Source of the DNA: Dehalococcoidia bacterium
GTDB taxonomy: Bacteria > Chloroflexota > Dehalococcoidia > GIF9 > AB-539-J10
Reading direction: 5' to 3'
Assembly (NCBI GenBank): GCA_046538235.1
Contig: JBKHJG010000007.1
Location: forward strand, 10,517 to 74,516
Length of the DNA: 64,000 nt
The position numbers and the translations under genes were made by a program. Shown here in pieces: positions 1 through 64,000 of this stretch. Under the pieces are notes generated by a model. That model was not told the origin of the DNA. It saw only the letters and a list, made by a program, of their open reading frames with translations, and searched no databases. Within the stretch, counting starts at the first letter, position 1; each line of letters opens with the position of its first letter.

Positions 1-2809
1 TGCGGCAGCGGGACTCCCCGTTGTTTCGTTGGAAGGCCGTGAGCCGCCCCCTATCTTCCCCGAGCTGATCGCCTGCTCCGACCGGGACGAACTGGTCTTC
101 AAGGTTGAAGCTCTCCTTGAAGATGAAGCGCGGCTGAGGGATCTGTCGGCGGCCACCCACGCCCGGTTCAGACACGGTTTCTCGGCTGCGGCACGGGCAG
201 CATTTCTTGAGAGCCTCGTCACGTCGCCCCAAAGATGGAGGGGCCTGAGCGCCGCCCAGCGTGCCGTATGTGCAGTCGGCGCCGGGGTTGAGCAGCCGCG
301 GCACCCTGGGCCTGGAGCGCCTGCGATCCAGGAACCGCGGTCAGCACCAGCAGGGGTTGAGTGTCAAGTGTTGCCCAGCGTAGATGAGCAGAGGCGGACG
401 CTGCGCTCCAACGTCTTTGAGTGTCCTCATAAATGGCGGATTCTGCATTTCGGGACCGATGTCAATGGGGAGACCGATATCGTGGCCTGCATGCGGCGGG
501 CACTCGTCCACTTGGGTCATACGGTGCTGCACATAGATTTCAGGCGACACAAGGAGATTGTCTCAAACCCGAGAGAAAGCGTGACGGGCCTCGGTCCCGT
601 GTTCATCAGCCTTCAAAGGGTGCAGCATCTCGTAGACCGCTTCCATCCGCAGATCATAATCTGCAACGCAGGCGGCCTCTGCTTTTCCGAGGAAGACAGC
701 GAGGAGCTCAGAGCTCGGGGTATCCTCCTCTTGGGAATCACGCTCTCCGACCCCGACGTCCAGCAGACGGTGATCGGGCACGCAGGGCTATTCGACTTCC
801 ATACGACGAATTCTGTGCTGGCCCTGGAGAGATACCTGGAGGCGGGCATAAACAACACACTACTGTTCCCGTTCGGGATTGACTGTGGCTATCTAACGAC
901 CGAGGTACGGCCTGCGCCGGAATTCCAGGCTGACGTCATCTGCATGGGACACGCTCTGCACCGACCGGAGCGCCAGCGAACGATGGAGAGGTTGGCACGC
1001 GAGTTCAAAGTCCGCGCCTACGGACTGGGCTGGAACCTGCCAGGCGCAGAGCGCGTGACCGGCCAGCGCATGATACAGGCGAGCAGGGCGGGCCGCATAC
1101 ACGTCAACTTCGCCAATACACTGGGGCACTATGTGAATGTGAAGGTCGGGGTTTTCGAGTCCATCGGGAACGGAGCAGTTCTTTGCACACAGAGGTTCCC
1201 GGAAATGGAGAGGTACTTCTCGTATGGAGACGAGATCGTCGGGTTTGAATCTGAGGATGATCTTTGCGCACGGATCCACGAGCTCCTGGCCGATGAGAGC
1301 CAGTACGAGAAGGTCAGGCGCCGCGCGTTTCAGCGTCTCGTCTCCGAACACCTCTATGAGCATCGATGGCGAGACGTCTTCACCAAGATCGAGACCGATA
1401 TCTGTGAGGAACAGATGATGGTCTCGCGACATAGAGCAAGGAAGCTACAGGACACGCTCGCCGCCACCAGCGAGCGGCCGAGAAGGATAGTGGTGTCTGG
1501 CTTTTTCGGCGCCCGTAACACGGGCGACGAGCTCATCCTTCGGGCAATGATTGAGGGAGTCTCGAGCGAACGCAAGAATATTCAGTTGATTGTGGCCTCA
1601 GAACAGCCGGCAACGGTGGAACGGCTGCATGGTTGCCCCGCTTTCCAGCGTAGCGATGTTGCTGCCATGGATGCGGAGATGTCCGTGGCCAGTGCCGCGG
1701 TCCTCGGCGGGGGCGGATTGTGGCATGACTATACATTCGAGCGATCGGGAGGGCCGCTGTCAATATTCAGTGACACCGTGATTTCTCTGGCGGGATTCGG
1801 CAAGCTGCTCATACTGGCCGGAATCTATGGCCGGCCCGCCCACGTCTTCGGTATAGGCGTGGGGCCGCTGAGCAATCCGCAGGCGAAGCAGCTGTTAAGG
1901 CTCTTGGCGGAGACAGCGCAGACCATAGCAGTGCGCGACCAGGAGTCGAAAGACTTGCTGGAGATGATCGAGAGCTGGCGCGTGCCGGTAACATATGTGC
2001 CCGACATGGTCTACTCCCTGAACCTGGGCAACCCCCGAGCACCTGCTGCTATCCGGGAGATCGAAAGCCAGTGCCCCATTATAGCGGTCAACCTGAGGCC
2101 CTGGCCTACGGGGAAGCAGGCCGTTGAGGAGCGTGTCGCACAGGCGCTTGAGGTTGTGGCGCGTCTCCATGATTGCGCACTCGTGGGAATACCGATGCAG
2201 GCCAAGCACGACGAAGAGATCTTGAGGCGCGCCTTCGCAATGATCAGGATCCCACGGCCCAGCCTGGTTCTAGACTGGACGGAGGATCTTGAGGAGTTGG
2301 TCGGGACGATTAAGGCCAGCCGAGGCCTTCTAGCTATGCGCCTGCACGCTTGCCTACTGGGACACCGGCTGGGAGTACCTACCCTGGGCATTGCCTACGA
2401 CCCCAAAGTTGCAGGGCATTTCAAGGAGCTGGGTGTAGAGGAGCGGGCGCTACCGTATGAGGCGAGTGTAGACGACCTAGTCAGTGGACTGACGCAGTTG
2501 GTGAACTCGCAGGGGAAGCTTGAGGCGGCTGTGTGCCAGCGCGTCGCTTCTCTTGAGGAGGCAGCACGTGGAGGGGTTAGCCTGTTGGCCAGACAACTGG
2601 CCGAGGCTCCCTTGATCTGCGGTGCACTGCCGATAAGGAGAATAACCGCCGATTCCAGGGCTTGGGAGTCGATGAAGCATTCCATCGCGTACCAGCTAGG
2701 AGACACGATAATCCGGGCACTCAGCAGACCCGGCCGTGACGCTATCATCTTGCCATATCGGCTGGTTCGCTTAGCGCGCGAAGCTTCAAGAAGACGTGCT
2801 CGGCGGTAG
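1..2809 (+). CDS. 5'-truncated multidomain glycosyltransferase (GT4 C-terminus + CgeB/Glyco_trans_1_2-like domain + polysaccharide pyruvyltransferase-like domain)
   Basis: Frame is open from position 2 (AAAGLPVVS, typical GT4 end). Middle domain has VFESIGNGA...YGDEIVGF...EHLYEHRW. Then SGFFGARNTGDELIL, LGGGGLWHD, GIGVGP, AVRDQES, AMRLHA (CsaB/WcaK-like). Confidence 0.8.
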   Translation, partial: AAAGLPVVSLEGREPPPIFPELIACSDRDELVFKVEALLEDEARLRDLSAATHARFRHGFSAAARAAFLESLVTSPQRWRGLSAAQRAVCAVGAGVEQPRHPGPGAPAIQEPRSAPAGVECQVLPSVDEQRRTLRSNVFECPHKWRILHFGTDVNGETDIVACMRRALVHLGHTVLHIDFRRHKEIVSNPRESVTGLGPVFISLQRVQHLVDRFHPQIIICNAGGLCFSEEDSEELRARGILLLGITLSDPDVQQTVIGHAGLFDFHTTNSVLALERYLEAGINNTLLFPFGIDCGYLTTEVRPAPEFQADVICMGHALHRPERQRTMERLAREFKVRAYGLGWNLPGAERVTGQRMIQASRAGRIHVNFANTLGHYVNVKVGVFESIGNGAVLCTQRFPEMERYFSYGDEIVGFESEDDLCARIHELLADESQYEKVRRRAFQRLVSEHLYEHRWRDVFTKIETDICEEQMMVSRHRARKLQDTLAATSERPRRIVVSGFFGARNTGDELILRAMIEGVSSERKNIQLIVASEQPATVERLHGCPAFQRSDVAAMDAEMSVASAAVLGGGGLWHDYTFERSGGPLSIFSDTVISLAGFGKLLILAGIYGRPAHVFGIGVGPLSNPQAKQLLRLLAETAQTIAVRDQESKDLLEMIESWRVPVTYVPDMVYSLNLGNPRAPAAIREIESQCPIIAVNLRPWPTGKQAVEERVAQALEVVARLHDCALVGIPMQAKHDEEILRRAFAMIRIPRPSLVLDWTEDLEELVGTIKASRGLLAMRLHACLLGHRLGVPTLGIAYDPKVAGHFKELGVEERALPYEASVDDLVSGLTQLVNSQGKLEAAVCQRVASLEEAARGGVSLLARQLAEAPLICGALPIRRITADSRAWESMKHSIAYQLGDTIIRALSRPGRDAIILPYRLVRLAREASRRRARR

Positions 2810-2972
2810 GACGGAGGGTAGTCGTGCTGGCCTTCCTGCGCCGCGAGTGTATGCCCCTGCCGTTTTGGACCAGCCGCCTGCTCTCGATGACCAATCCATT
2901 CTCACCGTAGAGATTGGGTCATACGTGAAAGCGCTGAAAGGCGGCACGACAGCATCCATATTCAACTGGTCC

Positions 2973-3046
2973 AGCTTGTCGGGTTCACGGAGTTCACCCA
3001 CAACGGCAGGTAGTGATCAGTGATTGAGCGCTGACGTCGTCGGGAC
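2973..3046 (+). repeat. Degenerate remnants of the 9-mer and 7-mer repeats between the GT and ABC genes
   Basis: agcttgtcg-ggttcacgg-agttcac (2973-2997); agtgatc-agtgatt (3012-3025); gacgtcgtcgggac resembles the right arm of the 38-bp element. Confidence 0.4.
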
Positions 3047-3169
3047 CAAGCGGTCTGTTGGATCCACCGTGTTTGGCTGTTGCCGTGCATGTTATACTGA
3101 GGGCAGCGTGGTTTTGCGCAGGCCATTCGAATCAAGACGTGCCGCCAAGATCATGGGGGGTGTATCCCC

Positions 3170-4966
3170 ATGAACATGTTCCGTAAGGTCCTGGACCTGC
3201 TGACGCCCAAGGAGCGGCGGCTGCTGTGGGTGGTATTCGCCGGGGTGCTGACGGCAGCGTTGCTGGAGACTGCGGGCGTGGCTTCCATCCTGCCGTTCCT
3301 GACCCTGGTGGCCAGCCCGGATGCCGTTACGGATAACGCCATCGTCAGCTGGCTGTTCAACACGTTAGGGTTCACGGATGTGAACCGCTTTCTCCTCTTC
3401 CTGGGCGTGGGGGCAGTGGCGGTGCTGATCGTGAGCAACGCCCTGCGGGCGGCGGTGATGTGGGGGATGCTGCGCTTCAGCTGGGGGCGGAACCACAGCA
3501 TCTCCCGGCGGCTGCTGGCGGGGTACCTGCACAGACCGTACACCTTTTTCCTGAACGAGAACACGGCCATCCTGGGGCGCAACATACTGGGGGAGACGGG
3601 GCAGCTAGTGAACGGGATACTGGTGCCGGGGATCGAGATGCTGGCGAGGGCGGTGGTGCTGATATTCATCCTGGCGCTGCTCATCGCAGTGGACCCGGTG
3701 CTGGCGCCTGCGCTGTTCCTGTCGCTGGGGCTGGTATACGGTGCAATCTACCTGTTCGCCCGGAGGAGGCTGGGCAGGATCGGAAGTGAGCGGATCGAGG
3801 CAAACGCGGGGCGTTACAAGACGGCCAACGAGGCATTCGGCGGCATCAAGCTGGTGAAGCTGCTGGGGGCGGAGGAGGGCTTCGTGGAGCAGTACAGCCG
3901 CCACTCCTGGAGGTTCGCCACACGGACGGCAGCGGCGTCGGTGATCTCCCGCGTACCCCAGTACGCGCTGGAGACGGTGGCCTTCGGGGGGATTATGCTA
4001 ATCGTGGTATACCTGCTGGGCACGGGGGGAGACCTGGCGCAGGTGCTGCCGCTGGCAGGGCTGTTCGTGTTTGCCGGCGGGCGCATAATGCCGGCCATGC
4101 AGCACATCTTCCACGGTATGTCGCAGTTGCGGTTCAATACGGCCGTGCTGGACACGCTGCACGAGGCGTTACGGGAGAGCGGGGAGGCGGCGGGGGGCAC
4201 GGTGTCGCGCGATGTGGAGCCGCTGCCTTTCAAGGAGAGGCTGGAGCTGCAAAACACCAGCTTCCGCTATCCGGGCACGACAGAGCCGGTGATACACGGG
4301 GTGTCGGTGACGATCAAGGCGGGCTCATCGGTGGCGTTCGTGGGGACGACGGGGGCGGGCAAGACCACGATCGGGGACATCATACTGGGACTGCTGCCGC
4401 CGTCGGAGGGCAGCATGCGTGCCGACGGGGTGGAAATCACCGACGAGAACATCCACCGCTGGCAGCGCAACCTGGGCTACGTGCCGCAGGACATCTACCT
4501 GCAGGACAACACGGTGGCCTCGAACATAGCCTTCGGGACGGCGGAGAAGGATGTGGACATGGAGGCGGTGGAGCGGGCGGCGAGAATTGCCAAGATACAC
4601 GACTTCATCGTGAACGAGCTGCCGCAGGGGTACAGGACGACGGTGGGGGAGCGGGGAGTGCGGTTAAGCGGCGGCGAGCGTCAGAGGGTGGGCATCGCCC
4701 GGGCGCTGTACCACAACCCGGAGGTGCTGGTGCTGGACGAGGCGACCAGCGCGCTGGACGGGGCGACGGAGCGGGCGGTGTTCGCGGCTATAGAGAGCGT
4801 GGCCAGGGTGAAGACGCTGATCATCATCGCCCACCGTCTGAGCACGGTGCGCAACTGCGACGTCGTCTATGTGCTGGAGCACGGACGGATTGTGGCCCGG
4901 GGAACCTACGACGAGCTGATGGAGTCCAGCGCCAGGTTCCAGGAGATGGCGAAGGGGAGGGGGTGA
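3170..4966 (+). CDS. ABC transporter permease/ATPase, PglK/MsbA-like lipid-linked glycan exporter
   Basis: N-terminal TM helices; Walker A GTTGAGKT, LSGGERQR, VLVLDEATSALD, IAHRL; located in a glycan locus. Confidence 0.85.
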   Translation: MNMFRKVLDLLTPKERRLLWVVFAGVLTAALLETAGVASILPFLTLVASPDAVTDNAIVSWLFNTLGFTDVNRFLLFLGVGAVAVLIVSNALRAAVMWGMLRFSWGRNHSISRRLLAGYLHRPYTFFLNENTAILGRNILGETGQLVNGILVPGIEMLARAVVLIFILALLIAVDPVLAPALFLSLGLVYGAIYLFARRRLGRIGSERIEANAGRYKTANEAFGGIKLVKLLGAEEGFVEQYSRHSWRFATRTAAASVISRVPQYALETVAFGGIMLIVVYLLGTGGDLAQVLPLAGLFVFAGGRIMPAMQHIFHGMSQLRFNTAVLDTLHEALRESGEAAGGTVSRDVEPLPFKERLELQNTSFRYPGTTEPVIHGVSVTIKAGSSVAFVGTTGAGKTTIGDIILGLLPPSEGSMRADGVEITDENIHRWQRNLGYVPQDIYLQDNTVASNIAFGTAEKDVDMEAVERAARIAKIHDFIVNELPQGYRTTVGERGVRLSGGERQRVGIARALYHNPEVLVLDEATSALDGATERAVFAAIESVARVKTLIIIAHRLSTVRNCDVVYVLEHGRIVARGTYDELMESSARFQEMAKGRG

Positions 4967-4975
4967 GAAAGAGGG

Positions 4976-5020
4976 GAGTTTGTTGAGTTCGTTGAGTTCG
5001 CTGGGTACGCTGAGTTCAGT
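4976..5020 (+). repeat. 9-bp imperfect tandem repeat x5
   Basis: gagtttgtt gagttcgtt gagttcgct gggtacgct gagttcagt. Confidence 0.9.
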
Positions 5021-5021
5021 G

Positions 5022-5059
5022 GGGTTGCCACGCCCCGCCAGGTCCGGGCTCGCAATGAC
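5022..5059 (-). repeat. Palindromic extragenic element of the GTCATTGCGAG...GTGGCAAYC type
   Basis: Reverse complement reads gtcattgcgagcccggacctggcggggcgtggcaaccc; ttgc/gcaa and gccc/gggc arms pair. Confidence 0.55.
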
Positions 5060-5067
5060 ATTCGCTC

Positions 5068-5090
5068 AGTGATTGGTGAGTGGTGACTGG
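5068..5090 (+). repeat. 7-bp tandem repeat x3 (RGTGANY)
   Basis: agtgatt ggtgagt ggtgact. Confidence 0.7.
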
Positions 5091-5155
5091 CAAGCAGAGT
5101 CGTCTGCTGGAAGGCGCCCCGCGTCGCGCAGGGCTGCCGCGAGGTGTGTCCCCGG

Positions 5156-5485
5156 TCACATGCGCAACATCCCCAGCAGCTTTCGGTTCACTTCCTCTCG
5201 CGCCTGCTGGCCAAGCTCCCCAAGCTCGCCCACAACCAGGTCCTTCAAGACGGTGGCAACCTTGTCGAGTCTGATGAGGGAGTCTACCTTCAACCCCGTC
5301 TTGCCGAAGCCGGCATCTTGCTCGCCCAGCAGAACACCGGTCTCGGAAGCTACTGCTGGCACCCTCGATGATATGAACGCCACGACAATGTCTTCGCCAC
5401 CTTCGTAGATTACCAGGGCCGGTCTAAGCTTGGCCGCCGTCAGGTCTGTGAACGGAAACGGGACGAGCACTATCTTGCCCTTCAT
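5156..5485 (-). CDS. PemK/MazF family toxin
   Basis: GKIVLVPFPFTDL...KLRPALVI, VVAFISS, TGLKVDSLIRLDKVATV; overlaps upstream gene (ATGA). Confidence 0.9.
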   Translation of the reverse strand: MKGKIVLVPFPFTDLTAAKLRPALVIYEGGEDIVVAFISSRVPAVASETGVLLGEQDAGFGKTGLKVDSLIRLDKVATVLKDLVVGELGELGQQAREEVNRKLLGMLRM

Positions 5486-5673
5486 CTGTAGCGGACCTTC
5501 AGGTCTTCGACCTTGTAGACATCCGGCTCCCTCTCAAGGAAAGCCGACAGCGATGTCTCTGCCAGCCTCATCATCCAGGCAGTCTCTCTCTCGCTCAATA
5601 GCTCATCTATCTTCCTTGACATTCGAACTATCTGCTGCTTCAGATCTCTGACCTCGGCTTCTATGTTCATCAT
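5482..5673 (-). CDS. Putative antitoxin partner of the PemK-like toxin
   Basis: 63 aa; AGGAGG RBS at 5681-5686 before ATG 5673; C-terminus AETSLSAFLEREPDVY...DLKVRYR; coupled to the toxin. Confidence 0.7.
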   Translation of the reverse strand: MMNIEAEVRDLKQQIVRMSRKIDELLSERETAWMMRLAETSLSAFLEREPDVYKVEDLKVRYR

Positions 5674-5772
5674 GATCGTTCCTCCTGCCCAGAGCTTTGC
5701 CCTCAGCACCGGCCACCTGTGGACAGTGTAGGTTCTGCAGCTGGATTAGTCAAGGGCGGGCGGGGTGATGAG

Positions 5773-5807
5773 GACCAGTGACCAGTGACTAGTGACTGGT
5801 CACTGGT
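5773..5807. repeat. 7-bp repeat x5 forming a perfect 13-bp inverted repeat
   Basis: accagtgaccagt (5774-5786), loop gactagtg, actggtcactggt (5795-5807). Confidence 0.9.
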
Positions 5808-5809
5808 GG

Positions 5810-5992
5810 CTACCTGCCGCGGGCGATGATCTCCACGATCTTCTGCGCAGCATGGCCGTCGCCGAAGACGTTGCCCTGCTCTCCCTTTGGTTCAAACTGC
5901 CTGACAGCGTCGATGATCCTGTCTCTGTCCGACCCGACCAGGGTGTTCCAGCCATCCTCCACGGTCTCGGGCCAGCCGGTGGCGTCGTCCAG
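5810..5992 (-). pseudogene. Start-less C-terminal fragment (60 codons) of a second UDP-GlcNAc 2-epimerase
   Basis: Manual translation LDDATGWPETVEDGWNTLVGSDRDRIIDAVRQFEPKGEQGNVFGDGHAAQKIVEIIARGR* matches the WecB C-terminus (TEWPET..G.N.LVG...GDGHAA). Confidence 0.85.
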
Positions 5993-6025
5993 TTTGTTGA
6001 GTTTATTCGGTTTGCTGGGTTTGCT
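5990..6025 (+). repeat. 9-bp repeat x4 overlapping the wecB stop codon
   Basis: cagtttgtt gagtttatt cggtttgct gggtttgct; encodes the QQTQQTE* tail of WecB. Confidence 0.85.
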
Positions 6026-7217
6026 GGGAGAGAATGCCTACAATCCTCTCCGCGGCCTTGCCGTCCCAGAGGTCGGGACAGCTTCCCGCCTTGCCTTTGC
6101 CATTGAGGATCTTGAAGGCCTCGGCAACGATTGTTTCAGTCCGGTTCCAGACGAGGGTGTTCGTGCCTGCGGTTATGGTTATGGGCCTTTCAGTGGTGTC
6201 GCGCAGGGTGAGGCAGGGTATACCGAGCACGGTAGTCTCCTCTTGAATTCCACCGGAATCGGTCATCACGAACCTGGCATTCATCTCGAGATTGAGGAAG
6301 TCGAGGTAACCGAGGGGCGGGATGAGGAGGAGGCGTTCATTGAGTTTGTTGAGTTCCTTGGGTTTATTGAGTTCAGTGAGTTTCTCGCGTTCCGCTAATG
6401 GCGCGAGGGCAGCATCAGGGAGGAGGCCGAATTCCTGGAGCTTCTTCTGGGTGCGGGGGTGGGCGGGAAAGAGCACAGGGACTGATTCAGATATCTTCCT
6501 GACGGCGCTCATGATGCAGGCCAGGCTGTGCCTGTCGTCTACGTTGGAGGGGCGGTGCAGCGTCAGCAGGGCGTAACCACGCACAGGCAGACCCAGCCTC
6601 TCCAGGATGTCCGACTTCTCGGCCAGGGGCTTGTTGTAGAGGAGGCTGTCTATCATCACGTTTCCGACGAAGAATATCTTCTGGTCCGGAATGCCTTCTC
6701 TCCTCAGATTCTCATCGGCGTCCGGTGAGGGAGTGAAGAGAAGATCGGAGACCTGGTCAGTGAGAAGCCTGTTTATCTCCTCGGGCATCGCGCGATCGCC
6801 GGAGCGGAGTCCGGCTTCCACATGGGCCACAGGCAGATGCAACTTGACGGCGGCCAGGGCGGCGGCCAGGGTGGAGTTGACGTCGCCCACCACGACGACA
6901 AGGTCGGGACGCTCATCCAGCAGCACCTTCTCCAACTCGATCATCACCTTGCCCGTCTGCTGGGCATGGCTGCCCGAACCAACCCCCAGATAGATGTCGG
7001 GTCTGGGCAGGGCCAGGTCCTGGAAGAAGACCTGGGACATCTCGTAGTCATAGTGCTGGCCGGTGTGGACGAGGAGGGGGTGGATGCGTTCGTTGGGTTT
7101 GTTGGGTTCCTTGGGTTGCTTGAGTTCGTTGAGTTTGTTGTGCTCAGCTATCGCCCTGAGAATGGGAGCGATCTTCATGAAGTTGGGTCGGGCGCCGCAG
7201 ACCAGGGCTGCTTTCAT
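6003..7217 (-). CDS. wecB: UDP-N-acetylglucosamine 2-epimerase (non-hydrolysing) with two repeat-derived loop insertions
   Basis: GARPNFMK, HTGQHYD, VVGDVNST, HVEAGLRS, PEEINR, TDSGGIQEE; start MKAAL at 7217. Confidence 0.95.
   Translation of the reverse strand: MKAALVCGARPNFMKIAPILRAIAEHNKLNELKQPKEPNKPNERIHPLLVHTGQHYDYEMSQVFFQDLALPRPDIYLGVGSGSHAQQTGKVMIELEKVLLDERPDLVVVVGDVNSTLAAALAAVKLHLPVAHVEAGLRSGDRAMPEEINRLLTDQVSDLLFTPSPDADENLRREGIPDQKIFFVGNVMIDSLLYNKPLAEKSDILERLGLPVRGYALLTLHRPSNVDDRHSLACIMSAVRKISESVPVLFPAHPRTQKKLQEFGLLPDAALAPLAEREKLTELNKPKELNKLNERLLLIPPLGYLDFLNLEMNARFVMTDSGGIQEETTVLGIPCLTLRDTTERPITITAGTNTLVWNRTETIVAEAFKILNGKGKAGSCPDLWDGKAAERIVGILSQQTQQTE
6333..6386 (+). repeat. 9-bp repeat x6, in frame inside wecB
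   Basis: gcgttcatt gagtttgtt gagttcctt gggtttatt gagttcagt gagtttctc = EKLTELNKPKELNKLNER. Confidence 0.9.
7086..7139 (+). repeat. 9-bp repeat x6, in frame inside wecB
   Basis: gcgttcgtt gggtttgtt gggttcctt gggttgctt gagttcgtt gagtttgtt = NKLNELKQPKEPNKPNER. Confidence 0.9.
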
Positions 7218-7227
7218 CGTGGACGGT

Positions 7228-7236
7228 ATTATAGCA
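7228..7236 (-). promoter_or_regulatory. Extended -10 (TGcTATAAT) 10 nt before the wecB ATG; probable leaderless/short-leader start
   Basis: Minus strand reads gctgctataataccgtccacgATG; no SD sequence. Confidence 0.55.
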
Positions 7237-7242
7237 GCAAAC

Positions 7243-7323
7243 ATGTTTGTTGCGTTCATTGGGTTTGCTGGGTTTATCGAGTTCGTTGGGTTCGTTGGGT
7301 TTATTGGGCCTATTGGGTTTGTT
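7243..7323 (+). repeat. 9-bp repeat x9
   Basis: atgtttgtt gcgttcatt gggtttgct gggtttatc gagttcgtt gggttcgtt gggtttatt gggcctatt gggtttgtt. Confidence 0.95.
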
Positions 7324-7332
7324 GGGGCGGGG

Positions 7333-8643
7333 CTATTCGCCCAGGCGGACTATGTTGTCGCCCCGGAGCCCCCGGGTCACGCCACGGGTATCGAAGACCA
7401 GGCTTGCGCGGGCCGTTATGTCGGCGATATCGTAGCAGCTATGGTCGGCGGCTATGACCACGCAGTCGGCGGAGGCCAGGCGTTGGCCATCCAGCGCCAC
7501 CGATTCCATGTCGCCTGCCGGCACATGAATGCGGGGGACATAAGGGTCATTGTAGCTGACATCGGCCCCCTTCTCGCACAGAAGCTGGACCATCTTGAGG
7601 GCCGGGGACTCCCTGGTATCGGCCACGTCCTTCTTGTAGGCCACCCCGAGGACCAGGACCCTCGCGCCGTGGAGGCTCTTGCCCCTGGCGCTCAACGCTT
7701 CGATAATGCGGGAAACGACGTGGTAGGGCATATGCTCGTTGACCTCGGCGGCCAGCTCGATGAACCTGGTGTGGAAGTCGAGTTCGCGGGCCTTGTTGGC
7801 CAGGTAGTAGGGGTCGAGCGGGATGCAGTGTCCGCCCACGCCGGGTCCGGGATAGAAGGGCATGTAGCCGAAGGGCTTGGTGGAAGCCGCATCGATGACC
7901 TCCCAGGCGCTGAGCCCCATCCTCTCACAGAGGTGGGCCAGCTCGTTGACCAGGGCGATGTTGACGCTGCGGAAGACATTCTCAAAGATCTTGGTCATCT
8001 CGGCCGCCTCCGGGCAGGAGACGGGGAGCACGCTGCCGGCGACCTGCGAGTAGAGGAGCCGGGCCAGGTGGGTGGAGGCGGAGTCCATGCCGCCCACGAT
8101 CTTGGGCGTGTTGGTGATGTTGTAGTCCCTGCTGCCGGGGTCGACCCGCTCCGGCGAGTAGGCCAGGTAGAAATCGGCTCCGCAGCGGAGTCCCGATTCC
8201 TCCAGGGCGGGCAGGACCACCTGCCTGGTGGTGCCGGGATAGGTGGTGCTCTCCAGGACGACCAGCTGCCCGGGGCGTAAGTGCCTGGAGATCTCGCGGG
8301 ACTCGTGAATGACGTAGGAGAGGTCGGGGTCCTTGGTGGGGGTGAGGGGGGTGGGGACGCAGATGCAGATGGCATCGGCCTCTGCCAGGCGGGCCTGGTC
8401 GGTGGTGGCCTCCAGGAGTCCCTTGCTCACGACTGCGGCCAGGCTATCGCCGGAGACGTCGGCGATATAGGACTCTCCCCGGTTGACCGAGTCCACGTTG
8501 TTCTGCCGGATATCGAATCCCAGCACCCTGAAGCCGGCCGCGGCGAAGGCGACCGCCAGCGGCAGCCCCACATAGCCAATGCCGACTATGCCCACTACGG
8601 CGGACCGGTCCTCGATCTTCTGTTCCAGTGCCGGCAAGGTCAT
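7333..8643 (-). CDS. Nucleotide-sugar dehydrogenase (UDP-GlcNAc/ManNAc 6-dehydrogenase family)
   Basis: GIGYVGLP, ICVPTP, LESTTYPGTT, SPERVDPG, GPGVGGHCIP, LGVAYKKD. Confidence 0.95.
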   Translation of the reverse strand: MTLPALEQKIEDRSAVVGIVGIGYVGLPLAVAFAAAGFRVLGFDIRQNNVDSVNRGESYIADVSGDSLAAVVSKGLLEATTDQARLAEADAICICVPTPLTPTKDPDLSYVIHESREISRHLRPGQLVVLESTTYPGTTRQVVLPALEESGLRCGADFYLAYSPERVDPGSRDYNITNTPKIVGGMDSASTHLARLLYSQVAGSVLPVSCPEAAEMTKIFENVFRSVNIALVNELAHLCERMGLSAWEVIDAASTKPFGYMPFYPGPGVGGHCIPLDPYYLANKARELDFHTRFIELAAEVNEHMPYHVVSRIIEALSARGKSLHGARVLVLGVAYKKDVADTRESPALKMVQLLCEKGADVSYNDPYVPRIHVPAGDMESVALDGQRLASADCVVIAADHSCYDIADITARASLVFDTRGVTRGLRGDNIVRLGE

Positions 8644-8673
8644 TTCTCTTGCGCTACAAGTTTAGCATAGGTC

Positions 8674-8754
8674 GGGGCTATTGGGTTGGTTGGGTTCGTT
8701 GGGTTCGTTGGGTTTGTTGAGTTCATTGAGTTTGTTGGGTTGCTTGCCTTTGTG
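8674..8754 (+). repeat. 9-bp repeat x8-9
   Basis: ggggctatt gggttggtt gggttcgtt gggttcgtt gggtttgtt gagttcatt gagtttgtt gggttgctt gcctttgtg. Confidence 0.95.
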
Positions 8755-8808
8755 GGCTGCCAGTTCGCGCCGGCGCAGGCAGGAGAACACTTCATGCCAG
8801 AGGGAGCG

Positions 8809-9225
8809 TCAACATTGAGCCTGAGATATCTTGTGCCCGACGAACTCGACGACCTCGGCAGCCATGGCGACAGCGCCCGTGGCAGCCTCAGATGTGAAGA
8901 CTCTGGCAGGGATGCCATCGGGCAGGCTGTTGGGATACCTGCTGGTTACATAGTAGCCATCAAGTATTGACCACGTCTTAGCTCGCGTGGCGAACTCCCC
9001 ATCCAACCGCGCAGCTGCAGCGCACAGCCTTTCCACCGAGTGCCCGATGACAAGCTCCTCTCCCCGGGCATAAAGGAAGGCTTTGAGGGCCTTCTCTGCC
9101 ACCTGCTGTGCCAGGAAACAGGCGATGTGATAGCCGCCTTGCCTGGCGAGCTCACGTGACCACTTCAGATCCTCTGAAGCCTGCTCCAGCCACCTCCTGC
9201 CCTCTTCAAGCGGCTCGTTTCTCAT
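8809..9225 (-). CDS. HEPN domain protein
   Basis: WLEQASEDL, ACFLAQQVAEKALKAFL, GHSVERL, YVTSRYPN; start MRNEP assumed. Confidence 0.9.
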   Translation of the reverse strand: MRNEPLEEGRRWLEQASEDLKWSRELARQGGYHIACFLAQQVAEKALKAFLYARGEELVIGHSVERLCAAAARLDGEFATRAKTWSILDGYYVTSRYPNSLPDGIPARVFTSEAATGAVAMAAEVVEFVGHKISQAQC

Positions 9226-9559
9226 ATAACACAACCTCATCGGCCAGCGCTTTTCGCAGAAAAGGGGTCTCCCTCATCCTCTCGAACTCCTGCGGAGTGT
9301 AGCAGAGTATGTCGGCATCGACAGGAAGAGCAAGAAGCCCGTGGATCTCCGCTATCCTCTCGGGGAATGCCTTATCCGACTCCATTACGACAAGGACGTC
9401 CAGGTCCGTAAGAAGGTCACTCCGGCCCCTGGCATATGAGCCAAACAGGCTGATCCTGTGCACATCGAGGTGGGACAGCCTGGTCACTATCTCGGAGGCC
9501 GAATGGTGCAGAAGCCTGCGGTACTCCCGCCTCCTCCGCACCAGCTCTCTGCTATTCAT
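9206..9559 (-). CDS. Minimal nucleotidyltransferase (MNT) partner of HEPN
   Basis: LFGSYARG...TDLDVLVV, VDADILCYTPQEF; overlaps the HEPN gene; TGgTATAAT at 9568-9576, 8 nt before the ATG. Confidence 0.9.
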   Translation of the reverse strand: MNSRELVRRRREYRRLLHHSASEIVTRLSHLDVHRISLFGSYARGRSDLLTDLDVLVVMESDKAFPERIAEIHGLLALPVDADILCYTPQEFERMRETPFLRKALADEVVLYEKRAA

Positions 9560-9609
9560 ACGTTACTATTATACCACCGGACGGGAGAAGCCGGGTCGTG
9601 GCAGACCTC

Positions 9610-9662
9610 GGGTTGCTTGGTTTGTCCCCATGTGATGCGGGATCTCCGACAGGAGTCGCGAG
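9610..9662 (+). repeat. Degenerate 9-mers plus degenerate copy of the 38-bp element
   Basis: gggttgctt ggttt, then gtccccatgtgatgcgggatctccgac, 21/27 identical to gtcccgataccatgcgcgatccccgac at 13125. Confidence 0.65.
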
Positions 9663-9752
9663 TCATCGGACCTCGGCTGCGCCGGGATTGCGTTTGTTGG
9701 CTCTAGGGAGCATTGCCCAGCCGGACCGAACAGTCCCCACGGCATGTTCCCA

Positions 9753-10097
9753 TTAAACAAACAAAGTCACCAGCTTCGCCAGCACCTCGGAGACTGTCTC
9801 AGTCGCCAGCGTGCATATCAATTCCGCATTTCGGGCACGCCAATCCAGGTTCTTGACCTGGTCAGATAAGATTGCCCCCACTACCGGCAACCCCGCTGGA
9901 AGAGGTACCTCGAAAGGGTACCCTTTGACCTGGCGGGTAATGGGGCAAAGGATAGCCAGCCCCGTCTTACGATTGTAGGCTTTGGGTGACAATACTACCA
10001 CAGGACGACGTCCTGCCTGTTCATGACCGGCCTGGGGCGTCAGGGTAATCCACAGCACATCGCCGCGTTCAGGGACATAGGATGGAACTTCTACCAC
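9753..10097 (-). CDS. mazF: MazF endoribonuclease toxin
   Basis: YVPERGDVLWI...PQAGHEQAGRRPVVVLSP..YN, CPITRQVKGYPFEV, DQVKNLDWRAR. Confidence 0.95.
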   Translation of the reverse strand: MVEVPSYVPERGDVLWITLTPQAGHEQAGRRPVVVLSPKAYNRKTGLAILCPITRQVKGYPFEVPLPAGLPVVGAILSDQVKNLDWRARNAELICTLATETVSEVLAKLVTLFV

Positions 10098-10333
10098 GTC
10101 TCGTTCCCTACGGCAGGACCGGCATCGATCTCGGGATGCAGGTTCTCCCCGGTGACCCCGGCCAGAAGTTGCTCAAGAGTGAGCTCCTGCCTGGTTACCG
10201 GGGTTATCACAATCTTCCCATCAGCCAGCGATACCTCAACAGATGTCTCCTTGCGGAGCCCTACCTCATCGGCCAGCAATTTGGGTATGCGCAAAGCAAG
10301 GCTGTTACCCCATTTCTGAACACGCGTTTTCAT
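10091..10333 (-). CDS. mazE: MazE/AbrB antitoxin
   Basis: VQKWGNSLALRIPK, TLEQLLAGVTGENLHPEID.GPAVGNE.W. Confidence 0.95.
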   Translation of the reverse strand: MKTRVQKWGNSLALRIPKLLADEVGLRKETSVEVSLADGKIVITPVTRQELTLEQLLAGVTGENLHPEIDAGPAVGNETW

Positions 10334-10351
10334 ATAAGGCCTCCACCTGTA

Positions 10352-10359
10352 GTATATAC
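10352..10359. promoter_or_regulatory. GTATATAC palindrome upstream of mazE; candidate autoregulatory operator
   Basis: Perfect palindrome just upstream of the GGAGG RBS of mazE. Confidence 0.4.
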
Positions 10360-10395
10360 AAGGATGATACTCTTTGTGCGGACATTTGTCGAATT

Positions 10396-10422
10396 GGGTT
10401 CGTTGGGTTCGTTGAGTTTGTC
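10396..10422 (+). repeat. 9-bp repeat x3 abutting the hicA stop
   Basis: gggttcgtt gggttcgtt gagtttgtc. Confidence 0.85.
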
Positions 10423-10651
10423 ATTCCTTCAGCAGCTCACTGAATTTTTCGATGGAAATATACGCATCGCGTACTAAAGACCTCAGCAATCCACGATCCA
10501 AAACCTTATGTTCCGGGATAGACAAAGTGGTGACCATGCCTTGCTTCTTCATGATGATATGCCTGGTTCTAGCTCTCCTCACAACCCTCCACCCATCCCT
10601 CTCAAAGGCCCTGACGGCTTCCCTGCCTGAAATTACCGGCAATTTTGCCAT
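10421..10651 (-). CDS. hicA: HicA family toxin
   Basis: LPVISGREAVRAFERDGW, H.IMKK, LSIPEHKVLDRGLLRSLVRDA. Confidence 0.9.
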   Translation of the reverse strand: MAKLPVISGREAVRAFERDGWRVVRRARTRHIIMKKQGMVTTLSIPEHKVLDRGLLRSLVRDAYISIEKFSELLKE

Positions 10652-10857
10652 TACACTGCTATCTCGATGGAAGCTAGCTCTTTTGTCTCCGAGATTAAAT
10701 CTTCATCCAGAGCAGATAAACACCCTCTAATAGCATCCTTGATGTTCTCAATTGCCTCCTCTATGGTATTACCCTGAGAATGACAGCCTGGAATAGCAGG
10801 GCAATGTGCTACATAGCCAAAATCCTCACCCTTTTCAATCACTATTCTGTAAACCAT
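10651..10857 (-). CDS. hicB: HicB family antitoxin
   Basis: YVAHCPAIPGCHSQGNTIEEAIENIKDAI; TAATG coupling; AT-richer than flanks. Confidence 0.92.
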   Translation of the reverse strand: MVYRIVIEKGEDFGYVAHCPAIPGCHSQGNTIEEAIENIKDAIRGCLSALDEDLISETKELASIEIAV

Positions 10858-10965
10858 TTGTTACTCCTTCATCACCTAACGGAATCTTGTCGCTGAATTC
10901 CTTTTTTATGCTATATCACCCTCCCCGACGTTGTCAAAGCAAGGACGGCTTGCCGATGAGCGGTT

Positions 10966-11055
10966 GGGTTCCTTGAGTTTGTTGGGTTGGTTGGGTTGCT
11001 CGCGTTCGTTGGGTTTGTTGAGTTTGTTGAGTTTGTTGAGTTTGTTGAGTTGCTG
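10966..11055 (+). repeat. 9-bp repeat x10
   Basis: gggttcctt gagtttgtt gggttggtt gggttgctc gcgttcgtt gggtttgtt (gagtttgtt)x3 gagttgctg. Confidence 0.95.
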
Positions 11056-11142
11056 TGGCGTCGCGCGCTTGTCAACCAGGCGACAGAACCTGATGAGGCG
11101 TCTTGCGGCCCTTCTTCCTCCGAACCGAATAGACTGAGTACA

Positions 11143-11349
11143 TCAATCGCCCCACCATTCCAGGGCCTTGTGCTGAAGCTCTACCGAGGTATACCGGTCC
11201 CCTAACTCCCGTAACGCCCCCCTCCACTGAAGCTTCAGCTCCCCTCTCTCCCCGGCGTCCCGCTTCTGCAGCAAGAACTCCACAAAGCTCTTGGCCTCTT
11301 CCTGAAGATCGGGCGGCAACTGCTCCAGCAACTCCCTTAGCGTCGGCAT
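11143..11349 (-). CDS. DUF2281-like putative antitoxin (orphan)
   Basis: MPTLRELLEQLPPDLQEEAKSFVEFLLQK...LKLQWRGALREL..RYTSVELQHKALEWWGD; AAGGAGG RBS. Confidence 0.8.
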   Translation of the reverse strand: MPTLRELLEQLPPDLQEEAKSFVEFLLQKRDAGERGELKLQWRGALRELGDRYTSVELQHKALEWWGD

Positions 11350-11470
11350 TGATAGCCTCCTTGCATATATCTGATCCTTGGTCCTTCGCAGGCACAGGTC
11401 AGGCTGCGCCACTACCAGAATTATACGCTGTTCCCGGCTGCCAGCAAACCGGTACACGTCGACCGGCACC

Positions 11471-11663
11471 GAGTTCGTCCCGATACCACGCCGGACCGCC
11501 GACTGCGTCGGGGCTGGGTTCATTGAGTTTGCTGAGTTTGTCCCGATACCATGCGCGATCCCCAACTACATCGGCACGCAGTTCGTTGAGTTCGTTGGGT
11601 CAATTCGCAGCGATCGGCGAATACTGAACATTGAGTGGCGACTCAGTTCGGTGGGTTCATTGC
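11471..11663 (+). repeat. Two 38-bp hairpin elements (11477-11514, 11540-11577) embedded in 9-mer repeats
   Basis: gtcccgataccacgccggaccgccgactgcgtcggggc and gtcccgataccatgcgcgatccccaactacatcggcac; 9-mers at 11516-11542, 11579-11596, 11644-11661. Confidence 0.85.
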
Positions 11664-11674
11664 GTCTGGCGGGG

Positions 11675-11893
11675 CTAGGTACAGGAAGGCACCAGGTTTT
11701 CCAGCGACACGCCTCTATCTTTGAGTCCCGGGCTCAACTCGCTGGCATCCAGCACCTCCAGCGCCACAATGCGCTCACCCGGCCCGATGTCCACCGCTAC
11801 CTGATCATTGAGACGGATCACCTCGCACTGCACCCGTTCCTATATGAAACGGATTGTCAACGCATCTACGCTGGGATCATAAACGATCTTCAT
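11675..11893 (-). pseudogene. DUF2283-like gene with an in-frame TAG at codon 18
   Basis: MKIVYDPSVDALTIRFI*ERVQCEVIRLNDQVAVDIGPGERIVALEVLDASELSPGLKDRGVSLENLVPSCT*; GGAGGTG RBS at 11903-11909; stop at 11840-11842. Confidence 0.8.
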
Positions 11894-11927
11894 CTCTGCC
11901 ATCACCTCCCTCAGACCGGCCAGGGCC

Positions 11928-12000
11928 AGCAATCTCAACCCACTCAACAAACCCAGGCAACTCCAGCAACCAGTTCACCATTCACTATTTATTGTTCACT
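11928..12000 (-). repeat. 9-mer (x4) and 7-mer (x4) repeats in inverted orientation
   Basis: agcaatctc aacccactc aacaaaccc aggcaactc (11928-11963); gttcacc attcact atttatt gttcact (11973-12000). Confidence 0.75.
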
Positions 12001-12048
12001 CGCTCCCCCGATAGCCATCCTTGCGGTGCCCGCTGCCACTAACAGCTC

Positions 12049-12074
12049 GTAGGGGAGGGTCTTGTGCCCTCCCC
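12049..12074 (+). repeat. GTAG-type REP-like hairpin
   Basis: gta-ggggaggg-tcttgtg-ccctcccc: 5' GTAG with a perfect 8-bp stem. Confidence 0.65.
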
Positions 12075-12217
12075 AAACCCTGAATCCACCAACTACGTGT
12101 GACATTATTCACTTGACTGAATGCGGACCTCATGTTATCGTCTATTTATTAGAACTCTTGTACTAACCTGCTGCCCGGTCCGGCAAACCCAGCCAGCCGG
12201 GTGAGGTTTCCAGGAGA

Positions 12218-12586
12218 TTGACTGCTAACATGACACAAAACAAAAGGAACCGCGGCGGCCAGAAAGGCAATCAGAATGCCCGTAAACACGGCTTCTATTC
12301 CTCTACCCTCAGCCCCGACGAAGCATCCCGGCTCCGCACCATCACGGAACTGGAAGGCGTTGACCCCCAGATAGCGCTCCTCCGCGTCAAGCTCCAGGCT
12401 TCCCTTCAGCATGACCCCGGTAACCGCCGCGTCCTCAGAGAAGCCTCTGCATTGCTTGCAACATGGTATGCTGCCGAATACGGGTTGGACTCGACCGACC
12501 GCAACTACCTCAGAACCGTCATCGAGAATACTCTGGAAAACACCTTAATACATCACTCTGATACCCTGACCGGCCCACGCACATGA
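12218..12586 (+). CDS. Hypothetical protein with GGQxGNxNAxKHG motif
   Basis: RGGQKGNQNARKHGFYS, a motif seen at the N-terminus of terminase-small-subunit-like proteins; start may be ATG 12230. Confidence 0.7.
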   Translation: MTANMTQNKRNRGGQKGNQNARKHGFYSSTLSPDEASRLRTITELEGVDPQIALLRVKLQASLQHDPGNRRVLREASALLATWYAAEYGLDSTDRNYLRTVIENTLENTLIHHSDTLTGPRT

Positions 12587-12601
12587 ACAGACGATCCTTA
12601 C

Positions 12602-12798
12602 CAAACGAATCGAGTGTACTTTAACAACTGAATATGCCCCGGGCCGGCGCCTCGCCCAGCACCCCTGACAAGACCAACCCTCCACAAGACGAATCAAAGC
12701 TACCATGACAGTCCAATCTCCCTCCGGTGCTCCGCCCCACTCACCAAAAGGCGCCGCTTAAACCCCGGATAAGAATCCATTCCGCAAAACGAATCGAA
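12602..12798 (+). repeat. Three dispersed copies of ARACGAATCRA
   Basis: aaacgaatcga (12603), agacgaatcaa (12687), aaacgaatcga (12787). Confidence 0.6.
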
Positions 12799-12897
12799 TG
12801 CAGTCCAGCAACCGACCACCCCCCCCGCCCTCGGTGAGAACGTTCGGCCCTGCGGGTGAGTACCAGGCAGTCGAGGTAGCCGACGGGAGAAACAAGC

Positions 12898-12922
12898 GGT
12901 AACTGGTGACTAGTGACTGGTC
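12898..12922 (+). repeat. 7-bp repeat x3; 17 bp identical to 5785-5801
   Basis: ggtaact ggtgact agtgact ggtc; gtgactagtgactggtc occurs at both 12906 and 5785. Confidence 0.85.
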
Positions 12923-12932
12923 TTGAGAGCTG

Positions 12933-13004
12933 CTTGACACCACGCCTCAGAACCTCGTACAGCCCTTCTCTTGTCCCAATCATGAGCACGAGCACGATGG
13001 TTCT
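12933..13004 (-). pseudogene. Probable C-terminal remnant of a RelE/ParE toxin
   Basis: RTIVLVLMIGTREGLYEVLRRGVK resembles the RelE-family end (V.V..IG.RE..Y..L.R); upstream sequence is unrelated. Confidence 0.5.
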
Positions 13005-13124
13005 GACAGCCCCGGCGAATCTGCCAGTATACGTTGGCCTGTCATTCAAGGAACAGCTCCGCCTGGCCAGCGTCGGCTGCTCGGCCCGGTCCCCGGCCGC
13101 CCGGTCCCTTGAGCCCATTCATCT

Positions 13125-13184
13125 GTCCCGATACCATGCGCGATCCCCGACTACATCGGGGCTAAGTTCATTGGGTTCGTTGGG
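13125..13184 (+). repeat. 38-bp hairpin element plus 9-mers just downstream of the aglB stop
   Basis: gtcccgataccatgcgcgatccccgactacatcggggc (35/38 identical to 11540-11577), then aagttcatt gggttcgtt ggg. Confidence 0.9.
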
Positions 13185-13197
13185 TGAGAGGTGCCGT

Positions 13198-15537
13198 TCA
13201 GGGGCCGAGGTACTCGAAGACCTTGACGGGGCGGGTGCCCTCGGTCTGGTAGATGAGCTGATAGCTCTGCAGTGCTTCCAGTGGCACCGGGCTCTTGAAG
13301 GGGTCGGGACTGACGATAATGTAGTTGTCACCGGTCTGATCGGCCAGATATGCCGCGGCCTCCTCGTAGGTATCGAAGAACTGGGCGCTGGTGATCTCCT
13401 TGTAGGGCACTCCTCCGGGCGCCGTTTTCCCCTGGTAAGAGATGACGATTGACTCCTCGGGAACGACGGCCTGACCATCGAAGTTATAGAGCCTGGCCAC
13501 CATGGACCGGTAGTAGTGCTCGTGATAGAGGGTTATGGGGGACAGGTTGCCATCCTCCGTGCGCTGGTAATAGACATCGAAGTAGTCGCTCCGGTTGAGC
13601 CCGGCCCACTCGACCATGGCGTAGAACTTGCCGGTAGGCATGGTGTAGTCGATGACCACGTATCTGGTGCCCAGCTCATCCAGCTGCTCGCTGGCGGAGG
13701 TCTCATTGAGGGAGGTGAAGTAGCGGCCGGCCCGCGGGGCCCCGGACTGCGTGGGGTTTGCATTGGGCAGGCGGTGGCCGATCTGCGTTATGAAGTAACC
13801 GTAGTCCCACCAGGACATGACTCCGTAGGCGGTCTCGGGATATTCGAAGTCACCCCTGGACGGGTATAGCTCGTAGTAATAGTCGGGGCCGCCGAAGGGC
13901 TCGGGGCTGTTCTCCCTCAGCCAGTCAAGCGATTCATACCACTCGCCATGTATGACGAAGTTGGGCTGGCCCGCCAGCCTCCTTGTGTTGGGGATGTTGG
14001 GGAAGAAGACCAGGAAGAAGAGGGCTATGCCCACAACAATGACCAGCAGCCAGGTCCCCCGGGGCTGCATGAACGTTCCTTTGCTTGCCTTCTCACGGGC
14101 CTTCTTCTTCCTCTTCTTGAACTCCCTGACAGCCGCCACGGCTTCCCCGGGCCGGGTCAGCAGCCTGTTCAGGCCGGCCAGGTCCAGCATCTTCCAGGTG
14201 AAGTACCCTGTGAGCAGGGCCGCATTGACGGCGAAGTAGTAGCCAAAGCGGCGCTGCCCCAGCACGGCCATGAGCATGACGATGCTCCAGATGAGGAAGA
14301 CGGTCTTGTGGGCGCTCTTCTCTCTGACGGTGGCAAAGGCCAGCATGAAGAGCGCGATGAAGGAGATGAAGAAGGAGGTGGTGAAGTTGGCCCAGGCTAT
14401 CTGAAAGGAGAAATTCCCTCCGGGGAAGAGGATGGGCTGCGCCTCCATGATGGTGAGACTGGCGCCGGCGGGGGAGAAGATGCTGAACAGGCCCCGCATG
14501 GAACGAAACAGACCGGGACTGATGCCATAGAGGACGGCCAGGCTTATGCCGGCCAGCACGAGCAGAGTCAAGGGATAGTAGAGGGGTCTCAAGCGCCTGC
14601 CCTGCATAAGGCGGGAGATGAGGGCCAGAGCTATGGGCGCCAGGATGGCAATGGACATGGCCAGGCGATAGACAGACTCCCGGCCACCCTGGCCCAGGAC
14701 GGGCAGGAGCATGATAAAGGCAAGGAGGAAGAGGGGAGTGCCCACGATGCAGAGGTAGTCTGGCGATCTGCGCCGGAGGTGGTCGACGATGAACTGGACC
14801 AGCAGGCAGGCGAAGATGATGAAGATGAACATCAGTCCACCCACCCAGGTGAGGAGATAGAAGCCGAGGAACAGGCCGGCGAGCAGGGCATAGACCAGGG
14901 GTCGGGACAGGGCCGACCAGTCCCTGGCCAGCAGATGGCGAAAGGTGATGTCCCTTTCCCGGGCGCGCTTGATGGCCATGATGAAAAAGAGCATGGACGT
15001 GGTGCTGAACAGCACCTCAGCGACATGGTGATCGGTGAAGCCGAGCAGAGAGCGGTGCAGAAACTCGCCGGGGAGGATGGCGATCAGGGCAGCCGCCAGC
15101 AGGCCCGCCCAGCGGTTGAACAATTCCCTGCCGATGAAGTAGGCGGGGATGAGGGTCAGGGCCCCCAGGACGGCCGGCATGTAGGCGCCCACGGTCTCAA
15201 TGGTCTGCAGAGAGGGCACGCCCGAGGTGACCAGCCGCACGATGCCGGCGATGAGCCAGGCAAAGAAGGGGCGGTGGAGGCCGATGCTGCCGCCGGGGTA
15301 GAGCATGTAGGGGTCGAAGCTATTGAAGTGCGGGAAGTTGCGGACCAGGTTCTCTATGTGGCGTATGTAGTAGTAGGCGTCTGTATCCCGGAACCAGACC
15401 CAGTCCTTGACGAAGACCTGGTCGTAGGGCAGGGCGATCCGGATATAGAGGGCCAGGCCAAAGAGGGCGGCCAGGACTATACCCGCTATGGCTTCCGGGG
15501 GAAGCTTAAACCCCGGCCGTGGACTTTGCTCGCTCAT
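13198..15537 (-). CDS. aglB: Oligosaccharyltransferase STT3, archaeal AglB-like
   Basis: DTDAYY, GFTDHH, MEAQP, QRRF.YY, SWWDYG, NANPTQ; many TM helices. Confidence 0.92.
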   Translation of the reverse strand: MSEQSPRPGFKLPPEAIAGIVLAALFGLALYIRIALPYDQVFVKDWVWFRDTDAYYYIRHIENLVRNFPHFNSFDPYMLYPGGSIGLHRPFFAWLIAGIVRLVTSGVPSLQTIETVGAYMPAVLGALTLIPAYFIGRELFNRWAGLLAAALIAILPGEFLHRSLLGFTDHHVAEVLFSTTSMLFFIMAIKRARERDITFRHLLARDWSALSRPLVYALLAGLFLGFYLLTWVGGLMFIFIIFACLLVQFIVDHLRRRSPDYLCIVGTPLFLLAFIMLLPVLGQGGRESVYRLAMSIAILAPIALALISRLMQGRRLRPLYYPLTLLVLAGISLAVLYGISPGLFRSMRGLFSIFSPAGASLTIMEAQPILFPGGNFSFQIAWANFTTSFFISFIALFMLAFATVREKSAHKTVFLIWSIVMLMAVLGQRRFGYYFAVNAALLTGYFTWKMLDLAGLNRLLTRPGEAVAAVREFKKRKKKAREKASKGTFMQPRGTWLLVIVVGIALFFLVFFPNIPNTRRLAGQPNFVIHGEWYESLDWLRENSPEPFGGPDYYYELYPSRGDFEYPETAYGVMSWWDYGYFITQIGHRLPNANPTQSGAPRAGRYFTSLNETSASEQLDELGTRYVVIDYTMPTGKFYAMVEWAGLNRSDYFDVYYQRTEDGNLSPITLYHEHYYRSMVARLYNFDGQAVVPEESIVISYQGKTAPGGVPYKEITSAQFFDTYEEAAAYLADQTGDNYIIVSPDPFKSPVPLEALQSYQLIYQTEGTRPVKVFEYLGP

Positions 15538-15792
15538 GATCGATTGTGCAGTGATGACGCGGCTATGGCCCGAATATGCTGCCCATTATAAACTTACCCG
15601 GCTGGAGATTACAATAGAACACGCCCTGCAGGGAGCAGTCACCCTCATCTTCCCGATCAGGTCGGGGTCTTCGTTAGTCGTCTCCTACAAGGGAGAGGAT
15701 GGCTGTGCCGGAGATAGTGAAGGGGCATGGCAGGGGCCGGACGGGCGGGGCTTTCTGTTGTACCCCGGGCCAGACTTGGCTATAATTGGGCA

Positions 15793-16365
15793 ATGCGCAG
15801 CTATCGTCCCGTCAACCTCAACGTCCTGTGGTTCCTGATAGCACTGAACGCGGTAATCTTCGTAATCACCCTGGTGAGACCCGAAGCAGTAATCGGGCGT
15901 CTGGGCCTCACGCCGGGCCTGCTATCACAACAGCCCTGGACCATCGTCAGCAGCATGTTCGTCCACGGCGGCCTGACGCACATTTTGTTCAACATGATCG
16001 GGCTGTACTTCCTGGGGAGCTTCCTCATCCGGGCAGCCGGAGAGAGGAGCTTCCTGACAGTGTTCTTTGTGGGCGGGCTGGCGGGGAACATCCTGTTCGC
16101 CCTCCTGGCCCACCCGGCCTCCACGGGGATAGGGGCCTCGGGGGCCGTCTATGCCCTGGGCGGGACCCTGGCAGTACTGGTCCCCAGAGCCCCGGTGATC
16201 ATATTCCCCATCCCCGTGCCCATGCCGCTGTGGGTGGCAATAGTGATCTTCCTGTTCCTCTCCTTCCTGCCGGGGATAGCCTGGCAGGCCCACCTGGGGG
16301 GGCTGGCGCTGGGGGTGATAGCCGGCTTCATCCTGCGGAGACGGAGGCCGGTCTTTTACTTCTGA
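15793..16365 (+). CDS. Rhomboid intramembrane serine protease
   Basis: PWT...SMFVHG...HILFNM, GASG, AHLGG; TATAAT at 15781-15786 lies 6 nt before the ATG. Confidence 0.92.
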   Translation: MRSYRPVNLNVLWFLIALNAVIFVITLVRPEAVIGRLGLTPGLLSQQPWTIVSSMFVHGGLTHILFNMIGLYFLGSFLIRAAGERSFLTVFFVGGLAGNILFALLAHPASTGIGASGAVYALGGTLAVLVPRAPVIIFPIPVPMPLWVAIVIFLFLSFLPGIAWQAHLGGLALGVIAGFILRRRRPVFYF

Positions 16366-16426
16366 GCGCTGTATTGTGGTGATGTGCTGGACTGGCTGAA
16401 GGTCAGATGCCGGGATACGTCTTATA

Positions 16427-17344
16427 TCAAGTGGCTGCCTGCTGATCCAGACCGTAGACCTGCCTGGGGGCAAGATATTGCGGGAACCTGTCCAGTAATG
16501 CCATGCGTGCCAGATAGCACAGGTGACAGGGGTCGACGTACTCGTCCTCGTGCTCAAGGTGGTATTCCCTGACCAGCTGGGCAGGCCCTCCCTGGACCAG
16601 AGGCCGGCAAATCGGGTGCGACTCAGCCTTGTACTCCTTCACCAGCCCGGACAGGGGGATATCCCACATATTGCCCATGCTCAGTCCCTGGCAGATCTGC
16701 ACGTTGCCATATGAATCGAGGTGCACCCGCTTGGGACTGACCAGCTCCTCGTAGGGACACTCGGTGAATTGCTGCCATGGCCTGCGGGGGAGGCCCTGCA
16801 CCAGCTTCTCCACCGCCCGGCCCCGGAACATCACGCCGCCACCTATGACGGGACTGCCCCTGTCATACTCCTGGTCGGTGGCCTGTTTGAGTGTGGGCTC
16901 ATCGATGGTTATCGAGCCATAGGGCATACCCAGCTTCTTCGCGGCATTGAGGGCGTGCCGGGCGGGGCTCACCTCTTCACCCTGATAGTGGAAGGCATCA
17001 TCGCTGATGCTCATGTCTGCCACGCCCAGATCGGAGAGCGGCCTCATCCACAGCTCAGCGTCCTCCTCCGAGGTCGCCCAGTAGGCGTTGGTCACTATTC
17101 CGGCCTTGAGTCCCATGCCGCGGACGATCCTGACGCCCTCGAGCATCAAGGGGTAGAACAGGAACGGTTCACCGCCTTCGAAATACACGGATTTCAGCGT
17201 TTCAATCTTGCCTGCCTCGTTCAGCGCGTCTTTCATCTGGCGAAGCGTAAAGGTCCCCTTCGCTCCGGGGCCGCTATACACGAAGCAGTGGTCGCATTCC
17301 GCGTCGCACTTATAGCTCAGGAGAAAGTGTATTCCTGTCAGCAT
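16427..17344 (-). CDS. Radical SAM protein
   Basis: CDAECDHC, FEGGEP, VTNAYW, C-terminal CHLC. Confidence 0.9.
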   Translation of the reverse strand: MLTGIHFLLSYKCDAECDHCFVYSGPGAKGTFTLRQMKDALNEAGKIETLKSVYFEGGEPFLFYPLMLEGVRIVRGMGLKAGIVTNAYWATSEEDAELWMRPLSDLGVADMSISDDAFHYQGEEVSPARHALNAAKKLGMPYGSITIDEPTLKQATDQEYDRGSPVIGGGVMFRGRAVEKLVQGLPRRPWQQFTECPYEELVSPKRVHLDSYGNVQICQGLSMGNMWDIPLSGLVKEYKAESHPICRPLVQGGPAQLVREYHLEHEDEYVDPCHLCYLARMALLDRFPQYLAPRQVYGLDQQAAT

Positions 17345-17385
17345 CTCATCGCCTCCTTCCTATATGTTGGTTCCATGTGATTATA

Positions 17386-17862
17386 TCAAAGCCTCAGCAA
17401 GATGTCCCTGCTCCATCTCTCAAGCAGCTCGATGTAGTACAAGGGCCTCTGTTCCCGGTCCTGCTCCAGTTCGTGCCAGCTCCTGGCAATGCGTACCACT
17501 TCCCGGTCGTCGGCGCCTGATAGACAGTTGATGAGTTCGTCCTTCGTCAAGATGAACCTGCCGTCACGGAGGAGGACCCAGGACTGCAGGGCATAGAAGG
17601 ACTCTTTGAAGGGGTAGAGGAAGACGCCGCTGGCCAGTGTTCCTGCTTCAGGCATGGCACCGACTATGTTGCGGAAGGTGGCCAGGTCCTGCGACTCTAT
17701 GCGGTCTACGACCACGGCAATATCGATGTCACTTCCAGGCCGGGGCTCGCCCCGGGCCCAGCTTCCGTGGTGGCCAACGAAGACCAGCCGTTCTCCGAAG
17801 GTGCTGCGCAGGCGCTGTACCAGACGGGCCAGCCACTGCTCCACTCCTGCCTGGTTAAGCAT
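17386..17862 (-). CDS. Nucleotidyltransferase-domain protein, possibly internally deleted
   Basis: HGSWARGE....SDIDIAVV. Confidence 0.75.
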   Translation of the reverse strand: MLNQAGVEQWLARLVQRLRSTFGERLVFVGHHGSWARGEPRPGSDIDIAVVVDRIESQDLATFRNIVGAMPEAGTLASGVFLYPFKESFYALQSWVLLRDGRFILTKDELINCLSGADDREVVRIARSWHELEQDREQRPLYYIELLERWSRDILLRL

Positions 17863-17911
17863 GGACTCCCTGGGGCCTAATACGTGGGCTATCTATCCCT
17901 CGCCTTGCGGG

Positions 17912-18418
17912 TCAGTACAGCCAGCTCCTGTATTCCGGTGTTGCATCCTTCATGTCCTCGTAGAGCCAGACCATGCGGTCGCAGAACCACAGCTTGCTGG
18001 CAAGGATGACAGTCCCGCCGAACACGGTCGGCCATATCTCCAAGATGACCAGTCCCCAGGCAAAGGGGATTACCCCGAGTGCACTTATGGCCGACAGGAT
18101 ACTGGGCATACGAAGATGATACGGCGGCACGGGCACATTCTTGCGGTTCATCCAGACCCACTCGCCAAGCACCACCTTTGATGCCCAGTTATCGGTACTC
18201 TTCGGCTCGGGAAATATCCGCGGGTTCAGCCAGACCCATAGCAGCACGACGATGATGGGAACAAGCGCCCACCACCCCAGCCAGACCCTGCTCCAGAATG
18301 CCAGGCCGATGAGCGGAACCATGGAGAAGCGGGTATAACCACTCCAGGGATTGGCATGGCGGCGACGGGCCTTGTCATCCATCCTGAATAGTGCTGCCAT
18401 CCTGCTTTCCACTGTCAT
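17912..18418 (-). CDS. Conserved membrane protein (DUF6653-like)
   Basis: RHANPWSGYTRF, WVWLNPRIFP, NWASKVVLGE, KLWFCDRMVWLY; GGGAGG RBS. Confidence 0.75.
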   Translation of the reverse strand: MTVESRMAALFRMDDKARRRHANPWSGYTRFSMVPLIGLAFWSRVWLGWWALVPIIVVLLWVWLNPRIFPEPKSTDNWASKVVLGEWVWMNRKNVPVPPYHLRMPSILSAISALGVIPFAWGLVILEIWPTVFGGTVILASKLWFCDRMVWLYEDMKDATPEYRSWLY

Positions 18419-18460
18419 ATTCTGCCTCCCGGTATCAATTATGCTGCTGGTCCCGGCGTC

Positions 18461-20602
18461 CTAGAACAGCTTTCGCTCGTCAGCCAACGAGATAATGTTG
18501 TCGGCCACTCCATCGTACAGGTCGCCCAGCGCGAATATGATGACCTGGTAGTCGGAGGACAGCGTCTTGAGGAAGGCCAGCGTGCTGGCGAGACGAACGG
18601 AGTCGAAATTGACGAAGGGGTCATCCAGTATGAGGGGCGGCCTCCTGTCGCCGAAGACCAGCCGGGCCAGGGCAAGCCGGAATGCCAGGTAGAACTCATC
18701 GATGACCCCTCCACTCAACTCCTCTGGCCTGACCCAGTCCCCCTTCTCCTCCGAGTACACCCAGAACTCCAGGTCCTCCTTGCTCATACTGACACGCTCA
18801 TACTTGCGGTTGGTGAAGACCGAGAGGTACTTCTGCATCTCTCCCTGCAGGGCCTCGTCGGCCGATGAGATCACGTCCAGCCTGGCCTCGACTATGACGT
18901 CACGCGCCAAGTCGTAGACTCTCGCCCTCGTCTCCTCCCTTCTCAGAGCTTCGTTGAGTCCTGCCAGCTCTTCTTCCAGCCTGGCCTGTTCCTCGGCATC
19001 ATGTCTGGCGGCCTTGATGATCGCCAGGGCATTCCTTCTGCGGTCGTCAAGCTCGTCCCGCCCAGCCTCCACGCCCTTGAGCTTCTGCTGCAGCTCCACG
19101 TATTGCTCAGGGCTGACCTTTGTCTGTTTCATGTCCTCGGTGAGATTATGTTGCTCAACAGCCATGTTCTTGACCAGGTCAGCCCTTTGCTTCTCAATAT
19201 CCTCGATCGTGCTCTTGCTCAGTATCTCATCCAGTCGCAGCTGCGCTTCCTCCTTCTTCCCCAGCCACTGATGAAAGCTCTTCTCCTTCTCGCTGAACTC
19301 GGAAAGCGCGCTGCACTTCGCCTTAGCCAGAAACTGCTGCTCTTCTCTGCCCAGTTCCTCCAGCGACTCCCTCATTTTCCCGATACGCTCTCCGATACTG
19401 CCTATGCCGCTCCTCTCCCGGTCGATCGCAGCTTTCGCCCGCTGGGCAAGCACAAAAAGAAGCGCGCCCACAACCACCAAGGCCAGGAGGTACAGATGGC
19501 CGACCAGGACTCCGACCAGGCCGCCAGCGAACAGCGCCACAGCCACGGCGAGACTGGCCGGTGAACCCAGGAACCGGGCGGGGCCTCCTCCCTTCTTCCC
19601 CCTCACCTCCTCAAGTTCCTTCTGGCGCTGCGCCAGGTCGTTCTCGATAGCCTCACGCCTGTTGTGGACCAAGTCCAGCGCCTTCCTCAGATCCAATACC
19701 TCTTGCCTGTCCCTAATACCCTCGATATCTTCGAGCTCCTCGTCGGCCTTGTTCAGGTCCTCTCCGTGCTTTCTTATCCTGCCCAGCAGTTGCTCGATCC
19801 TATCGTACTCCTTGCCCAGCCTGTCTAGCGTCGCCTCTATCTCCTGGCGCTGCCTGTTCTGCTCAAGCAGAGCCCTTAGCTTCTCATACTCTGCCCTGAC
19901 TCGGGCAAGCTCCTTGTTCACTTCCAGCAGTTGAACCTTCTGTTCCTCGACCTTCGACACCTCGTCTCTGACCTGTTCGTGCCTGGCCAGCAGATCCTCC
20001 GTCCTGTTCTTAAGGGTGGCAAGGGTGCCGGGGTTCTTGGCCGGCTTATCCAGCCCCCTCTTCATGTCGGCGACCGTGCTCTCCAGCTTCTGTATAACCT
20101 GCGATGCCAGGGTGCTCTCCTTGCCCCCGGTGACCACCTCCTCCAGGCTCTCACCGATCTCCTTCTTGCCCGATGAGATCTCGGTCACCTGCGATTGGCG
20201 GATGCAGCAGGAGCATACGAAGAGTCGGTCCGACTTGGTCCCCAGCAGCTCGGACATCCTTTCCGAGGCCTCCTTGAACGTCTCTATCTGCTCCCCGGAC
20301 TCGACACAGGCAAGCCTGACGGTCCCCTTGCCGAAGTCCTTCTCCAGCAGATATCCCTTTCCGTCGTGCTCGAACTCAAGGCTGGTCTGGAACTGCCCGG
20401 TCGAGCCCCAGGCAGCGTAGTTCTTGATATCCTTTGCCGCGCTCTTCGGGTTATGGAACAGGGCCACGATTATGCCCTCGAGCAGGGTGGACTTCCCCGT
20501 CTCGTTGAGCGGCCCCTTGACCACGTTTATGCCGGGACTGAACTCCACTCGGTAGTCGGGGAACCGCTTGAAGTTCTTGAGGTGAATCCTCTTCAGCCGC
20601 AT
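18461..20602 (-). CDS. Rad50/SbcC-like (YhaN-type) ABC ATPase with coiled coil
   Basis: GPLNETGKST, LSGG, LILDDPFVNFD; central hydrophobic segment. Confidence 0.88.
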   Translation of the reverse strand: MRLKRIHLKNFKRFPDYRVEFSPGINVVKGPLNETGKSTLLEGIIVALFHNPKSAAKDIKNYAAWGSTGQFQTSLEFEHDGKGYLLEKDFGKGTVRLACVESGEQIETFKEASERMSELLGTKSDRLFVCSCCIRQSQVTEISSGKKEIGESLEEVVTGGKESTLASQVIQKLESTVADMKRGLDKPAKNPGTLATLKNRTEDLLARHEQVRDEVSKVEEQKVQLLEVNKELARVRAEYEKLRALLEQNRQRQEIEATLDRLGKEYDRIEQLLGRIRKHGEDLNKADEELEDIEGIRDRQEVLDLRKALDLVHNRREAIENDLAQRQKELEEVRGKKGGGPARFLGSPASLAVAVALFAGGLVGVLVGHLYLLALVVVGALLFVLAQRAKAAIDRERSGIGSIGERIGKMRESLEELGREEQQFLAKAKCSALSEFSEKEKSFHQWLGKKEEAQLRLDEILSKSTIEDIEKQRADLVKNMAVEQHNLTEDMKQTKVSPEQYVELQQKLKGVEAGRDELDDRRRNALAIIKAARHDAEEQARLEEELAGLNEALRREETRARVYDLARDVIVEARLDVISSADEALQGEMQKYLSVFTNRKYERVSMSKEDLEFWVYSEEKGDWVRPEELSGGVIDEFYLAFRLALARLVFGDRRPPLILDDPFVNFDSVRLASTLAFLKTLSSDYQVIIFALGDLYDGVADNIISLADERKLF

Positions 20603-21717
20603 TAGAGGACTTCCCTCCCGTCGAGGAGGGCAATGCCGTACTGAAGCGCGTTCTCGGCGATGGCCCTCTCGTCCCCTTCGGCACGCTCGATGCGCTCATT
20701 CATAAGCTCGATGAACCTGTTCCTGATAAGTCGCTCCCCGTCCCCTGAGACCTGTCCGACTCTGGGATGAGACCTGTCATCCACGCTGAGGTGGAAAAAC
20801 GCCTGTCCCAGTTCAGTCTCCAGTTCCTCCGTGCTGACCATCAGCTCGGCATCCCGCAGTCCTTTGAGGGTGACCTTCCTAACCAGATCGCTACTTGCCC
20901 CCGCGGAGATGCGCTCTTGCAGCACCGCACGGTTCTGGACTTCGCTCATGTCTATCTCTGTTTCATCGTAGTCGCGCAGTCCCAGCTTCCTGGGCTCAAC
21001 CGCAACCTCGCCCGAGTCCGAGAGGGTCACCAGGAGAACAGCACCCCTCTCTCGCTGCTCTGGTATCCACTCTGGCGGCCCGGGATACCAGGCCGGAGGC
21101 TTGTCGCAGCAGGCATAGACGCGATGCCAGTGCCCCAGCGCCAGATAATGCATGCCGCTGGACTGAATTTCATCAAGCCTGAAGACGTGGTCGTCCTCCG
21201 CTATCCTTTCCGGGATATGGAGCGAACCGTGCGCCATAGCCACGTGAAACCTGCTTGAAGTCGAAGGCTTAAGCCCCCGCAGAGGGCTATTGTACGATCT
21301 GTTGCTTGAGTTGGGCCTTCCATATACGGTCAGGTCCAGGCCGGGGTATTCCCGCCACGATATGTCCTCGTCGACGAAGACCGTCACATTGGGACATCTC
21401 TGTGGGAAGTCGACCTTTCTGTAGATCGACGAGGAATCGAGCGCATCATGGGTGCCGGGGATCAGGCAGACGGGAATACCGTTGTCCCCGAGCAGGCTGA
21501 ACTGCTCGATCACAAGATCGATATTCCTCTGCGGTTGCTGATTGCTGTCGAACAGGTCTCCGGCAATGAGAACGATGTTTGCCCTCTGGTCTATTGCCGT
21601 ATGTACGACGCTCTTGAAGGTAGTGTTCAGTTGCTCTCGTTGCGAAGCGCCCTTGTTCCCCAGACCTGTGAACCTGGCGCCAAGGTGAATATCGGCGGTG
21701 TGCAGAATCCTGACCAT
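20602..21717 (-). CDS. Mre11/SbcD-like DNA repair exonuclease
   Basis: HTADIHLG, IAGDLFD, PGTHD, AHGS, LALGHWH; TAATG coupling to the ATPase. Confidence 0.9.
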   Translation of the reverse strand: MVRILHTADIHLGARFTGLGNKGASQREQLNTTFKSVVHTAIDQRANIVLIAGDLFDSNQQPQRNIDLVIEQFSLLGDNGIPVCLIPGTHDALDSSSIYRKVDFPQRCPNVTVFVDEDISWREYPGLDLTVYGRPNSSNRSYNSPLRGLKPSTSSRFHVAMAHGSLHIPERIAEDDHVFRLDEIQSSGMHYLALGHWHRVYACCDKPPAWYPGPPEWIPEQRERGAVLLVTLSDSGEVAVEPRKLGLRDYDETEIDMSEVQNRAVLQERISAGASSDLVRKVTLKGLRDAELMVSTEELETELGQAFFHLSVDDRSHPRVGQVSGDGERLIRNRFIELMNERIERAEGDERAIAENALQYGIALLDGREVL

Positions 21718-22137
21718 GCTAGATACCTCTCGTGAGCGAGATCATAATGCCCTTTCGCACCGGGGTTGTCATCGACATGCCCTCGCTCTGCCCGGCACCA
21801 GTCCTGTCAACCACGAATCCTCGCCAGCAATGCGACGCCCACGATGACTACTTTGGCCATCACCTCGGCCTTGATAAGGTCTCACACAACACATCGTCGC
21901 CTGCCATCTCCTAGCCAGGGTCTTCGATTTCAGCTATGATACAGGAAACAACATCTGCGCTTGAACGGCCTGGTGCTCACGCGGGAGACAGACCGCCTGG
22001 AATTAGATGGCAACAGATAGGATAGACGCCGAGGAAGCATTTGTCAATGACGCTCACGCGAATACACACCCCGGCGCGGGTGGCCACGCCGGGCAGGTAG
22101 GAGCAAGACCCTGCCGGTCTGGCAGCAAGGCTGGAAT

Positions 22138-22719
22138 ATGGTACTGGTAATAGACAACTACGATTCCTTTGTCTACAACCTGGCCCAATACCTGGGGGAA
22201 CTGGGCTGGGAGCCGGTGGTCCGTCGCAATGACCAACTGACGGTGGCCCAGATCGAGGAGCTGGCCCCCAGCCATATCGTGATCTCACCGGGACCCGGCA
22301 CTCCCCTGGACGCAGGCATATCCAACGACGTAATACGGGAGCTGGGGGTGAGGATCCCAATACTCGGCATATGTTTGGGGCATCAATGCATTGGCTACGC
22401 ATATGGGGGCAGCATCGGCAGGAGCTCGCCAGTACACGGCAAACCCTCCCTCATCCACCATGACGGTAGGACCATCTATCAGGGCCTGCCAAATCCCTTT
22501 GCGGCAACACGGTACCACTCCCTGATTATTGAACCCGACACCCTGCCATCCTGCCTCCATGTCACCGCCAGGACTCATGAGGGCACAATCATGGGTGTCA
22601 GGCACCGGGACTACGCCGTGGAAGGGGTGCAGTTCCACCCCGAGTCTGTACTGACCGAGGTGGGGCACGATATCCTGAAGAATTTCCTTCGCTTGGCAAA
22701 CCCATTCCGGCACTGCTAG
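22138..22719 (+). CDS. pabA: Aminodeoxychorismate/anthranilate synthase component II (PabA/TrpG)
   Basis: IDNYDSF, SPGPG, GICLGHQ, RYHSL, QFHPES. Confidence 0.88.
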   Translation: MVLVIDNYDSFVYNLAQYLGELGWEPVVRRNDQLTVAQIEELAPSHIVISPGPGTPLDAGISNDVIRELGVRIPILGICLGHQCIGYAYGGSIGRSSPVHGKPSLIHHDGRTIYQGLPNPFAATRYHSLIIEPDTLPSCLHVTARTHEGTIMGVRHRDYAVEGVQFHPESVLTEVGHDILKNFLRLANPFRHC

Positions 22720-22797
22720 GCTATTTATGGTGCGGCATGAAACTGCACGAATTCCCTACCCCTCGAAGCGAAAGGGATAGGGTGACGGTGAAGCACA

Positions 22798-23709
22798 GTG
22801 GAAATCGTATATCTTGACGGCAGACTCGTACCGCGCTCCGAGGCTAAGCTCTCTCCCTTCGACCACGGGTTCCTGTACGGATACGGCCTGTTCGAAACCA
22901 TGCGGGCCTACGGCGGGCACATCTTCCGCTTCGACCGGCATCTCGCACGCCTGCGTGACTCCGCCGAGGCGCTGGGCCTGGCCTATGATGTCATCGACGG
23001 CGGAGCAAGGCAATCCCTGGAGAGCGCCTGCACAGCGGTTCTGGAAGCCAATAAGCTAGGGGATGCCCGCCTCAGGCTCACTATCACGGCCGGTGAAGGC
23101 GATATGATCCCCGACCTCAGCGCCTGCTCGAGGCCTACCGTACTGGTTACCGCCCGGGAACTCACTCCCCTGCCTCTCCACAAATATGAATCGGGCTTCA
23201 GAGCAATGCTATCTTCCTTGCGCCGCAATAGCCGGTCGCCCCTGTCCCGCCTCAAGTCTACTTGCTACGCAGAAAACGTCCTGGCCCGCATGGAGGCCGG
23301 GGCTGCTGGATGCGACGAGGCAATTATGCTCAATGAACGGGGATACCTGGCCGAGGGCAGCACCACCAATATCTTCCTGGTTGGCAAGTCCCTACCCCTC
23401 AGACGAAGAGAACAGGCTAGGGTGCTGATCACGCCCTCCCTAGAAAGCGGTGTCCTGCCCGGGATCACCAGACAGGCGGTGCTGGAGATAGCTCAGACTC
23501 TGAATATCGAGACCTCGGAGAGATACGTAGAGCCAAGCGAGCTGGTTGAGGCGGAGGAGGCTTTTATCACCAATTCCATACTGGAGGTCATGCCCCTGAC
23601 CTGGTTTGATGGCCAGCCTATCGGCTCAGGCAGGCCGGGAGCGCTGACCGGGGAATTTGCGCTTGCCTACAGACGACTGGTAGACGAGTCATTTGGAGCA
23701 TCTTCCTGA
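22798..23709 (+). CDS. Class IV aminotransferase (PabC/IlvE-like)
   Basis: DHGFLYGYGLFET, HLARL, EGSTTN, LPGITR. Confidence 0.88.
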   Translation: MEIVYLDGRLVPRSEAKLSPFDHGFLYGYGLFETMRAYGGHIFRFDRHLARLRDSAEALGLAYDVIDGGARQSLESACTAVLEANKLGDARLRLTITAGEGDMIPDLSACSRPTVLVTARELTPLPLHKYESGFRAMLSSLRRNSRSPLSRLKSTCYAENVLARMEAGAAGCDEAIMLNERGYLAEGSTTNIFLVGKSLPLRRREQARVLITPSLESGVLPGITRQAVLEIAQTLNIETSERYVEPSELVEAEEAFITNSILEVMPLTWFDGQPIGSGRPGALTGEFALAYRRLVDESFGASS

Positions 23710-23733
23710 CCGCTGGCTCAACACTGGGACGGC

Positions 23734-24300
23734 CTACTTAGCCGTTGCCCGCCGATATTTGGCCTTGCCCTTCACGTAGAGGTCGCCGCCGCGGATGTCG
23801 TTGATCAGCGTTACAGGGAAGTCTTCCACCTCCAGGCGCCGCAGGGCCTCAGCACCGAGCTCCTCATAGGCTATGACCTCCGCCCTCTTGATAGTCTTGG
23901 ATATTATGGCCCCGGCGCCACCTATTGCCCCCAGGTAGACCGCCCTGTGCTTGACCATGGCCTCTTTCACTGCTTCCGACCGCAGCCCCTTGCCGATCAT
24001 TCCTTTCAGTCCCTCCGCCATCAAGCGCGGGGCGTAGGCATCCATCCTCCCGCTGGTGGTGGGACCGGCCGACCCGATTACCCGGCCCGGCCTGGCCGGG
24101 CTGGGCCCCATATAGTATATGGTCGCTCCCCTGATATCGAAGGGCAGGGATTCTCCCCGGTCAAGGGCTTCGACCATCCTTTTGTGAGCGGCGTCCCGGG
24201 CAACGTATATGACGCCGCTGAGCAGTAGATTGTCCCCTGCCCTGAGGTCTTCCAATATTTCATCGGTCAGGGGAAGCTTGATTTTCCTTGCTTCGGGCAT
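23734..24300 (-). CDS. Fe-S fumarate hydratase / tartrate dehydratase beta subunit
   Basis: ARDAAH, SAGPTTSGRMD, MIGKG, ELGAEA. Confidence 0.92.
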   Translation of the reverse strand: MPEARKIKLPLTDEILEDLRAGDNLLLSGVIYVARDAAHKRMVEALDRGESLPFDIRGATIYYMGPSPARPGRVIGSAGPTTSGRMDAYAPRLMAEGLKGMIGKGLRSEAVKEAMVKHRAVYLGAIGGAGAIISKTIKRAEVIAYEELGAEALRRLEVEDFPVTLINDIRGGDLYVKGKAKYRRATAK

Positions 24301-24467
24301 AACTCACCTCCCACTTATCTATGCTGCGGCCCCCAGAATTTCGGTGTTCGTTCATAACTCCTGCCGATTACATCGAGCATCCTCAGGAAGTAGGTGCCCA
24401 ACCCTTCTTGCCTTGAAGGAAGGGCTACCTGTTACCAGTCAGTACTAGGCAAGAAGCTCGCACCACA

Positions 24468-26141
24468 TTACCTCGCACTTCCCAGGTGGTGTACGGTTAG
24501 CTGTTTCTCCTTCACCTCAGGCCTGGTATAGTCAGGCAGGAGCATAGGGGCCACTCTGTCGGCTGTAATACCTGCCTCCTCAAGCTCTTTGTGGTACCGC
24601 CTTACGTGGTCCAGCGTGAGCTTGCCGTCGTTTGCCCTTTCCTTGGCGAATGCGGCGGCATTTCTTCCCGCAATTCTGCCGAACACAACAATATCCATGA
24701 GAGAATTGCCCATCAGCCGGTTTTCTCCGTGCAGCCCCCCGGTTACCTCCCCGGCCACATAAAGACCGGGCACAGCAGTCTCACACTCGGCATTGTCCTT
24801 AAGCCCACCGTTCTGATAATGGAGCGTGGGATAGACCAGCATGGGTGCTGCGGATATATCAATTCCCAAGCGGTCATACACCTTCCATTTCCCGACAAAC
24901 GCTGTCCGCACCCTTCCCTCGCCGTGCAGGATATCGAGCATGGGAGAATCGAGCCAGACACCCACTTTCCCCATGGGAGTAGGGACACCGTTGCCCTCCA
25001 GGCACTCCTTGATAAACCGGGCCGATTCCACATCCCTGGGCTCGCGCTCATTGACGAATTTCTGGCCGTGGACGTTCACGATGTCCGCCCCCTCTGCCCG
25101 GAATCTCTCGGTGATCAGCCATCCTTCTATCTGCTCCGGAAAGACCACGCCCGTGGGGTGATACTGCACCGTATGCATGAAAGCCAGAGGCACACCCGCC
25201 CTATAGCCCAGGACGATACCATCGGCAGTGGCACCGTAGTGATTGGTGGTCATAAAGCCTTGCACGTGCAGCCTGCCGGCCCCACCTGTGGCCAAGATGA
25301 CCGCCTTCGCCATCACGACAAGATATTCCTCGGTTTCCAGGTCATATAGCACAGCCCCCGCACACTGCCCATGTTCGTTGAGCACAAGCTCCACCGCGGG
25401 GGAGAATTCCAGCACCTTGATATTTGCGCGGTTCCGGGCCTCATCGCGCACGGTACGCATGATCTCCATGCCGCTGAGGTCGGCGCAGTAGTGCATCCTC
25501 TTCCGGCACGTACCTCCGCCGTGCATGGCATCCAGCCGGCCGTCGGGAAACTTGGAGAACATGACACCCATGCTCTCCAGCCACTGGAGCGCACCGGGAG
25601 CCTGCTTGACAAAAGCGGCCACAATATCGGGGTCATTCTTGAAATGACCTCCTCCCACCACATCCAGGTAGTGATAGTAAGGAGAGTCCTTCCCTCTCTT
25701 AGTGGCAGCCTGTATCCCTCCCTCAGCCATCATAGTGTTGGCGTCGCCGTGTCGAAGCTTAGTGGCCACAAGCACCTGGGCCCCGTTCTCCTCGGCAACA
25801 AGGGCAGCAATAGTGGCAGCCCCACCGCCGCCTATAATCAGAACGTCGGTCTCATAATCGGGAGTAGACAGGTCAACCTCGTCCGGGCCAACCCTGCTCC
25901 TAGCCTCCAGCAGGTCGACAAACTCTTGGGCTATTCTATAACCCTTGCTGGGGCCAACCTTTATCTCCCTTCTGCCCTCCTCCTTATAGTCAGGATGATA
26001 TTTCAGTATCTCCTGTCTCTCATCGAGGGACATGAACGGGAATTCCTCCCCCACCTTCCTCTTCTCCACCCTGGCAGGCCTGCTGGCTTCCACCTTCTTG
26101 AGATAAGGTTCAAGAAAGTCCGGATATCCTAAGTAGCTCAT
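24468..26141 (-). CDS. Fumarate reductase/succinate dehydrogenase-type flavoprotein (TfrA-like)
   Basis: IIGGGGA, TMMAEGGI, QYHPTG, LITERFRAEG, PRD, HYQNGG, AGE..GGLHGENRLMGNS. Confidence 0.85.
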   Translation of the reverse strand: MSYLGYPDFLEPYLKKVEASRPARVEKRKVGEEFPFMSLDERQEILKYHPDYKEEGRREIKVGPSKGYRIAQEFVDLLEARSRVGPDEVDLSTPDYETDVLIIGGGGAATIAALVAEENGAQVLVATKLRHGDANTMMAEGGIQAATKRGKDSPYYHYLDVVGGGHFKNDPDIVAAFVKQAPGALQWLESMGVMFSKFPDGRLDAMHGGGTCRKRMHYCADLSGMEIMRTVRDEARNRANIKVLEFSPAVELVLNEHGQCAGAVLYDLETEEYLVVMAKAVILATGGAGRLHVQGFMTTNHYGATADGIVLGYRAGVPLAFMHTVQYHPTGVVFPEQIEGWLITERFRAEGADIVNVHGQKFVNEREPRDVESARFIKECLEGNGVPTPMGKVGVWLDSPMLDILHGEGRVRTAFVGKWKVYDRLGIDISAAPMLVYPTLHYQNGGLKDNAECETAVPGLYVAGEVTGGLHGENRLMGNSLMDIVVFGRIAGRNAAAFAKERANDGKLTLDHVRRYHKELEEAGITADRVAPMLLPDYTRPEVKEKQLTVHHLGSAR

Positions 26142-26282
26142 CTCACCTCCTGCAGGTATCCAGGGCCGTCCGGCTTTGGCTTGCGGTCAGATCCTGCGTT
26201 CCTGAAGCGTCCTGGCTTAAGAGGAGAACCTTCAACTCGAACTGGAAGAAGCTCAAGCCCACCAACGGGTTCATCAGTAGCC

Positions 26283-27065
26283 TCACAGATACGTCTCATC
26301 TTTCGGTCGCCAGTCCTCGCCAGCCGATACCGGCTCCACTTCCCGTTCCTGGTACAGCGTTTTCAGTCGGTCTTCCTTCATCCCCTTCAGTTCCTCAAGC
26401 GCCTCCTCATACCTACCCTCGCTAACGGCCCCTACCATGTCGGCAAGATGCTCCGCTCTGGGCACAATTCTGGCCCCGTAGATTCTGCGGGCCAGTTGGA
26501 ACATATGATACTGGGCCAGTTCTCCGAAGCAGCGGCTCGTGCATAGCCCGCATTGGATACACTCAAAACTGAGTAGCGCAGCTTCCGCAATGTTCCCCTG
26601 TTTCAGAGCCGAGATAGCATCCATGACTTCTATGCCCTGAGGGCAAGCTTTTGTGCAGGCGTTACAGGCCACACAGCGGAATAGCTCGGGATATAATCTG
26701 AAAACCTCTTCAGGAGCCGAGGTCAACTCGCTGAATTCATAACGGGACCGGTTGGCAGGAAAAAACGGAATCTGGGCGATGTACATATCAGGCTCAACCG
26801 TCTTCTGGCAGGCAAGTGCCACCTGCAGCTTGTAATCTCCAGGCTTGCGATACACGGTACCGCAAGCACCGCAGGTCCCACCCCTGCACCCACAACCACG
26901 GATGAACCTGTAGCCAGCATATTCCATGGCCTTCATAATGGTAAGCCCTTCAGGGACTTCGTAGCGCTTTCCCATGACATATACAGGAGTCAGCTTAGCT
27001 ACTACTTCTTCCTTTTCCTTGACCGCTGCTTGTGCCGGATTCTTCTTGCTCTCTTTGACGCTCAT
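26283..27065 (-). CDS. Fe-S subunit (2Fe-2S plus 2x4Fe-4S), FrdB/TfrB N-terminus-like
   Basis: GCRGGTCGAC...LACQ, CVACNACTKACP, CIQCGLCTSRC. Confidence 0.85.
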   Translation of the reverse strand: MSVKESKKNPAQAAVKEKEEVVAKLTPVYVMGKRYEVPEGLTIMKAMEYAGYRFIRGCGCRGGTCGACGTVYRKPGDYKLQVALACQKTVEPDMYIAQIPFFPANRSRYEFSELTSAPEEVFRLYPELFRCVACNACTKACPQGIEVMDAISALKQGNIAEAALLSFECIQCGLCTSRCFGELAQYHMFQLARRIYGARIVPRAEHLADMVGAVSEGRYEEALEELKGMKEDRLKTLYQEREVEPVSAGEDWRPKDETYL

Positions 27066-27082
27066 TGTTGACCCCCAGTCAG

Positions 27083-27976
27083 CTAAAGTCTTTCGCCTCC
27101 AGGAAGCAGGTTCTTCTGTCGCAGCAATGCTTCAGCTTCCCCGTGATTTAGCTCAAGATGGCACACGTCAGGCCCCAGCCCTAAGGCTAGAGCCAGAAGC
27201 TGGGTGAAATAGAACAGAGGCAAGCCCTTGAATTCGCTGTGTTTCTTCATCAATTCCTTCTGCCGCTGGCCCAGATTGTAATCGCACAGAGGACAGGTGA
27301 GCACCAGGGCCTCGGCTCCATGAGCCAGCGCTGAGCTCAAGATCTGCCACGCGTAGTCGGAAACATCATCGGGGCTGCTCACTATCTGGTAGGACCCGCA
27401 GCACCTGGCAAAATCGGGGAAATCCACCGGAATGGCTCCAACAGCCTCCAGGAAGTCCCGTAGAATAGTAGGTTTCTGCTCGCTATCGATAGCCGCCTCC
27501 CTGGGCCGAAGCAAGGTACAGCCATAATAAGGGGCTACTCTTAGATTGCGGAGAGGCGCCTTGACCTTCCCAGCAAGAGCCTCCCACCCTATCTCATCCC
27601 TCAAAACCTCAAGAAGATGGACCACTTCCACTTCTCCGCCGTAATCCATCTCTTCGTCCATGAAGCTATTGATGGTATTCCTCTTCTCGGCATCTTCCCT
27701 CATTAGGAGATTAGCCCTTTTCAAAGTATTAAGGCAGAATGCGCACAAAGTGGACAGCCGGGTCTTGCCCTGCTCCTTCGCCCGAACAAGATTGCGTACA
27801 GGAGCTACCTGATGGATCAAATCATCATCAGCTAAGGAGTACACCGCGCCACAGCAGTTCCAGCGGGCAATCTCCTCCAGTTCGAGCCCGAGAGTCCGCA
27901 GGGAGGCGACTGCGGGCTCCTCCAGGTTTCTGGCCTTGGTCTTCAAGGTACAGCCGGGATAATAGGCTAAGCTCAT
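27083..27976 (-). CDS. hdrB: Heterodisulfide reductase subunit B-like (CCG domains)
   Basis: YYPGC, WNCCG, CAFC, YYGC.LLRP, CCG, CPLC. Confidence 0.88.
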   Translation of the reverse strand: MSLAYYPGCTLKTKARNLEEPAVASLRTLGLELEEIARWNCCGAVYSLADDDLIHQVAPVRNLVRAKEQGKTRLSTLCAFCLNTLKRANLLMREDAEKRNTINSFMDEEMDYGGEVEVVHLLEVLRDEIGWEALAGKVKAPLRNLRVAPYYGCTLLRPREAAIDSEQKPTILRDFLEAVGAIPVDFPDFARCCGSYQIVSSPDDVSDYAWQILSSALAHGAEALVLTCPLCDYNLGQRQKELMKKHSEFKGLPLFYFTQLLALALGLGPDVCHLELNHGEAEALLRQKNLLPGGERL

Positions 27977-27986
27977 TCGTCTATCT

Positions 27987-28394
27987 CTAGCCTGTGAACT
28001 TCCTCAAGGCGCTGACCATAGCTATCTGAGGCAGCGCACAGCGGTCCTGTGGCGAAATGTCCTCAGGGCGCATGTGGTCAACGTTCTGCCTGAGGGTGAG
28101 AAGCCTAATGGCCTCCATCATCCTGGAGAGGTCAAATCCCCTGGGGCAGTTGACAGTACAGGCAAGGCAAGAGGCGCAAATCCAAACGGTCTTAGAAGCT
28201 GCGACTTCCTCTTCCAATCCTAGTCGGGCCAGCTCGATAATCTGACGGGGCGAAATGTCCATGTTAGAAGCCGCGGGACAGCTTCCGGAACACATGCCGC
28301 ATTGGTAACACAGCTGCAGGTTCTCACCGCTGAGTTCCTTCACCTTTCTGGCGAACTCGCGGCCCCGCTTTTTCGATCCAATAGTTGCAGTCAC
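27987..28394 (-). CDS. hdrC: Heterodisulfide reductase subunit C-like
   Basis: CYQCGMCSGSCP, W.CASCLACTVNCPRG. Confidence 0.88.
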   Translation of the reverse strand: MTATIGSKKRGREFARKVKELSGENLQLCYQCGMCSGSCPAASNMDISPRQIIELARLGLEEEVAASKTVWICASCLACTVNCPRGFDLSRMMEAIRLLTLRQNVDHMRPEDISPQDRCALPQIAMVSALRKFTG

Positions 28395-28418
28395 CCTCTT
28401 ACGGCTCTCTCCAGGACT

Positions 28419-29264
28419 TCACAGGACTGCTTGTGCACGGCGGGCACACCAGCACTGCATGTTGACAGCCACAGGCATGCTGGCAATGTGACAGGGAAAT
28501 GTCTCTATATGGACTGCCAGGGCGGTGACTGTACCACCATAGCCCATGGCACCGATGCCCAGACCATTGACTCTCTGCAGAATCTCCCTCTCCAGCTCAG
28601 CCACCTCAGGATCCGGACTCGGCTGACCGACTTCGCGCAGTAGCGCCTTCTTGGCTATGAACATCGTCATGTCCGTAGTCCCGCCTATGCCGACACCAAT
28701 AATGACCGGCGGACAAGGATTGCTGCCAACCTCGTCAACAAGGCCGGCGACGAAATCTATCACTCCCTGGCGTCCCTTGGCCGGGGGCAGGACAGTAAGG
28801 CGGGAGCAATTCTCTGAGCCGCCTCCTTTGGGCAAGACTGCAATCTTGAGGCCATCGCCGGGGACGATATCGGTGTGAATCATGGCCGGCGTGTTGTCTC
28901 CTGTGTTGACCCTAGCAAAACAAGGCTGGCTCACTATCGATTTGCGCAGATAACCCCTGTCATATCCCCATCGTACTCCTTCATTGACTGCAGCATAGAG
29001 GTCTCCCCCGGTTACGCGAACCTCCTGGCCCAGCTCTAGCATAACTACAGCCGCGCCGGTGTCCTGACAAAGAGGAATTTGCTCCTTGCCTGCAATGCGC
29101 TGATTCTCCAGGATTCTGTCCAGCACATCGCGGCAGACGGGAGATTCTTCTTTCTGCCTTGCCTCACCGAGGGCGGTGACCACATCGTCGGGCAAGTAAT
29201 GACAGGAGTGTTCAAAGAGACGGGCTACCGCGTTTGTTACGTCCTGGGCCTGGATTTCCCTCAC
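28419..29264 (-). CDS. Fe-S fumarate hydratase / tartrate dehydratase alpha subunit
   Basis: PLCQDTG, GYLRKS, PKGGGSEN, NPCPP, HIASMPV. Confidence 0.92.
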   Translation of the reverse strand: MREIQAQDVTNAVARLFEHSCHYLPDDVVTALGEARQKEESPVCRDVLDRILENQRIAGKEQIPLCQDTGAAVVMLELGQEVRVTGGDLYAAVNEGVRWGYDRGYLRKSIVSQPCFARVNTGDNTPAMIHTDIVPGDGLKIAVLPKGGGSENCSRLTVLPPAKGRQGVIDFVAGLVDEVGSNPCPPVIIGVGIGGTTDMTMFIAKKALLREVGQPSPDPEVAELEREILQRVNGLGIGAMGYGGTVTALAVHIETFPCHIASMPVAVNMQCWCARRAQAVL

Positions 29265-29308
29265 AATACCTTATCGGCCTATCCTCGCTCCGTCACGCCA
29301 GCTACCGC

Positions 29309-30562
29309 TCATGCTATGATTCTCGGCACGGTAAGGCTAGCATCCATCAGGAACAGGATTTGTGCCTTTTCTCCTTTCTCTTCAACTGCTCTATCTAATG
29401 CTTCCTGAATTCCGCGACAGGGCTTGATGAATGCCTGCTCCATATCCCGTTCGGTAAGCCCTGTCACTCCCCAGATATGGGCCCAGGTGGCTATCTCGGC
29501 CATTTTGGCAGCCTTATGATAACCCAGTTTGTAGCCCTGCTCAATTCTGCGCAGAGCTTCCTCAGGAGTCCTGCTGCTGGCCAGAAGATCGAAGTATGCC
29601 TCTTCCCCTATGCCGGACCTGCACTCAGAAACCAGAATGAGAATTCCTCCCTCTTTCAAAGCCAGCTTGGCATTATCAAGCGCCTTTTGTGATTGATACA
29701 GGTCCACGTCTGAGGGATAGCCGGCAACGGCAACAACGATATCCGTCTTCTCCTTGACATCTACGCAGTAGACCTCGTGGGCTTTGTCTATAGCCATCAC
29801 GAATGAATCATGAATGTTCCCCGAACTGCAATGATAGACCCTCTTCTGGCCATCCAGAACGGTCTGGATGGAGAATATCTCCTTCCCTCCTATTGTCTTG
29901 AGGGCGTCAACCATGTCTTCGTGAACGGGATTACCCCCCAGGACCAGGGCCTGTGCCCGTGGGCTAAGGGCGTGCTTATGATTTTGCTCTATCGTCTTAT
30001 AAGAGGCAATGCCGGGCAGAAACGATTTCCTGCCTCCGGTATAGCCAGCGAAATAATGAGGCTCGACTGAACCGATGGTGACGAGCTTCTGTGCTTCCAG
30101 CCCCAATCTATTCACATACATCTCGGTGCCTGTGGAGGAGATACCCAAGTACACCATATCTTCGTCTTTGCGGGCATCATGAACGTAGATCCTGTCCTTC
30201 ATCAGGCCGAGGTGAGGTCCGAAGATGTAGTCCAGTTCCTCGTCGGTGGGAGCCCGGTGGATCCCCGTGGCGACGATGAACCTCGGGTTCATCTCTCTGA
30301 CTCTGGGATAGACAACTTCCAGTATCCTGGCCGTAGGAGTGGGCCTAGTGTGGTCATTGACTATGAACAGCAGGTCCCTGGCATCAGCGATGAACTCATC
30401 GAAGCCCTTGGAGTTGATAGGTGACTCAATGCCCCGGCGGATGATCTCCCTTTCGTCGCCCACCGAGACGACGTTTGGTTCCACCATACCGGCAACTCTG
30501 CTTTCCTCAACGTCCACCTCCACCTCTACCTTCCCCTTCCCGTAAGGAATCCCTATCCTCAT
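29309..30562 (-). CDS. larA: LarA-family nickel-pincer 2-hydroxyacid racemase/epimerase
   Basis: NDHTRPTP, ATGIHR, VHD, EPHYFAGYTGGRKS.LPG, DLYQSQK, GYHKA. Confidence 0.88.
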   Translation of the reverse strand: MRIGIPYGKGKVEVEVDVEESRVAGMVEPNVVSVGDEREIIRRGIESPINSKGFDEFIADARDLLFIVNDHTRPTPTARILEVVYPRVREMNPRFIVATGIHRAPTDEELDYIFGPHLGLMKDRIYVHDARKDEDMVYLGISSTGTEMYVNRLGLEAQKLVTIGSVEPHYFAGYTGGRKSFLPGIASYKTIEQNHKHALSPRAQALVLGGNPVHEDMVDALKTIGGKEIFSIQTVLDGQKRVYHCSSGNIHDSFVMAIDKAHEVYCVDVKEKTDIVVAVAGYPSDVDLYQSQKALDNAKLALKEGGILILVSECRSGIGEEAYFDLLASSRTPEEALRRIEQGYKLGYHKAAKMAEIATWAHIWGVTGLTERDMEQAFIKPCRGIQEALDRAVEEKGEKAQILFLMDASLTVPRIIA

Positions 30563-30682
30563 AGCTAGTGTCCTCTCCTCCTCCAGAACTCTATGAAGTG
30601 AGACGGCTCAATACCACAACTCCCCCTTACTCGCTGTACCGAAAATCCAGCCTCTATCACAGACGAATCCAGCCGTCCATTC

Positions 30683-31702
30683 CTAGATTGGCCCCAACGC
30701 CGCTATCTCGCCGGCAAAGCTATTCACGGCATTCTCGAGCTTCTGAGCCTCGCCGCTGGCAAAATGCTCCAACTTGAGCCGTCCTGGTTCGACCCCAAGC
30801 ACATCAAGCAGGCTTACAACCGATGCGCACCGCTCTTCAGCCCTATAGTTTCCGTCATGTTCACATTCGCCAAGCGGGCAGCAAGCAATCATGACGCCCC
30901 ATGCACCCCAGTAAAACGCGTCCAATATCAGTCCCGGGTCAATACGCCCGGCACACACAGTCACGATGACTCCAGACATGTTGTTTCCCCCCGTCAGTTC
31001 CGTCCGAGATAGTCGCAACCCGGGATAGATCGACCAGTCACAGCAAAATACTATTATCTTGGGGATTCCATTGATACTGCGCAGGGAGTCTGCGATCCTT
31101 GCAGAGAGCTCTTCCCTTGATACTCCAAACCCTATCTTCTGGGACATCGCTCCAACCGGACATTCAGCAACACAGACCCCACAGCCCTTGCACTTGACCC
31201 TATCGACCACAACCCTCAGACTCTCCATATCCATAGATAGCGCCTGGGATTTGCAGGCCGACACACACCGTCCACAGGCCATACACATTTGCTCGTCATT
31301 CCTGACTGTAGTGCCCTGTCCTTCAAAGCCAGCCTCAAGGAGATCGGCTCTGACATCGGTAAAGATGTCGGTGGGGGAGACCTTCGCAGAACAGCTCTTG
31401 CTGCAGTTCTTGCAATAGAAGCACTCAAAAAGCCTCTCCGCTACATATGAAGACGGTTCGACCTCACCGCTGAGCAGGCCGTAAGTCAAGAGCAGTCTGC
31501 CCCTGGGCGTATCGATCTCCCAGCCGGACGTCCTATACAGCGGGCAGTTCTCAGAGCAATAGCCACACCGTATGCATATGTTCAGTTCGCCAGACCATCT
31601 GCTTAGCCTGCTGAACTCCCTCTTACCCTGGCCATCGCCGCAGTCGCGGTCAAGAGCAGGCACCGACCCGTGCCCGAATGTTCGCTTGCGGTCCTCCTTC
31701 AT
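30683..31702 (-). CDS. Fusion of 4Fe-4S dicluster, ferredoxin and MvhD/FlpD domains
   Basis: CIRCGYC...CP and CFYCKNC...C; CMACGRC...C and CKGCGVC...CP; FCCDW, CAGRIDP, CPLGECEHDGN. Confidence 0.82.
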   Translation of the reverse strand: MKEDRKRTFGHGSVPALDRDCGDGQGKREFSRLSRWSGELNICIRCGYCSENCPLYRTSGWEIDTPRGRLLLTYGLLSGEVEPSSYVAERLFECFYCKNCSKSCSAKVSPTDIFTDVRADLLEAGFEGQGTTVRNDEQMCMACGRCVSACKSQALSMDMESLRVVVDRVKCKGCGVCVAECPVGAMSQKIGFGVSREELSARIADSLRSINGIPKIIVFCCDWSIYPGLRLSRTELTGGNNMSGVIVTVCAGRIDPGLILDAFYWGAWGVMIACCPLGECEHDGNYRAEERCASVVSLLDVLGVEPGRLKLEHFASGEAQKLENAVNSFAGEIAALGPI

Positions 31703-33129
31703 AGGTTCACAGGATATCTCAGCTTTGTCGCCCTAACCCAGTCATCCGGCGCATCCATCAGCTTGCCCGGATTGAGTATGTTGTTCGGGTCAAGAGCCAC
31801 CTTTATGGATCTCATCATCTGCAGCGAATCCGCTTTCTCCTTCTTCCATGAAGGTGCCTTGGAGATTGCGATGCCATGCTCACCCGAGGTAGTTCCGCCC
31901 ACGCTGTGGACGTAATCATATACCTCATCAACGGCGCGCCTGGCATCCTCCCATTGCTCTTTCCTGGTAGCATCCATCAGTATCTTCGTGTGTAGGACTC
32001 CCTCGCCACAATGGCCGTAGGCAGTCATCACCACATTGTTGCGTTCTCCGATCTCGTGGATCTTGCGGGCACATTCGGCTATCTTGGAACTGGGGACAGC
32101 CATGTCATCGGCCAGCGATGTGCAGGACAATCCGTCCCTGTATCGGGACAGTGCAGCAAAGAGCTTCTTTCTGCCGCTGTATATTCGTTCCATTTCCTTG
32201 GCATCGCTGCTCATCTCGATGCCAAAGGCGCTATTCTTCTCGCATATCTGCCTCATAATCCCCATGTCGGAGTCCACCACCTCCTTCAAGCGCCCGTCAC
32301 ACTCATACACCACGATGGCCTCGACCTGGGGGAGGCCCATATTGAGAGTCTTATTAAGAGCAGCGATGGCTATATCGTCTAACAGCTCAAGCAATGAGGG
32401 TGTCACTTCAGACGCCACTATGTCTGATATTGTCTCACCGGCATCTTCCAGCTTATTGAACTTTGCCATTCCCATAGCTCTGAACCGGGGCAGATGTCTG
32501 AGCAAGAGTGTCGCTTCCACAATAATGCCCAGGGTACCCTCGGAGCCCACCATAAGCCTATCAAGCTGATAGCCGGATGCCTGGGCCCTTGTATCGGCAC
32601 CGAGAGCAACTAAGTCTCCGTTTGCCAAGACAACCTTCAGCCCCAGGACATAGTCGCGCATTGTGCCGTACTTCACAGCCCTTACCCCAGAACCATTATT
32701 GGCAATGGTTCCACCGATGGTGGCAATCCGGCCCGACTCGGGAGCTGAAGGAAACCAAAGACTGTAGGGCTGAAGCGCCCTGTTCAGATCATCGCAGACT
32801 ACTCCAGGCTCAACCTTGCACAGTATGTCCCGCGGCCTTATGGCCAGGATTCGATTCATCCGCTTCAAGTCCATGACAATGCCGCCATATATGGGAACAG
32901 TGTGACCGGAAGCACCAGAACCGGCACCTCGAGCTGTAACAGGTATTAGCCGGGAATTGGCATAGCGGACAAGTTCACGCACCTCGTCGATCGTCTCAGG
33001 CCTGATGACCACGGAGGGACTGGCTTCATGAACGGACGAATCAGAGCCATATACATAAAGGTCAGCAGCATTATCCCTGACATTTTCCTCTCCTACAAGC
33101 TCCTGCAGCCTTCTAACCTCTATCTCCAT
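31699..33129 (-). CDS. FAD-linked D-2-hydroxyacid dehydrogenase (GlcD/Dld family)
   Basis: RGAGSG, TIGG, KYG, GSEGTLG, GHCGEG.LH, SGEHGI, LNPGK. Confidence 0.9.
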   Translation of the reverse strand: MEIEVRRLQELVGEENVRDNAADLYVYGSDSSVHEASPSVVIRPETIDEVRELVRYANSRLIPVTARGAGSGASGHTVPIYGGIVMDLKRMNRILAIRPRDILCKVEPGVVCDDLNRALQPYSLWFPSAPESGRIATIGGTIANNGSGVRAVKYGTMRDYVLGLKVVLANGDLVALGADTRAQASGYQLDRLMVGSEGTLGIIVEATLLLRHLPRFRAMGMAKFNKLEDAGETISDIVASEVTPSLLELLDDIAIAALNKTLNMGLPQVEAIVVYECDGRLKEVVDSDMGIMRQICEKNSAFGIEMSSDAKEMERIYSGRKKLFAALSRYRDGLSCTSLADDMAVPSSKIAECARKIHEIGERNNVVMTAYGHCGEGVLHTKILMDATRKEQWEDARRAVDEVYDYVHSVGGTTSGEHGIAISKAPSWKKEKADSLQMMRSIKVALDPNNILNPGKLMDAPDDWVRATKLRYPVNL

Positions 33130-33274
33130 CTCCTTCTCCTTCTCCTTCTACGCCGTTGCCGTCCTGCGCCTTCTATCAAATGCGAGCCTGCACAACCCGA
33201 AAGCTGATGTCCGGACTAACGTCACGACCAGCACACTCCTCGATCTATCCGAGAGCCCCGGCATCGGCCCGGGA

Positions 33275-35263
33275 CTAGCCTATCACCGCTAAGACATCAT
33301 TCGTGTATACGGAGTCCCCGGGCTTGAAGCGAATGGCCTTGACCAGGCCACCCACAGGGGCAGGGACATTGTTCTGCATCTTCATTGCCTCGAGCACAAG
33401 AAGCGGATCACCGTCTCTTACCTCATCGCCTACATTGACCAGGTAGCGAATCACCATACCCGGCATCGGGGCAAGCACCTGTGTCCCGTCTGAAACCGCA
33501 GCAGGTGTTGCCCTGCTCTCCTCCACTTGGGGAGCCCCCTTCTGGGCCTTGGATGGCGGAGGCGGGGAGGCGAGGGCACTTGCCGGCGCAGGGACGGCAG
33601 CAGTCGGAGCAGAAGGCACGGCCTCCACCTCTACCTCATAATGATCATCTCCAACGAAAACATTGAACCTTCTCAGGCCGGTGCCCTTTGCTGGGACCGC
33701 CTTCTCGAACCTCTCCACCAGCCTGCCGGCCTTGGCCTTGGCGATGAGCTCATCCTCCTTATTGACCTCCTCCAGGGTCTTAGGAGTGCGGGGAGGCTTC
33801 CAGTCATCGGGAATAGTCCTGTCTATGCCGTACTTGTACTTGAGAAACCGGGCCCCGGTGGTGGGAAAAAGGGCATAAGTCAATACGTCCTTGATATCCC
33901 TGGCAAACTCCCTGGACTCCTCAGTAGCTCTTTCCAGTTCTGGCTCCAGCATGTCGGCGGCCCGACACTTGATCGGTTCCTCTCCCCTCTCATATCCCTT
34001 GAGCACCATTTTCTGGATTCTCTTATCAATCGGAGCCGGAGGGCGGCCATAGAGCCCCCAGCAATAGTCCTTGGTTTCCTGGGCGATCATCTTGTAGCGA
34101 CCGGCCAGGACATTCTGCACCGCCTGCACGCCCACAATTTGACTCGTAGGAGTAACCAAAGGCGGGTAACCAAGCTCTGCCCTGGTCCTGGCAGTCTCAG
34201 CCCTCACTTCGGCCAGCCTGTCGAGGGCATTGGCCTGCTTGAGCTGCGCCACCAGATTGGTGGTCATGCCGCCGGGGATCTGGTGCACCAGCACACCGGT
34301 ATCTATGACCGACATTGCAGATGTATCCAGAAAGTCCCTGTACTTGGGCGCGACCTGCTCCAGCATCTGCCCACATCTGAATAGCTGCCCGATATCCAGT
34401 CCGGTGTCTCTATCTGTCCCGTAGAGAGCAACTACCAAAGGCTCGACAGGTGGCTCCGAGGTACGCAAAGCAAAGGGAGACAAAGCAGTGTCGACAATAT
34501 CGAGTCCGGCCTCGATGGCCTTGAGCACAGACATGGAGGCCTGCCCGCTTGTGTAGTGCGTGTGGAGATCAACAGGTATTTTGAGAGTTTCCTTAAGGGC
34601 TTTGACCAAGTCATAGGCATCATAGGGCGAGATGAGTCCGGCCTGATCCTTGATGCATATAGAGTCGGCACCCATGTCCTGGAGGAGCAGAGCCTTCTTA
34701 ACGTAGTATTCCAGGTTATAGACCGGCCCACCCATCCTTGGCTGCGTGAGCGAGTAACATATAGCTCCCTGGTAGTGCTTCCCGCACTTCTTGATTGCCC
34801 TGGCAGCCCGCTCATGATTACGCTCGTCGTTCACAGCATCAAAGACACGAAAGATGTCGATACCGACTTCCGCGGCCTGCTCCACAAAGGCATCGACCAG
34901 ATCATCGGGGTGGTTCCTATAGGCAACGAGGTTTTGTCCTCGCAGGAGCATTTGCAGCGGGGTATCGGGCATCAGCCTCTTCAGCTTGCGAGGCCTGTCC
35001 CAGGGGTCTTCACCCAGAAAACGGTGGGCAACGTCAAACGTTGCGCCACCCCAGACCTCCATGGAGTAGAAGCCACATTTATTCATCTCGGGTGCCATCC
35101 ATTCCATATCCTCAGTCCGCATTCTGGTAGCAAGTGTGCTCTGATGCGCGTCACGATAGGTGGTGTCACAGATCTGCACCGGGTTCCTGGCTTTCGATCT
35201 CGTGGGCACCTGTTCGGTCGTCAGGTCTCTGGCTGAAACCTGGCTTCGTCGTTTATCGTTCAC
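33275..35263 (-). CDS. Pyruvate/oxaloacetate carboxyltransferase fused to biotin carrier (PycB/OadA/5S-1.3S type)
   Basis: RDAHQS, EVWGGATFD, LHTH, PGGM, VTPTSQ, EAMKM; GTG start at 35263 after GAAAGGAG. Confidence 0.9.
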   Translation of the reverse strand: MNDKRRSQVSARDLTTEQVPTRSKARNPVQICDTTYRDAHQSTLATRMRTEDMEWMAPEMNKCGFYSMEVWGGATFDVAHRFLGEDPWDRPRKLKRLMPDTPLQMLLRGQNLVAYRNHPDDLVDAFVEQAAEVGIDIFRVFDAVNDERNHERAARAIKKCGKHYQGAICYSLTQPRMGGPVYNLEYYVKKALLLQDMGADSICIKDQAGLISPYDAYDLVKALKETLKIPVDLHTHYTSGQASMSVLKAIEAGLDIVDTALSPFALRTSEPPVEPLVVALYGTDRDTGLDIGQLFRCGQMLEQVAPKYRDFLDTSAMSVIDTGVLVHQIPGGMTTNLVAQLKQANALDRLAEVRAETARTRAELGYPPLVTPTSQIVGVQAVQNVLAGRYKMIAQETKDYCWGLYGRPPAPIDKRIQKMVLKGYERGEEPIKCRAADMLEPELERATEESREFARDIKDVLTYALFPTTGARFLKYKYGIDRTIPDDWKPPRTPKTLEEVNKEDELIAKAKAGRLVERFEKAVPAKGTGLRRFNVFVGDDHYEVEVEAVPSAPTAAVPAPASALASPPPPSKAQKGAPQVEESRATPAAVSDGTQVLAPMPGMVIRYLVNVGDEVRDGDPLLVLEAMKMQNNVPAPVGGLVKAIRFKPGDSVYTNDVLAVIG

Positions 35264-35586
35264 AAGCGGTCTCCTTTCCGCCCTAGATCTCCCTCCGTTT
35301 CTCGTCGTTCTGAGCCTGGCCCGGGATTCGAATGGTGTGCCGGCCTGCCAGTTGACCCAGAACCTCGTCCCGGGATAGCATCCGAATCCGATCGTCTGGA
35401 GGCAATACGGCGCTGCCACAGCAACCGCATCCGCATTATCTCGTCACGTCCAGACCTGCTCCAGAAGCTGAGAACTGCTTCCGGCCTTGGCTGCGCTACC
35501 ACCCTCCTCAGGGACCTCTCTTCCTCCTCCATATAAGAAGCCACAGCCGCTGCCACGGCAGCTATAGTTCTTTCCCTGTATTCCAA
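35260..35586 (-). CDS. Small accessory subunit (AccE/MmdD-like)
   Basis: IAAVAAAVASYMEEEE...WSRSGR...MR; sits between the two carboxyltransferase genes with GTGA overlap. Confidence 0.6.
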   Translation of the reverse strand: MEYRERTIAAVAAAVASYMEEEERSLRRVVAQPRPEAVLSFWSRSGRDEIMRMRLLWQRRIASRRSDSDAIPGRGSGSTGRPAHHSNPGPGSERRETEGDLGRKGDRL

Positions 35587-35608
35587 TTGCTGTCCTGCTC
35601 AAATCTCT

Positions 35609-37162
35609 CTATACAGGAATGTTGCCATGCTTCTTTGGGGGTCTCGTCTCCCGCTTGGTGGAGAGCATCTCCAGCGCATTGATGATCTTGGGACGGCTGT
35701 CACGGGGCATAATGACCTCGTCCACGTATCCGCGCGAGGCGGCAATGTATGGATTGTATAGCAGGTCACGGTATTCTTGAACCTTCTCCTGCTGCTTCGT
35801 CTTGGGATCCGGCGCAGCCTCTATCTCCTTGCGGAATATGACCGGCGTAGCCCCTTCAGCACCCATAACTGCTATTTCTGCTGTGGGCCAGGCAAAAACA
35901 AAGTCCGCGCCCAGGTCCTTACTACACATGGCCAGGTAGGAGCCTCCATAGTCCTTGCGAGTGATCAGGGTGATCTTGGGAACCGTAGCCTCGGAGTAGG
36001 CCCACAGAAGCTTCGCTCCATGCCTGATGATTCCCGACCATTCCTGGTCCTTCCCCGGTAAGTAACCAGGAACATCGGCAATCGTAAATATAGGGATATT
36101 AAAGGCATCACAGAATCTGATGAACCGGGTGATCTTGTCCGAAGCATTGACGTCAAGACATCCAGCAAGATGCATAGGTTGATTGGCTATGACTCCCACG
36201 GCTCTACCGTTGATCCTGGCAAAGCAGATGATGGCGTTCTGAGCATAATGATAGTGGGGCTCAAGTATCTCACCGTTATCCACGATCGACCTGATAACAC
36301 TCCTCATATCGTAAGCCTTGTTGGGCTCATCCGGTATCAGGCTGTCGAGATGAGGGTCAACACGGTCCGCATCATCGCCAGGCTCAACGCAAGGTGGGTC
36401 CTCCATATTGTTGGCAGGAAGGTAACTGAGGAGCTTTCTTATGAGTCCAATAGCCTCAGCATCGCTCTCACAGGCAAAATGACACACACCGCTCTTAGTG
36501 GCGTGAGGCATGGCGCCACCAAGTTCTTCAGAAGTGATCTCCTCCCCCGTAACCTGCTTGACCACCGCCGGGCCGGTGATATGCATGTAGCTCGTACGCT
36601 TGGTCATGAAGACCCAATCAGTCATGGCCGGCGAGTAGACCGCGCCACCGGCGGTAGGCCCCATGATCGCTGAGAGCTGGGGAATGACTCCCGAGGCTGC
36701 GGAGTTGCGATAGAATATCTGGCCGTAGCCCGAGAGGGCATCGACTCCCTCCTGAATCCGGGCCCCGCCCGAGTCATTGAAGCCCACAACGGGAACACCG
36801 CACTTCAGGGCCAAGTCCATGATCTTGCATATCTTCTTGGCATGCATCTCACCCAACGTGCCCCCCATGGATGTAAAATCCTGGGAGAACGCGCACACCG
36901 GGCGACCATCTACCGTCCCATGTCCAGTGACGACTCCCTCCGCAGGAACCACAACTTCGTTCATGCCGAACAGCCTAGCTCGATGCCTGACGAACAAATC
37001 AAGCTCATGGAAGCTGCCGGCATCAAACAACAGATCGAGCCTTTCACGAGCGGTGAGTTTGCCCGACTTATGCTGCTTCTCTACCCGCTCCGGACCACCT
37101 AAGGCTTTCTCCCTGCGTTCTCTGTCCGCCAGGTCATCTAGCCGTTCGGAAACTGTGCCCAT
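35609..37162 (-). CDS. Methylmalonyl-/propionyl-CoA carboxyltransferase (MmdA/PccB/12S type)
   Basis: GKLTARER, DSGGARIQEG, GGAVYSPA, DVPGYLPG, KKHGNIP. Confidence 0.93.
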   Translation of the reverse strand: MGTVSERLDDLADRERREKALGGPERVEKQHKSGKLTARERLDLLFDAGSFHELDLFVRHRARLFGMNEVVVPAEGVVTGHGTVDGRPVCAFSQDFTSMGGTLGEMHAKKICKIMDLALKCGVPVVGFNDSGGARIQEGVDALSGYGQIFYRNSAASGVIPQLSAIMGPTAGGAVYSPAMTDWVFMTKRTSYMHITGPAVVKQVTGEEITSEELGGAMPHATKSGVCHFACESDAEAIGLIRKLLSYLPANNMEDPPCVEPGDDADRVDPHLDSLIPDEPNKAYDMRSVIRSIVDNGEILEPHYHYAQNAIICFARINGRAVGVIANQPMHLAGCLDVNASDKITRFIRFCDAFNIPIFTIADVPGYLPGKDQEWSGIIRHGAKLLWAYSEATVPKITLITRKDYGGSYLAMCSKDLGADFVFAWPTAEIAVMGAEGATPVIFRKEIEAAPDPKTKQQEKVQEYRDLLYNPYIAASRGYVDEVIMPRDSRPKIINALEMLSTKRETRPPKKHGNIPV

Positions 37163-37414
37163 ATAGACTCCTGCTCACGAATCGAGTCGCCTGCGCAGCA
37201 GGCTATTTTAGACTGAAGTGGCGGCCAAGGCAAATCCTTGAACTCATGGAGATATGGCCAAGATAGCTGCCCGCATATCCCGGACGGGTCCAAGGATCGC
37301 TGCCGTCAGAAACCAACCTAGCGCCCTCACCCGCTTGTGCTTTGGATCTGCTTTTGGGCATAATAATCGATGTTGCCCTTGCGGCCCAGACAAGGACGAT
37401 ATCATGAGGAAGAC

Positions 37415-38083
37415 TTGAAACCGCAGCTTATCGCACTTGACGGTCCGGTGGCAGTCGGCAAGAGCAGCGTAGGCTCTCTGCTAGCGAGAAAATTAGGGTA
37501 CGTTTTCTTCGATACCGGCATGATTTACCGGGCGTTCACCTGGAAGGTTCTCAAATCAGGTATTTCGCCGGAGGACAAGGACCAACTCTGTGACCTGGCA
37601 GGTGCCACTAAATTCGATTTCGTGCCCTCGCAGGAAGGTGTGCTGTCAGTATTTGTTGATAAGGAAGATGTCTCACCAAAGCTACTCTCCCCCGAAATAG
37701 AGGGACTAGTCGCTCTGACAGCCAAGGTCGCAGGGGTACGCCAGGCAATGGTAGCGGAACAGCGTAGACTAGCCCAGAGAGGAAGCGTGGTAATGGCAGG
37801 AAGGGACATAGGTACAGTGGTGCTGCCTTGGGCAGAACTTAAGATCTTCCTCACTGCCTCGGCCGAGGAGAGGGCCAGGCGCCGACATAAGGAGCTACAG
37901 CAGCGGCGACAGAACTCCAGCCTGGAGGCCGTTCTGGCCGACCTGAAGAGGCGAGACGAGATGGACATTAACAGAACCATCTCACCGCTCAGACCGGCTG
38001 CGGACGCCATCATTATCGATACGGAGGGCCATAGCCTGGAGCAGATCGTAGATAGAATACATGGTTTGGCAATGAATCTATGA
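37415..38083 (+). CDS. cmk: Cytidylate kinase
   Basis: ALDGP...GKSS, DTGMIYRA, GRDIGTVV; TTG start assumed. Confidence 0.93.
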   Translation: MKPQLIALDGPVAVGKSSVGSLLARKLGYVFFDTGMIYRAFTWKVLKSGISPEDKDQLCDLAGATKFDFVPSQEGVLSVFVDKEDVSPKLLSPEIEGLVALTAKVAGVRQAMVAEQRRLAQRGSVVMAGRDIGTVVLPWAELKIFLTASAEERARRRHKELQQRRQNSSLEAVLADLKRRDEMDINRTISPLRPAADAIIIDTEGHSLEQIVDRIHGLAMNL

Positions 38084-38730
38084 CCCTATCTCAAAAGCTC
38101 CTCCTCGGAGCATGCAAACCCCTGCTCGACCTCCTCTTTTCCTGGAAAGTTGAAGGTAGGCAAAACGTGCCTCCTACCGGGGCACTGCTTGTAGCAGCCA
38201 ATCATGTTCACGTTCTGGACCCGATCTTCCTCCAATTCAGCTTCCCGCGGTGGATTCACTTCATGGCCAAGGAGGAGCTATTTCGCTCCCTCTTTCTGAG
38301 ATTCTGGCTTCAGTGGGCCGGCTCTATATCTATACGCCGCGGTGGCCAGGTAAGTGAGAAACAGAAGATACTGGGCAGCGCCAGAACTACGCTGGAGGGA
38401 GGCCTGGTACTGGGCATGTTCCCCGAGGGCCGCCGAAGTTGCCATGGCAAACTCAGTCAAGGTAGACCGGGCTCGGCAGTCATAGCCTCGAAAGCCGCCA
38501 TCTCTCTGCTTCCCGTCGGCATCATCGGCACGGACAAGCTCAACGGCGTAAGCTGGCTATGGAAGCGTCCCCGAATAGTCATCAACATTGGCAGGCCATT
38601 CAAGCTCCCGCCTACTGACGGCAGGTTGAGCAGGTCCAAAATGCAGCTCTTGACAGCGCAACTAATGCAGGAAATCGCCGCTCTTCTGCCCCCCGAATAT
38701 CGAGGCGCTTATGAGAAACGTGACGATTGA
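38080..38730 (+). CDS. plsC: 1-acyl-sn-glycerol-3-phosphate acyltransferase
   Basis: NHVHVLD, FMAKEELF, FPEG.R. Confidence 0.9.
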   Translation: MTLSQKLLLGACKPLLDLLFSWKVEGRQNVPPTGALLVAANHVHVLDPIFLQFSFPRWIHFMAKEELFRSLFLRFWLQWAGSISIRRGGQVSEKQKILGSARTTLEGGLVLGMFPEGRRSCHGKLSQGRPGSAVIASKAAISLLPVGIIGTDKLNGVSWLWKRPRIVINIGRPFKLPPTDGRLSRSKMQLLTAQLMQEIAALLPPEYRGAYEKRDD

Positions 38731-39562
38731 GAAAGCCGAAGAACTGGGCCTCTGCTTCGGCGTGAGACGCGCCATGAAGCTGCTCAAGGAGGCAGCTGGC
38801 AGATATGGAGAAATCGAGACGCTGGGACCGGTTGCACACAACCGGGTACTGGTGGAGGCACTGGCCAAGCTAGGAGTGAGGCCTGTAGACAGTTTGGACC
38901 AGGCACATGGGAGAGTCATAGCTATCACGACCCATGGTACAAGCCCCCAGATACTCTCTGAGATCAGGGCTCGCGGCATCGATATCATTGACACAACCTG
39001 TCCTATAGTACACAGGGCCCAGCGCACAGCCCAAGAACTGGCTGAGTACGGCTTTCAGGTCATTATCTTCGGACAAGCAGAGCACTCCGAGGTGAAGGGA
39101 CTGCTGGGCTGGACGGGAGACAGGGGAGTTGCTGCGCTTGATCTCAAGCAACTCGCCAGTTCCGCAATACCGGCACCGCGCCTGGGCATTATCTCTCAGA
39201 CGACCCAAACCCGGTCCGACTTCTCCAGATTCGGCGGCCGGCTGGTCAGTGCCCTTTGTTCCAAGGCACAGGAGATACGCCTCGTCAACACATTATGTCA
39301 GGTCACCCAGGGGCACCAAGACGCTGCTGTGAGATTAGCCCGCAGGAGCCAGCTCATGATAGTGATTGGTGGAAGCAACAGCGCCAACGCCAGGCACCTC
39401 GTGGAGATATGTTCTCCCCTGGTGGAGACCCACCTGGTGGAAACAGCAGACGATATCGACGACTCCTGGCTGGTTGGCAAACAGCATATCGGGATCACTG
39501 CTGGAGCATCTACGCCGAACGAAGCCGTAGAGGAATTGACAGCCAGGCTTGCCTCTATGTAG
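38711..39562 (+). CDS. ispH: 4-hydroxy-3-methylbut-2-enyl diphosphate reductase
   Basis: GLCFGV, DTTCP, NTLC, SAN, TAGASTP. Confidence 0.93.
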   Translation: MRNVTIEKAEELGLCFGVRRAMKLLKEAAGRYGEIETLGPVAHNRVLVEALAKLGVRPVDSLDQAHGRVIAITTHGTSPQILSEIRARGIDIIDTTCPIVHRAQRTAQELAEYGFQVIIFGQAEHSEVKGLLGWTGDRGVAALDLKQLASSAIPAPRLGIISQTTQTRSDFSRFGGRLVSALCSKAQEIRLVNTLCQVTQGHQDAAVRLARRSQLMIVIGGSNSANARHLVEICSPLVETHLVETADDIDDSWLVGKQHIGITAGASTPNEAVEELTARLASM

Positions 39563-39565
39563 CCT

Positions 39566-39913
39566 TCAGCCGAGCTTACCGCCCAGCTTCCTGCCCCCTA
39601 TTAGATGAAGGTGAAGGTGTGGCACCACCTGTCCTCCCTCGTAGCCGCAGTTTATCACCAGGCGATAGCCCTTCTCAGCCAGACCCTCCTCTTCAGCAAG
39701 ACGCTTAGCTATGACTACAAGGCGTCCGGCAAGCTCCTGTTGCCCCTCATCAAGATGAGCCAGCGATGTTATGTGAGCCTTAGGTATGACAAGCAAGTGC
39801 GTGGGTGCTTGAGGCGCTATATCTTTGAAGGCCAGGCAGGCCTCATCTTGATACGCTATGTCGCAAGGAAGCTCACCAGCAACAATCCGGCAAAAAATGC
39901 ATTCCTCTGCCAT
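39566..39913 (-). CDS. Histidine triad nucleotide-binding protein
   Basis: CIFCRI, HLHLH. Confidence 0.93.
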   Translation of the reverse strand: MAEECIFCRIVAGELPCDIAYQDEACLAFKDIAPQAPTHLLVIPKAHITSLAHLDEGQQELAGRLVVIAKRLAEEEGLAEKGYRLVINCGYEGGQVVPHLHLHLIGGRKLGGKLG

Positions 39914-39925
39914 AATACTGCTCCT

Positions 39926-41137
39926 TTAGATAATCACTCCTTCTCGTCGTAGATCCTCAATCTCTGCCCGCTCATAACCCAACTCCCGCAGTGTTTCATC
40001 AGTGTGCTCACCAGGAAGCGGCGATAGCGTTCTGACCTGGCCCGGCGTTCCTGAGAACTTGGGAGCTATGCCCACCTGCCTGACCCTGCCCAGGATCGGA
40101 TGTTCTACCTCGATAACCATTTGGCGGTGAAGCACCTGGGGGTCCGCGAAAACCTCTTCGGGCTCATAGACTTTCCCGGCAGGCACATCACTATTGATCA
40201 GTAACTCGAACCATTCGTCTCTTGTCCTGGTCAGGAACGTCTGCTTCAGGAAAGAGCGGATCTCGTCCCACTTCTCGTCCTCCGGTTTGTGGAAGGTATG
40301 CTCCAGGGCGAAATGATATGGTACAAGATCCTCCCTCGCCAAGAACCGGCACAGGTTCTCCCAGAAGTGCGGCTCAAGGCAGCCAATGGTAATATACTTC
40401 CCATCCTTGGTCTGGTACACTCCGTAATAGGGATAGGCACCGTGCAGCCACGACTGGCCCCTGCTCAGTGCCGACCCGTCAAAGAAGTAGCCACAGGTAA
40501 GCCAGGTCATAAGCGAAAGCGCTCCATCCAGGTAAGCCACATCCACATATTGCCCTTGCCCCGTCTTATTTCTGGCCAGCAAAGCCACCACAATGCCCAG
40601 AGCCCCATATAGCGCCGCCCCAGCCAGGTCAGCAACCAGATTCAAGGGGACGACCGGAGGTCCATCGGCCGACCCGATCAAGCCCAGGACACCAGCCATA
40701 GCTATGTAGTTGATATCATGCCCCGGGAAGGCACGGTAAGGCCCATCCTGACCATAGCCACTCAGCGAGCAGTAGATAATTCCAGGGTTGAGCTTGCTAA
40801 CAGTCTGGTAGTCTATCCCCAACCGTCCGGCAACTCCCGGCCGGAACCCTTCGACAACAACATCGGCCCGCTGAGAAAGGCGCCCAAATATCTCGCGTCC
40901 CGCCTCCGCCTTCAGGTTGAGCACAATGCTCTTCTTGTTGCGGTTGGGCGCATAGTAAGCAGCTGCCTTCCGGGTGCTCTCCTCGGCTGACGATCCCGGC
41001 GCACTGATGAACTCAGATACGCCCGGCGCCTCAATCTTGAGGACTTCGGCTCCCAGATCTCCCAGCAGCATGGTGCAGAAGGTGCCGGGAATCACCCTCG
41101 ACAAGTCCAGAATCTTCACACCTTGCAAAGCTAACAT
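39926..41137 (-). CDS. CaiB/BaiF family III CoA transferase (AMACR-like)
   Basis: LGDLGAEV.KIE, NRNKKS, EGFRPG, GHDINY; start MLALQG at 41137. Confidence 0.9.
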   Translation of the reverse strand: MLALQGVKILDLSRVIPGTFCTMLLGDLGAEVLKIEAPGVSEFISAPGSSAEESTRKAAAYYAPNRNKKSIVLNLKAEAGREIFGRLSQRADVVVEGFRPGVAGRLGIDYQTVSKLNPGIIYCSLSGYGQDGPYRAFPGHDINYIAMAGVLGLIGSADGPPVVPLNLVADLAGAALYGALGIVVALLARNKTGQGQYVDVAYLDGALSLMTWLTCGYFFDGSALSRGQSWLHGAYPYYGVYQTKDGKYITIGCLEPHFWENLCRFLAREDLVPYHFALEHTFHKPEDEKWDEIRSFLKQTFLTRTRDEWFELLINSDVPAGKVYEPEEVFADPQVLHRQMVIEVEHPILGRVRQVGIAPKFSGTPGQVRTLSPLPGEHTDETLRELGYERAEIEDLRREGVII

Positions 41138-41170
41138 GCCTGTTCCTCGGCCGGTCGAACAGGCATTATA
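41136..41170. promoter_or_regulatory. 10-bp inverted repeat overlapping the -10 box and start codon of the CoA transferase
   Basis: atgcctgttc-N11-gaacaggcat; TATAAT on the minus strand at 41165-41170. Confidence 0.55.
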
Positions 41171-41240
41171 AGCCATTTCAGCAGTGCTTTGCATTTTTGG
41201 CTTTATTGTGCTAAATTGCCAGATAAAGGGACCCGAAGTA

Positions 41241-41261
41241 AAGGTGGGGATTACCCACCTT
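41241..41261 (+). promoter_or_regulatory. rimP-leader-like hairpin upstream of nusA
   Basis: aaggtggg-gatta-cccacctt, the GTGGG/CCCAC stem typical of rimP-nusA-infB leaders. Confidence 0.65.
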
Positions 41262-41299
41262 AATTTGTTAAGTAGAAGAAGTCAGGCAGGAATGGAAAG

Positions 41300-42685
41300 A
41301 TGAAAACGGAGCTTAGGGCTGCGATTACCCAGCTTTCAGCCGAACGGCACTTGCCCAAGGAAGTTGTACTGGCCGCGTTGGAGTCAGCGCTGGCTTCGGC
41401 GTATAAGAGGGAAATGGCCACTCCGGAGCAAGACATAGTGGTAAGAGTAGACCCCAACGCCGGGGAGATCAACTTCTATGTTCAGAAGGTTGTAGTGGAG
41501 TCAGTTACCGATCCAGACCGCGAGATCTCTGTGGAGGAAGCTCAAAAGCTGCGAGCTACAGCGCAGGTCGGCGATGCAGTCACTATAGAGTGCACGCCTG
41601 CGAATATCGGTCGCATTGCTGTCCAGGCGGCGAAACAAATCGTACTGCAGCGATTGCGGGAAGCAGAGCACCGCATCATCTACGAGGAACTGACCGATAG
41701 AGAGGGAAAGGTTATCACCGGAGCAATTCAGTTCATCGAACCTAAGCGGATTTATGTCAGACTCAACAAGACAGAGGCCATACTGCCTATTAACGAGCAG
41801 GTAGCTAGCGAGCATTACTACAGGGGCCAGCGGCTCAAGTTCTATCTGCTGCAGATAGCCCAGGGTGGCAGAGAGCCTCAGATCATAGTCTCGCGCTCTC
41901 ATCCCAACCTCATACGTCGCCTCTTTGAGCTGGAGATACCTGAAATCCACAATAGCATCGTGGAGCTAAGAGCCATAGCGCGCGAGGCCGGACAGCGGAC
42001 CAAAGTAGCTGTGGTCAGCAATCAGGAGAACATCGACCCTGTAGGGTGCTGTCTTGGCCCTCGGGGCATAAGGCTGCAGAGCATCATCAACGAACTGAAC
42101 GGCGAGAAGATAGACGTGGTCCAGTGGCACAGTGACCCCGGAGTTTTCATCTCTAACGCCCTAAGCCCGGCCCAAGTTGCAAGCATCAGGATCAGTGAGG
42201 AGAGCCACACGGCCACCGTGATTGTGCCTGATAAGCAGCTCTCCCTGGCCATCGGCAAGCAAGGGCAGAATGCCAGGCTGGCAGCCAAACTCACTGGCTG
42301 GCGCATCGATATCAAGAGTGTCTCCGCCATCGACGCGGAGAGAACGGTCACAGAGGAGCCTGAGCAGATGGAGGAGGCGATTGCGGCTGAGGCCATGGAA
42401 GTGGAGACACCGGAGGCGATGCTAGCTGAGGCAGTGGAAGCTGAGGCAGTGGAAGCTGAGGAGGTCGAAGCGGAAGAACAGGTAGAGCTTCCCAGCATTG
42501 CAGAAGCGCCGCCTGAGACGCCCGAGCAAAAGCAGATTCGTTTTGCTGAGGACATCCTGATGGCGGCGCTGAGAGGAGGAGTGACCGATAAGGACAGGGG
42601 CGGAGCTAAAGCCAAGAAAAGGGGAAAGGTGGTAAAGTACAAAGAGAAGGATGACGGGTTTGTCGATGATGAGATCGAAGAGTAA
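41300..42685 (+). CDS. nusA: Transcription termination factor NusA
   Basis: GRIAVQAAKQ, SRSHP, AIGKQGQNARLAAKLTGW. Confidence 0.97.
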   Translation: MKTELRAAITQLSAERHLPKEVVLAALESALASAYKREMATPEQDIVVRVDPNAGEINFYVQKVVVESVTDPDREISVEEAQKLRATAQVGDAVTIECTPANIGRIAVQAAKQIVLQRLREAEHRIIYEELTDREGKVITGAIQFIEPKRIYVRLNKTEAILPINEQVASEHYYRGQRLKFYLLQIAQGGREPQIIVSRSHPNLIRRLFELEIPEIHNSIVELRAIAREAGQRTKVAVVSNQENIDPVGCCLGPRGIRLQSIINELNGEKIDVVQWHSDPGVFISNALSPAQVASIRISEESHTATVIVPDKQLSLAIGKQGQNARLAAKLTGWRIDIKSVSAIDAERTVTEEPEQMEEAIAAEAMEVETPEAMLAEAVEAEAVEAEEVEAEEQVELPSIAEAPPETPEQKQIRFAEDILMAALRGGVTDKDRGGAKAKKRGKVVKYKEKDDGFVDDEIEE

Positions 42686-42953
42686 ACATCTGCCGCAACG
42701 GACTTGCATAGCTTGCCGGCAGACTAAGGAGAAGGGGTCCTTGATCCGCCTGGTGCGCGACGATGACGGAGGTGCCCGGGTGGACATATCTGGCAATAAG
42801 CCAGGCAGGGGTGCATACGTATGCCCTGATAGAGCTTGCTTTGAGTTGGTGCTGAAGAAGAACCGCCTGGAGTATGCCTTGCGGACGAAGCTCAGCGCCG
42901 ATGATCGACAGGCTTTGCTGCAGTTTGTTCATGACTTGCCGGAGGAGAGCTAG
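42666..42953 (+). CDS. ylxR: YlxR/RnpM family protein
   Basis: PQRTCIACR, LIRLVR, GRGAYVC. Confidence 0.92.
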   Translation: MMRSKSKHLPQRTCIACRQTKEKGSLIRLVRDDDGGARVDISGNKPGRGAYVCPDRACFELVLKKNRLEYALRTKLSADDRQALLQFVHDLPEES

Positions 42954-42955
42954 AT

Positions 42956-44707
42956 TTGGAGAAAAAGAAGCCGGGATTGAAAGAAGAGCCGCCGCCAGTT
43001 GAGCTTCCTGCTTCGGTGACTGTCAAGCAGTTAGCGGACCTGTTGAGAGTAGAGCCTGTCAAGATAATCAAGCAGCTCATGCGCAAAGGCATCATGGCCA
43101 ATATTAACCAGACGGTCGACTTCGATACGGCAAGCTCAATAGCTACCGACCTCGGCTATCAGGTGAAAGCTGCAGAAGAGCACAGGGCCCCAACTTCGCG
43201 CAGGGCAACAGGCAAGGGAAAGCTCTCAACCCGCCCTCCGGTGGTTACCGTAATGGGACACGTTGACCACGGCAAGACCAGCCTGCTTGACGTAATCAGA
43301 AAGACCAACGTCGCCGCCCGGGAAGTAGGGGCGATTACCCAGCATATTGGTGCCTACCAAGCTTCGGTAAACGGACGCAAGATAACATTCCTGGACACAC
43401 CGGGACATGAAGCTTTTACTGTCATGAGGGGCAGAGGGGCAAAAGCAACTGATATTGTAATCCTGGTGATTGCCGCTGACGACGGGGTGATGCCGCAGAC
43501 TGTGGAAGCCATAAACCACGCCAAGGCCGCCGGAGTGCCCATCGTAGTTGCCATCAATAAGATGGATAAACCGGATACCAATCCCGAGCGGATCAAGCAA
43601 CAGCTCACTGACCTGGGGCTGGTTGTTGAAGAGTGGGGCGGCGACACCGTTTGCGTGCCCATATCGGCCAAGCAAGAGCAAGGGATTCCAGAACTATTGG
43701 AAAACCTGTTTCTCGTTGCCGACATACTGTCGCTGGAAGCCGATCCTGACGGTGCCGCAGAGGGAGTTGTCATTGAGGCTAAGCTGGACAAGAGCAGAGG
43801 CCCTCTGGCTACTTTCCTCGTTCAGAAGGGCACTCTAAAACTGGGCGACGTGGTGGTCGCCGGCTCTGCCTGGGGCAAGATAAGAGCCATGTTTGATGAT
43901 CAAGGAAAGCGGGTCAATAAGGCGGAGCCGTCAACTCCGGTGGAGGTGCTGGGCCTGAACGAGGTGGCGAAATCGGGAGACCTGTTTGTGGTGCTCCCCG
44001 ATGAGCATGAGGCGCGAGGCCTGGCCGAAAAACAGCAACCTGCCAGGCCGCATATCGCCCAGAGCTTGAGCGCTCTCTCCAGCCAGATAAGTGATGGTCA
44101 GCTCAAGGAGCTCAACATAGTCCTCAAGACGGACGTCGATGGCAGCATAGAGCCCATAAAGACTTCGATTGAACGATTGGGCACAGAGAAGGCCAAAGCA
44201 AGAGTCATCCATGCTGCCAGCGGGAGCATCACCGAGAGTGATGTGCTTCTGGCCTCGGCTTCGAACGGCATTATCATCGGCTTCAACACTCCCACCTCAC
44301 CAGGAGCAACGCAATTGGCCAGTGCGGAAGGTGTCGGCATCCAGCATTATGATGTGATCTATAAGCTGATAGAAGACATGGACAGGACACTGAAAGGGAT
44401 GCTCGAGCCCACTTATGGTGAAGTGCTGAGCGGCCGCGCTGAAGTAAGGGCGGTGTTCCCCAGCAGCAAGCTCGGCAAGGTAGCCGGAGTCTACATCATG
44501 GAAGGGGAGGCAAGGAGGGATGCCCAGGTCAAGGTACTACGCCGCAATAAAGTCACCTGTGAATCCAGGGTCTCCAGCTTGAAGCGGTTCAAGGACGATG
44601 TTGCCGAGGTCTCGGCTGGACTGGAAGCTGGTCTGGGCATAGAGGAAGCCGTCGATTTTCAAGTTGGAGACATCGTCGAGTTCTACCGAAGGGAAAGAAT
44701 AGGTTAG
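42956..44707 (+). CDS. infB: Translation initiation factor IF-2
   Basis: GHVDHGKT, ITQHIGAY, DTPGH, NKMD. Confidence 0.97.
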   Translation: MEKKKPGLKEEPPPVELPASVTVKQLADLLRVEPVKIIKQLMRKGIMANINQTVDFDTASSIATDLGYQVKAAEEHRAPTSRRATGKGKLSTRPPVVTVMGHVDHGKTSLLDVIRKTNVAAREVGAITQHIGAYQASVNGRKITFLDTPGHEAFTVMRGRGAKATDIVILVIAADDGVMPQTVEAINHAKAAGVPIVVAINKMDKPDTNPERIKQQLTDLGLVVEEWGGDTVCVPISAKQEQGIPELLENLFLVADILSLEADPDGAAEGVVIEAKLDKSRGPLATFLVQKGTLKLGDVVVAGSAWGKIRAMFDDQGKRVNKAEPSTPVEVLGLNEVAKSGDLFVVLPDEHEARGLAEKQQPARPHIAQSLSALSSQISDGQLKELNIVLKTDVDGSIEPIKTSIERLGTEKAKARVIHAASGSITESDVLLASASNGIIIGFNTPTSPGATQLASAEGVGIQHYDVIYKLIEDMDRTLKGMLEPTYGEVLSGRAEVRAVFPSSKLGKVAGVYIMEGEARRDAQVKVLRRNKVTCESRVSSLKRFKDDVAEVSAGLEAGLGIEEAVDFQVGDIVEFYRRERIG

Positions 44708-44731
44708 CGTATTGCTGGATAGGAGATTGAG

Positions 44732-45079
44732 ATGAGCAGGCGGAGCGAGCGGACAGGCAGGCTTATTCAGCGTGAGATCAGTGAACTGCTTGAGCGTCAG
44801 GTCAACGACCCCAGATTGAGCAGGCTTATCTCGGTAACGGAGGTAACCCTCTCACCTGATCTCAAGCATGCCAAGGTATTCGTCAGCACTTTAGGCAGCG
44901 AAATGAACAAGGAAGATATGCTGGCCGGCTTCAACAGGGCATCAGGCTTCTTGCGCAAGGAACTCGCGTTACACCTGAGGCTAAGACATACACCGGAACT
45001 CAGCTTTCATTATGATGATTCCATGGAGCGAGGAGCGAAGCTACTGAGCTTGATGCGCGAACTCACCGACACTGAATAG
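44732..45079 (+). CDS. rbfA: Ribosome-binding factor A
   Basis: DPRL, SPDLKHAKVFVS, LRHTPELSFHYD. Confidence 0.95.
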   Translation: MSRRSERTGRLIQREISELLERQVNDPRLSRLISVTEVTLSPDLKHAKVFVSTLGSEMNKEDMLAGFNRASGFLRKELALHLRLRHTPELSFHYDDSMERGAKLLSLMRELTDTE

Positions 45080-45113
45080 CAGTATGGAGCCTCGCGAAGC
45101 CCCGTCAAGGGTG

Positions 45114-45143
45114 TTGACAATCGCACCGGTAAATATGTATAAA
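45114..45143 (+). promoter_or_regulatory. Sigma70-like promoter upstream of ino1
   Basis: TTGACA-N18-TATAAA. Confidence 0.5.
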
Positions 45144-45384
45144 TTGGCCTGCAGCATCATGGTACATGCACGTACTTCGACCTCAAGCCCCAGATCGTCT
45201 CCGCTGCCCGCACATTGCTTTGCATGCTAGAAAGAGACAACAGGAAGAGTTGCCCGTGCCCAATCTTGAGGAGCGGAATGGCAGCGCTACGGCGAATCCA
45301 CCCAGTGTACGAAACACGGTTATGCCAAACGGGCCAGTCCGGCCGTAACGGCAGGATCTCCACATCTATGAAACGGAGGCAACA

Positions 45385-46509
45385 ATGGGAGCAATAAACG
45401 TAGCCATCGTAGGCGTAGGCAACTGCGCTTCTTCACTAGTGCAGGGAGTTCACTACTACAAGGATGCTAAGGGAGACGAGTTTGTCCCCGGTCTGATGCA
45501 TGTCAACCTGGGAGACTATCATATAGCGGACATTAACTTCGTGGCTGCCTTTGATATCGATAAGGCCAAGGTGGGCAAGGACCTGGCCGAGGCCATTTTC
45601 GCCAAGCCAAACAACACCCTTAAGTTCTGTGATGTGCCCAAGCTTGGCATCCGGGTCGAGCGGGGCATGACTCACGATGGACTGGGCAAATACCTATCTC
45701 AGGTCATCACCAAGGCTCCGGGCCCCACTGCCAACATCGTGGACATCCTGAGAAAGACCAAGACTGATGTGGTCATCAGTTATCTGCCTGTAGGAAGCGA
45801 GGAGGCAACTAAATGGTATGTAGAGCAAGTGCTGACCGCAGGCTGTGGCTTCATTAACTGCATACCCGTCTTCATTGCACGCGAACCCTATTGGCAAAAC
45901 CGGTTTGCGGAGCGCAAGCTGCCCCTCATCGGCGACGATATCAAGTCTCAGGTTGGCGCCACAATAACCCACCGTATGTTGACCAGGCTCTTCCGCGACC
46001 GCGGCGTCAGGCTGGAGCGGACCTACCAGCTTAACTTCGGCGGCAATACCGATTTCTACAACATGCTGGAACGAGAGCGTCTGGAATCTAAGAAGATTTC
46101 CAAGACAGATGCGGTTACTTCACAGTTGGACTACGTTCTTGACCCCGACAATATCCACGTCGGTCCCAGCGACTATGTGCCCTGGCTGACGGACCGCAAG
46201 TTCTGTTACCTCAAGATGGAAGGCCGTACCTTCGGCGATGTGCCACTGAACCTGGAGCTCAAGATGGAGGTATGGGATAGTCCTAATTCAGCCGGGGTAG
46301 TCATCGATGCCATAAGATGCTGTAAACTCGCACTCGACCGCGGCCTGTGCGGGACTATAGTAGGACCCGCAGCTTACTTCATGAAATCTCCGCCTATTCA
46401 ATACTCTGATGATGAAGCCCGCATCAAGACCGAGGCATTCATAGCAGGACAGGAACAAGAATGCCCCATCACACTGCCCGAGCTACAGCCAGTCGAGATC
46501 GAGGGATAG
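45385..46509 (+). CDS. ino1: myo-Inositol-1-phosphate synthase
   Basis: [42 protein letters not shown]. Confidence 0.95.
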
Positions 46510-46581
46510 ACCGCATTTTCGGCAAGAGCGCCATCTTCAGGAATCCAGTCCCAGCAATAATCCTATGCCTGCGGTTAGTTA

Positions 46582-47520
46582 GTGGGACTTACTACGTTCG
46601 GAAGGAGTAACGAGCTGCCCGGACTTGCCCTGTCCACAATGTGGGCCAAAGACAGGTTCGCCCGCATGGCGGTATTTGTCGCCAAAGCTGAAGGGCTTGG
46701 CTTTGAGTACATAGAAGCAAATGCCTGGCTCTCCCCACGAATGCTTGCCCAGCTTCTGGCGACCGGAGTTCCGATTTCGAGCATCCACGCGCCCTGTCCG
46801 AACGTGCTGTCAGCAACAGGAGCCCCCGCAGGTGCCCTCTCCCTGAGTTCTCTGGACGCGAGCGAGCGAACCGAGGCAGTTAGCTTCACCAGACAAGCGA
46901 TAGACCTTGCAGTAGACGTTAAGGCCAGGGCCATTGTCCTTCACATGGGTGAAGCACCGATCGACCTCCGCCTGGAAGATAGACTCCGCAGACTGCACCG
47001 TGAAGGCCGGGGCCGAACTGATGAGTACGATCGGGTTGCGGCAGAGCTGGTGCGCCGGCGCAATGCCGTGGTCCCGCCTTACCTCGAGGCAGCCGGAAAA
47101 AGCCTTCGGGAACTGAGCAGATATAGCCGACAAAAAGGTATAATCCTGGGGATTGAGACGAGGTTCCATCTGCATGAGATACCGAATATTGACGAAGCTG
47201 CGCAGCTACTGGGCGAGGTGCCGGACGACGCAGCCGGCTACTGGCATGACGTGGGACATGCCGAAGTCCAACATAGGCTGGGGGTCAATGCGCATGAAGA
47301 ATGGCTCTCACGGTTCCAACACAGGATGGTCGGCATCCACTTGCACGATATTGTGGGCATTTGTGATCACCATGCGCCTGGCACAGGAGACATGGACTGG
47401 TCGATGATAGCCGGATATATACCCGCAGGGATAGTGAAGGTCTGTGAAATCGGCGAGTGGAATGAAGAGGAACAAATACAAGGCGTGGTGGGCTTCCTGC
47501 ACGAGGCAGGAATAGTGTAG
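46582..47520 (+). CDS. Sugar phosphate isomerase/epimerase TIM-barrel protein
   Basis: SIHAP, VLHMG, GIETR, WHDVGHA, HLHD. Confidence 0.8.
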   Translation: MGLTTFGRSNELPGLALSTMWAKDRFARMAVFVAKAEGLGFEYIEANAWLSPRMLAQLLATGVPISSIHAPCPNVLSATGAPAGALSLSSLDASERTEAVSFTRQAIDLAVDVKARAIVLHMGEAPIDLRLEDRLRRLHREGRGRTDEYDRVAAELVRRRNAVVPPYLEAAGKSLRELSRYSRQKGIILGIETRFHLHEIPNIDEAAQLLGEVPDDAAGYWHDVGHAEVQHRLGVNAHEEWLSRFQHRMVGIHLHDIVGICDHHAPGTGDMDWSMIAGYIPAGIVKVCEIGEWNEEEQIQGVVGFLHEAGIV

Positions 47521-47536
47521 TAAGGGAACAGGCTCA

Positions 47537-48133
47537 GTGAGTTTGACGGATACCAGACACATACTGGCGGGAGCCATCACCGGTCCCATAGTCGGGGCTT
47601 TGAGCAGAAGCAAGATAACGCCCAATGCTCTTACAATTGCCAATCTCGCCCTGAACATAGTTGCGGCGTATGTCATTGCCACAGGACACTTCCTTGTCGG
47701 AGGGGCCCTGGTCCTGATTGCAGGCTTGTTCGACCTGCTGGACGGTGCACTGGCCCGCCTCACAAAGCGGACCACGAAGTTCGGAGCCGTGCTTGACTCG
47801 GTGGCCGACCGCATTGCTGAAGCAGTGGTACTATGCGGTCTGCTCATATGGTACATAGGGCAAGAAGCCAGCCTGGAAATGGTGACGGGCCTCATCCTCG
47901 CAGTCCTCATCGGTTCCTTCCTGGTCAGCTACATAAGGGCCAGGGCGGAGGGGCTCGGCTGGCAATGTCAGGTAGGCTTGTTTACCAGAGCAGAACGCGT
48001 TATAGTATTGGCGATAGGCCTAGTGCTGAATCAAGTCTTCATTGCCCTATGCGTTCTGGTGGTTTTTGTGTATGTCACTGTGGTGCAGAGAATGGTCCAC
48101 CTTTGGAAGCAAGAAAGGGCTGGAGGAGATTAG
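47537..48133 (+). CDS. CDP-alcohol phosphatidyltransferase (phosphatidylinositol-phosphate synthase-like)
   Basis: TPNALT, DLLDGALAR...FGAVLDSVADR, SYIRARAE. Confidence 0.88.
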   Translation: MSLTDTRHILAGAITGPIVGALSRSKITPNALTIANLALNIVAAYVIATGHFLVGGALVLIAGLFDLLDGALARLTKRTTKFGAVLDSVADRIAEAVVLCGLLIWYIGQEASLEMVTGLILAVLIGSFLVSYIRARAEGLGWQCQVGLFTRAERVIVLAIGLVLNQVFIALCVLVVFVYVTVVQRMVHLWKQERAGGD

Positions 48134-49420
48134 TTGGCTGTTGTAGCTATTGTGGGAGGGCAGTGGGGTGACGAAGGCAAAGGAAAGATAATAGATCTCC
48201 TGGCTGAGAAGGCCAAGATCGTGGCCCGTTTCTCAGGGGGAGATAATGCCGGCCATACTGTGATCAATCCCCACGGTGAGTTCCGGCTGCATCTTGTTCC
48301 TTCAGGCATCTTCAACCGTCAGGCAACCTGCATTATTGGCAACGGTGTAGCCATCAATCCCGCCGTGCTGCTTAGAGAGATGGACGATCTGCGCAATCAT
48401 GGTGTTGCTACAGACCGGCTTCTTGTCAGCGCCCAAGCGCACCTGATCCTGCCTTATCACACCCTTCTCGACGAACTGGAGGAGGAAAGGCGTAGCCAAG
48501 GGGCGCTGGGAACTACCCGCAGGGGAATCGGCCCTGCTTTCGCCGACAAAGTAGCTCGCCTGGGCATACGTGCCGGATGCCTGCTGGACAAGGATGTGCT
48601 TCGCAGCCGATTGAGCGCAGCTCTCGAGTTCAAGAATGAGATTCTGACCCAAGTATACGAGGTCCCACCACTATCGCTGGAGGAGATCTACGACCAATAC
48701 TGCGCTTATGGGGAGCGCCTGGCTCCCCATATCCGGGAGACCGGCTCTATAGTCCGCGAGGGCGCGGCGAGGGGGGAATACGTCCTGCTAGAAGGTGCCC
48801 AGGGGGCCTTACTCGACCCTGATTTCGGCAGCTACCCATATGTCACGTCCTCATCACCGCTGGCAGCGGCAGCCTGTATTGGGTCCGGTCTGGGCCCACG
48901 TGCGATCGACCGGGTCGTAGGCGTGTTCAAGGCCTATAGCACGAGAGTCGGTGCCGGGCCTATGCCTACGGAACTGAAGAACGAGATCGGTGATCTCATA
49001 CGCAGAAAGGCTGATGAGTATGGCGTCACCACAAGGAGACCACGAAGGTGCGGCTGGTTTGATGCCGTGGCAGGACGCTTCGGCGCTCAGATAAATGGCC
49101 TCAGCGATATAGCTCTGACTCACCTCGACGTTTATGACGGTTTCTCGGCAGTCAAGATATGCACGGCCTACCGGTGTGGCGAAGAGGTCCTGACTTCCTT
49201 CCCCGGCGATGCAGCCACCCTGGAGAAATGCCAGCCTATCTACGAAGATCTGGATGGCTGGCAAGAACCAATAAGCGGAGTTCGCCACTCGGAAAAGCTG
49301 CCCGTGGCGGCCCGCAAGTATGTGTCCCGTCTGGAAGAACTCCTTTCCTGTCCCATCAGCATTATATCCGTCGGACCAGGTAGAGAGCAGACCATATCAG
49401 TTGAGGCTGTCAGCCAATAG
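48134..49420 (+). CDS. purA: Adenylosuccinate synthetase
   Basis: QWGDEGKGK, NAGHT, GIGPAF.DK, EGAQG. Confidence 0.97.
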   Translation: MAVVAIVGGQWGDEGKGKIIDLLAEKAKIVARFSGGDNAGHTVINPHGEFRLHLVPSGIFNRQATCIIGNGVAINPAVLLREMDDLRNHGVATDRLLVSAQAHLILPYHTLLDELEEERRSQGALGTTRRGIGPAFADKVARLGIRAGCLLDKDVLRSRLSAALEFKNEILTQVYEVPPLSLEEIYDQYCAYGERLAPHIRETGSIVREGAARGEYVLLEGAQGALLDPDFGSYPYVTSSSPLAAAACIGSGLGPRAIDRVVGVFKAYSTRVGAGPMPTELKNEIGDLIRRKADEYGVTTRRPRRCGWFDAVAGRFGAQINGLSDIALTHLDVYDGFSAVKICTAYRCGEEVLTSFPGDAATLEKCQPIYEDLDGWQEPISGVRHSEKLPVAARKYVSRLEELLSCPISIISVGPGREQTISVEAVSQ

Positions 49421-49522
49421 TCCACGGTCTCAGGGACGAGCCGACCTGTGCTCTGCCAGTTGGGCCCATTGTGATGAGGTTGTGGACGTGAACATGCATT
49501 CGGGCTAGCTTCCAGCGTTGCC

Positions 49523-50569
49523 CTATTTGCGCGCCTTGCTCAGGCTGCCCTTGGAATTTACCTTGCCTCTGTCTACGCCAACCTCCGCGATCTGCAGGGC
49601 ATTCAGGGCTGATCCCTTACGTAGATTGTCCGCCACTATCCACATAGCAAGTCCGCCGGGATGTGAGGTATCTTTCCTGATTCGGCCTACGAATACGTGG
49701 TCTGAGCCGCTGGCAGCCCAGGGCTGAGGATAGAAACTGACGCTGGGATCATCAAGCACTCTGACACCCGCAGCTTGAGCCAGGACTCGCCTCGCCTCTT
49801 CAGGCGTGATGGGCGCGCTGAATTCCGCGTTCACTGCCTGGCTGTGCCCAAAATAGACAGGGACCCGCACGCAAGTGGCGGAAACAGCCAGCTCCTGGGC
49901 GTGCAGTATCTTCCGTGTCTCCTCACCTATTCTCTGTTCCTCCTTTGTATATCCATTATCCAGGAAGACATCGATTTCCGGCAGCAAGTTAAAGGCTATT
50001 TGGTGAGAATAGACGTGGGGACAGATTCGACGTCCTTCCAGCACCAGCCGCGACTGGTTGGTCAGCTCCTTCACGGCGGCAGCACCACTGCTCGATACTG
50101 ACTGGTAACTGCTGACCACGACTCGCTTGACGGGGTTGATCCTATGGAGGGGACAGAGTGCTACCGTCATCTCTATTGTGCAGCAACTCGGGCTGGCAAT
50201 TATCCCCCTGTGCCACTCAATGTCCTCGGGGTTCACCTCGGGAACTACCAGAGGCACCGCAGGGTCCATTGCGAAGGCAGTACTACTATCAATGACCACT
50301 GCTCCGGCTTCGACAGCCAGGGGAGCCAGCCTATAACTAGTGTCAGGACCGGCAAGAAAGAAGGCGATATCAACATCACGAAACGCCCCCGGCTTAGGTT
50401 CCCTAACTTCAACTCTTTGATGCCTAAAAAAGAGCTTCACACCGGGCGCATGATCGGCACCGAGCAGCTGTATCGAAGCTACCGGGAAACTGCGTTGCTC
50501 GAGCAGCTTGATGAACTCCTGGCCTGCAATTCCGGTAGCACCGACAATAGCTATGCTGAATCCTGCCAT
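49523..50569 (-). CDS. asd: Aspartate-semialdehyde dehydrogenase (divergent motifs)
   Basis: VGATG, PLVVPEVN, RVPV..GHS, DNLRKG.ALNA; directly downstream of dapB. Confidence 0.85.
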   Translation of the reverse strand: MAGFSIAIVGATGIAGQEFIKLLEQRSFPVASIQLLGADHAPGVKLFFRHQRVEVREPKPGAFRDVDIAFFLAGPDTSYRLAPLAVEAGAVVIDSSTAFAMDPAVPLVVPEVNPEDIEWHRGIIASPSCCTIEMTVALCPLHRINPVKRVVVSSYQSVSSSGAAAVKELTNQSRLVLEGRRICPHVYSHQIAFNLLPEIDVFLDNGYTKEEQRIGEETRKILHAQELAVSATCVRVPVYFGHSQAVNAEFSAPITPEEARRVLAQAAGVRVLDDPSVSFYPQPWAASGSDHVFVGRIRKDTSHPGGLAMWIVADNLRKGSALNALQIAEVGVDRGKVNSKGSLSKARK

Positions 50570-50577
50570 GATATTAC

Positions 50578-51375
50578 CTAGAGGTCCAGCAAGGCGTCCA
50601 GTCCGTAAGTAAGCCCTTTGCGTCTCGTTACTTCCTTGATCGCCAGCATGACGCCCGGCAGGTAACACTCTCGGCCTATGGCGCTGTGCCGCAAGCTCAG
50701 AGTCTCACCTGCTCCGCTCAATACAACTTCCTGCCCGGCCAAGAATCCGGGCAACCGCAAGCTATGGATAGCTATGCCATCGATCTGTCCGCCCCTGGTG
50801 TGGCTCAACACTTCATTGTTGGCTTCAGGATGGATGAACGGCTTGCCGCGTGCTTGGGACATCGCTCTCGCCGTAGCTATGGCAGTACCTGAAGGAGCAT
50901 CAGCTTTCTTGTCGTGATGCATTTCGATGATCTCAGCCCGGTCGAAAAACCTGGCGGCAAATCTCGACAGATGTATCAGAAGGGCTGCTCCCAGAGAAAA
51001 ATCAGGCGCCACTACTGCTCCTGCTTTGCCAGCCTGGCATAGCTTTGCGATTTCCGTCAGGTTCTCTTCGGAAAGCCCTGTGGTGCCTATAACCATGTTT
51101 ACTCCTCGGCCAATAGCAGTGCGCGCCGCCGCCATGGAGACCTCGGCATTCGTGAAATCCACCACCACATCAGCGTCGCAGCCCTTTAGCAGCGAGTCCA
51201 GGTCCGAAGAAAAGGGTATCAACTCCAGGGTCTCAGGCAAGGCGAGATACTGCTGAGTGACTTCTTTCTCCACCACACCCACTGCTCTCAATCCGGGCTC
51301 GCGAACGACAGCTTCGGTTATCTGTTGTCCCATCCTGCCCAAAGCGCCGTTAATAACTACTCTTATGGGTTCCAT
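50578..51375 (-). CDS. dapB: 4-hydroxy-tetrahydrodipicolinate reductase
   Basis: GALGRMG, GTTG, EMHHDKKADAPSGTA. Confidence 0.95.
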   Translation of the reverse strand: MEPIRVVINGALGRMGQQITEAVVREPGLRAVGVVEKEVTQQYLALPETLELIPFSSDLDSLLKGCDADVVVDFTNAEVSMAAARTAIGRGVNMVIGTTGLSEENLTEIAKLCQAGKAGAVVAPDFSLGAALLIHLSRFAARFFDRAEIIEMHHDKKADAPSGTAIATARAMSQARGKPFIHPEANNEVLSHTRGGQIDGIAIHSLRLPGFLAGQEVVLSGAGETLSLRHSAIGRECYLPGVMLAIKEVTRRKGLTYGLDALLDL

Positions 51376-51401
51376 CTGACACCTCCCACCTGCAAGGCGG
51401 C

Positions 51402-53600
51402 CTATCTGCTGCGATTGCCGCGACGATCGCCGCGACGGTCGCCCCGGTCATCCGACCGAACAGGTCTCTGCCCACTACGCCTCGGAGCAGAGGAGTCCCT
51501 GACCTTGGCGCCAGGGAGGCGGGAAAGCCCCTCAAATACCGCCTTGCGCGAGAGATTTATCCTGCCAGAGTTGTCAATTCCGATTACCTTCACCATTACC
51601 TCGTCACCCACCTTGACCACATCCTCAACTTGGGGCACATGGTAATCGGCAAGCTCGCTGATATGGATAAGGCCCTCTTTTCCCGGCAGGATCTCCACCA
51701 TAGCCCCGAAGTTGAACAGCCTGGTCACCTTTCCTGTGTAGACCTCTCCTTGTTCCACATCCCGGGTTAGGTCCTCTATTATCTTGATCGCCTTTTGGGC
51801 CGCTTCCACGCTTGAAGAGCCGACCATAATCGTACCGTCATTCTTCACATCTATAGTTGTCTTCGTTTCGTCTGTAATGGACCGTATTACCCTGCCCCCG
51901 GGCCCGATGACGGTCCCGATCTTGCTGGGGTCGATAGTCACTTCGTACATCCTGGGAGCATAGGGGCTGAGGTCAGACCGGCTAACGCTAATAGCCGAGC
52001 TCATCTTCCTCAGTATATCTAATCTGGCATGCCTGGCCTGATTCAACGCCCGGGCCAGGAGGTTGTAATCTATTGACCGCAGCTTGATATCAAGCTGCAA
52101 AGCTGTGAGGCCTTGGTCTGTGCCGGCAACCTTGAAATCCATATCCCCATAGGCATCTTCCATGCCCACAATGTCAGTCAAAACCACAGCCCGGCCATCG
52201 CCTCCCATCACCAGTCCCATAGCTATCCCGGCCACGGGTGCCTTGATAGGTACGCCGGCGTCCATGAGGGATAGCGTCGAGGCACAAGCGCTGGCCATCG
52301 ACGTGCTGCCATACGAACTGAGCACTTCGGAAACCAGGCGTATTGTGTAGGGGAAATCATCCTCCGATGGGAGTATCGGTGCAATCGCCCGCTCCACCAG
52401 GGCACCATGCCCGATCTCGCGCCTTCCGGTTGTCCCTATGCGCTTCACCTCCCCCGTGGAAAAGGGAGGGAAATTATAGTGATGCATGAAGCGCTTGGTT
52501 TCCTCGAGGCCCAGCCCATCCAATAACTGCTCCCGTTTTGTGGACCCCAAAGTAGTAACGGTCAACACCTGTGTCTCCCCGCGGACAAACAGTCCCGAGC
52601 CGTGGGTGCGAGGAAGGATACCGACTTCACAGCTAATGGGGCGGATCTCCTCCGCCCGGCGGCCGTCCAGATGCTGCCCTGTCTGCAATATCCTATCCCG
52701 CACGGCAAGCCTAAGCTGGCCCTCAAACACAGACTTGATCTCCCCTTCAGAAAAAGATTCGGTCAGCTGTTCGGTCACTTCTGCCTTGAGAGATGCCAAA
52801 GCCTGCTCTCTCTGCTGCTTCTGTGGCTCCTTTAGTATCTGGCCCAGGTTCTGATCCAATACCGACGAAATCTGAGATATGAGCGCAGGCGCAGGTTCTT
52901 TGTGTTCGACTTCGTTCTTAGCTTTACCGTGACCTCGCTGTAGCTCTTCCTGAAGCTTGATGATCTCCTGATTCGCCTCGTGTCCTACCCTGATCGCCTC
53001 TAGCAGTATCTCCTCAGAGACCTGCTTGGTGGCTGCTTCCACCATTACAATGCTCTCTTTGTTGCTGGCAACGATCAGGTCAAGCAGGCTATCTTCCGTT
53101 TGGGGGAGAGTAGGATTAACGACCAGGCTACCGTTGATGTATCCAACATGCACTGCCGATACGGGTCCAAAGAACGGGATGTCCGACAACATCAGGGCTG
53201 CTGAAGCGCCAGCAAGGGCACATATATCCGGCTCATTCTCTTGGTCAACAGATAGGACCATGGCCACAACCTGGACCTCGTGCTTGAGTTCCTTGGGGAA
53301 TAGAGGACGGAGTGCCCGATCGATGAGCCGACAGGTTATAACTGCCTCCTCAGTAGGACGCCCCTCCCGCCTGATGAAGCTGCCGGGAATCTTGCCGGCA
53401 GCATACAGCCTTTCTTCATAATCCACAGTGAGAGGAACAAAATCGATCCCCTCCCGGGGCTCGGGACTCGAGCAGGCGGTAACCAGGACCACCGTGTTGC
53501 CATATTGAACAGCTACAGCCCCGTTGGCCTGCTGGGCGAATTTGCCGACCTGGATGCCAAACTCTCGTCCGGCTACCGGAGACACAACAATATCGGACAT
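51402..53600 (-). CDS. pnp: Polyribonucleotide nucleotidyltransferase
   Basis: AAGKIPG, RLIDR, HYNFPP, RREIGHG, GDMDFK, KH and S1 domains. Confidence 0.97.
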   Translation of the reverse strand: MSDIVVSPVAGREFGIQVGKFAQQANGAVAVQYGNTVVLVTACSSPEPREGIDFVPLTVDYEERLYAAGKIPGSFIRREGRPTEEAVITCRLIDRALRPLFPKELKHEVQVVAMVLSVDQENEPDICALAGASAALMLSDIPFFGPVSAVHVGYINGSLVVNPTLPQTEDSLLDLIVASNKESIVMVEAATKQVSEEILLEAIRVGHEANQEIIKLQEELQRGHGKAKNEVEHKEPAPALISQISSVLDQNLGQILKEPQKQQREQALASLKAEVTEQLTESFSEGEIKSVFEGQLRLAVRDRILQTGQHLDGRRAEEIRPISCEVGILPRTHGSGLFVRGETQVLTVTTLGSTKREQLLDGLGLEETKRFMHHYNFPPFSTGEVKRIGTTGRREIGHGALVERAIAPILPSEDDFPYTIRLVSEVLSSYGSTSMASACASTLSLMDAGVPIKAPVAGIAMGLVMGGDGRAVVLTDIVGMEDAYGDMDFKVAGTDQGLTALQLDIKLRSIDYNLLARALNQARHARLDILRKMSSAISVSRSDLSPYAPRMYEVTIDPSKIGTVIGPGGRVIRSITDETKTTIDVKNDGTIMVGSSSVEAAQKAIKIIEDLTRDVEQGEVYTGKVTRLFNFGAMVEILPGKEGLIHISELADYHVPQVEDVVKVGDEVMVKVIGIDNSGRINLSRKAVFEGLSRLPGAKVRDSSAPRRSGQRPVRSDDRGDRRGDRRGNRSR

Positions 53601-53601
53601 G

Positions 53602-53865
53602 CTATTCTCTCAGACCCAGTCTGTCGACAAGAGAGCGATACCGTTCGGGTGCGGTACCGCGCAGGTAGCGCAGGAAGCGCCTCCTCTTCCCTATCACACC
53701 GTGGAGCGCGTGACGGGAATGGCTATCCTGGGGATACAGCCTGAGGTGCTCCGTCAGCTGGTTTATCCTCTCGGAGAGCACAGCTACCTGGACCTCAACC
53801 GACCCGCTGTCATTCTCCTTAAGTCTGAATTCCTTTATGATGTCCCCTTTTCTCTCTTTATCCAC
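53602..53865 (-). CDS. rpsO: 30S ribosomal protein S15
   Basis: DSGSVEVQVA.L, LTEHL, D.HSR, LGLR. Confidence 0.95.
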   Translation of the reverse strand: MDKERKGDIIKEFRLKENDSGSVEVQVAVLSERINQLTEHLRLYPQDSHSRHALHGVIGKRRRFLRYLRGTAPERYRSLVDRLGLRE

Positions 53866-53932
53866 TGTTATAGGCTCCCTAACTAATCAATGCCGTATAT
53901 CATAGCATGGTGGAGGAAACCTTGTACAGAAA

Positions 53933-53961
53933 TTGACCGCACTATTGAGATGCTCTATAAT
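53933..53961 (+). promoter_or_regulatory. Sigma70 promoter of purF-purM-purH
   Basis: TTGACC-N17-TATAAT, 22 nt before ATG 53984. Confidence 0.65.
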
Positions 53962-53983
53962 CCCCCTGCAGGGGCAGCCTTTT

Positions 53984-55396
53984 ATGCGCGAGAGTTGCGG
54001 CGTCTTTGGAGCTTACGGCTCAGGCATAAATGTCGCTCAAACGACTTTCTTTGCCCTCTTCGCACTACAGCATCGTGGCCAGGAGAGCGCCGGCATTGCC
54101 GTGTCTGATGGCAACGAGATAAGAGCACACACAAGCATGGGCTTGGTCTCCCAGGCATTCACGGAGACCGACCTCGCCTCACTCAAAGGCTATATCGGTA
54201 TCGGGCACAACCGCTACTCAACTACGGGCTCAAGCAGACCCGTGAATGCCCAGCCCATCATGGCCAGGTCGAATGGACAGACCATCGCCCTGGCGCATAA
54301 CGGCAACATCACCAACTCCAGGCTCCTTCGCGACGAACTCCGCGACCGGGGCTATCCTTTCCACACAAGCAGTGATTCCGAAGTCATTGCCAACCTGGTG
54401 CTGGCGTCTCCCGGCCAAAGCTGGCAGGAAAAGACAGAGCACGCCATGCGCCGGCTGCAGGGAGCTTATTCCCTGGTAATGTTGACCAAGGATAAGCTGA
54501 TTGGGGTCCGTGACTCGTTCGGTGTCCGCCCTCTCTGCCTGGGGGCCATTGATAGCGGATGGGTTATCGCATCGGAAAGCTGTGCCCTAGACCACATAGG
54601 CGCCCAGCTCATACGGGAAATCGAGCCCGGCGAGATCATAATCATCGATAGCCACGGAGTGAAGAGCTTCAAACAGGGAGATAGCAAGAAGGCCCTGTGC
54701 ATCTTTGAGTACATCTACTTCGCCCGTCCCGACAGCATAATACAGGACAAACTGCTCTACGCTACCAGAGAAGATATGGGCAGGATATTGGCTGAAGAAC
54801 ACCCTGTCGATGCCGATTTCGTCATGGGCATTCCTGACTCAGCTACCGCTGCCGGCATCGGCTATTCCAATGCGTCAGGTATTCCCTACTGCGAAGGACT
54901 GCTGAAGAACCGATACGTAGGTCGTACGTTTATTGAGCCTGACCAGAGGATAAGGGAGCTCGGTGTGCAGCTAAAGTTTAACCCCCTGTCACGCATAATC
55001 TCGGGCAAGAGGCTGATAGTCGTTGACGACAGCATCGTTCGCGGCACCACTACCCCTCGCGTGGTCAGCCTGCTCAGAAAGGCCGGCGCCACAGAGGTTC
55101 ACCTTCGCATATGTGCTCCTCCTATCCGTTACCCATGCTTCTTCGGGGTAGACATGGCAGCCAGGTGGCAGCTCATCGCGGCACGAAAGACCGTCGCCGA
55201 AATCAGGGACTACCTGCGCGCTGACTCGCTGGGATACCTCAGCCTCGATGGCCTGATTCGGGCTGTGGACCTGCCCAGAGATATCTTCTGCCTGGCCTGC
55301 TTCACCGGAGCCTATCCCATCCCAGTGCAAATAGAAATGGACAAGCTAGCTCTGGAAGCACTGCCCCAGGAGGAACCAAGTGAAGTCCGGCTCTAG
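53984..55396 (+). CDS. purF: Amidophosphoribosyltransferase
   Basis: ESCGVFG, QHRGQE, HNRYST, VDDSIVRGTT. Confidence 0.96.
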   Translation: MRESCGVFGAYGSGINVAQTTFFALFALQHRGQESAGIAVSDGNEIRAHTSMGLVSQAFTETDLASLKGYIGIGHNRYSTTGSSRPVNAQPIMARSNGQTIALAHNGNITNSRLLRDELRDRGYPFHTSSDSEVIANLVLASPGQSWQEKTEHAMRRLQGAYSLVMLTKDKLIGVRDSFGVRPLCLGAIDSGWVIASESCALDHIGAQLIREIEPGEIIIIDSHGVKSFKQGDSKKALCIFEYIYFARPDSIIQDKLLYATREDMGRILAEEHPVDADFVMGIPDSATAAGIGYSNASGIPYCEGLLKNRYVGRTFIEPDQRIRELGVQLKFNPLSRIISGKRLIVVDDSIVRGTTTPRVVSLLRKAGATEVHLRICAPPIRYPCFFGVDMAARWQLIAARKTVAEIRDYLRADSLGYLSLDGLIRAVDLPRDIFCLACFTGAYPIPVQIEMDKLALEALPQEEPSEVRL

Positions 55397-55397
55397 C

Positions 55398-56435
55398 ATG
55401 CCCCATCACGCCAGCCCCGGGGCCGGCAAGACAACCTACGCTAAAGCAGGTGTAGACATTGGCCTTGCTGACCGCGTAAAGGCAGCCATTGGCCGGCAGG
55501 CCCGGTCCACCTTTGGCCCCGAAGTCCTCGGCTCAGAATTCTTCGGCAGCATGTTCCAGCTCAAGCAGTATGAGGAGCCGGTCCTGGTGTCCAGCGTTGA
55601 TGGCGTAGGCACCAAACTCAAGATAGCCTCGCTGCTGGGCAAGAATGATACGGTGGGCTTGGACATCGTCAACCACTGCGTGAACGATATCCTCTGTTGC
55701 GGCGCCGAGCCGCTTTTCTTTCTCGACTACGTTGCCATGGGAAAAATGAGGCCCGAGCAAGTCGAAGCTATCATCTCCGGCATTGTCCGGGCCTGCCAGG
55801 AAGCCGGCTGTTCCCTTATCGGTGGTGAGACCGCCGAGATGCCCGGCGTCTACGGTCAGACAGACTATGACCTGGTAGGCTTCATCGTCGGAGTAGTGGA
55901 GAAGAAGAACATCATCCACGGCAGTTCAATTGCTCCGGATGACGTGGCCCTTGGGCTACCATCATCTGGCTTACATACCAATGGTTATTCGCTGGTGCGA
56001 AGCGTCTTCGATGTAGATGCAAATCCCTCCTGCCTGAACGAAGTCTATGCTGAACTGGGAAGGACGCTCGGCGAAGAATTGCTGGAGGCCCACCGCTGCT
56101 ACTACCCCCAGATCAAGCCAGCCTTGCCGCTGATCAAAGGAATAGCTCATATCACGGGCGGCAGCTTTGCGGGTAACCTGCCCCGCATCCTGCCCACCGG
56201 CCTTTGCGCTCATCTCGATAAAAGTTCCTGGCATATACCTCCCATCTTCAGGCTCATCCAGGCAAAGGGTGGCATAGACGAGGCGGAGATGTATCAGGTG
56301 TTCAATATGGGGATAGGTATGATAATCGTTTGTTCGCCCCGGCAGGTAGAGAGCATTGCCACGGTCTTGCCTCAGGTCAAGACTATCGGCAGGATAGTCA
56401 GAGCCAGAGGCGAGGAGAGAGTAGTAGTAGGCTAA
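55398..56435 (+). CDS. purM: Phosphoribosylformylglycinamidine cyclo-ligase
   Basis: YAKAGVDI, DGVGTK, GGETAEMP, GLHTNG; start uncertain. Confidence 0.95.
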   Translation: MPHHASPGAGKTTYAKAGVDIGLADRVKAAIGRQARSTFGPEVLGSEFFGSMFQLKQYEEPVLVSSVDGVGTKLKIASLLGKNDTVGLDIVNHCVNDILCCGAEPLFFLDYVAMGKMRPEQVEAIISGIVRACQEAGCSLIGGETAEMPGVYGQTDYDLVGFIVGVVEKKNIIHGSSIAPDDVALGLPSSGLHTNGYSLVRSVFDVDANPSCLNEVYAELGRTLGEELLEAHRCYYPQIKPALPLIKGIAHITGGSFAGNLPRILPTGLCAHLDKSSWHIPPIFRLIQAKGGIDEAEMYQVFNMGIGMIIVCSPRQVESIATVLPQVKTIGRIVRARGEERVVVG

Positions 56436-56445
56436 AGGAGGCCCT

Positions 56446-57978
56446 GTGCGCGTCATAATAAGTGTTTCAAACAAATCGGGAGTGGTTGATTTTGCCCGCG
56501 GGCTGAAGGAGCTGGGTGCCGACATATTCAGCACCGGCGGGACCAAGAAGGCTCTGCAGGCAGCTGGTCTGCCGGTACATGGCATCTCGGAACTGACAGG
56601 CTTTCCCGAGATCCTTGATGGCCGGGTGAAGACCCTGCACCCGACAGTACATGGCGGCATCCTGGCCCGGCGGGACCTACCCCAGCACCTCTCGGAGCTA
56701 GCCCGGAACCAGATAGAGCCGATCGACATGATAGTGGTGAACCTGTATCCTTTTGTAGAGACGGTAAGCAAGCCCGACGTCTCCCTGGGCGACGCGCTGG
56801 AGAATATCGATATCGGCGGGCCCACTATGCTTCGCTCGGCAGCCAAGAACTTCCCCTCCGTCCTGGTGGTAGTCGATCCCGAAGACTACGATGCGGTCAT
56901 GGTGAAGCTGCGCCAGGGCAATATAGATTCAGACTACAGGAAGCGTTTGGCCCAGAAAGCTTTCCAGCATGTTGCTCTTTATGACACAGCCATCGCTCAA
57001 TACCTCGGCGAGGAGACCTTCCCCGAAGAGATGACTATAGCCTTGAAGAAGGCCCACAGCCTCCGCTACGGGGAGAATCCCCATCAACAGGCTGCCTTCT
57101 ACCTCGAACGCAATGTGAAACAGAGGCAGGATAGCCTGGCGTCGCTGGAACAGCTCGGTGGACCGGAAATTTCGTTCAACAATCTTCTCGACCTGGATGC
57201 TGCCCTGAACCTGCTGGCTGACTTCGACTCTCCCACCATTGCCATATTGAAGCACAATAATGCCTGCGGCCTCGCCTCCCGCGACGACCTGGCGGAGGCC
57301 TATCGGCTCGCCCTGACCGGTGACCCCGTGGCCGCTTTTGGCGGGGTGGTGGCTGCTAACCGGCCCATTGACCTGATGACTGCCCAGGAGATAGACAAGA
57401 CCCACTACGATGCCGTCATTGCTCCGCGATACCAGGATGAGGCGCTGGCATTACTGACCCGAAAGAAAGGGCTGCGCATTATCAAGGTTGCTCCGTACAG
57501 CTCTCCCCCACCCTCTGGGCCGGTTCTAGACTTCCGTCAGGTCAGGGGTGGTCTTCTGGTACAGACTCTGGACGCCTTGACGGAGTCCGAGCTCAGGCCC
57601 CGAGTGGTGACCCGTCGCCAGCCTACAGCTGCCCAATTGTCAGACCTGGTCTTTGCCTGGAAAGCGGTCAAAGGCACAAAGTCCAACGCCATAGTCGTGG
57701 CCAAGGACGGCACGTTGTTGGGCATGGGTGCCGGGCAGCCAAGCCGGGTGGTGAGCGTCGAACTAGCTTTGAAGAAGGCCGGTGATCATGTCAGAGACAG
57801 CGTCCTTGCCTCGGACGCATTCTTCCCCTTCACCGACGGCCCGGAACTAGCCATCAAGCATGGAATAACCGCCATCATACAGCCCGGTGGCTCGGTAAGG
57901 GATGAGGAGGTGATTGCGCTGGCAGACAAGCATAATGTTGCCATGGTGTTTACCGGGGTCCGCCATTTCAGACACTGA
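56446..57978 (+). CDS. purH: AICAR transformylase / IMP cyclohydrolase
   Basis: GRVKTLHP, IDIGGP, RYGENPHQ, ASDAFFPF. Confidence 0.97.
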   Translation: MRVIISVSNKSGVVDFARGLKELGADIFSTGGTKKALQAAGLPVHGISELTGFPEILDGRVKTLHPTVHGGILARRDLPQHLSELARNQIEPIDMIVVNLYPFVETVSKPDVSLGDALENIDIGGPTMLRSAAKNFPSVLVVVDPEDYDAVMVKLRQGNIDSDYRKRLAQKAFQHVALYDTAIAQYLGEETFPEEMTIALKKAHSLRYGENPHQQAAFYLERNVKQRQDSLASLEQLGGPEISFNNLLDLDAALNLLADFDSPTIAILKHNNACGLASRDDLAEAYRLALTGDPVAAFGGVVAANRPIDLMTAQEIDKTHYDAVIAPRYQDEALALLTRKKGLRIIKVAPYSSPPPSGPVLDFRQVRGGLLVQTLDALTESELRPRVVTRRQPTAAQLSDLVFAWKAVKGTKSNAIVVAKDGTLLGMGAGQPSRVVSVELALKKAGDHVRDSVLASDAFFPFTDGPELAIKHGITAIIQPGGSVRDEEVIALADKHNVAMVFTGVRHFRH

Positions 57979-58145
57979 CACACGAGAGACATAACGCCAC
58001 GCTCTGGACTGTGGCAGGTTCGATTCTGCACTTCGGCTCGAGACTCCCGCACCGACATGCAAGACACTCCGGCTTTGGACTTAGCAGGCGGACTTGGTTT
58101 AGAATCTGTATATTAGGATTTAGGGCCTCTGCCAGGGAGTGAGAC

Positions 58146-58466
58146 ATGTTGATGATCGGTAGAGAAGCTATCAACAGCGTTATGTCGCTAAAAGGGGACA
58201 TAGCTGACTCAGCTAACAGGGCCGAGTGCATCGCCCGCATAGAAAACATGATAGGAATGAAGGAATCTCACCTAGCAAGGGCAGAATGGGGCTCTTGCTG
58301 CGGCAGCATCTGCACCCTGGCGCCACAAATAGATAGCGAACTACAAATGCTTCGCAACGCCCTTGAGGCCCTGCGGAGTGGGGACAGCGCGAAGGCAAGC
58401 TCTTTGCTGGATGATTACGTGGCCTTCCTGCACAGAAACTACGCCCCAGAACCCGAACACTGGTGA
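58146..58466 (+). CDS. Hypothetical helical protein with WGSCCGSIC motif
   Basis: 106-aa ORF, GGGAG RBS, stop 4 nt before the next ATG. Confidence 0.65.
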   Translation: MLMIGREAINSVMSLKGDIADSANRAECIARIENMIGMKESHLARAEWGSCCGSICTLAPQIDSELQMLRNALEALRSGDSAKASSLLDDYVAFLHRNYAPEPEHW

Positions 58467-58470
58467 TGTT

Positions 58471-59997
58471 ATGCCCAGGGCGGTAATCGTCACAGACATG
58501 CTGCGTGGCTTCCTGGAGGAAGGTTATCCCCTGTATTGCGGCGCCGGGGCCCGCCGCATCATACCCAATATCCAGGGGTTACTGGAACGGGAGTTGGAGC
58601 AGGGCTCAAAGGTCTTCTACCTATGTGACCACCATACAACCGACGACCCTGAGTTCAGAATGTTCCCTGCACATGCCGTTGAGGGCACCGAGGAGGCGGA
58701 ACTCATACCCGAGCTTGCGCAGTATCCCGGTGAGATAATACCGAAAAGGACCTTCAGCAGTTTCTACAACACCTCTCTGGATGAAAGGCTGGAGGCAATC
58801 AAGCCTGAGGTCATAGCCGTATGCGGCGTAACCACGCATATCTGTGTTCTCCAGGCGGTGATGGATGCCAGAAATAGAGGCTATGAAGTGGAGGTCCCAG
58901 TTGACTGTGTTGCTTCCTTCGACCAGAAGGCCCACTTTTTTGCCCTGGACTACATGGAGAATGTGCTGGGAGCCAAGCTCATAAGACCGGCGGTCGAGGC
59001 CCGTCCTCCTCGTTTCGAAATCCCCCAGTCATGGTTGAATGGCGAGCCCGCCGACATCTATTTTCCGCGGACCGTGGAGATACTCGGGAAAGAAGGAATC
59101 AACCCTGTAGCAACCATGGAGGTATTCCCCCGAAAGGCTGGCATATTGTGTGGTGTAGAGGAAGTCAAGGCTTTGCTCCATGAAGTGCTTCCTAAGGACG
59201 ATTGTGAAGTATGGGCGTTATCGGAAGGAGAGGCCTTTAGCAGCAAAGAGATAGTCCTGCGGATAAAGGCGCCTTATCAAAGCTACGGGACCTATGAAAC
59301 AACTTACCTCGGCATGCTCTCCCATTGTAGCGGCTGGGCAACCGCCGCCCGACAGTGCGTTGATGCCGCCCGCGGCATTCCTGTCATCAGCTTCGGTGCC
59401 CGTCATGTGCACCCATCGGTAGTGGGAATCATGGAATACTCAGCGATAGTGGGAGGCTGTGCTGGCTGTGCCAGTACCTCCGGGGCAGCACTGGCCGGTA
59501 TCCACCCCACTGGGACCATTCCTCACGCCCTCATCATCATAATGGACAGCACCACCAAGGCGACTCTTGCTTTCGACAGGCATATGCCTCCGGACATCCC
59601 GCGTATCGCGCTCGTAGATACTTTTGAAGACGAGGTCAGGGAAAGCATAGCCGTGGCCAGGGCAATGAAGGGCAAGTTAGAGGGCGTGAGGCTGGACACG
59701 CCTTCAGAGAGAGGTCGCGTCACGGCCGGGCTGGTCAAGGAAGTTAGAGCCTGGCTGGACCTCGAGGGGTTCAAGGAAGTGAGGATAGTGGTCAGCGGCG
59801 GACTCGACCCGGAAAGGATCACCTACTTCATCGACGAAGGGGCCCCGGCGGATATCTTCGCCGTGGGCAGTTACATCAGCGACGCCAGGCCCATTGACTT
59901 CACCGCCGACCTTCATGAGGTGGAGGGCAGGCCCATCGCCAAGAGAGGCAGAATGCCCGGCATCACCCCCAACCCCAGGCTAAAGAGAGCGATCTAG
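58471..59997 (+). CDS. Fused nicotinamidase-like isochorismatase + nicotinate phosphoribosyltransferase
   Basis: N-terminal DMLRGF, DHH...D.EF...P.HA, K...SSF, ICV; C-terminal ADIYF, SFGARH, GTIPHA, VRLDTP, VSGG. Confidence 0.88.
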   Translation: MPRAVIVTDMLRGFLEEGYPLYCGAGARRIIPNIQGLLERELEQGSKVFYLCDHHTTDDPEFRMFPAHAVEGTEEAELIPELAQYPGEIIPKRTFSSFYNTSLDERLEAIKPEVIAVCGVTTHICVLQAVMDARNRGYEVEVPVDCVASFDQKAHFFALDYMENVLGAKLIRPAVEARPPRFEIPQSWLNGEPADIYFPRTVEILGKEGINPVATMEVFPRKAGILCGVEEVKALLHEVLPKDDCEVWALSEGEAFSSKEIVLRIKAPYQSYGTYETTYLGMLSHCSGWATAARQCVDAARGIPVISFGARHVHPSVVGIMEYSAIVGGCAGCASTSGAALAGIHPTGTIPHALIIIMDSTTKATLAFDRHMPPDIPRIALVDTFEDEVRESIAVARAMKGKLEGVRLDTPSERGRVTAGLVKEVRAWLDLEGFKEVRIVVSGGLDPERITYFIDEGAPADIFAVGSYISDARPIDFTADLHEVEGRPIAKRGRMPGITPNPRLKRAI

Positions 59998-60795
59998 GGC
60001 CTCGCATATCCTGGGCAGTATCTCGCCTGTTTTCCCCCGGATCATGTAATCGGATACACCTTCGTAAGTGAGCGGCGTAGGCTCCGCATTTATCTCTATT
60101 ATCTTCACATCAGTCTTATGCCCCACGACATCGAAACCCGTGACATCCCGACGAAATCTTGCCATCCTGGGTAGACCGGCAAAAGGATAGACCACTGCCG
60201 ATGTTCCGCAGATAAGCACCAGGTCACAATTCGAGACTTCTCTCTCCGATTCTGTCATCACGTCCCGAGGTATCGGCTCATTAAAGTGGACCACGTCATA
60301 TTTGAGGGCGGCACCGCACTTGCAGCGAGGAGGAAGCTCAGCAAGCGAGACTTCTTCTCTGGCAAACCTCGAGCAGCAAGACACACATCGCAATGCCTGC
60401 ACACTGCCGTGGTACTCAATGACCCTCCTGTTCCTGGCCTTGCTGTGCAGACCGTCAATATTCTGCGTGATCACGCACTTCAACATGCCCAGAGCTTCCA
60501 GCCGGGCCAGAGCGTAATGGCCCGGATTAGGATGGGCCCGCCTGATTTCTTCATAGAATGCCCCGTGTGTCGCCTGAGGCCCCAGTATGTCTTCCCAGTA
60601 CGCCCTGGGGTTGTTGAGGAAAAGCTCGTATCTTCTATAGGCCTGGGCCTCAGCCTCCTTGCTCGTGGTCCAGATGCCCTTGGGACCCCTGAAGTCAGGT
60701 ATGCCCGATTCTGTGGACATGCCCGCTCCGGTTAAGGCAATCGCATATTTACTTTCGGCCAGATCCCTTGCTGCCCGCTCGATCAGTTTTTCCAT
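59980..60795 (-). CDS. cobB: NAD-dependent deacylase (sirtuin)
   Basis: TGAGMSTESGIPDFRG, TQNIDGLH, HG, two Cys pairs, GTS..VYP. Confidence 0.92.
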   Translation of the reverse strand: MEKLIERAARDLAESKYAIALTGAGMSTESGIPDFRGPKGIWTTSKEAEAQAYRRYELFLNNPRAYWEDILGPQATHGAFYEEIRRAHPNPGHYALARLEALGMLKCVITQNIDGLHSKARNRRVIEYHGSVQALRCVSCCSRFAREEVSLAELPPRCKCGAALKYDVVHFNEPIPRDVMTESEREVSNCDLVLICGTSAVVYPFAGLPRMARFRRDVTGFDVVGHKTDVKIIEINAEPTPLTYEGVSDYMIRGKTGEILPRICEALDRSL

Positions 60796-61835
60796 TCACG
60801 CGAAGCCAACCCTTCTATCTCCAGGAGATTGCCACTGGTTGTCGTTCTGGCGCCGAGAAACTCCTCGATAAGCCACAGGTTTGTCTCCACATGGTCAGTA
60901 ATGCGCGGGACTGAATACCTGGTCAGTCCCTCGGCCAGGGCAGTATAGATTATGAGCTGGTCAGCGGCGTATCTATCAACCGCGGCCCCTGTGTCCACAT
61001 CCTCTATGAACCTCTCAGCCACGTATCTCCCTATGGATTCAGAGCTCCGGCCCGGCCTCCCCACCCTGTCGGAACCCAGTCGGCTGCCTGAGCCCGTGTG
61101 GCAGTATATAGCCAGGGCTGCTCCCTCCTGAAGCGAGCTTTGGTCATCGACTTGCTGGATTTCGGCCCTGTAACCATAAGAGCTCAATACCCTTCCGCAT
61201 TCCGCCGCCATTCTCTGGCTGACCCTCTTTTCCTTCAGATGCGAGGAAAGCGCAACACCCTCGACATGCCGGATCTCGCCTTGCTCGGCCAGATTGAGTG
61301 GCCTCAATTTTCCCGCCGGCTCAACTCTTAGTTCGAGGATCCCTCCACCTCTTGGTACATATCCGGGGCGGATTATGTCCAGTTCCGCCTGCGCACCCAT
61401 CTGCTTCAGCAATGGCAGCAGAACGAACCTCATATGATAAGCCGAAGGGGCGAAGTCCTGAAACAGCCCGCCTTCCAGCCTGAATCTGGACGGCTTGCGG
61501 GCAAAGCAGGCCAGGGGCAGGAGCGTCTGCGCCATCATGGTAGCTGACCCCGCAGTCCCTATGTCCCAGCTATACTCCCCGCCGCTGAACCTCCTCCCGG
61601 GTGTGTAGGTAATCTCCCTCGAGCCCAGCGAGGCATTCTGCACCACACCGCCACACATCTGACAGCAGGCCTGCACCACCTTGAGATGCTGGGCCCTCAG
61701 GCCCGGCTTGTCTCTTCCGGCCCTGATGTTCTCTATCCTTACTTCCTTGCGCAGCAGGCTCGCCAGCGCCACAGAATGGCGAACTATGGTCCCGCTACCC
61801 GACCTGGCAGCACCATCAATAGTTATCATGTACAC
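60783..61835 (-). CDS. rtcA: RNA 3'-terminal phosphate cyclase
   Basis: IRAGRDKPGLRAQHL, DIGTAGS, GY.PRGGG, ADQL, TDHVETN. Confidence 0.92.
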   Translation of the reverse strand: MYMITIDGAARSGSGTIVRHSVALASLLRKEVRIENIRAGRDKPGLRAQHLKVVQACCQMCGGVVQNASLGSREITYTPGRRFSGGEYSWDIGTAGSATMMAQTLLPLACFARKPSRFRLEGGLFQDFAPSAYHMRFVLLPLLKQMGAQAELDIIRPGYVPRGGGILELRVEPAGKLRPLNLAEQGEIRHVEGVALSSHLKEKRVSQRMAAECGRVLSSYGYRAEIQQVDDQSSLQEGAALAIYCHTGSGSRLGSDRVGRPGRSSESIGRYVAERFIEDVDTGAAVDRYAADQLIIYTALAEGLTRYSVPRITDHVETNLWLIEEFLGARTTTSGNLLEIEGLASREWKN

Positions 61836-61886
61836 CCACCGAAATCCTCTGCACGCTCATGCGCCGCAGTCCGAGACATCTTCGGC

Positions 61887-62282
61887 TTAGGCTTGCTCCA
61901 GTTCCTCATGCATCGCCTGACAGCGGTCGCGCCAGAGCCTCTGGTAATCCACCGGGGACACGATCCTGTCCTTGAGGTCTGCTATCGTGTGGATCCCTTC
62001 CTCCTCACACCAGTGCACGCAGATGTCGTACTCCTCCCAGTCCAGGTCGTCCTCGTCCCAGACTACCCTAATCTCTGTAAGGCCGGCCAGAAGTGCCGCC
62101 AGTGCCCGGGTGTGGCCATCTGTCATGATGACCTTACCACCGAGCTCCTTCACCGGAATGGGCGCAAGCGAATCAGGTCTCAAAGGACCGAAATCCCTCA
62201 TTACTTGAGCTAGTTTCGCGGAGCTGATGAATAGCTGGCTGGGCTGCATTCGATCCAATTTCATCATAAACGTCTCGCTCAT
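61887..62282 (-). CDS. ParB/Srx N-terminal-like small protein
   Basis: QPSQLFIS..KL, PIPV, TDGHTRA; GAGGTG RBS. Confidence 0.65.
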   Translation of the reverse strand: MSETFMMKLDRMQPSQLFISSAKLAQVMRDFGPLRPDSLAPIPVKELGGKVIMTDGHTRALAALLAGLTEIRVVWDEDDLDWEEYDICVHWCEEEGIHTIADLKDRIVSPVDYQRLWRDRCQAMHEELEQA

Positions 62283-62592
62283 CCATCACCTCATCTCTGG
62301 AACTCGCCCGCACCTGACTGTAACAATAGCATAACAACAGACCTGGCTCTAGGCCACACACCGGCAACCTTGCATGCCTCGCGCAGCAGATAGCTTCGGT
62401 CTCTCGTGTTGTACAATGCCCTAGCCTCCCAGGGACAGAGACCGTCCTGCGATGGATTGCGCTGCATTATGATAATGCGGCCTTGAGGATGCTGGCGCGC
62501 CGACACACAGGCCTGTGCGCGAGGGGGAGTCGGTGCGCCGCGACACTCTGGAGTTGTCCTGACCACAGAATACTATATAATAGGATTGCACG

Positions 62593-63933
62593 ATGGCTGA
62601 ATTCGATATTGCGGCTTACGTTTCCCGTATCGAGGCCAACCGCTCGATCAAGGACGCCTTGATGCAGGACCTGAGGACACGGCGACCCCCCTACCGCATC
62701 TCCGTAACCGACCTGCTCAACATCAAACAGGCCTACTTCAGGAGGAAGTATCCCGAGATAACGCCGCCTATGGAGAGACAGCAGCTCATGTGGGCCGGCA
62801 CCGGCTTCCATAAGACCTTTGGCTCAGCCGTATCCAGCGAGGAATACCTGGAGCAATTCGTGGAGGCCGAGGGCATAGTGGGCAAGATCGATATCTACGA
62901 CAAGATCCCGGTGGAGGTCAAGACAACCTCTACACCGGTAGACACCAAGGACTTACTGCGATACAGGCCGACTTACATAGAACAGCTGGGCATGTACTGC
63001 GCCATGGTCAATGCCCACGAAGGAGAGGTCATCATCTACCAGCGCCAGGTGGAAGAGGTACCCTCGACTCCTCCTCTGGCCGTCTATCACGTCGCTTTCC
63101 CCGACCTGAAGGCAATTCGGGAGGAGATGCGGCGGAGGCGAGACTTGCTGGTGGAAGCGCTCATTGCCAATGACCCCAGCAGCCTGCCCGTGTGTCCCTG
63201 GTTCGGCCGGCAGTGTGACTATTCCCACGTATGTGACTGCGCGACAACCTCAGTGCAGGCGTCCTACGAGATAGCCGGGTTAGCCGGAGAGATCTATGCC
63301 GATAGCAGTACCTGTGAGCAGCTCCTGACCAAGATGGCCGAACCGCACCCATCCCAACTGCTCGGCATCAACGACATTGTGTTCCCACGCAAGGCGTTCT
63401 TCGAGCGCCTCAGGTTGCAGGAAACTCCTTCGGCTCAGGAAGTGCGGGAAGACAAGGAAGGTTATCTCCGTTCCATGGACGAACGCGGCTTCCTCGACGC
63501 GCTCCGCGATTCGTTGCGCTATGGCGCCCCGGGCGAAGCGCAGAGAGTCCCGGTCCAACATCTGCCCCTAGCGGACCTGGTCCAGGTCTGGCAGAACTTG
63601 CCTACCATCCTGCGCAACCCGAAGCTTTCTTCCCTGGTGGAAAGGGAGCGCCTGCCCAGAGCCTTCTCGCACTACTTCCTCCGCCTGGGATTCGAGTGCG
63701 CCCTCACGGAGCACTCAAAGGGCAGGCTGCTGCTCTACTACGTCAAAGTCCCCAAAGAGGATGCCAAGCTGATGGTCTACGATGTGACCTTCAGAAAGCT
63801 GGATGCCATCAGGGATGAAGCGCTGCGCAGGGTTGAGCTTCTGGAAAAGGGGGGAAAGGCCCTCGAGCTTCCCAGGTGCCCCTCCTGGCTGTGCCCCTAC
63901 TGCGAATACAGTGTTGAATGCGGCGAGGCGTAG
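62593..63933 (+). CDS. Tandem Cas4-like PD-(D/E)XK nuclease
   Basis: Domain 1: SVTDL, GTGFH, GKID...VEVK, QLGMY, CPW....C.Y...C.C. Domain 2: INDIVFPRK ... CPSWLCPYCEY...C. Confidence 0.75.
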   Translation: MAEFDIAAYVSRIEANRSIKDALMQDLRTRRPPYRISVTDLLNIKQAYFRRKYPEITPPMERQQLMWAGTGFHKTFGSAVSSEEYLEQFVEAEGIVGKIDIYDKIPVEVKTTSTPVDTKDLLRYRPTYIEQLGMYCAMVNAHEGEVIIYQRQVEEVPSTPPLAVYHVAFPDLKAIREEMRRRRDLLVEALIANDPSSLPVCPWFGRQCDYSHVCDCATTSVQASYEIAGLAGEIYADSSTCEQLLTKMAEPHPSQLLGINDIVFPRKAFFERLRLQETPSAQEVREDKEGYLRSMDERGFLDALRDSLRYGAPGEAQRVPVQHLPLADLVQVWQNLPTILRNPKLSSLVERERLPRAFSHYFLRLGFECALTEHSKGRLLLYYVKVPKEDAKLMVYDVTFRKLDAIRDEALRRVELLEKGGKALELPRCPSWLCPYCEYSVECGEA

Positions 63934-64000
63934 AGCAGCTGGGACGCCTGTATGGTCTAGGACGCTTACTTGAGCCCGTTGAACCGCTGCCATTGTAGCA

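Follow-up and report, generated by a model that had tools for sequence, protein, structure and literature searches.

The window, that is, the whole stretch of 64,000 nucleotides analyzed here from a Dehalococcoidia bacterium, starts with two genes on the + strand. One encodes a glycosyltransferase-like protein fused to a polysaccharide pyruvyl transferase (29–2809; Pfam Glyco_trans_1_2, 1.1e-24, and PS_pyruv_trans, 3.1e-27) and belongs to the central glycan block of the island described below. The other encodes an ABC exporter with transmembrane and ATPase domains (3170–4966; ABC_tran, ABC_membrane), an 83% identical copy of which adjoins repeat arrays in the same-genus genome G016 (blastp). 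The genes that follow lie on the − strand: a PemK/MazF-type toxin gene (5156–5485) with its upstream 75-residue partner (5482–5709), for which the Pfam search gave no match, the pair having a copy about 70% identical in nucleotides on contig C25 and a 73% copy in G016; an intact UDP-GlcNAc 2-epimerase gene, wecB (6003–7217; Epimerase_2, 9.7e-111); a UDP-glucose/GDP-mannose dehydrogenase family gene (7333–8643; three Pfam domains), with a 77% identical protein in G001; the TA modules HEPN (8809–9240) and MNT nucleotidyltransferase (9206–9559), MazF (9753–10097) and MazE (10091–10333), and HicA (10421–10651) and HicB (10651–10857); a DUF2281 gene (11143–11346), the Pfam match of which corresponds to residues 76–134 of a longer ORF (11143–11565); a DUF2283 pseudogene cassette (11585–11915); and an STT3/AglB-like oligosaccharyltransferase gene (13198–15537; STT3, AglB_core-like), which is present in 24 of the 30 other same-genus genomes searched. 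Pfam bears out the calls made in an earlier sequence-only reading for the ABC transporter, PemK, wecB, the dehydrogenase, HEPN, MNT, MazF/MazE, HicA/HicB, DUF2281 and the STT3 and AglB_core domains of a gene there named aglB; since the genome has sigma70-type promoters, Rho and Xer-type recombinases, the latter is a bacterial STT3/AglB-like gene. The pseudogene call also stands: the DUF2283 copy (11675–11915) is interrupted in frame by a TAG codon, for which the intact copy, located upstream of the window, has GAG.

Tandem copies of the nonamer GRGTTYRTT run through this stretch. The two-unit pattern GRGTTYRTTGRGTTYRTT (at most one mismatch) gave 29 matches, as against 0.00 expected from 100 shuffles, all on the + strand between positions 4976 and 13181; scanning positions 13182–64000 yielded zero matches. 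TRF detected period-9 arrays at 4976–5017, 6009–6028, 6335–6383, 7088–7140, 7245–7326, 8681–8746, 10394–10418, 10962–11054, 11580–11597, and 13166–13185. In the sense of the genes the unit reads AAYRAACYC (A 48%, C 37%, G 7%, T 8%), and the arrays comprise 2 to 14 units. After merging, 17 of 18 arrays, in both arms of the island, read AAC.. in the sense of the neighboring small genes; the sole reverse-orientation array (11946–11972, −, with AAC.. on the + strand) is followed by a 7-mer tract. Of the nine unit positions, six are 93–100% conserved, both here and in 135 arrays of other phyla, and only positions 2, 6, and 7 vary, which looks like a sequence-specific constraint rather than neutral junk. 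No published description of this repeat family was found.

All 11 inter-module junctions carry an array and none of the four junctions inside TA pairs does, which upholds the earlier statement that strand-polarised arrays occupy nearly every junction. The array at 4976–5030 lies directly past the ABC exporter stop and 3' of the PemK pair, and is followed by the motif gggctcgcaatgaca (5047–5061), which also occurs after arrays in G001 and G004. Others lie between a wecB remnant and the intact wecB (5990–6030), between the dehydrogenase stop (7333) and the wecB start (7245–7326, nine units), and between the HEPN stop and the dehydrogenase start (8681–8746, seven units). The array at 10394–10418 starts 3 nt past the HicA stop and 2 bp upstream of a mazE promoter-like site (10392–10364, −), and that at 10962–11054 (about ten units) lies 25 bp upstream of a hicB promoter-like site (10937–10908, −). 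Two short arrays (11516–11533 and 11579–11597) fall inside a 62-bp direct repeat common to 13124–13185, which contains array ends, and the last one (13164–13185) lies 13 nt beyond the stop of the STT3 gene. Two entries of the earlier array list need correction: the one at 9610 is a degenerate remnant (9610–9700) interrupted by an 85-bp element (9616–9700), an 88% identical copy of which lies within an array at C23:733–817, and the one at 11644 is a single degenerate unit. The list also lacked two arrays inside wecB.

The second repeat previously reported, RGTGANY, likewise forms arrays: two-unit matches numbered 7, as against 0.13 expected, at 3012, 5068, 5075, 5777, 5784, 11973 (−), and 12905. 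They correspond to a weak pair of units (AGTGATC AGTGATT, 3012–3025) at the junction between the glycosyltransferase and ABC genes, to arrays of three (5068–5090) and about three units (12898–12918), and to the tract at 5773–5812. Within the latter, 5774–5807 is a 17-nt perfect-type palindrome, located 20 bp upstream of a promoter-like site (5753–5725, −); these two features make it operator-like rather than a junction repeat.

Three arrays are in frame within the otherwise intact wecB. That at 5990–6030 encodes its final residues (..SQQTQQTE*), while those at 7088–7140 and 6335–6383 encode loop inserts 1 (..NKLNELKQPKEPNKPNE..) and 2 (..EKLTELNKPKELNKLNE..). Although the listed ORF extends to 7259, alignment with array-free relatives points to a start (MKAALV) at 7217; the conserved blocks are kept and the inserts fall where relatives vary in length. 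Since the arrays contain no stop codon in any frame in this orientation, they can survive in tolerant loops. Three inserts of this kind occur in a database wecB (P0003), and an N-terminal wecB remnant (C23:4803–4928) and two metagenomic relatives (L240 and L244) have array sequence in the loop that holds insert 1. The fragment noticed earlier next to wecB is indeed the C-terminal remnant, about 60 residues long, of a third divergent wecB (5809–5990, −; tblastn and translation). Each of the two wecB remnants stops precisely at an array.

The arrays are clustered locally and not spread over the whole genome (1.59 Mb), in line with the earlier remark that the remaining 50 kb of the window showed none. 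Among the regex matches of at least two units, 21 of 22 lie in C23:45–22488 or on contig C25, the 22nd being a marginal two-unit match on C13, and so do all 13 TRF period-9 rows scoring at least 49 and all 8 period-27 rows; the top period-9 row elsewhere scores 45 and has an unrelated unit. Apart from the C13 match, the arrays are thus limited to one island of about 29 kb, which is bordered by the conserved STT3/AglB-like gene and a GT2 gene and reaches 16 kb past the left end of the window (C23:1–10516 plus C25, joined via a 55-bp identical overlap). In this left arm the arrays have the opposite orientation and the genes lie on the opposite strand relative to the window part. The 331-bp DUF2283 cassette is duplicated between the arms, the pseudogene being an inverted, 94.6% identical copy of C23:1813–2143.

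Islands with the same two border genes measure 28.5, 22.1, 26.4, and 30.3 kb in four species and, as the earlier reading supposed for this locus, they differ in content: in stretches fetched from seven same-genus genomes, blastp relatives were detected for 10 of 44 crude island ORFs. Single TA modules recur in these relatives at other positions and in other orientations. One TA pair is present in G004 and G019 and absent from G001, and in G004 it is flanked by a direct repeat of about 54–65 bp that includes the array end. At the distal border, the unit number of an orthologous array ranges from 3 to 8 across G001, G019, and G004. The earlier proposal that gain and loss occur at arrays is supported insofar as the wecB remnants end at arrays and this direct repeat includes an array end; the comparisons, all between species (65–83% nucleotide identity), revealed no strain-level structural variant broken within an array.

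The nonamer is also abundant in some genomes of Desulfobacterota, Ignavibacteria, and Acidobacteriota (10–227 matches, as against 0 for the control), the family recurring across phyla at 27–71% GC. There, the arrays lie mostly at gene 3' ends, beside unrelated genes: the 150 neighboring ORFs include 213 different Pfam families, none found more than three times, with ATP synthase, SecA, NusB, and tRNA synthetase among them, so that the repeat has no general tie to cassettes. In this genome, the arrays are best read as a polar, dispersed 9-bp minisatellite family confined to a single hypervariable glycosylation/TA island.

The earlier observation is therefore confirmed and its interpretation partly supported; nothing points to a dedicated gene-capture machine. 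The explanation that we tentatively prefer is that this minisatellite provides portable homology for ordinary recombination, and perhaps insulates transcription, and that no integron-like capture system is at work. Slippage would alter the number of units, and RecA-type or illegitimate recombination between arrays would delete, duplicate, invert, or exchange modules and leave gene remnants ending at arrays, with no need for a dedicated integrase. Arrays in the sense orientation may persist because a C-rich, G-poor, unstructured transcript spacer would be harmless, or would even help to insulate modules under separate regulation. The locality, polarity, and orientation of the arrays, their placement at junctions, the remnants ending at them, the inverted DUF2283 duplicate, the direct repeats that contain array ends, the differing unit number at the distal border, the tolerated wecB inserts, the hypervariable content between fixed borders, and the lack of matches to integrase, RVT_1, and Y1_Tnp models and of attC-like hairpins are consistent with portable homology, as are the longest exact stretches that arrays have in common. 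Against it, the minimum homology for RecA is roughly 20–30 bp, and the longest exact identity between two arrays is 35 bp, with at least 20 bp in 16 of 153 pairs and at least 25 bp in 5, so that most pairs would be poor RecA substrates. Passive homology alone does not explain why the family recurs across phyla of such different GC content. The constraint seen at six unit positions also speaks against it, as does the lack of a strain-level breakpoint in an array, and a recombinase may have been missed in a genome that is 90% complete.

Recombination might instead be incidental, the arrays serving mainly as cis-acting transcription punctuation, that is, as Rho loading (rut) sites ending the transcript of one module before the next promoter; those directly upstream of −35 boxes might act as A-tract, UP-like elements. 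This is possible, if rather doubtful. The sense transcript would present a YC dinucleotide once per 9-nt unit, the genome encodes Rho (613.9 bits; cut-off 509), and hairpin terminators show no enrichment in the window stretch (6, as against 6.6 expected) and only a mild one in the left arm (11, as against 5.9 ± 2.3). The island modules have their own sigma70-like promoters; arrays start 3–90 nt past stop codons, and of 13 promoter-like sites, 7 have an array 2–50 bp upstream (a 9-mer array in six cases, the 7-mer palindrome in one), one promoter 7 nt from an array being conserved in G001, G004, and G019. Across phyla, 124 of 167 arrays are intergenic; the 3'-abutting gene sees the AAC sense in 77 cases and the other sense in 32 (15 having no neighbor), and convergent settings outnumber divergent ones (23 and 6). 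The conserved unit positions also favor this reading. However, rut sites are usually about 70–80 nt long, whereas just 8 of the 18 arrays here reach 60 nt, and rut sites are not known to have a conserved sequence, so that a fixed nonamer common to several phyla is unexpected. Moreover, the wecB-internal arrays would terminate transcription inside an intact gene unless shielded by translation, and in all 20 close inverted array pairs at cross-phylum loci, on both strands, the G/T-rich arm lies 5' and the A/C-rich arm 3', which would sequester the AAC arm. This same asymmetry would fit an enzyme that extends both 3' ends of a break with GRGTTYRTT units, by reiterative synthesis or by templated healing of the telomerase type, prior to rejoining, giving solo tracts, in-frame gene scars, and head-to-head pairs. 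The loops between the arms vary among copies within one genome, which argues against mere copying of one element; the G/T-rich unit has both fixed and variable positions, and arrays occupy several different wecB loops and reading frames in different lineages. We nevertheless regard end addition as quite improbable: it rests on one asymmetry and crude ORF calls, the same polarity would arise from a family of hairpin elements whose terminal inverted repeats are fixed, slippage explains the variation in unit number at the orthologous site, no candidate enzyme emerged anywhere, and the reverse transcriptase model RVT_1 found no match in this 90%-complete genome.

The uncharacterized, integron-like system of site-specific capture and shuffling proposed earlier, with the arrays as its recombination sites or scars, seems unlikely as well. 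Co-oriented modules are bounded by a polar repeat and recur elsewhere in relatives, a direct repeat borders the TA-pair difference, as integration at a common core would leave it, and the conserved positions would suit a protein-binding site. The rotated unit, GTTGAGT/GTTGGGT, fits the integron core-site consensus, GTTRRRY (by our own arithmetic, the chance for a random 9-mer is about 18/1024), and the two array-richest loci of other phyla (L027 and L095/L110) are also sugar-modification loci, with MNT modules or many small ORFs. Against it, in this 90%-complete genome the four tyrosine recombinases are all Xer-like and score at most 91 bits (best score with the integron-integrase model TIGR02249, 90.9 bits; cut-off 265), neither RVT_1 nor the Y1 transposase model (Y1_Tnp) found a match, and the junctions carry no attC-like inverted repeats, in line with the earlier statement that IntI and attC are lacking. 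The variable unit number, the arrays inside genes, the ordinary genes neighboring arrays in other phyla, and the modules' own promoters also speak against such a system. Lastly, it is very improbable that the arrays are essentially coding and selected for peptides (NKL/NEP, TNP/TNS, or QTQ repeats) acting as linkers or tails. They are in frame in wecB here and in P0003, and of the 43 cross-phylum arrays inside crude ORFs, 35 have the orientation that lacks stops; but most arrays are intergenic (all but three in this genome), all three reading frames are used, and the proteins that contain them are unrelated enzymes of the cytoplasm. TGA stops in the opposite orientation suffice to account for the bias seen inside ORFs.

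In this assembly (1.59 Mb in 26 contigs, 57% GC, 90% complete), the nonamer GRGTTYRTT forms tandem arrays detected by TRF as period-9 repeats from position 4976 to position 13185 of the window. The two-unit pattern, with at most one mismatch, was matched 29 times at positions 4976-13181, always on the + strand, versus 0.00 matches expected, and no match was found in the other 50 kb of the window. The 9-mer arrays described in the sequence-only reading, and their confinement to this stretch, are therefore real, as are its 7-mer arrays (seven matches to two units of RGTGANY in the window, versus 0.13 expected). Nor are the arrays evenly spread over the genome: 21 of the 22 whole-genome regex matches fall within C23:45-22488, on the contig carrying the window, or on C25, a 5.7-kb contig linked to the start of C23 by a 55-bp identical overlap, and the TRF rows of period 9 scoring at least 49 (13/13) and those of period 27 (8/8) are all located in this C23/C25 region. 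The feature is therefore an island of about 29 kb, of which the window holds the right arm only. The genome carries 18 merged arrays of 2-13 units each; one short unit recurs at many loci, mostly intergenic, and varies in copy number, as in dispersed short tandem repeats and minisatellites.

The island extends from an STT3/AglB-like gene to a GT2 gene. In the left arm (C25 and C23:1-4930), the genes lie on the + strand and the arrays read AAYRAACYC on that strand; this arm carries a DUF2281-like gene with a truncated PemK, HicB, three DUF4258/DUF2283 sets, DUF354, and an N-terminal wecB remnant. The center comprises a GT4-like gene, a methyltransferase, a second wecB, a GT/pyruvyl-transferase fusion, and an ABC exporter. 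The right arm is the region singled out in the sequence-only reading; its genes lie on the - strand, and on the + strand its arrays read GRGTTYRTT. The genes identified in that reading (the ABC exporter, PemK pair, wecB, UDPG dehydrogenase, HEPN-MNT, MazEF, HicAB, DUF2281, DUF2283 pseudogene, and STT3/AglB-like gene) were all borne out. Within each arm, the arrays are direct repeats in a single orientation, and when both arms are counted, 17 of the 18 merged arrays read AAYRAACYC in the direction in which the small genes run. The arrays start 3-90 nt past a stop codon; they are present at all 11 inter-module junctions of the window and at none of the four junctions within toxin-antitoxin (TA) pairs.

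Several other elements adjoin the arrays. An 85-bp element is present in two copies, 88% identical and each located within an array (window 9616-9700 and C23:733-817, locus L001), and on the strand antisense to the modules it shows a GC hairpin with a T-rich run behind it, and gave terminator-like matches. The motif gggctcgcaatgaca occurs behind an array at window 5047-5061, and this motif and related hairpins follow arrays in the same-genus genomes G001, G004, and G019 (loci L136, L134, and L138), the hairpin of G019 being an imperfect palindrome of about 100 nt (gattgcttcg...cgaagcaatc). They seem to resemble a repeat common in MAGs of several phyla. The GC-rich hairpin ccccccgggggtctgggggctggccccc lies between an array and the next promoter at C23:904-943 (L001) and C25:3210-3257 (L002), and occurs once outside the island, at C11:9358-9398. 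A 122-aa ORF on the strand opposite to the modules (window 12218-12586, + strand) weakly matched a model of the phage terminase small subunit (E 5.6e-4; 19.7 bits, under the cut-off of 120) and may be a phage remnant within the island.

Marks of REARRANGEMENT were found at the arrays in the form of gene remnants, an inverted cassette copy, and a direct repeat. A third wecB is reduced to a 60-aa C-terminal remnant (5809-5990) truncated exactly at an array, and the N-terminal wecB remnant of the left arm stops in an array, at the loop equivalent to wecB insert 1. The DUF2283 cassette (331 bp) is present in both arms, inverted, with 94.6% identity, and a 62-bp direct repeat (11539-11600 and 13124-13185) terminates in arrays. 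The polar nonamer minisatellite delimits the modules and coincides with the end-points of deletions, duplications, and inversions. The exact stretches common to arrays reach 35 bp, and are at least 20 bp long in only 16 of 153 array pairs. In four public runs from one study that contain this stretch, one of which may be its source, the assembled contigs break at arrays; the array-to-array 'joints' seen in these contigs, the sides of which measure 21-41 letters, are best read as assembly-graph ambiguity between repeats.

The island differs greatly between relatives, all of which were compared at the inter-species level (65-83% nucleotide identity). The STT3 gene is present in 24 of 30 other same-genus genomes, and in G001, G004, and G019 the same border genes (STT3 and GT2, the latter having AglJ as its best NCBIfam match, below the cut-off) have between them 22-30 kb in which most of the genes differ. 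Only 10 of the 44 crude island ORFs had a blastp relative in stretches from seven relatives, several of which are partial islands; gene content between the same two borders is not identical, in line with the sequence-only reading. Single TA modules recur elsewhere in the relatives' islands, moved or inverted, and in most cases an array stands on the corresponding side. In G001, G004, and G019, the orthologous array at the distal border has three to eight units, and a conserved promoter follows it 7 nt downstream; an extra RHH-PemK pair is present at this border in G004 and G019, flanked in G004 by a direct repeat containing an array end. Dense arrays and small ORFs with the same architecture as here were found in G016, another genome of the genus. 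A metagenome scan with wecB for strain-level relatives gave nothing above 71% identity.

The number of units of the minisatellite differs at an orthologous site, and its in-frame presence within a gene is also tolerated. Within the intact wecB (Epimerase_2, 9.7e-111), arrays are located at 7088-7140 and 6335-6383, and the end of the gene falls inside the array at 5990-6030. In the alignment with the 67%-identical, array-free orthologue of G001 and 14 metagenomic relatives, these inserts add residues cleanly and in frame, in loops of variable length and at the C-terminus, and all the conserved blocks are intact. Array remnants occur in the same first loop in two metagenomic relatives (L240 and L244), and in a wecB protein from the databases (P0003, PF02350) arrays encode three inserts, which occupy other loops and frames. 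An array stays in frame because the number of bases per unit is divisible by 3. All three reading frames are free of stop codons in the AAC orientation, whereas in the opposite orientation GAG units yield TGA in one frame; this explains why the arrays located within ORFs across phyla are mostly in the stop-free orientation (35 versus 8). In other lineages (metagenomic wecB loci L245-L251 and L265, and P0003), the same loops carry other low-complexity inserts (HTSHTS.., NLNLNL.., and SESESQSQ..), some of which look like translated heptamer arrays, and this enzyme clade is thus a repeated target of short tandem repeats.

The three-unit pattern was identified in 10 of 24 other same-genus genomes. 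It was absent from all 16 genomes belonging to the order's other families, and among 400 other genomes in the phylum a single one, itself of the same genus, carried it; the reversed-pattern control gave 0 in all these genome sets. Among all prokaryotes, with one genome per species, at least 120 stretches carry the pattern at a local GC of 27%-71%, and those listed include, by title, 56 of the delta/Desulfobacterota type, 14 Acidobacteriota, 7 Ignavibacteria, 7 Bipolaricaulota, 6 Omnitrophota, 4 WOR-3, and fewer of others. The carriers include a cultured strain of Desulfatitalea alkaliphila, with pattern matches at two sites on one contig. In viral contigs, the pattern was present in 53 stretches and the reversed control in 33; with no clear enrichment, phage was rejected as a vector. 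Since the control is not rare there, single three-unit matches in very large collections need such a control, and five carrier genomes from other phyla were therefore scanned whole. They gave 227, 117, 60, 10, and 31 matches, on many contigs, versus 0 for the control, which shows that the nonamer family is real and abundant in them.

The neighbors of the arrays in other phyla are ordinary genes: a scan of 150 of the 228 array-adjacent ORFs gave 213 Pfam families, none of them more than three times, and TA or glycan genes were accordingly dismissed as general array neighbors. Sugar modification is again the theme of the two array-richest loci (L027 and L095/L110), which carry MNT modules or small ORFs. 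Where a gene abuts an intergenic array on its 3' side, the array reads AAC in the sense of that gene in 77 of 109 cases. Array-bearing spacers are convergent in 23 cases versus divergent in 6. Many arrays form hairpins, and in all 20 close inverted pairs (loci L013-L132 and, in genome G445, L319-L328) the G/T-rich arm comes first. The arms of these pairs are unequal in length, and their A/T-rich loops differ between the copies of one genome; no consistent target-site duplications flanking the pairs were seen by eye. Unit positions 1, 3, 4, 5, 8, and 9 are 93-100% conserved in 98 units of this genome and 728 units elsewhere, in a profile drawn from TRF-defined arrays that is partly circular, as the selection of arrays leans on the pattern. 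Positions 2, 6, and 7 vary almost wholly by transitions, and their G+C content tracks the local GC (Spearman 0.41, p = 1.4e-5, 104 loci). Positions 6-7 take CG, TG, CA, and TA, a series which would be expected from CpG decay.

The modules resemble the cassette arrays of sedentary chromosomal integrons in being co-oriented and rich in TA genes, with a polar recurring separator and a content varying between relatives; the rotated nonamer unit fits GTTRRRY, the consensus of the integron core site. The cassettes of integrons are mostly promoterless and expressed from Pc, and their attC sites are imperfect inverted repeats (R''/L''..L'/R') at the cassette 3' end. Here, the modules are co-oriented in the same way, but have their own sigma70-like promoter matches, and the separator is a tandem array with a variable number of units, which is also found within genes and, in other phyla, next to housekeeping genes. 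The genome-wide search with TIGR02249 gave no IntI above the cut-off in this 90%-complete genome: the four PF00589 matches, which fit Xer models best, scored 48.5-90.9 bits versus a cut-off of 265. A scan of 4900-13300 for inverted repeats with arms at most 160 nt apart yielded 14 pairs, none of them at a module junction of that stretch except the 7-mer palindrome at 5774-5807; no attC imperfect palindrome was found there. An integron is ruled out on both counts, in agreement with the statement in the sequence-only reading that IntI and attC hairpins were absent. No match was obtained in this genome with the reverse transcriptase model (PF00078) or with that of the Y1 (HUH) RAYT transposases (PF01797), and the arrays here are not palindromic; repeats driven by either enzyme were discarded, and of the recombinase, HUH/RAYT, or RT genes that the sequence-only reading proposed to look for, these searches gave only the four Xer-like ones. 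The integron analogy thus fails on its defining features. What stands of the proposal of gene capture or shuffling is that arrays delimit modules and lie at rearrangement end-points; IntI, attC, reverse transcriptase, and Y1 transposase are lacking. The Rfam 15 covariance models gave no match at E <=1 in window 1-16000 and the 16 kb to the left of the window, and a known RNA family was rejected; likenesses to G-quadruplexes, DnaA boxes, IHF sites, boxA, and ECF promoters were considered and dropped, some as inconsistent with GAG-reading units.

Other dispersed repeats are closer. The MIRUs are mycobacterial minisatellites of about 40-100 bp, located between co-directional genes near stop or start codons; the nonamer arrays are likewise oriented with transcription, variable in copy number, and close to stop and start codons, but their unit is 9 bp long, crosses phyla, is restricted to one island here, and also occurs in-frame within genes. 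The cyanobacterial STRR sequences are dispersed, mostly intergenic heptanucleotide arrays with unknown functions; they share with the nonamer a short unit and a mostly intergenic location, and the present genome has heptamer arrays as well, whereas the nonamer differs in unit, length, and phyla and shows a strong strand polarity relative to genes. As with REP/BIME/MITE-type hairpin repeats (PMC3184786), the arrays of other phyla often form inverted pairs in short post-gene spacers; unlike them, the arms are tandem 9-mers with unequal unit numbers, the loops are not conserved, RAYT/Y1 genes are absent here, and nearly all the arrays of this genome are solo and non-palindromic. The Rickettsia palindromic elements are a repeat family located in-frame within protein genes (PMC3184786, citing Ogata et al. 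2000), which the nonamer resembles as a non-coding repeat at tolerant sites of otherwise intact genes, although those elements are palindromic and about 100-150 bp long instead of tandem 9-mers. The PARCELs are tandem repeats that encode, in ORFs with no known function, a membrane-associated domain of 25 residues; they are patchy across clades and read as horizontally spread and shuffled within genomes; the nonamer family is similarly patchy, but mostly non-coding. The closest known kinds are dispersed tandem repeats of the MIRU/STRR type, REP-like hairpins, and in-frame gene-fused repeats. Exact-string and keyword full-text searches returned no published description of the nonamer repeat.

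As regards the mechanism, a passive process seems the most likely, and we favor it tentatively. Slippage within arrays would change the number of units, and general recombination between arrays would reshuffle a locus already prone to horizontal exchange; the sense orientation would be kept as the stop-free one, giving an unstructured, C-rich spacer. The strongest rival is that the arrays, standing between modules under separate regulation, serve primarily as Rho-type insulators or as elements upstream of promoters, which we regard as possible but rather doubtful. This reading matches the position, composition, polarity, and conserved unit positions of the arrays. Rho-dependent termination calls for Rho itself and for a rut site, an unstructured stretch of RNA about 70-80 nt long that is rich in C and poor in G; in the sense orientation the arrays consist of A 48%, C 36.6%, G 7.2%, and T 8%, 8 of the 18 are at least 60 nt long, and Rho is encoded in the genome, the bacterial features of which also include sigma70-like promoters and Xer-type recombinases. 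The scanner placed 13 sigma70-like promoter sites in the two arms (5 versus 2.6 expected and 8 versus 2.5 expected), six of them about 2-50 bp behind a 9-mer array and one likewise behind the 7-mer palindrome at 5774-5807. In gene sense, the promoter that comes after an array is that of the next module; hairpin terminators were not enriched in the window stretch scanned.

The conservation of unit positions across phyla and the single polarity of the 20 hairpins are what passive slippage and recombination explain least well. The fact that six positions are fixed at 27%-71% GC in distant phyla points either to horizontal spread or to a common factor reading the repeat. A dedicated enzyme acting by recombination or by repeat writing, both possibilities taken together, is nevertheless unlikely. 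On one such reading, likewise improbable, the nonamer tracts would be cis-sites or direct products of an enzyme system passed horizontally among at least 10 bacterial phyla; such an enzyme could be a repeat-specific recombinase or an activity adding GRGTTYRTT units to DNA 3' ends at breaks, and would generate cassette junctions in genomes as well as in-frame inserts in loops. The conservation of six of the nine unit positions across 27-71% GC, the single polarity of all 20 inverted pairs, and the repeated invasion of different wecB loops and reading frames speak for such a system.

Few parts of bacterial genomes change as fast as the surface-glycan loci, and the reshuffling of their modules is poorly known outside model organisms. 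Since one 9-bp repeat marks every junction, the remnant ends, and the loop inserts, module exchange can be traced with a simple sequence probe; the interest of the nonamer lies mainly in this traceable shuffling within a glycosylation island and in its conservation across phyla. As a cultured carrier exists, its role in termination, recombination, or protein binding could be tested at the bench. In annotation work, the arrays lengthen ORFs spuriously, and short-read assemblies break at them.

A second cluster of short tandem repeats is located outside the window, on C22 (the whole 7-kb contig), at C11:2000-9100, and at the ends of C24, C26, C19, and C20. Its heptamer arrays have other units (GCTGAYN, AATGACA, and TTTGGCA, in up to 9.4 copies) and flank type IV pilus genes (two N_methyl pilins, T2SSF, and T2SSE), a PIN-HTH pair, and response regulators; as several of them lie at contig ends, they probably break the assembly. 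At its N-terminus, the pilus ATPase of this cluster (T2SSE and MshEN, C22:3751-6048, locus L235) matches the restriction-endonuclease domain Mrr_cat (E 4.5e-5, 24 bits versus a cut-off of 21), which is an unusual fusion.
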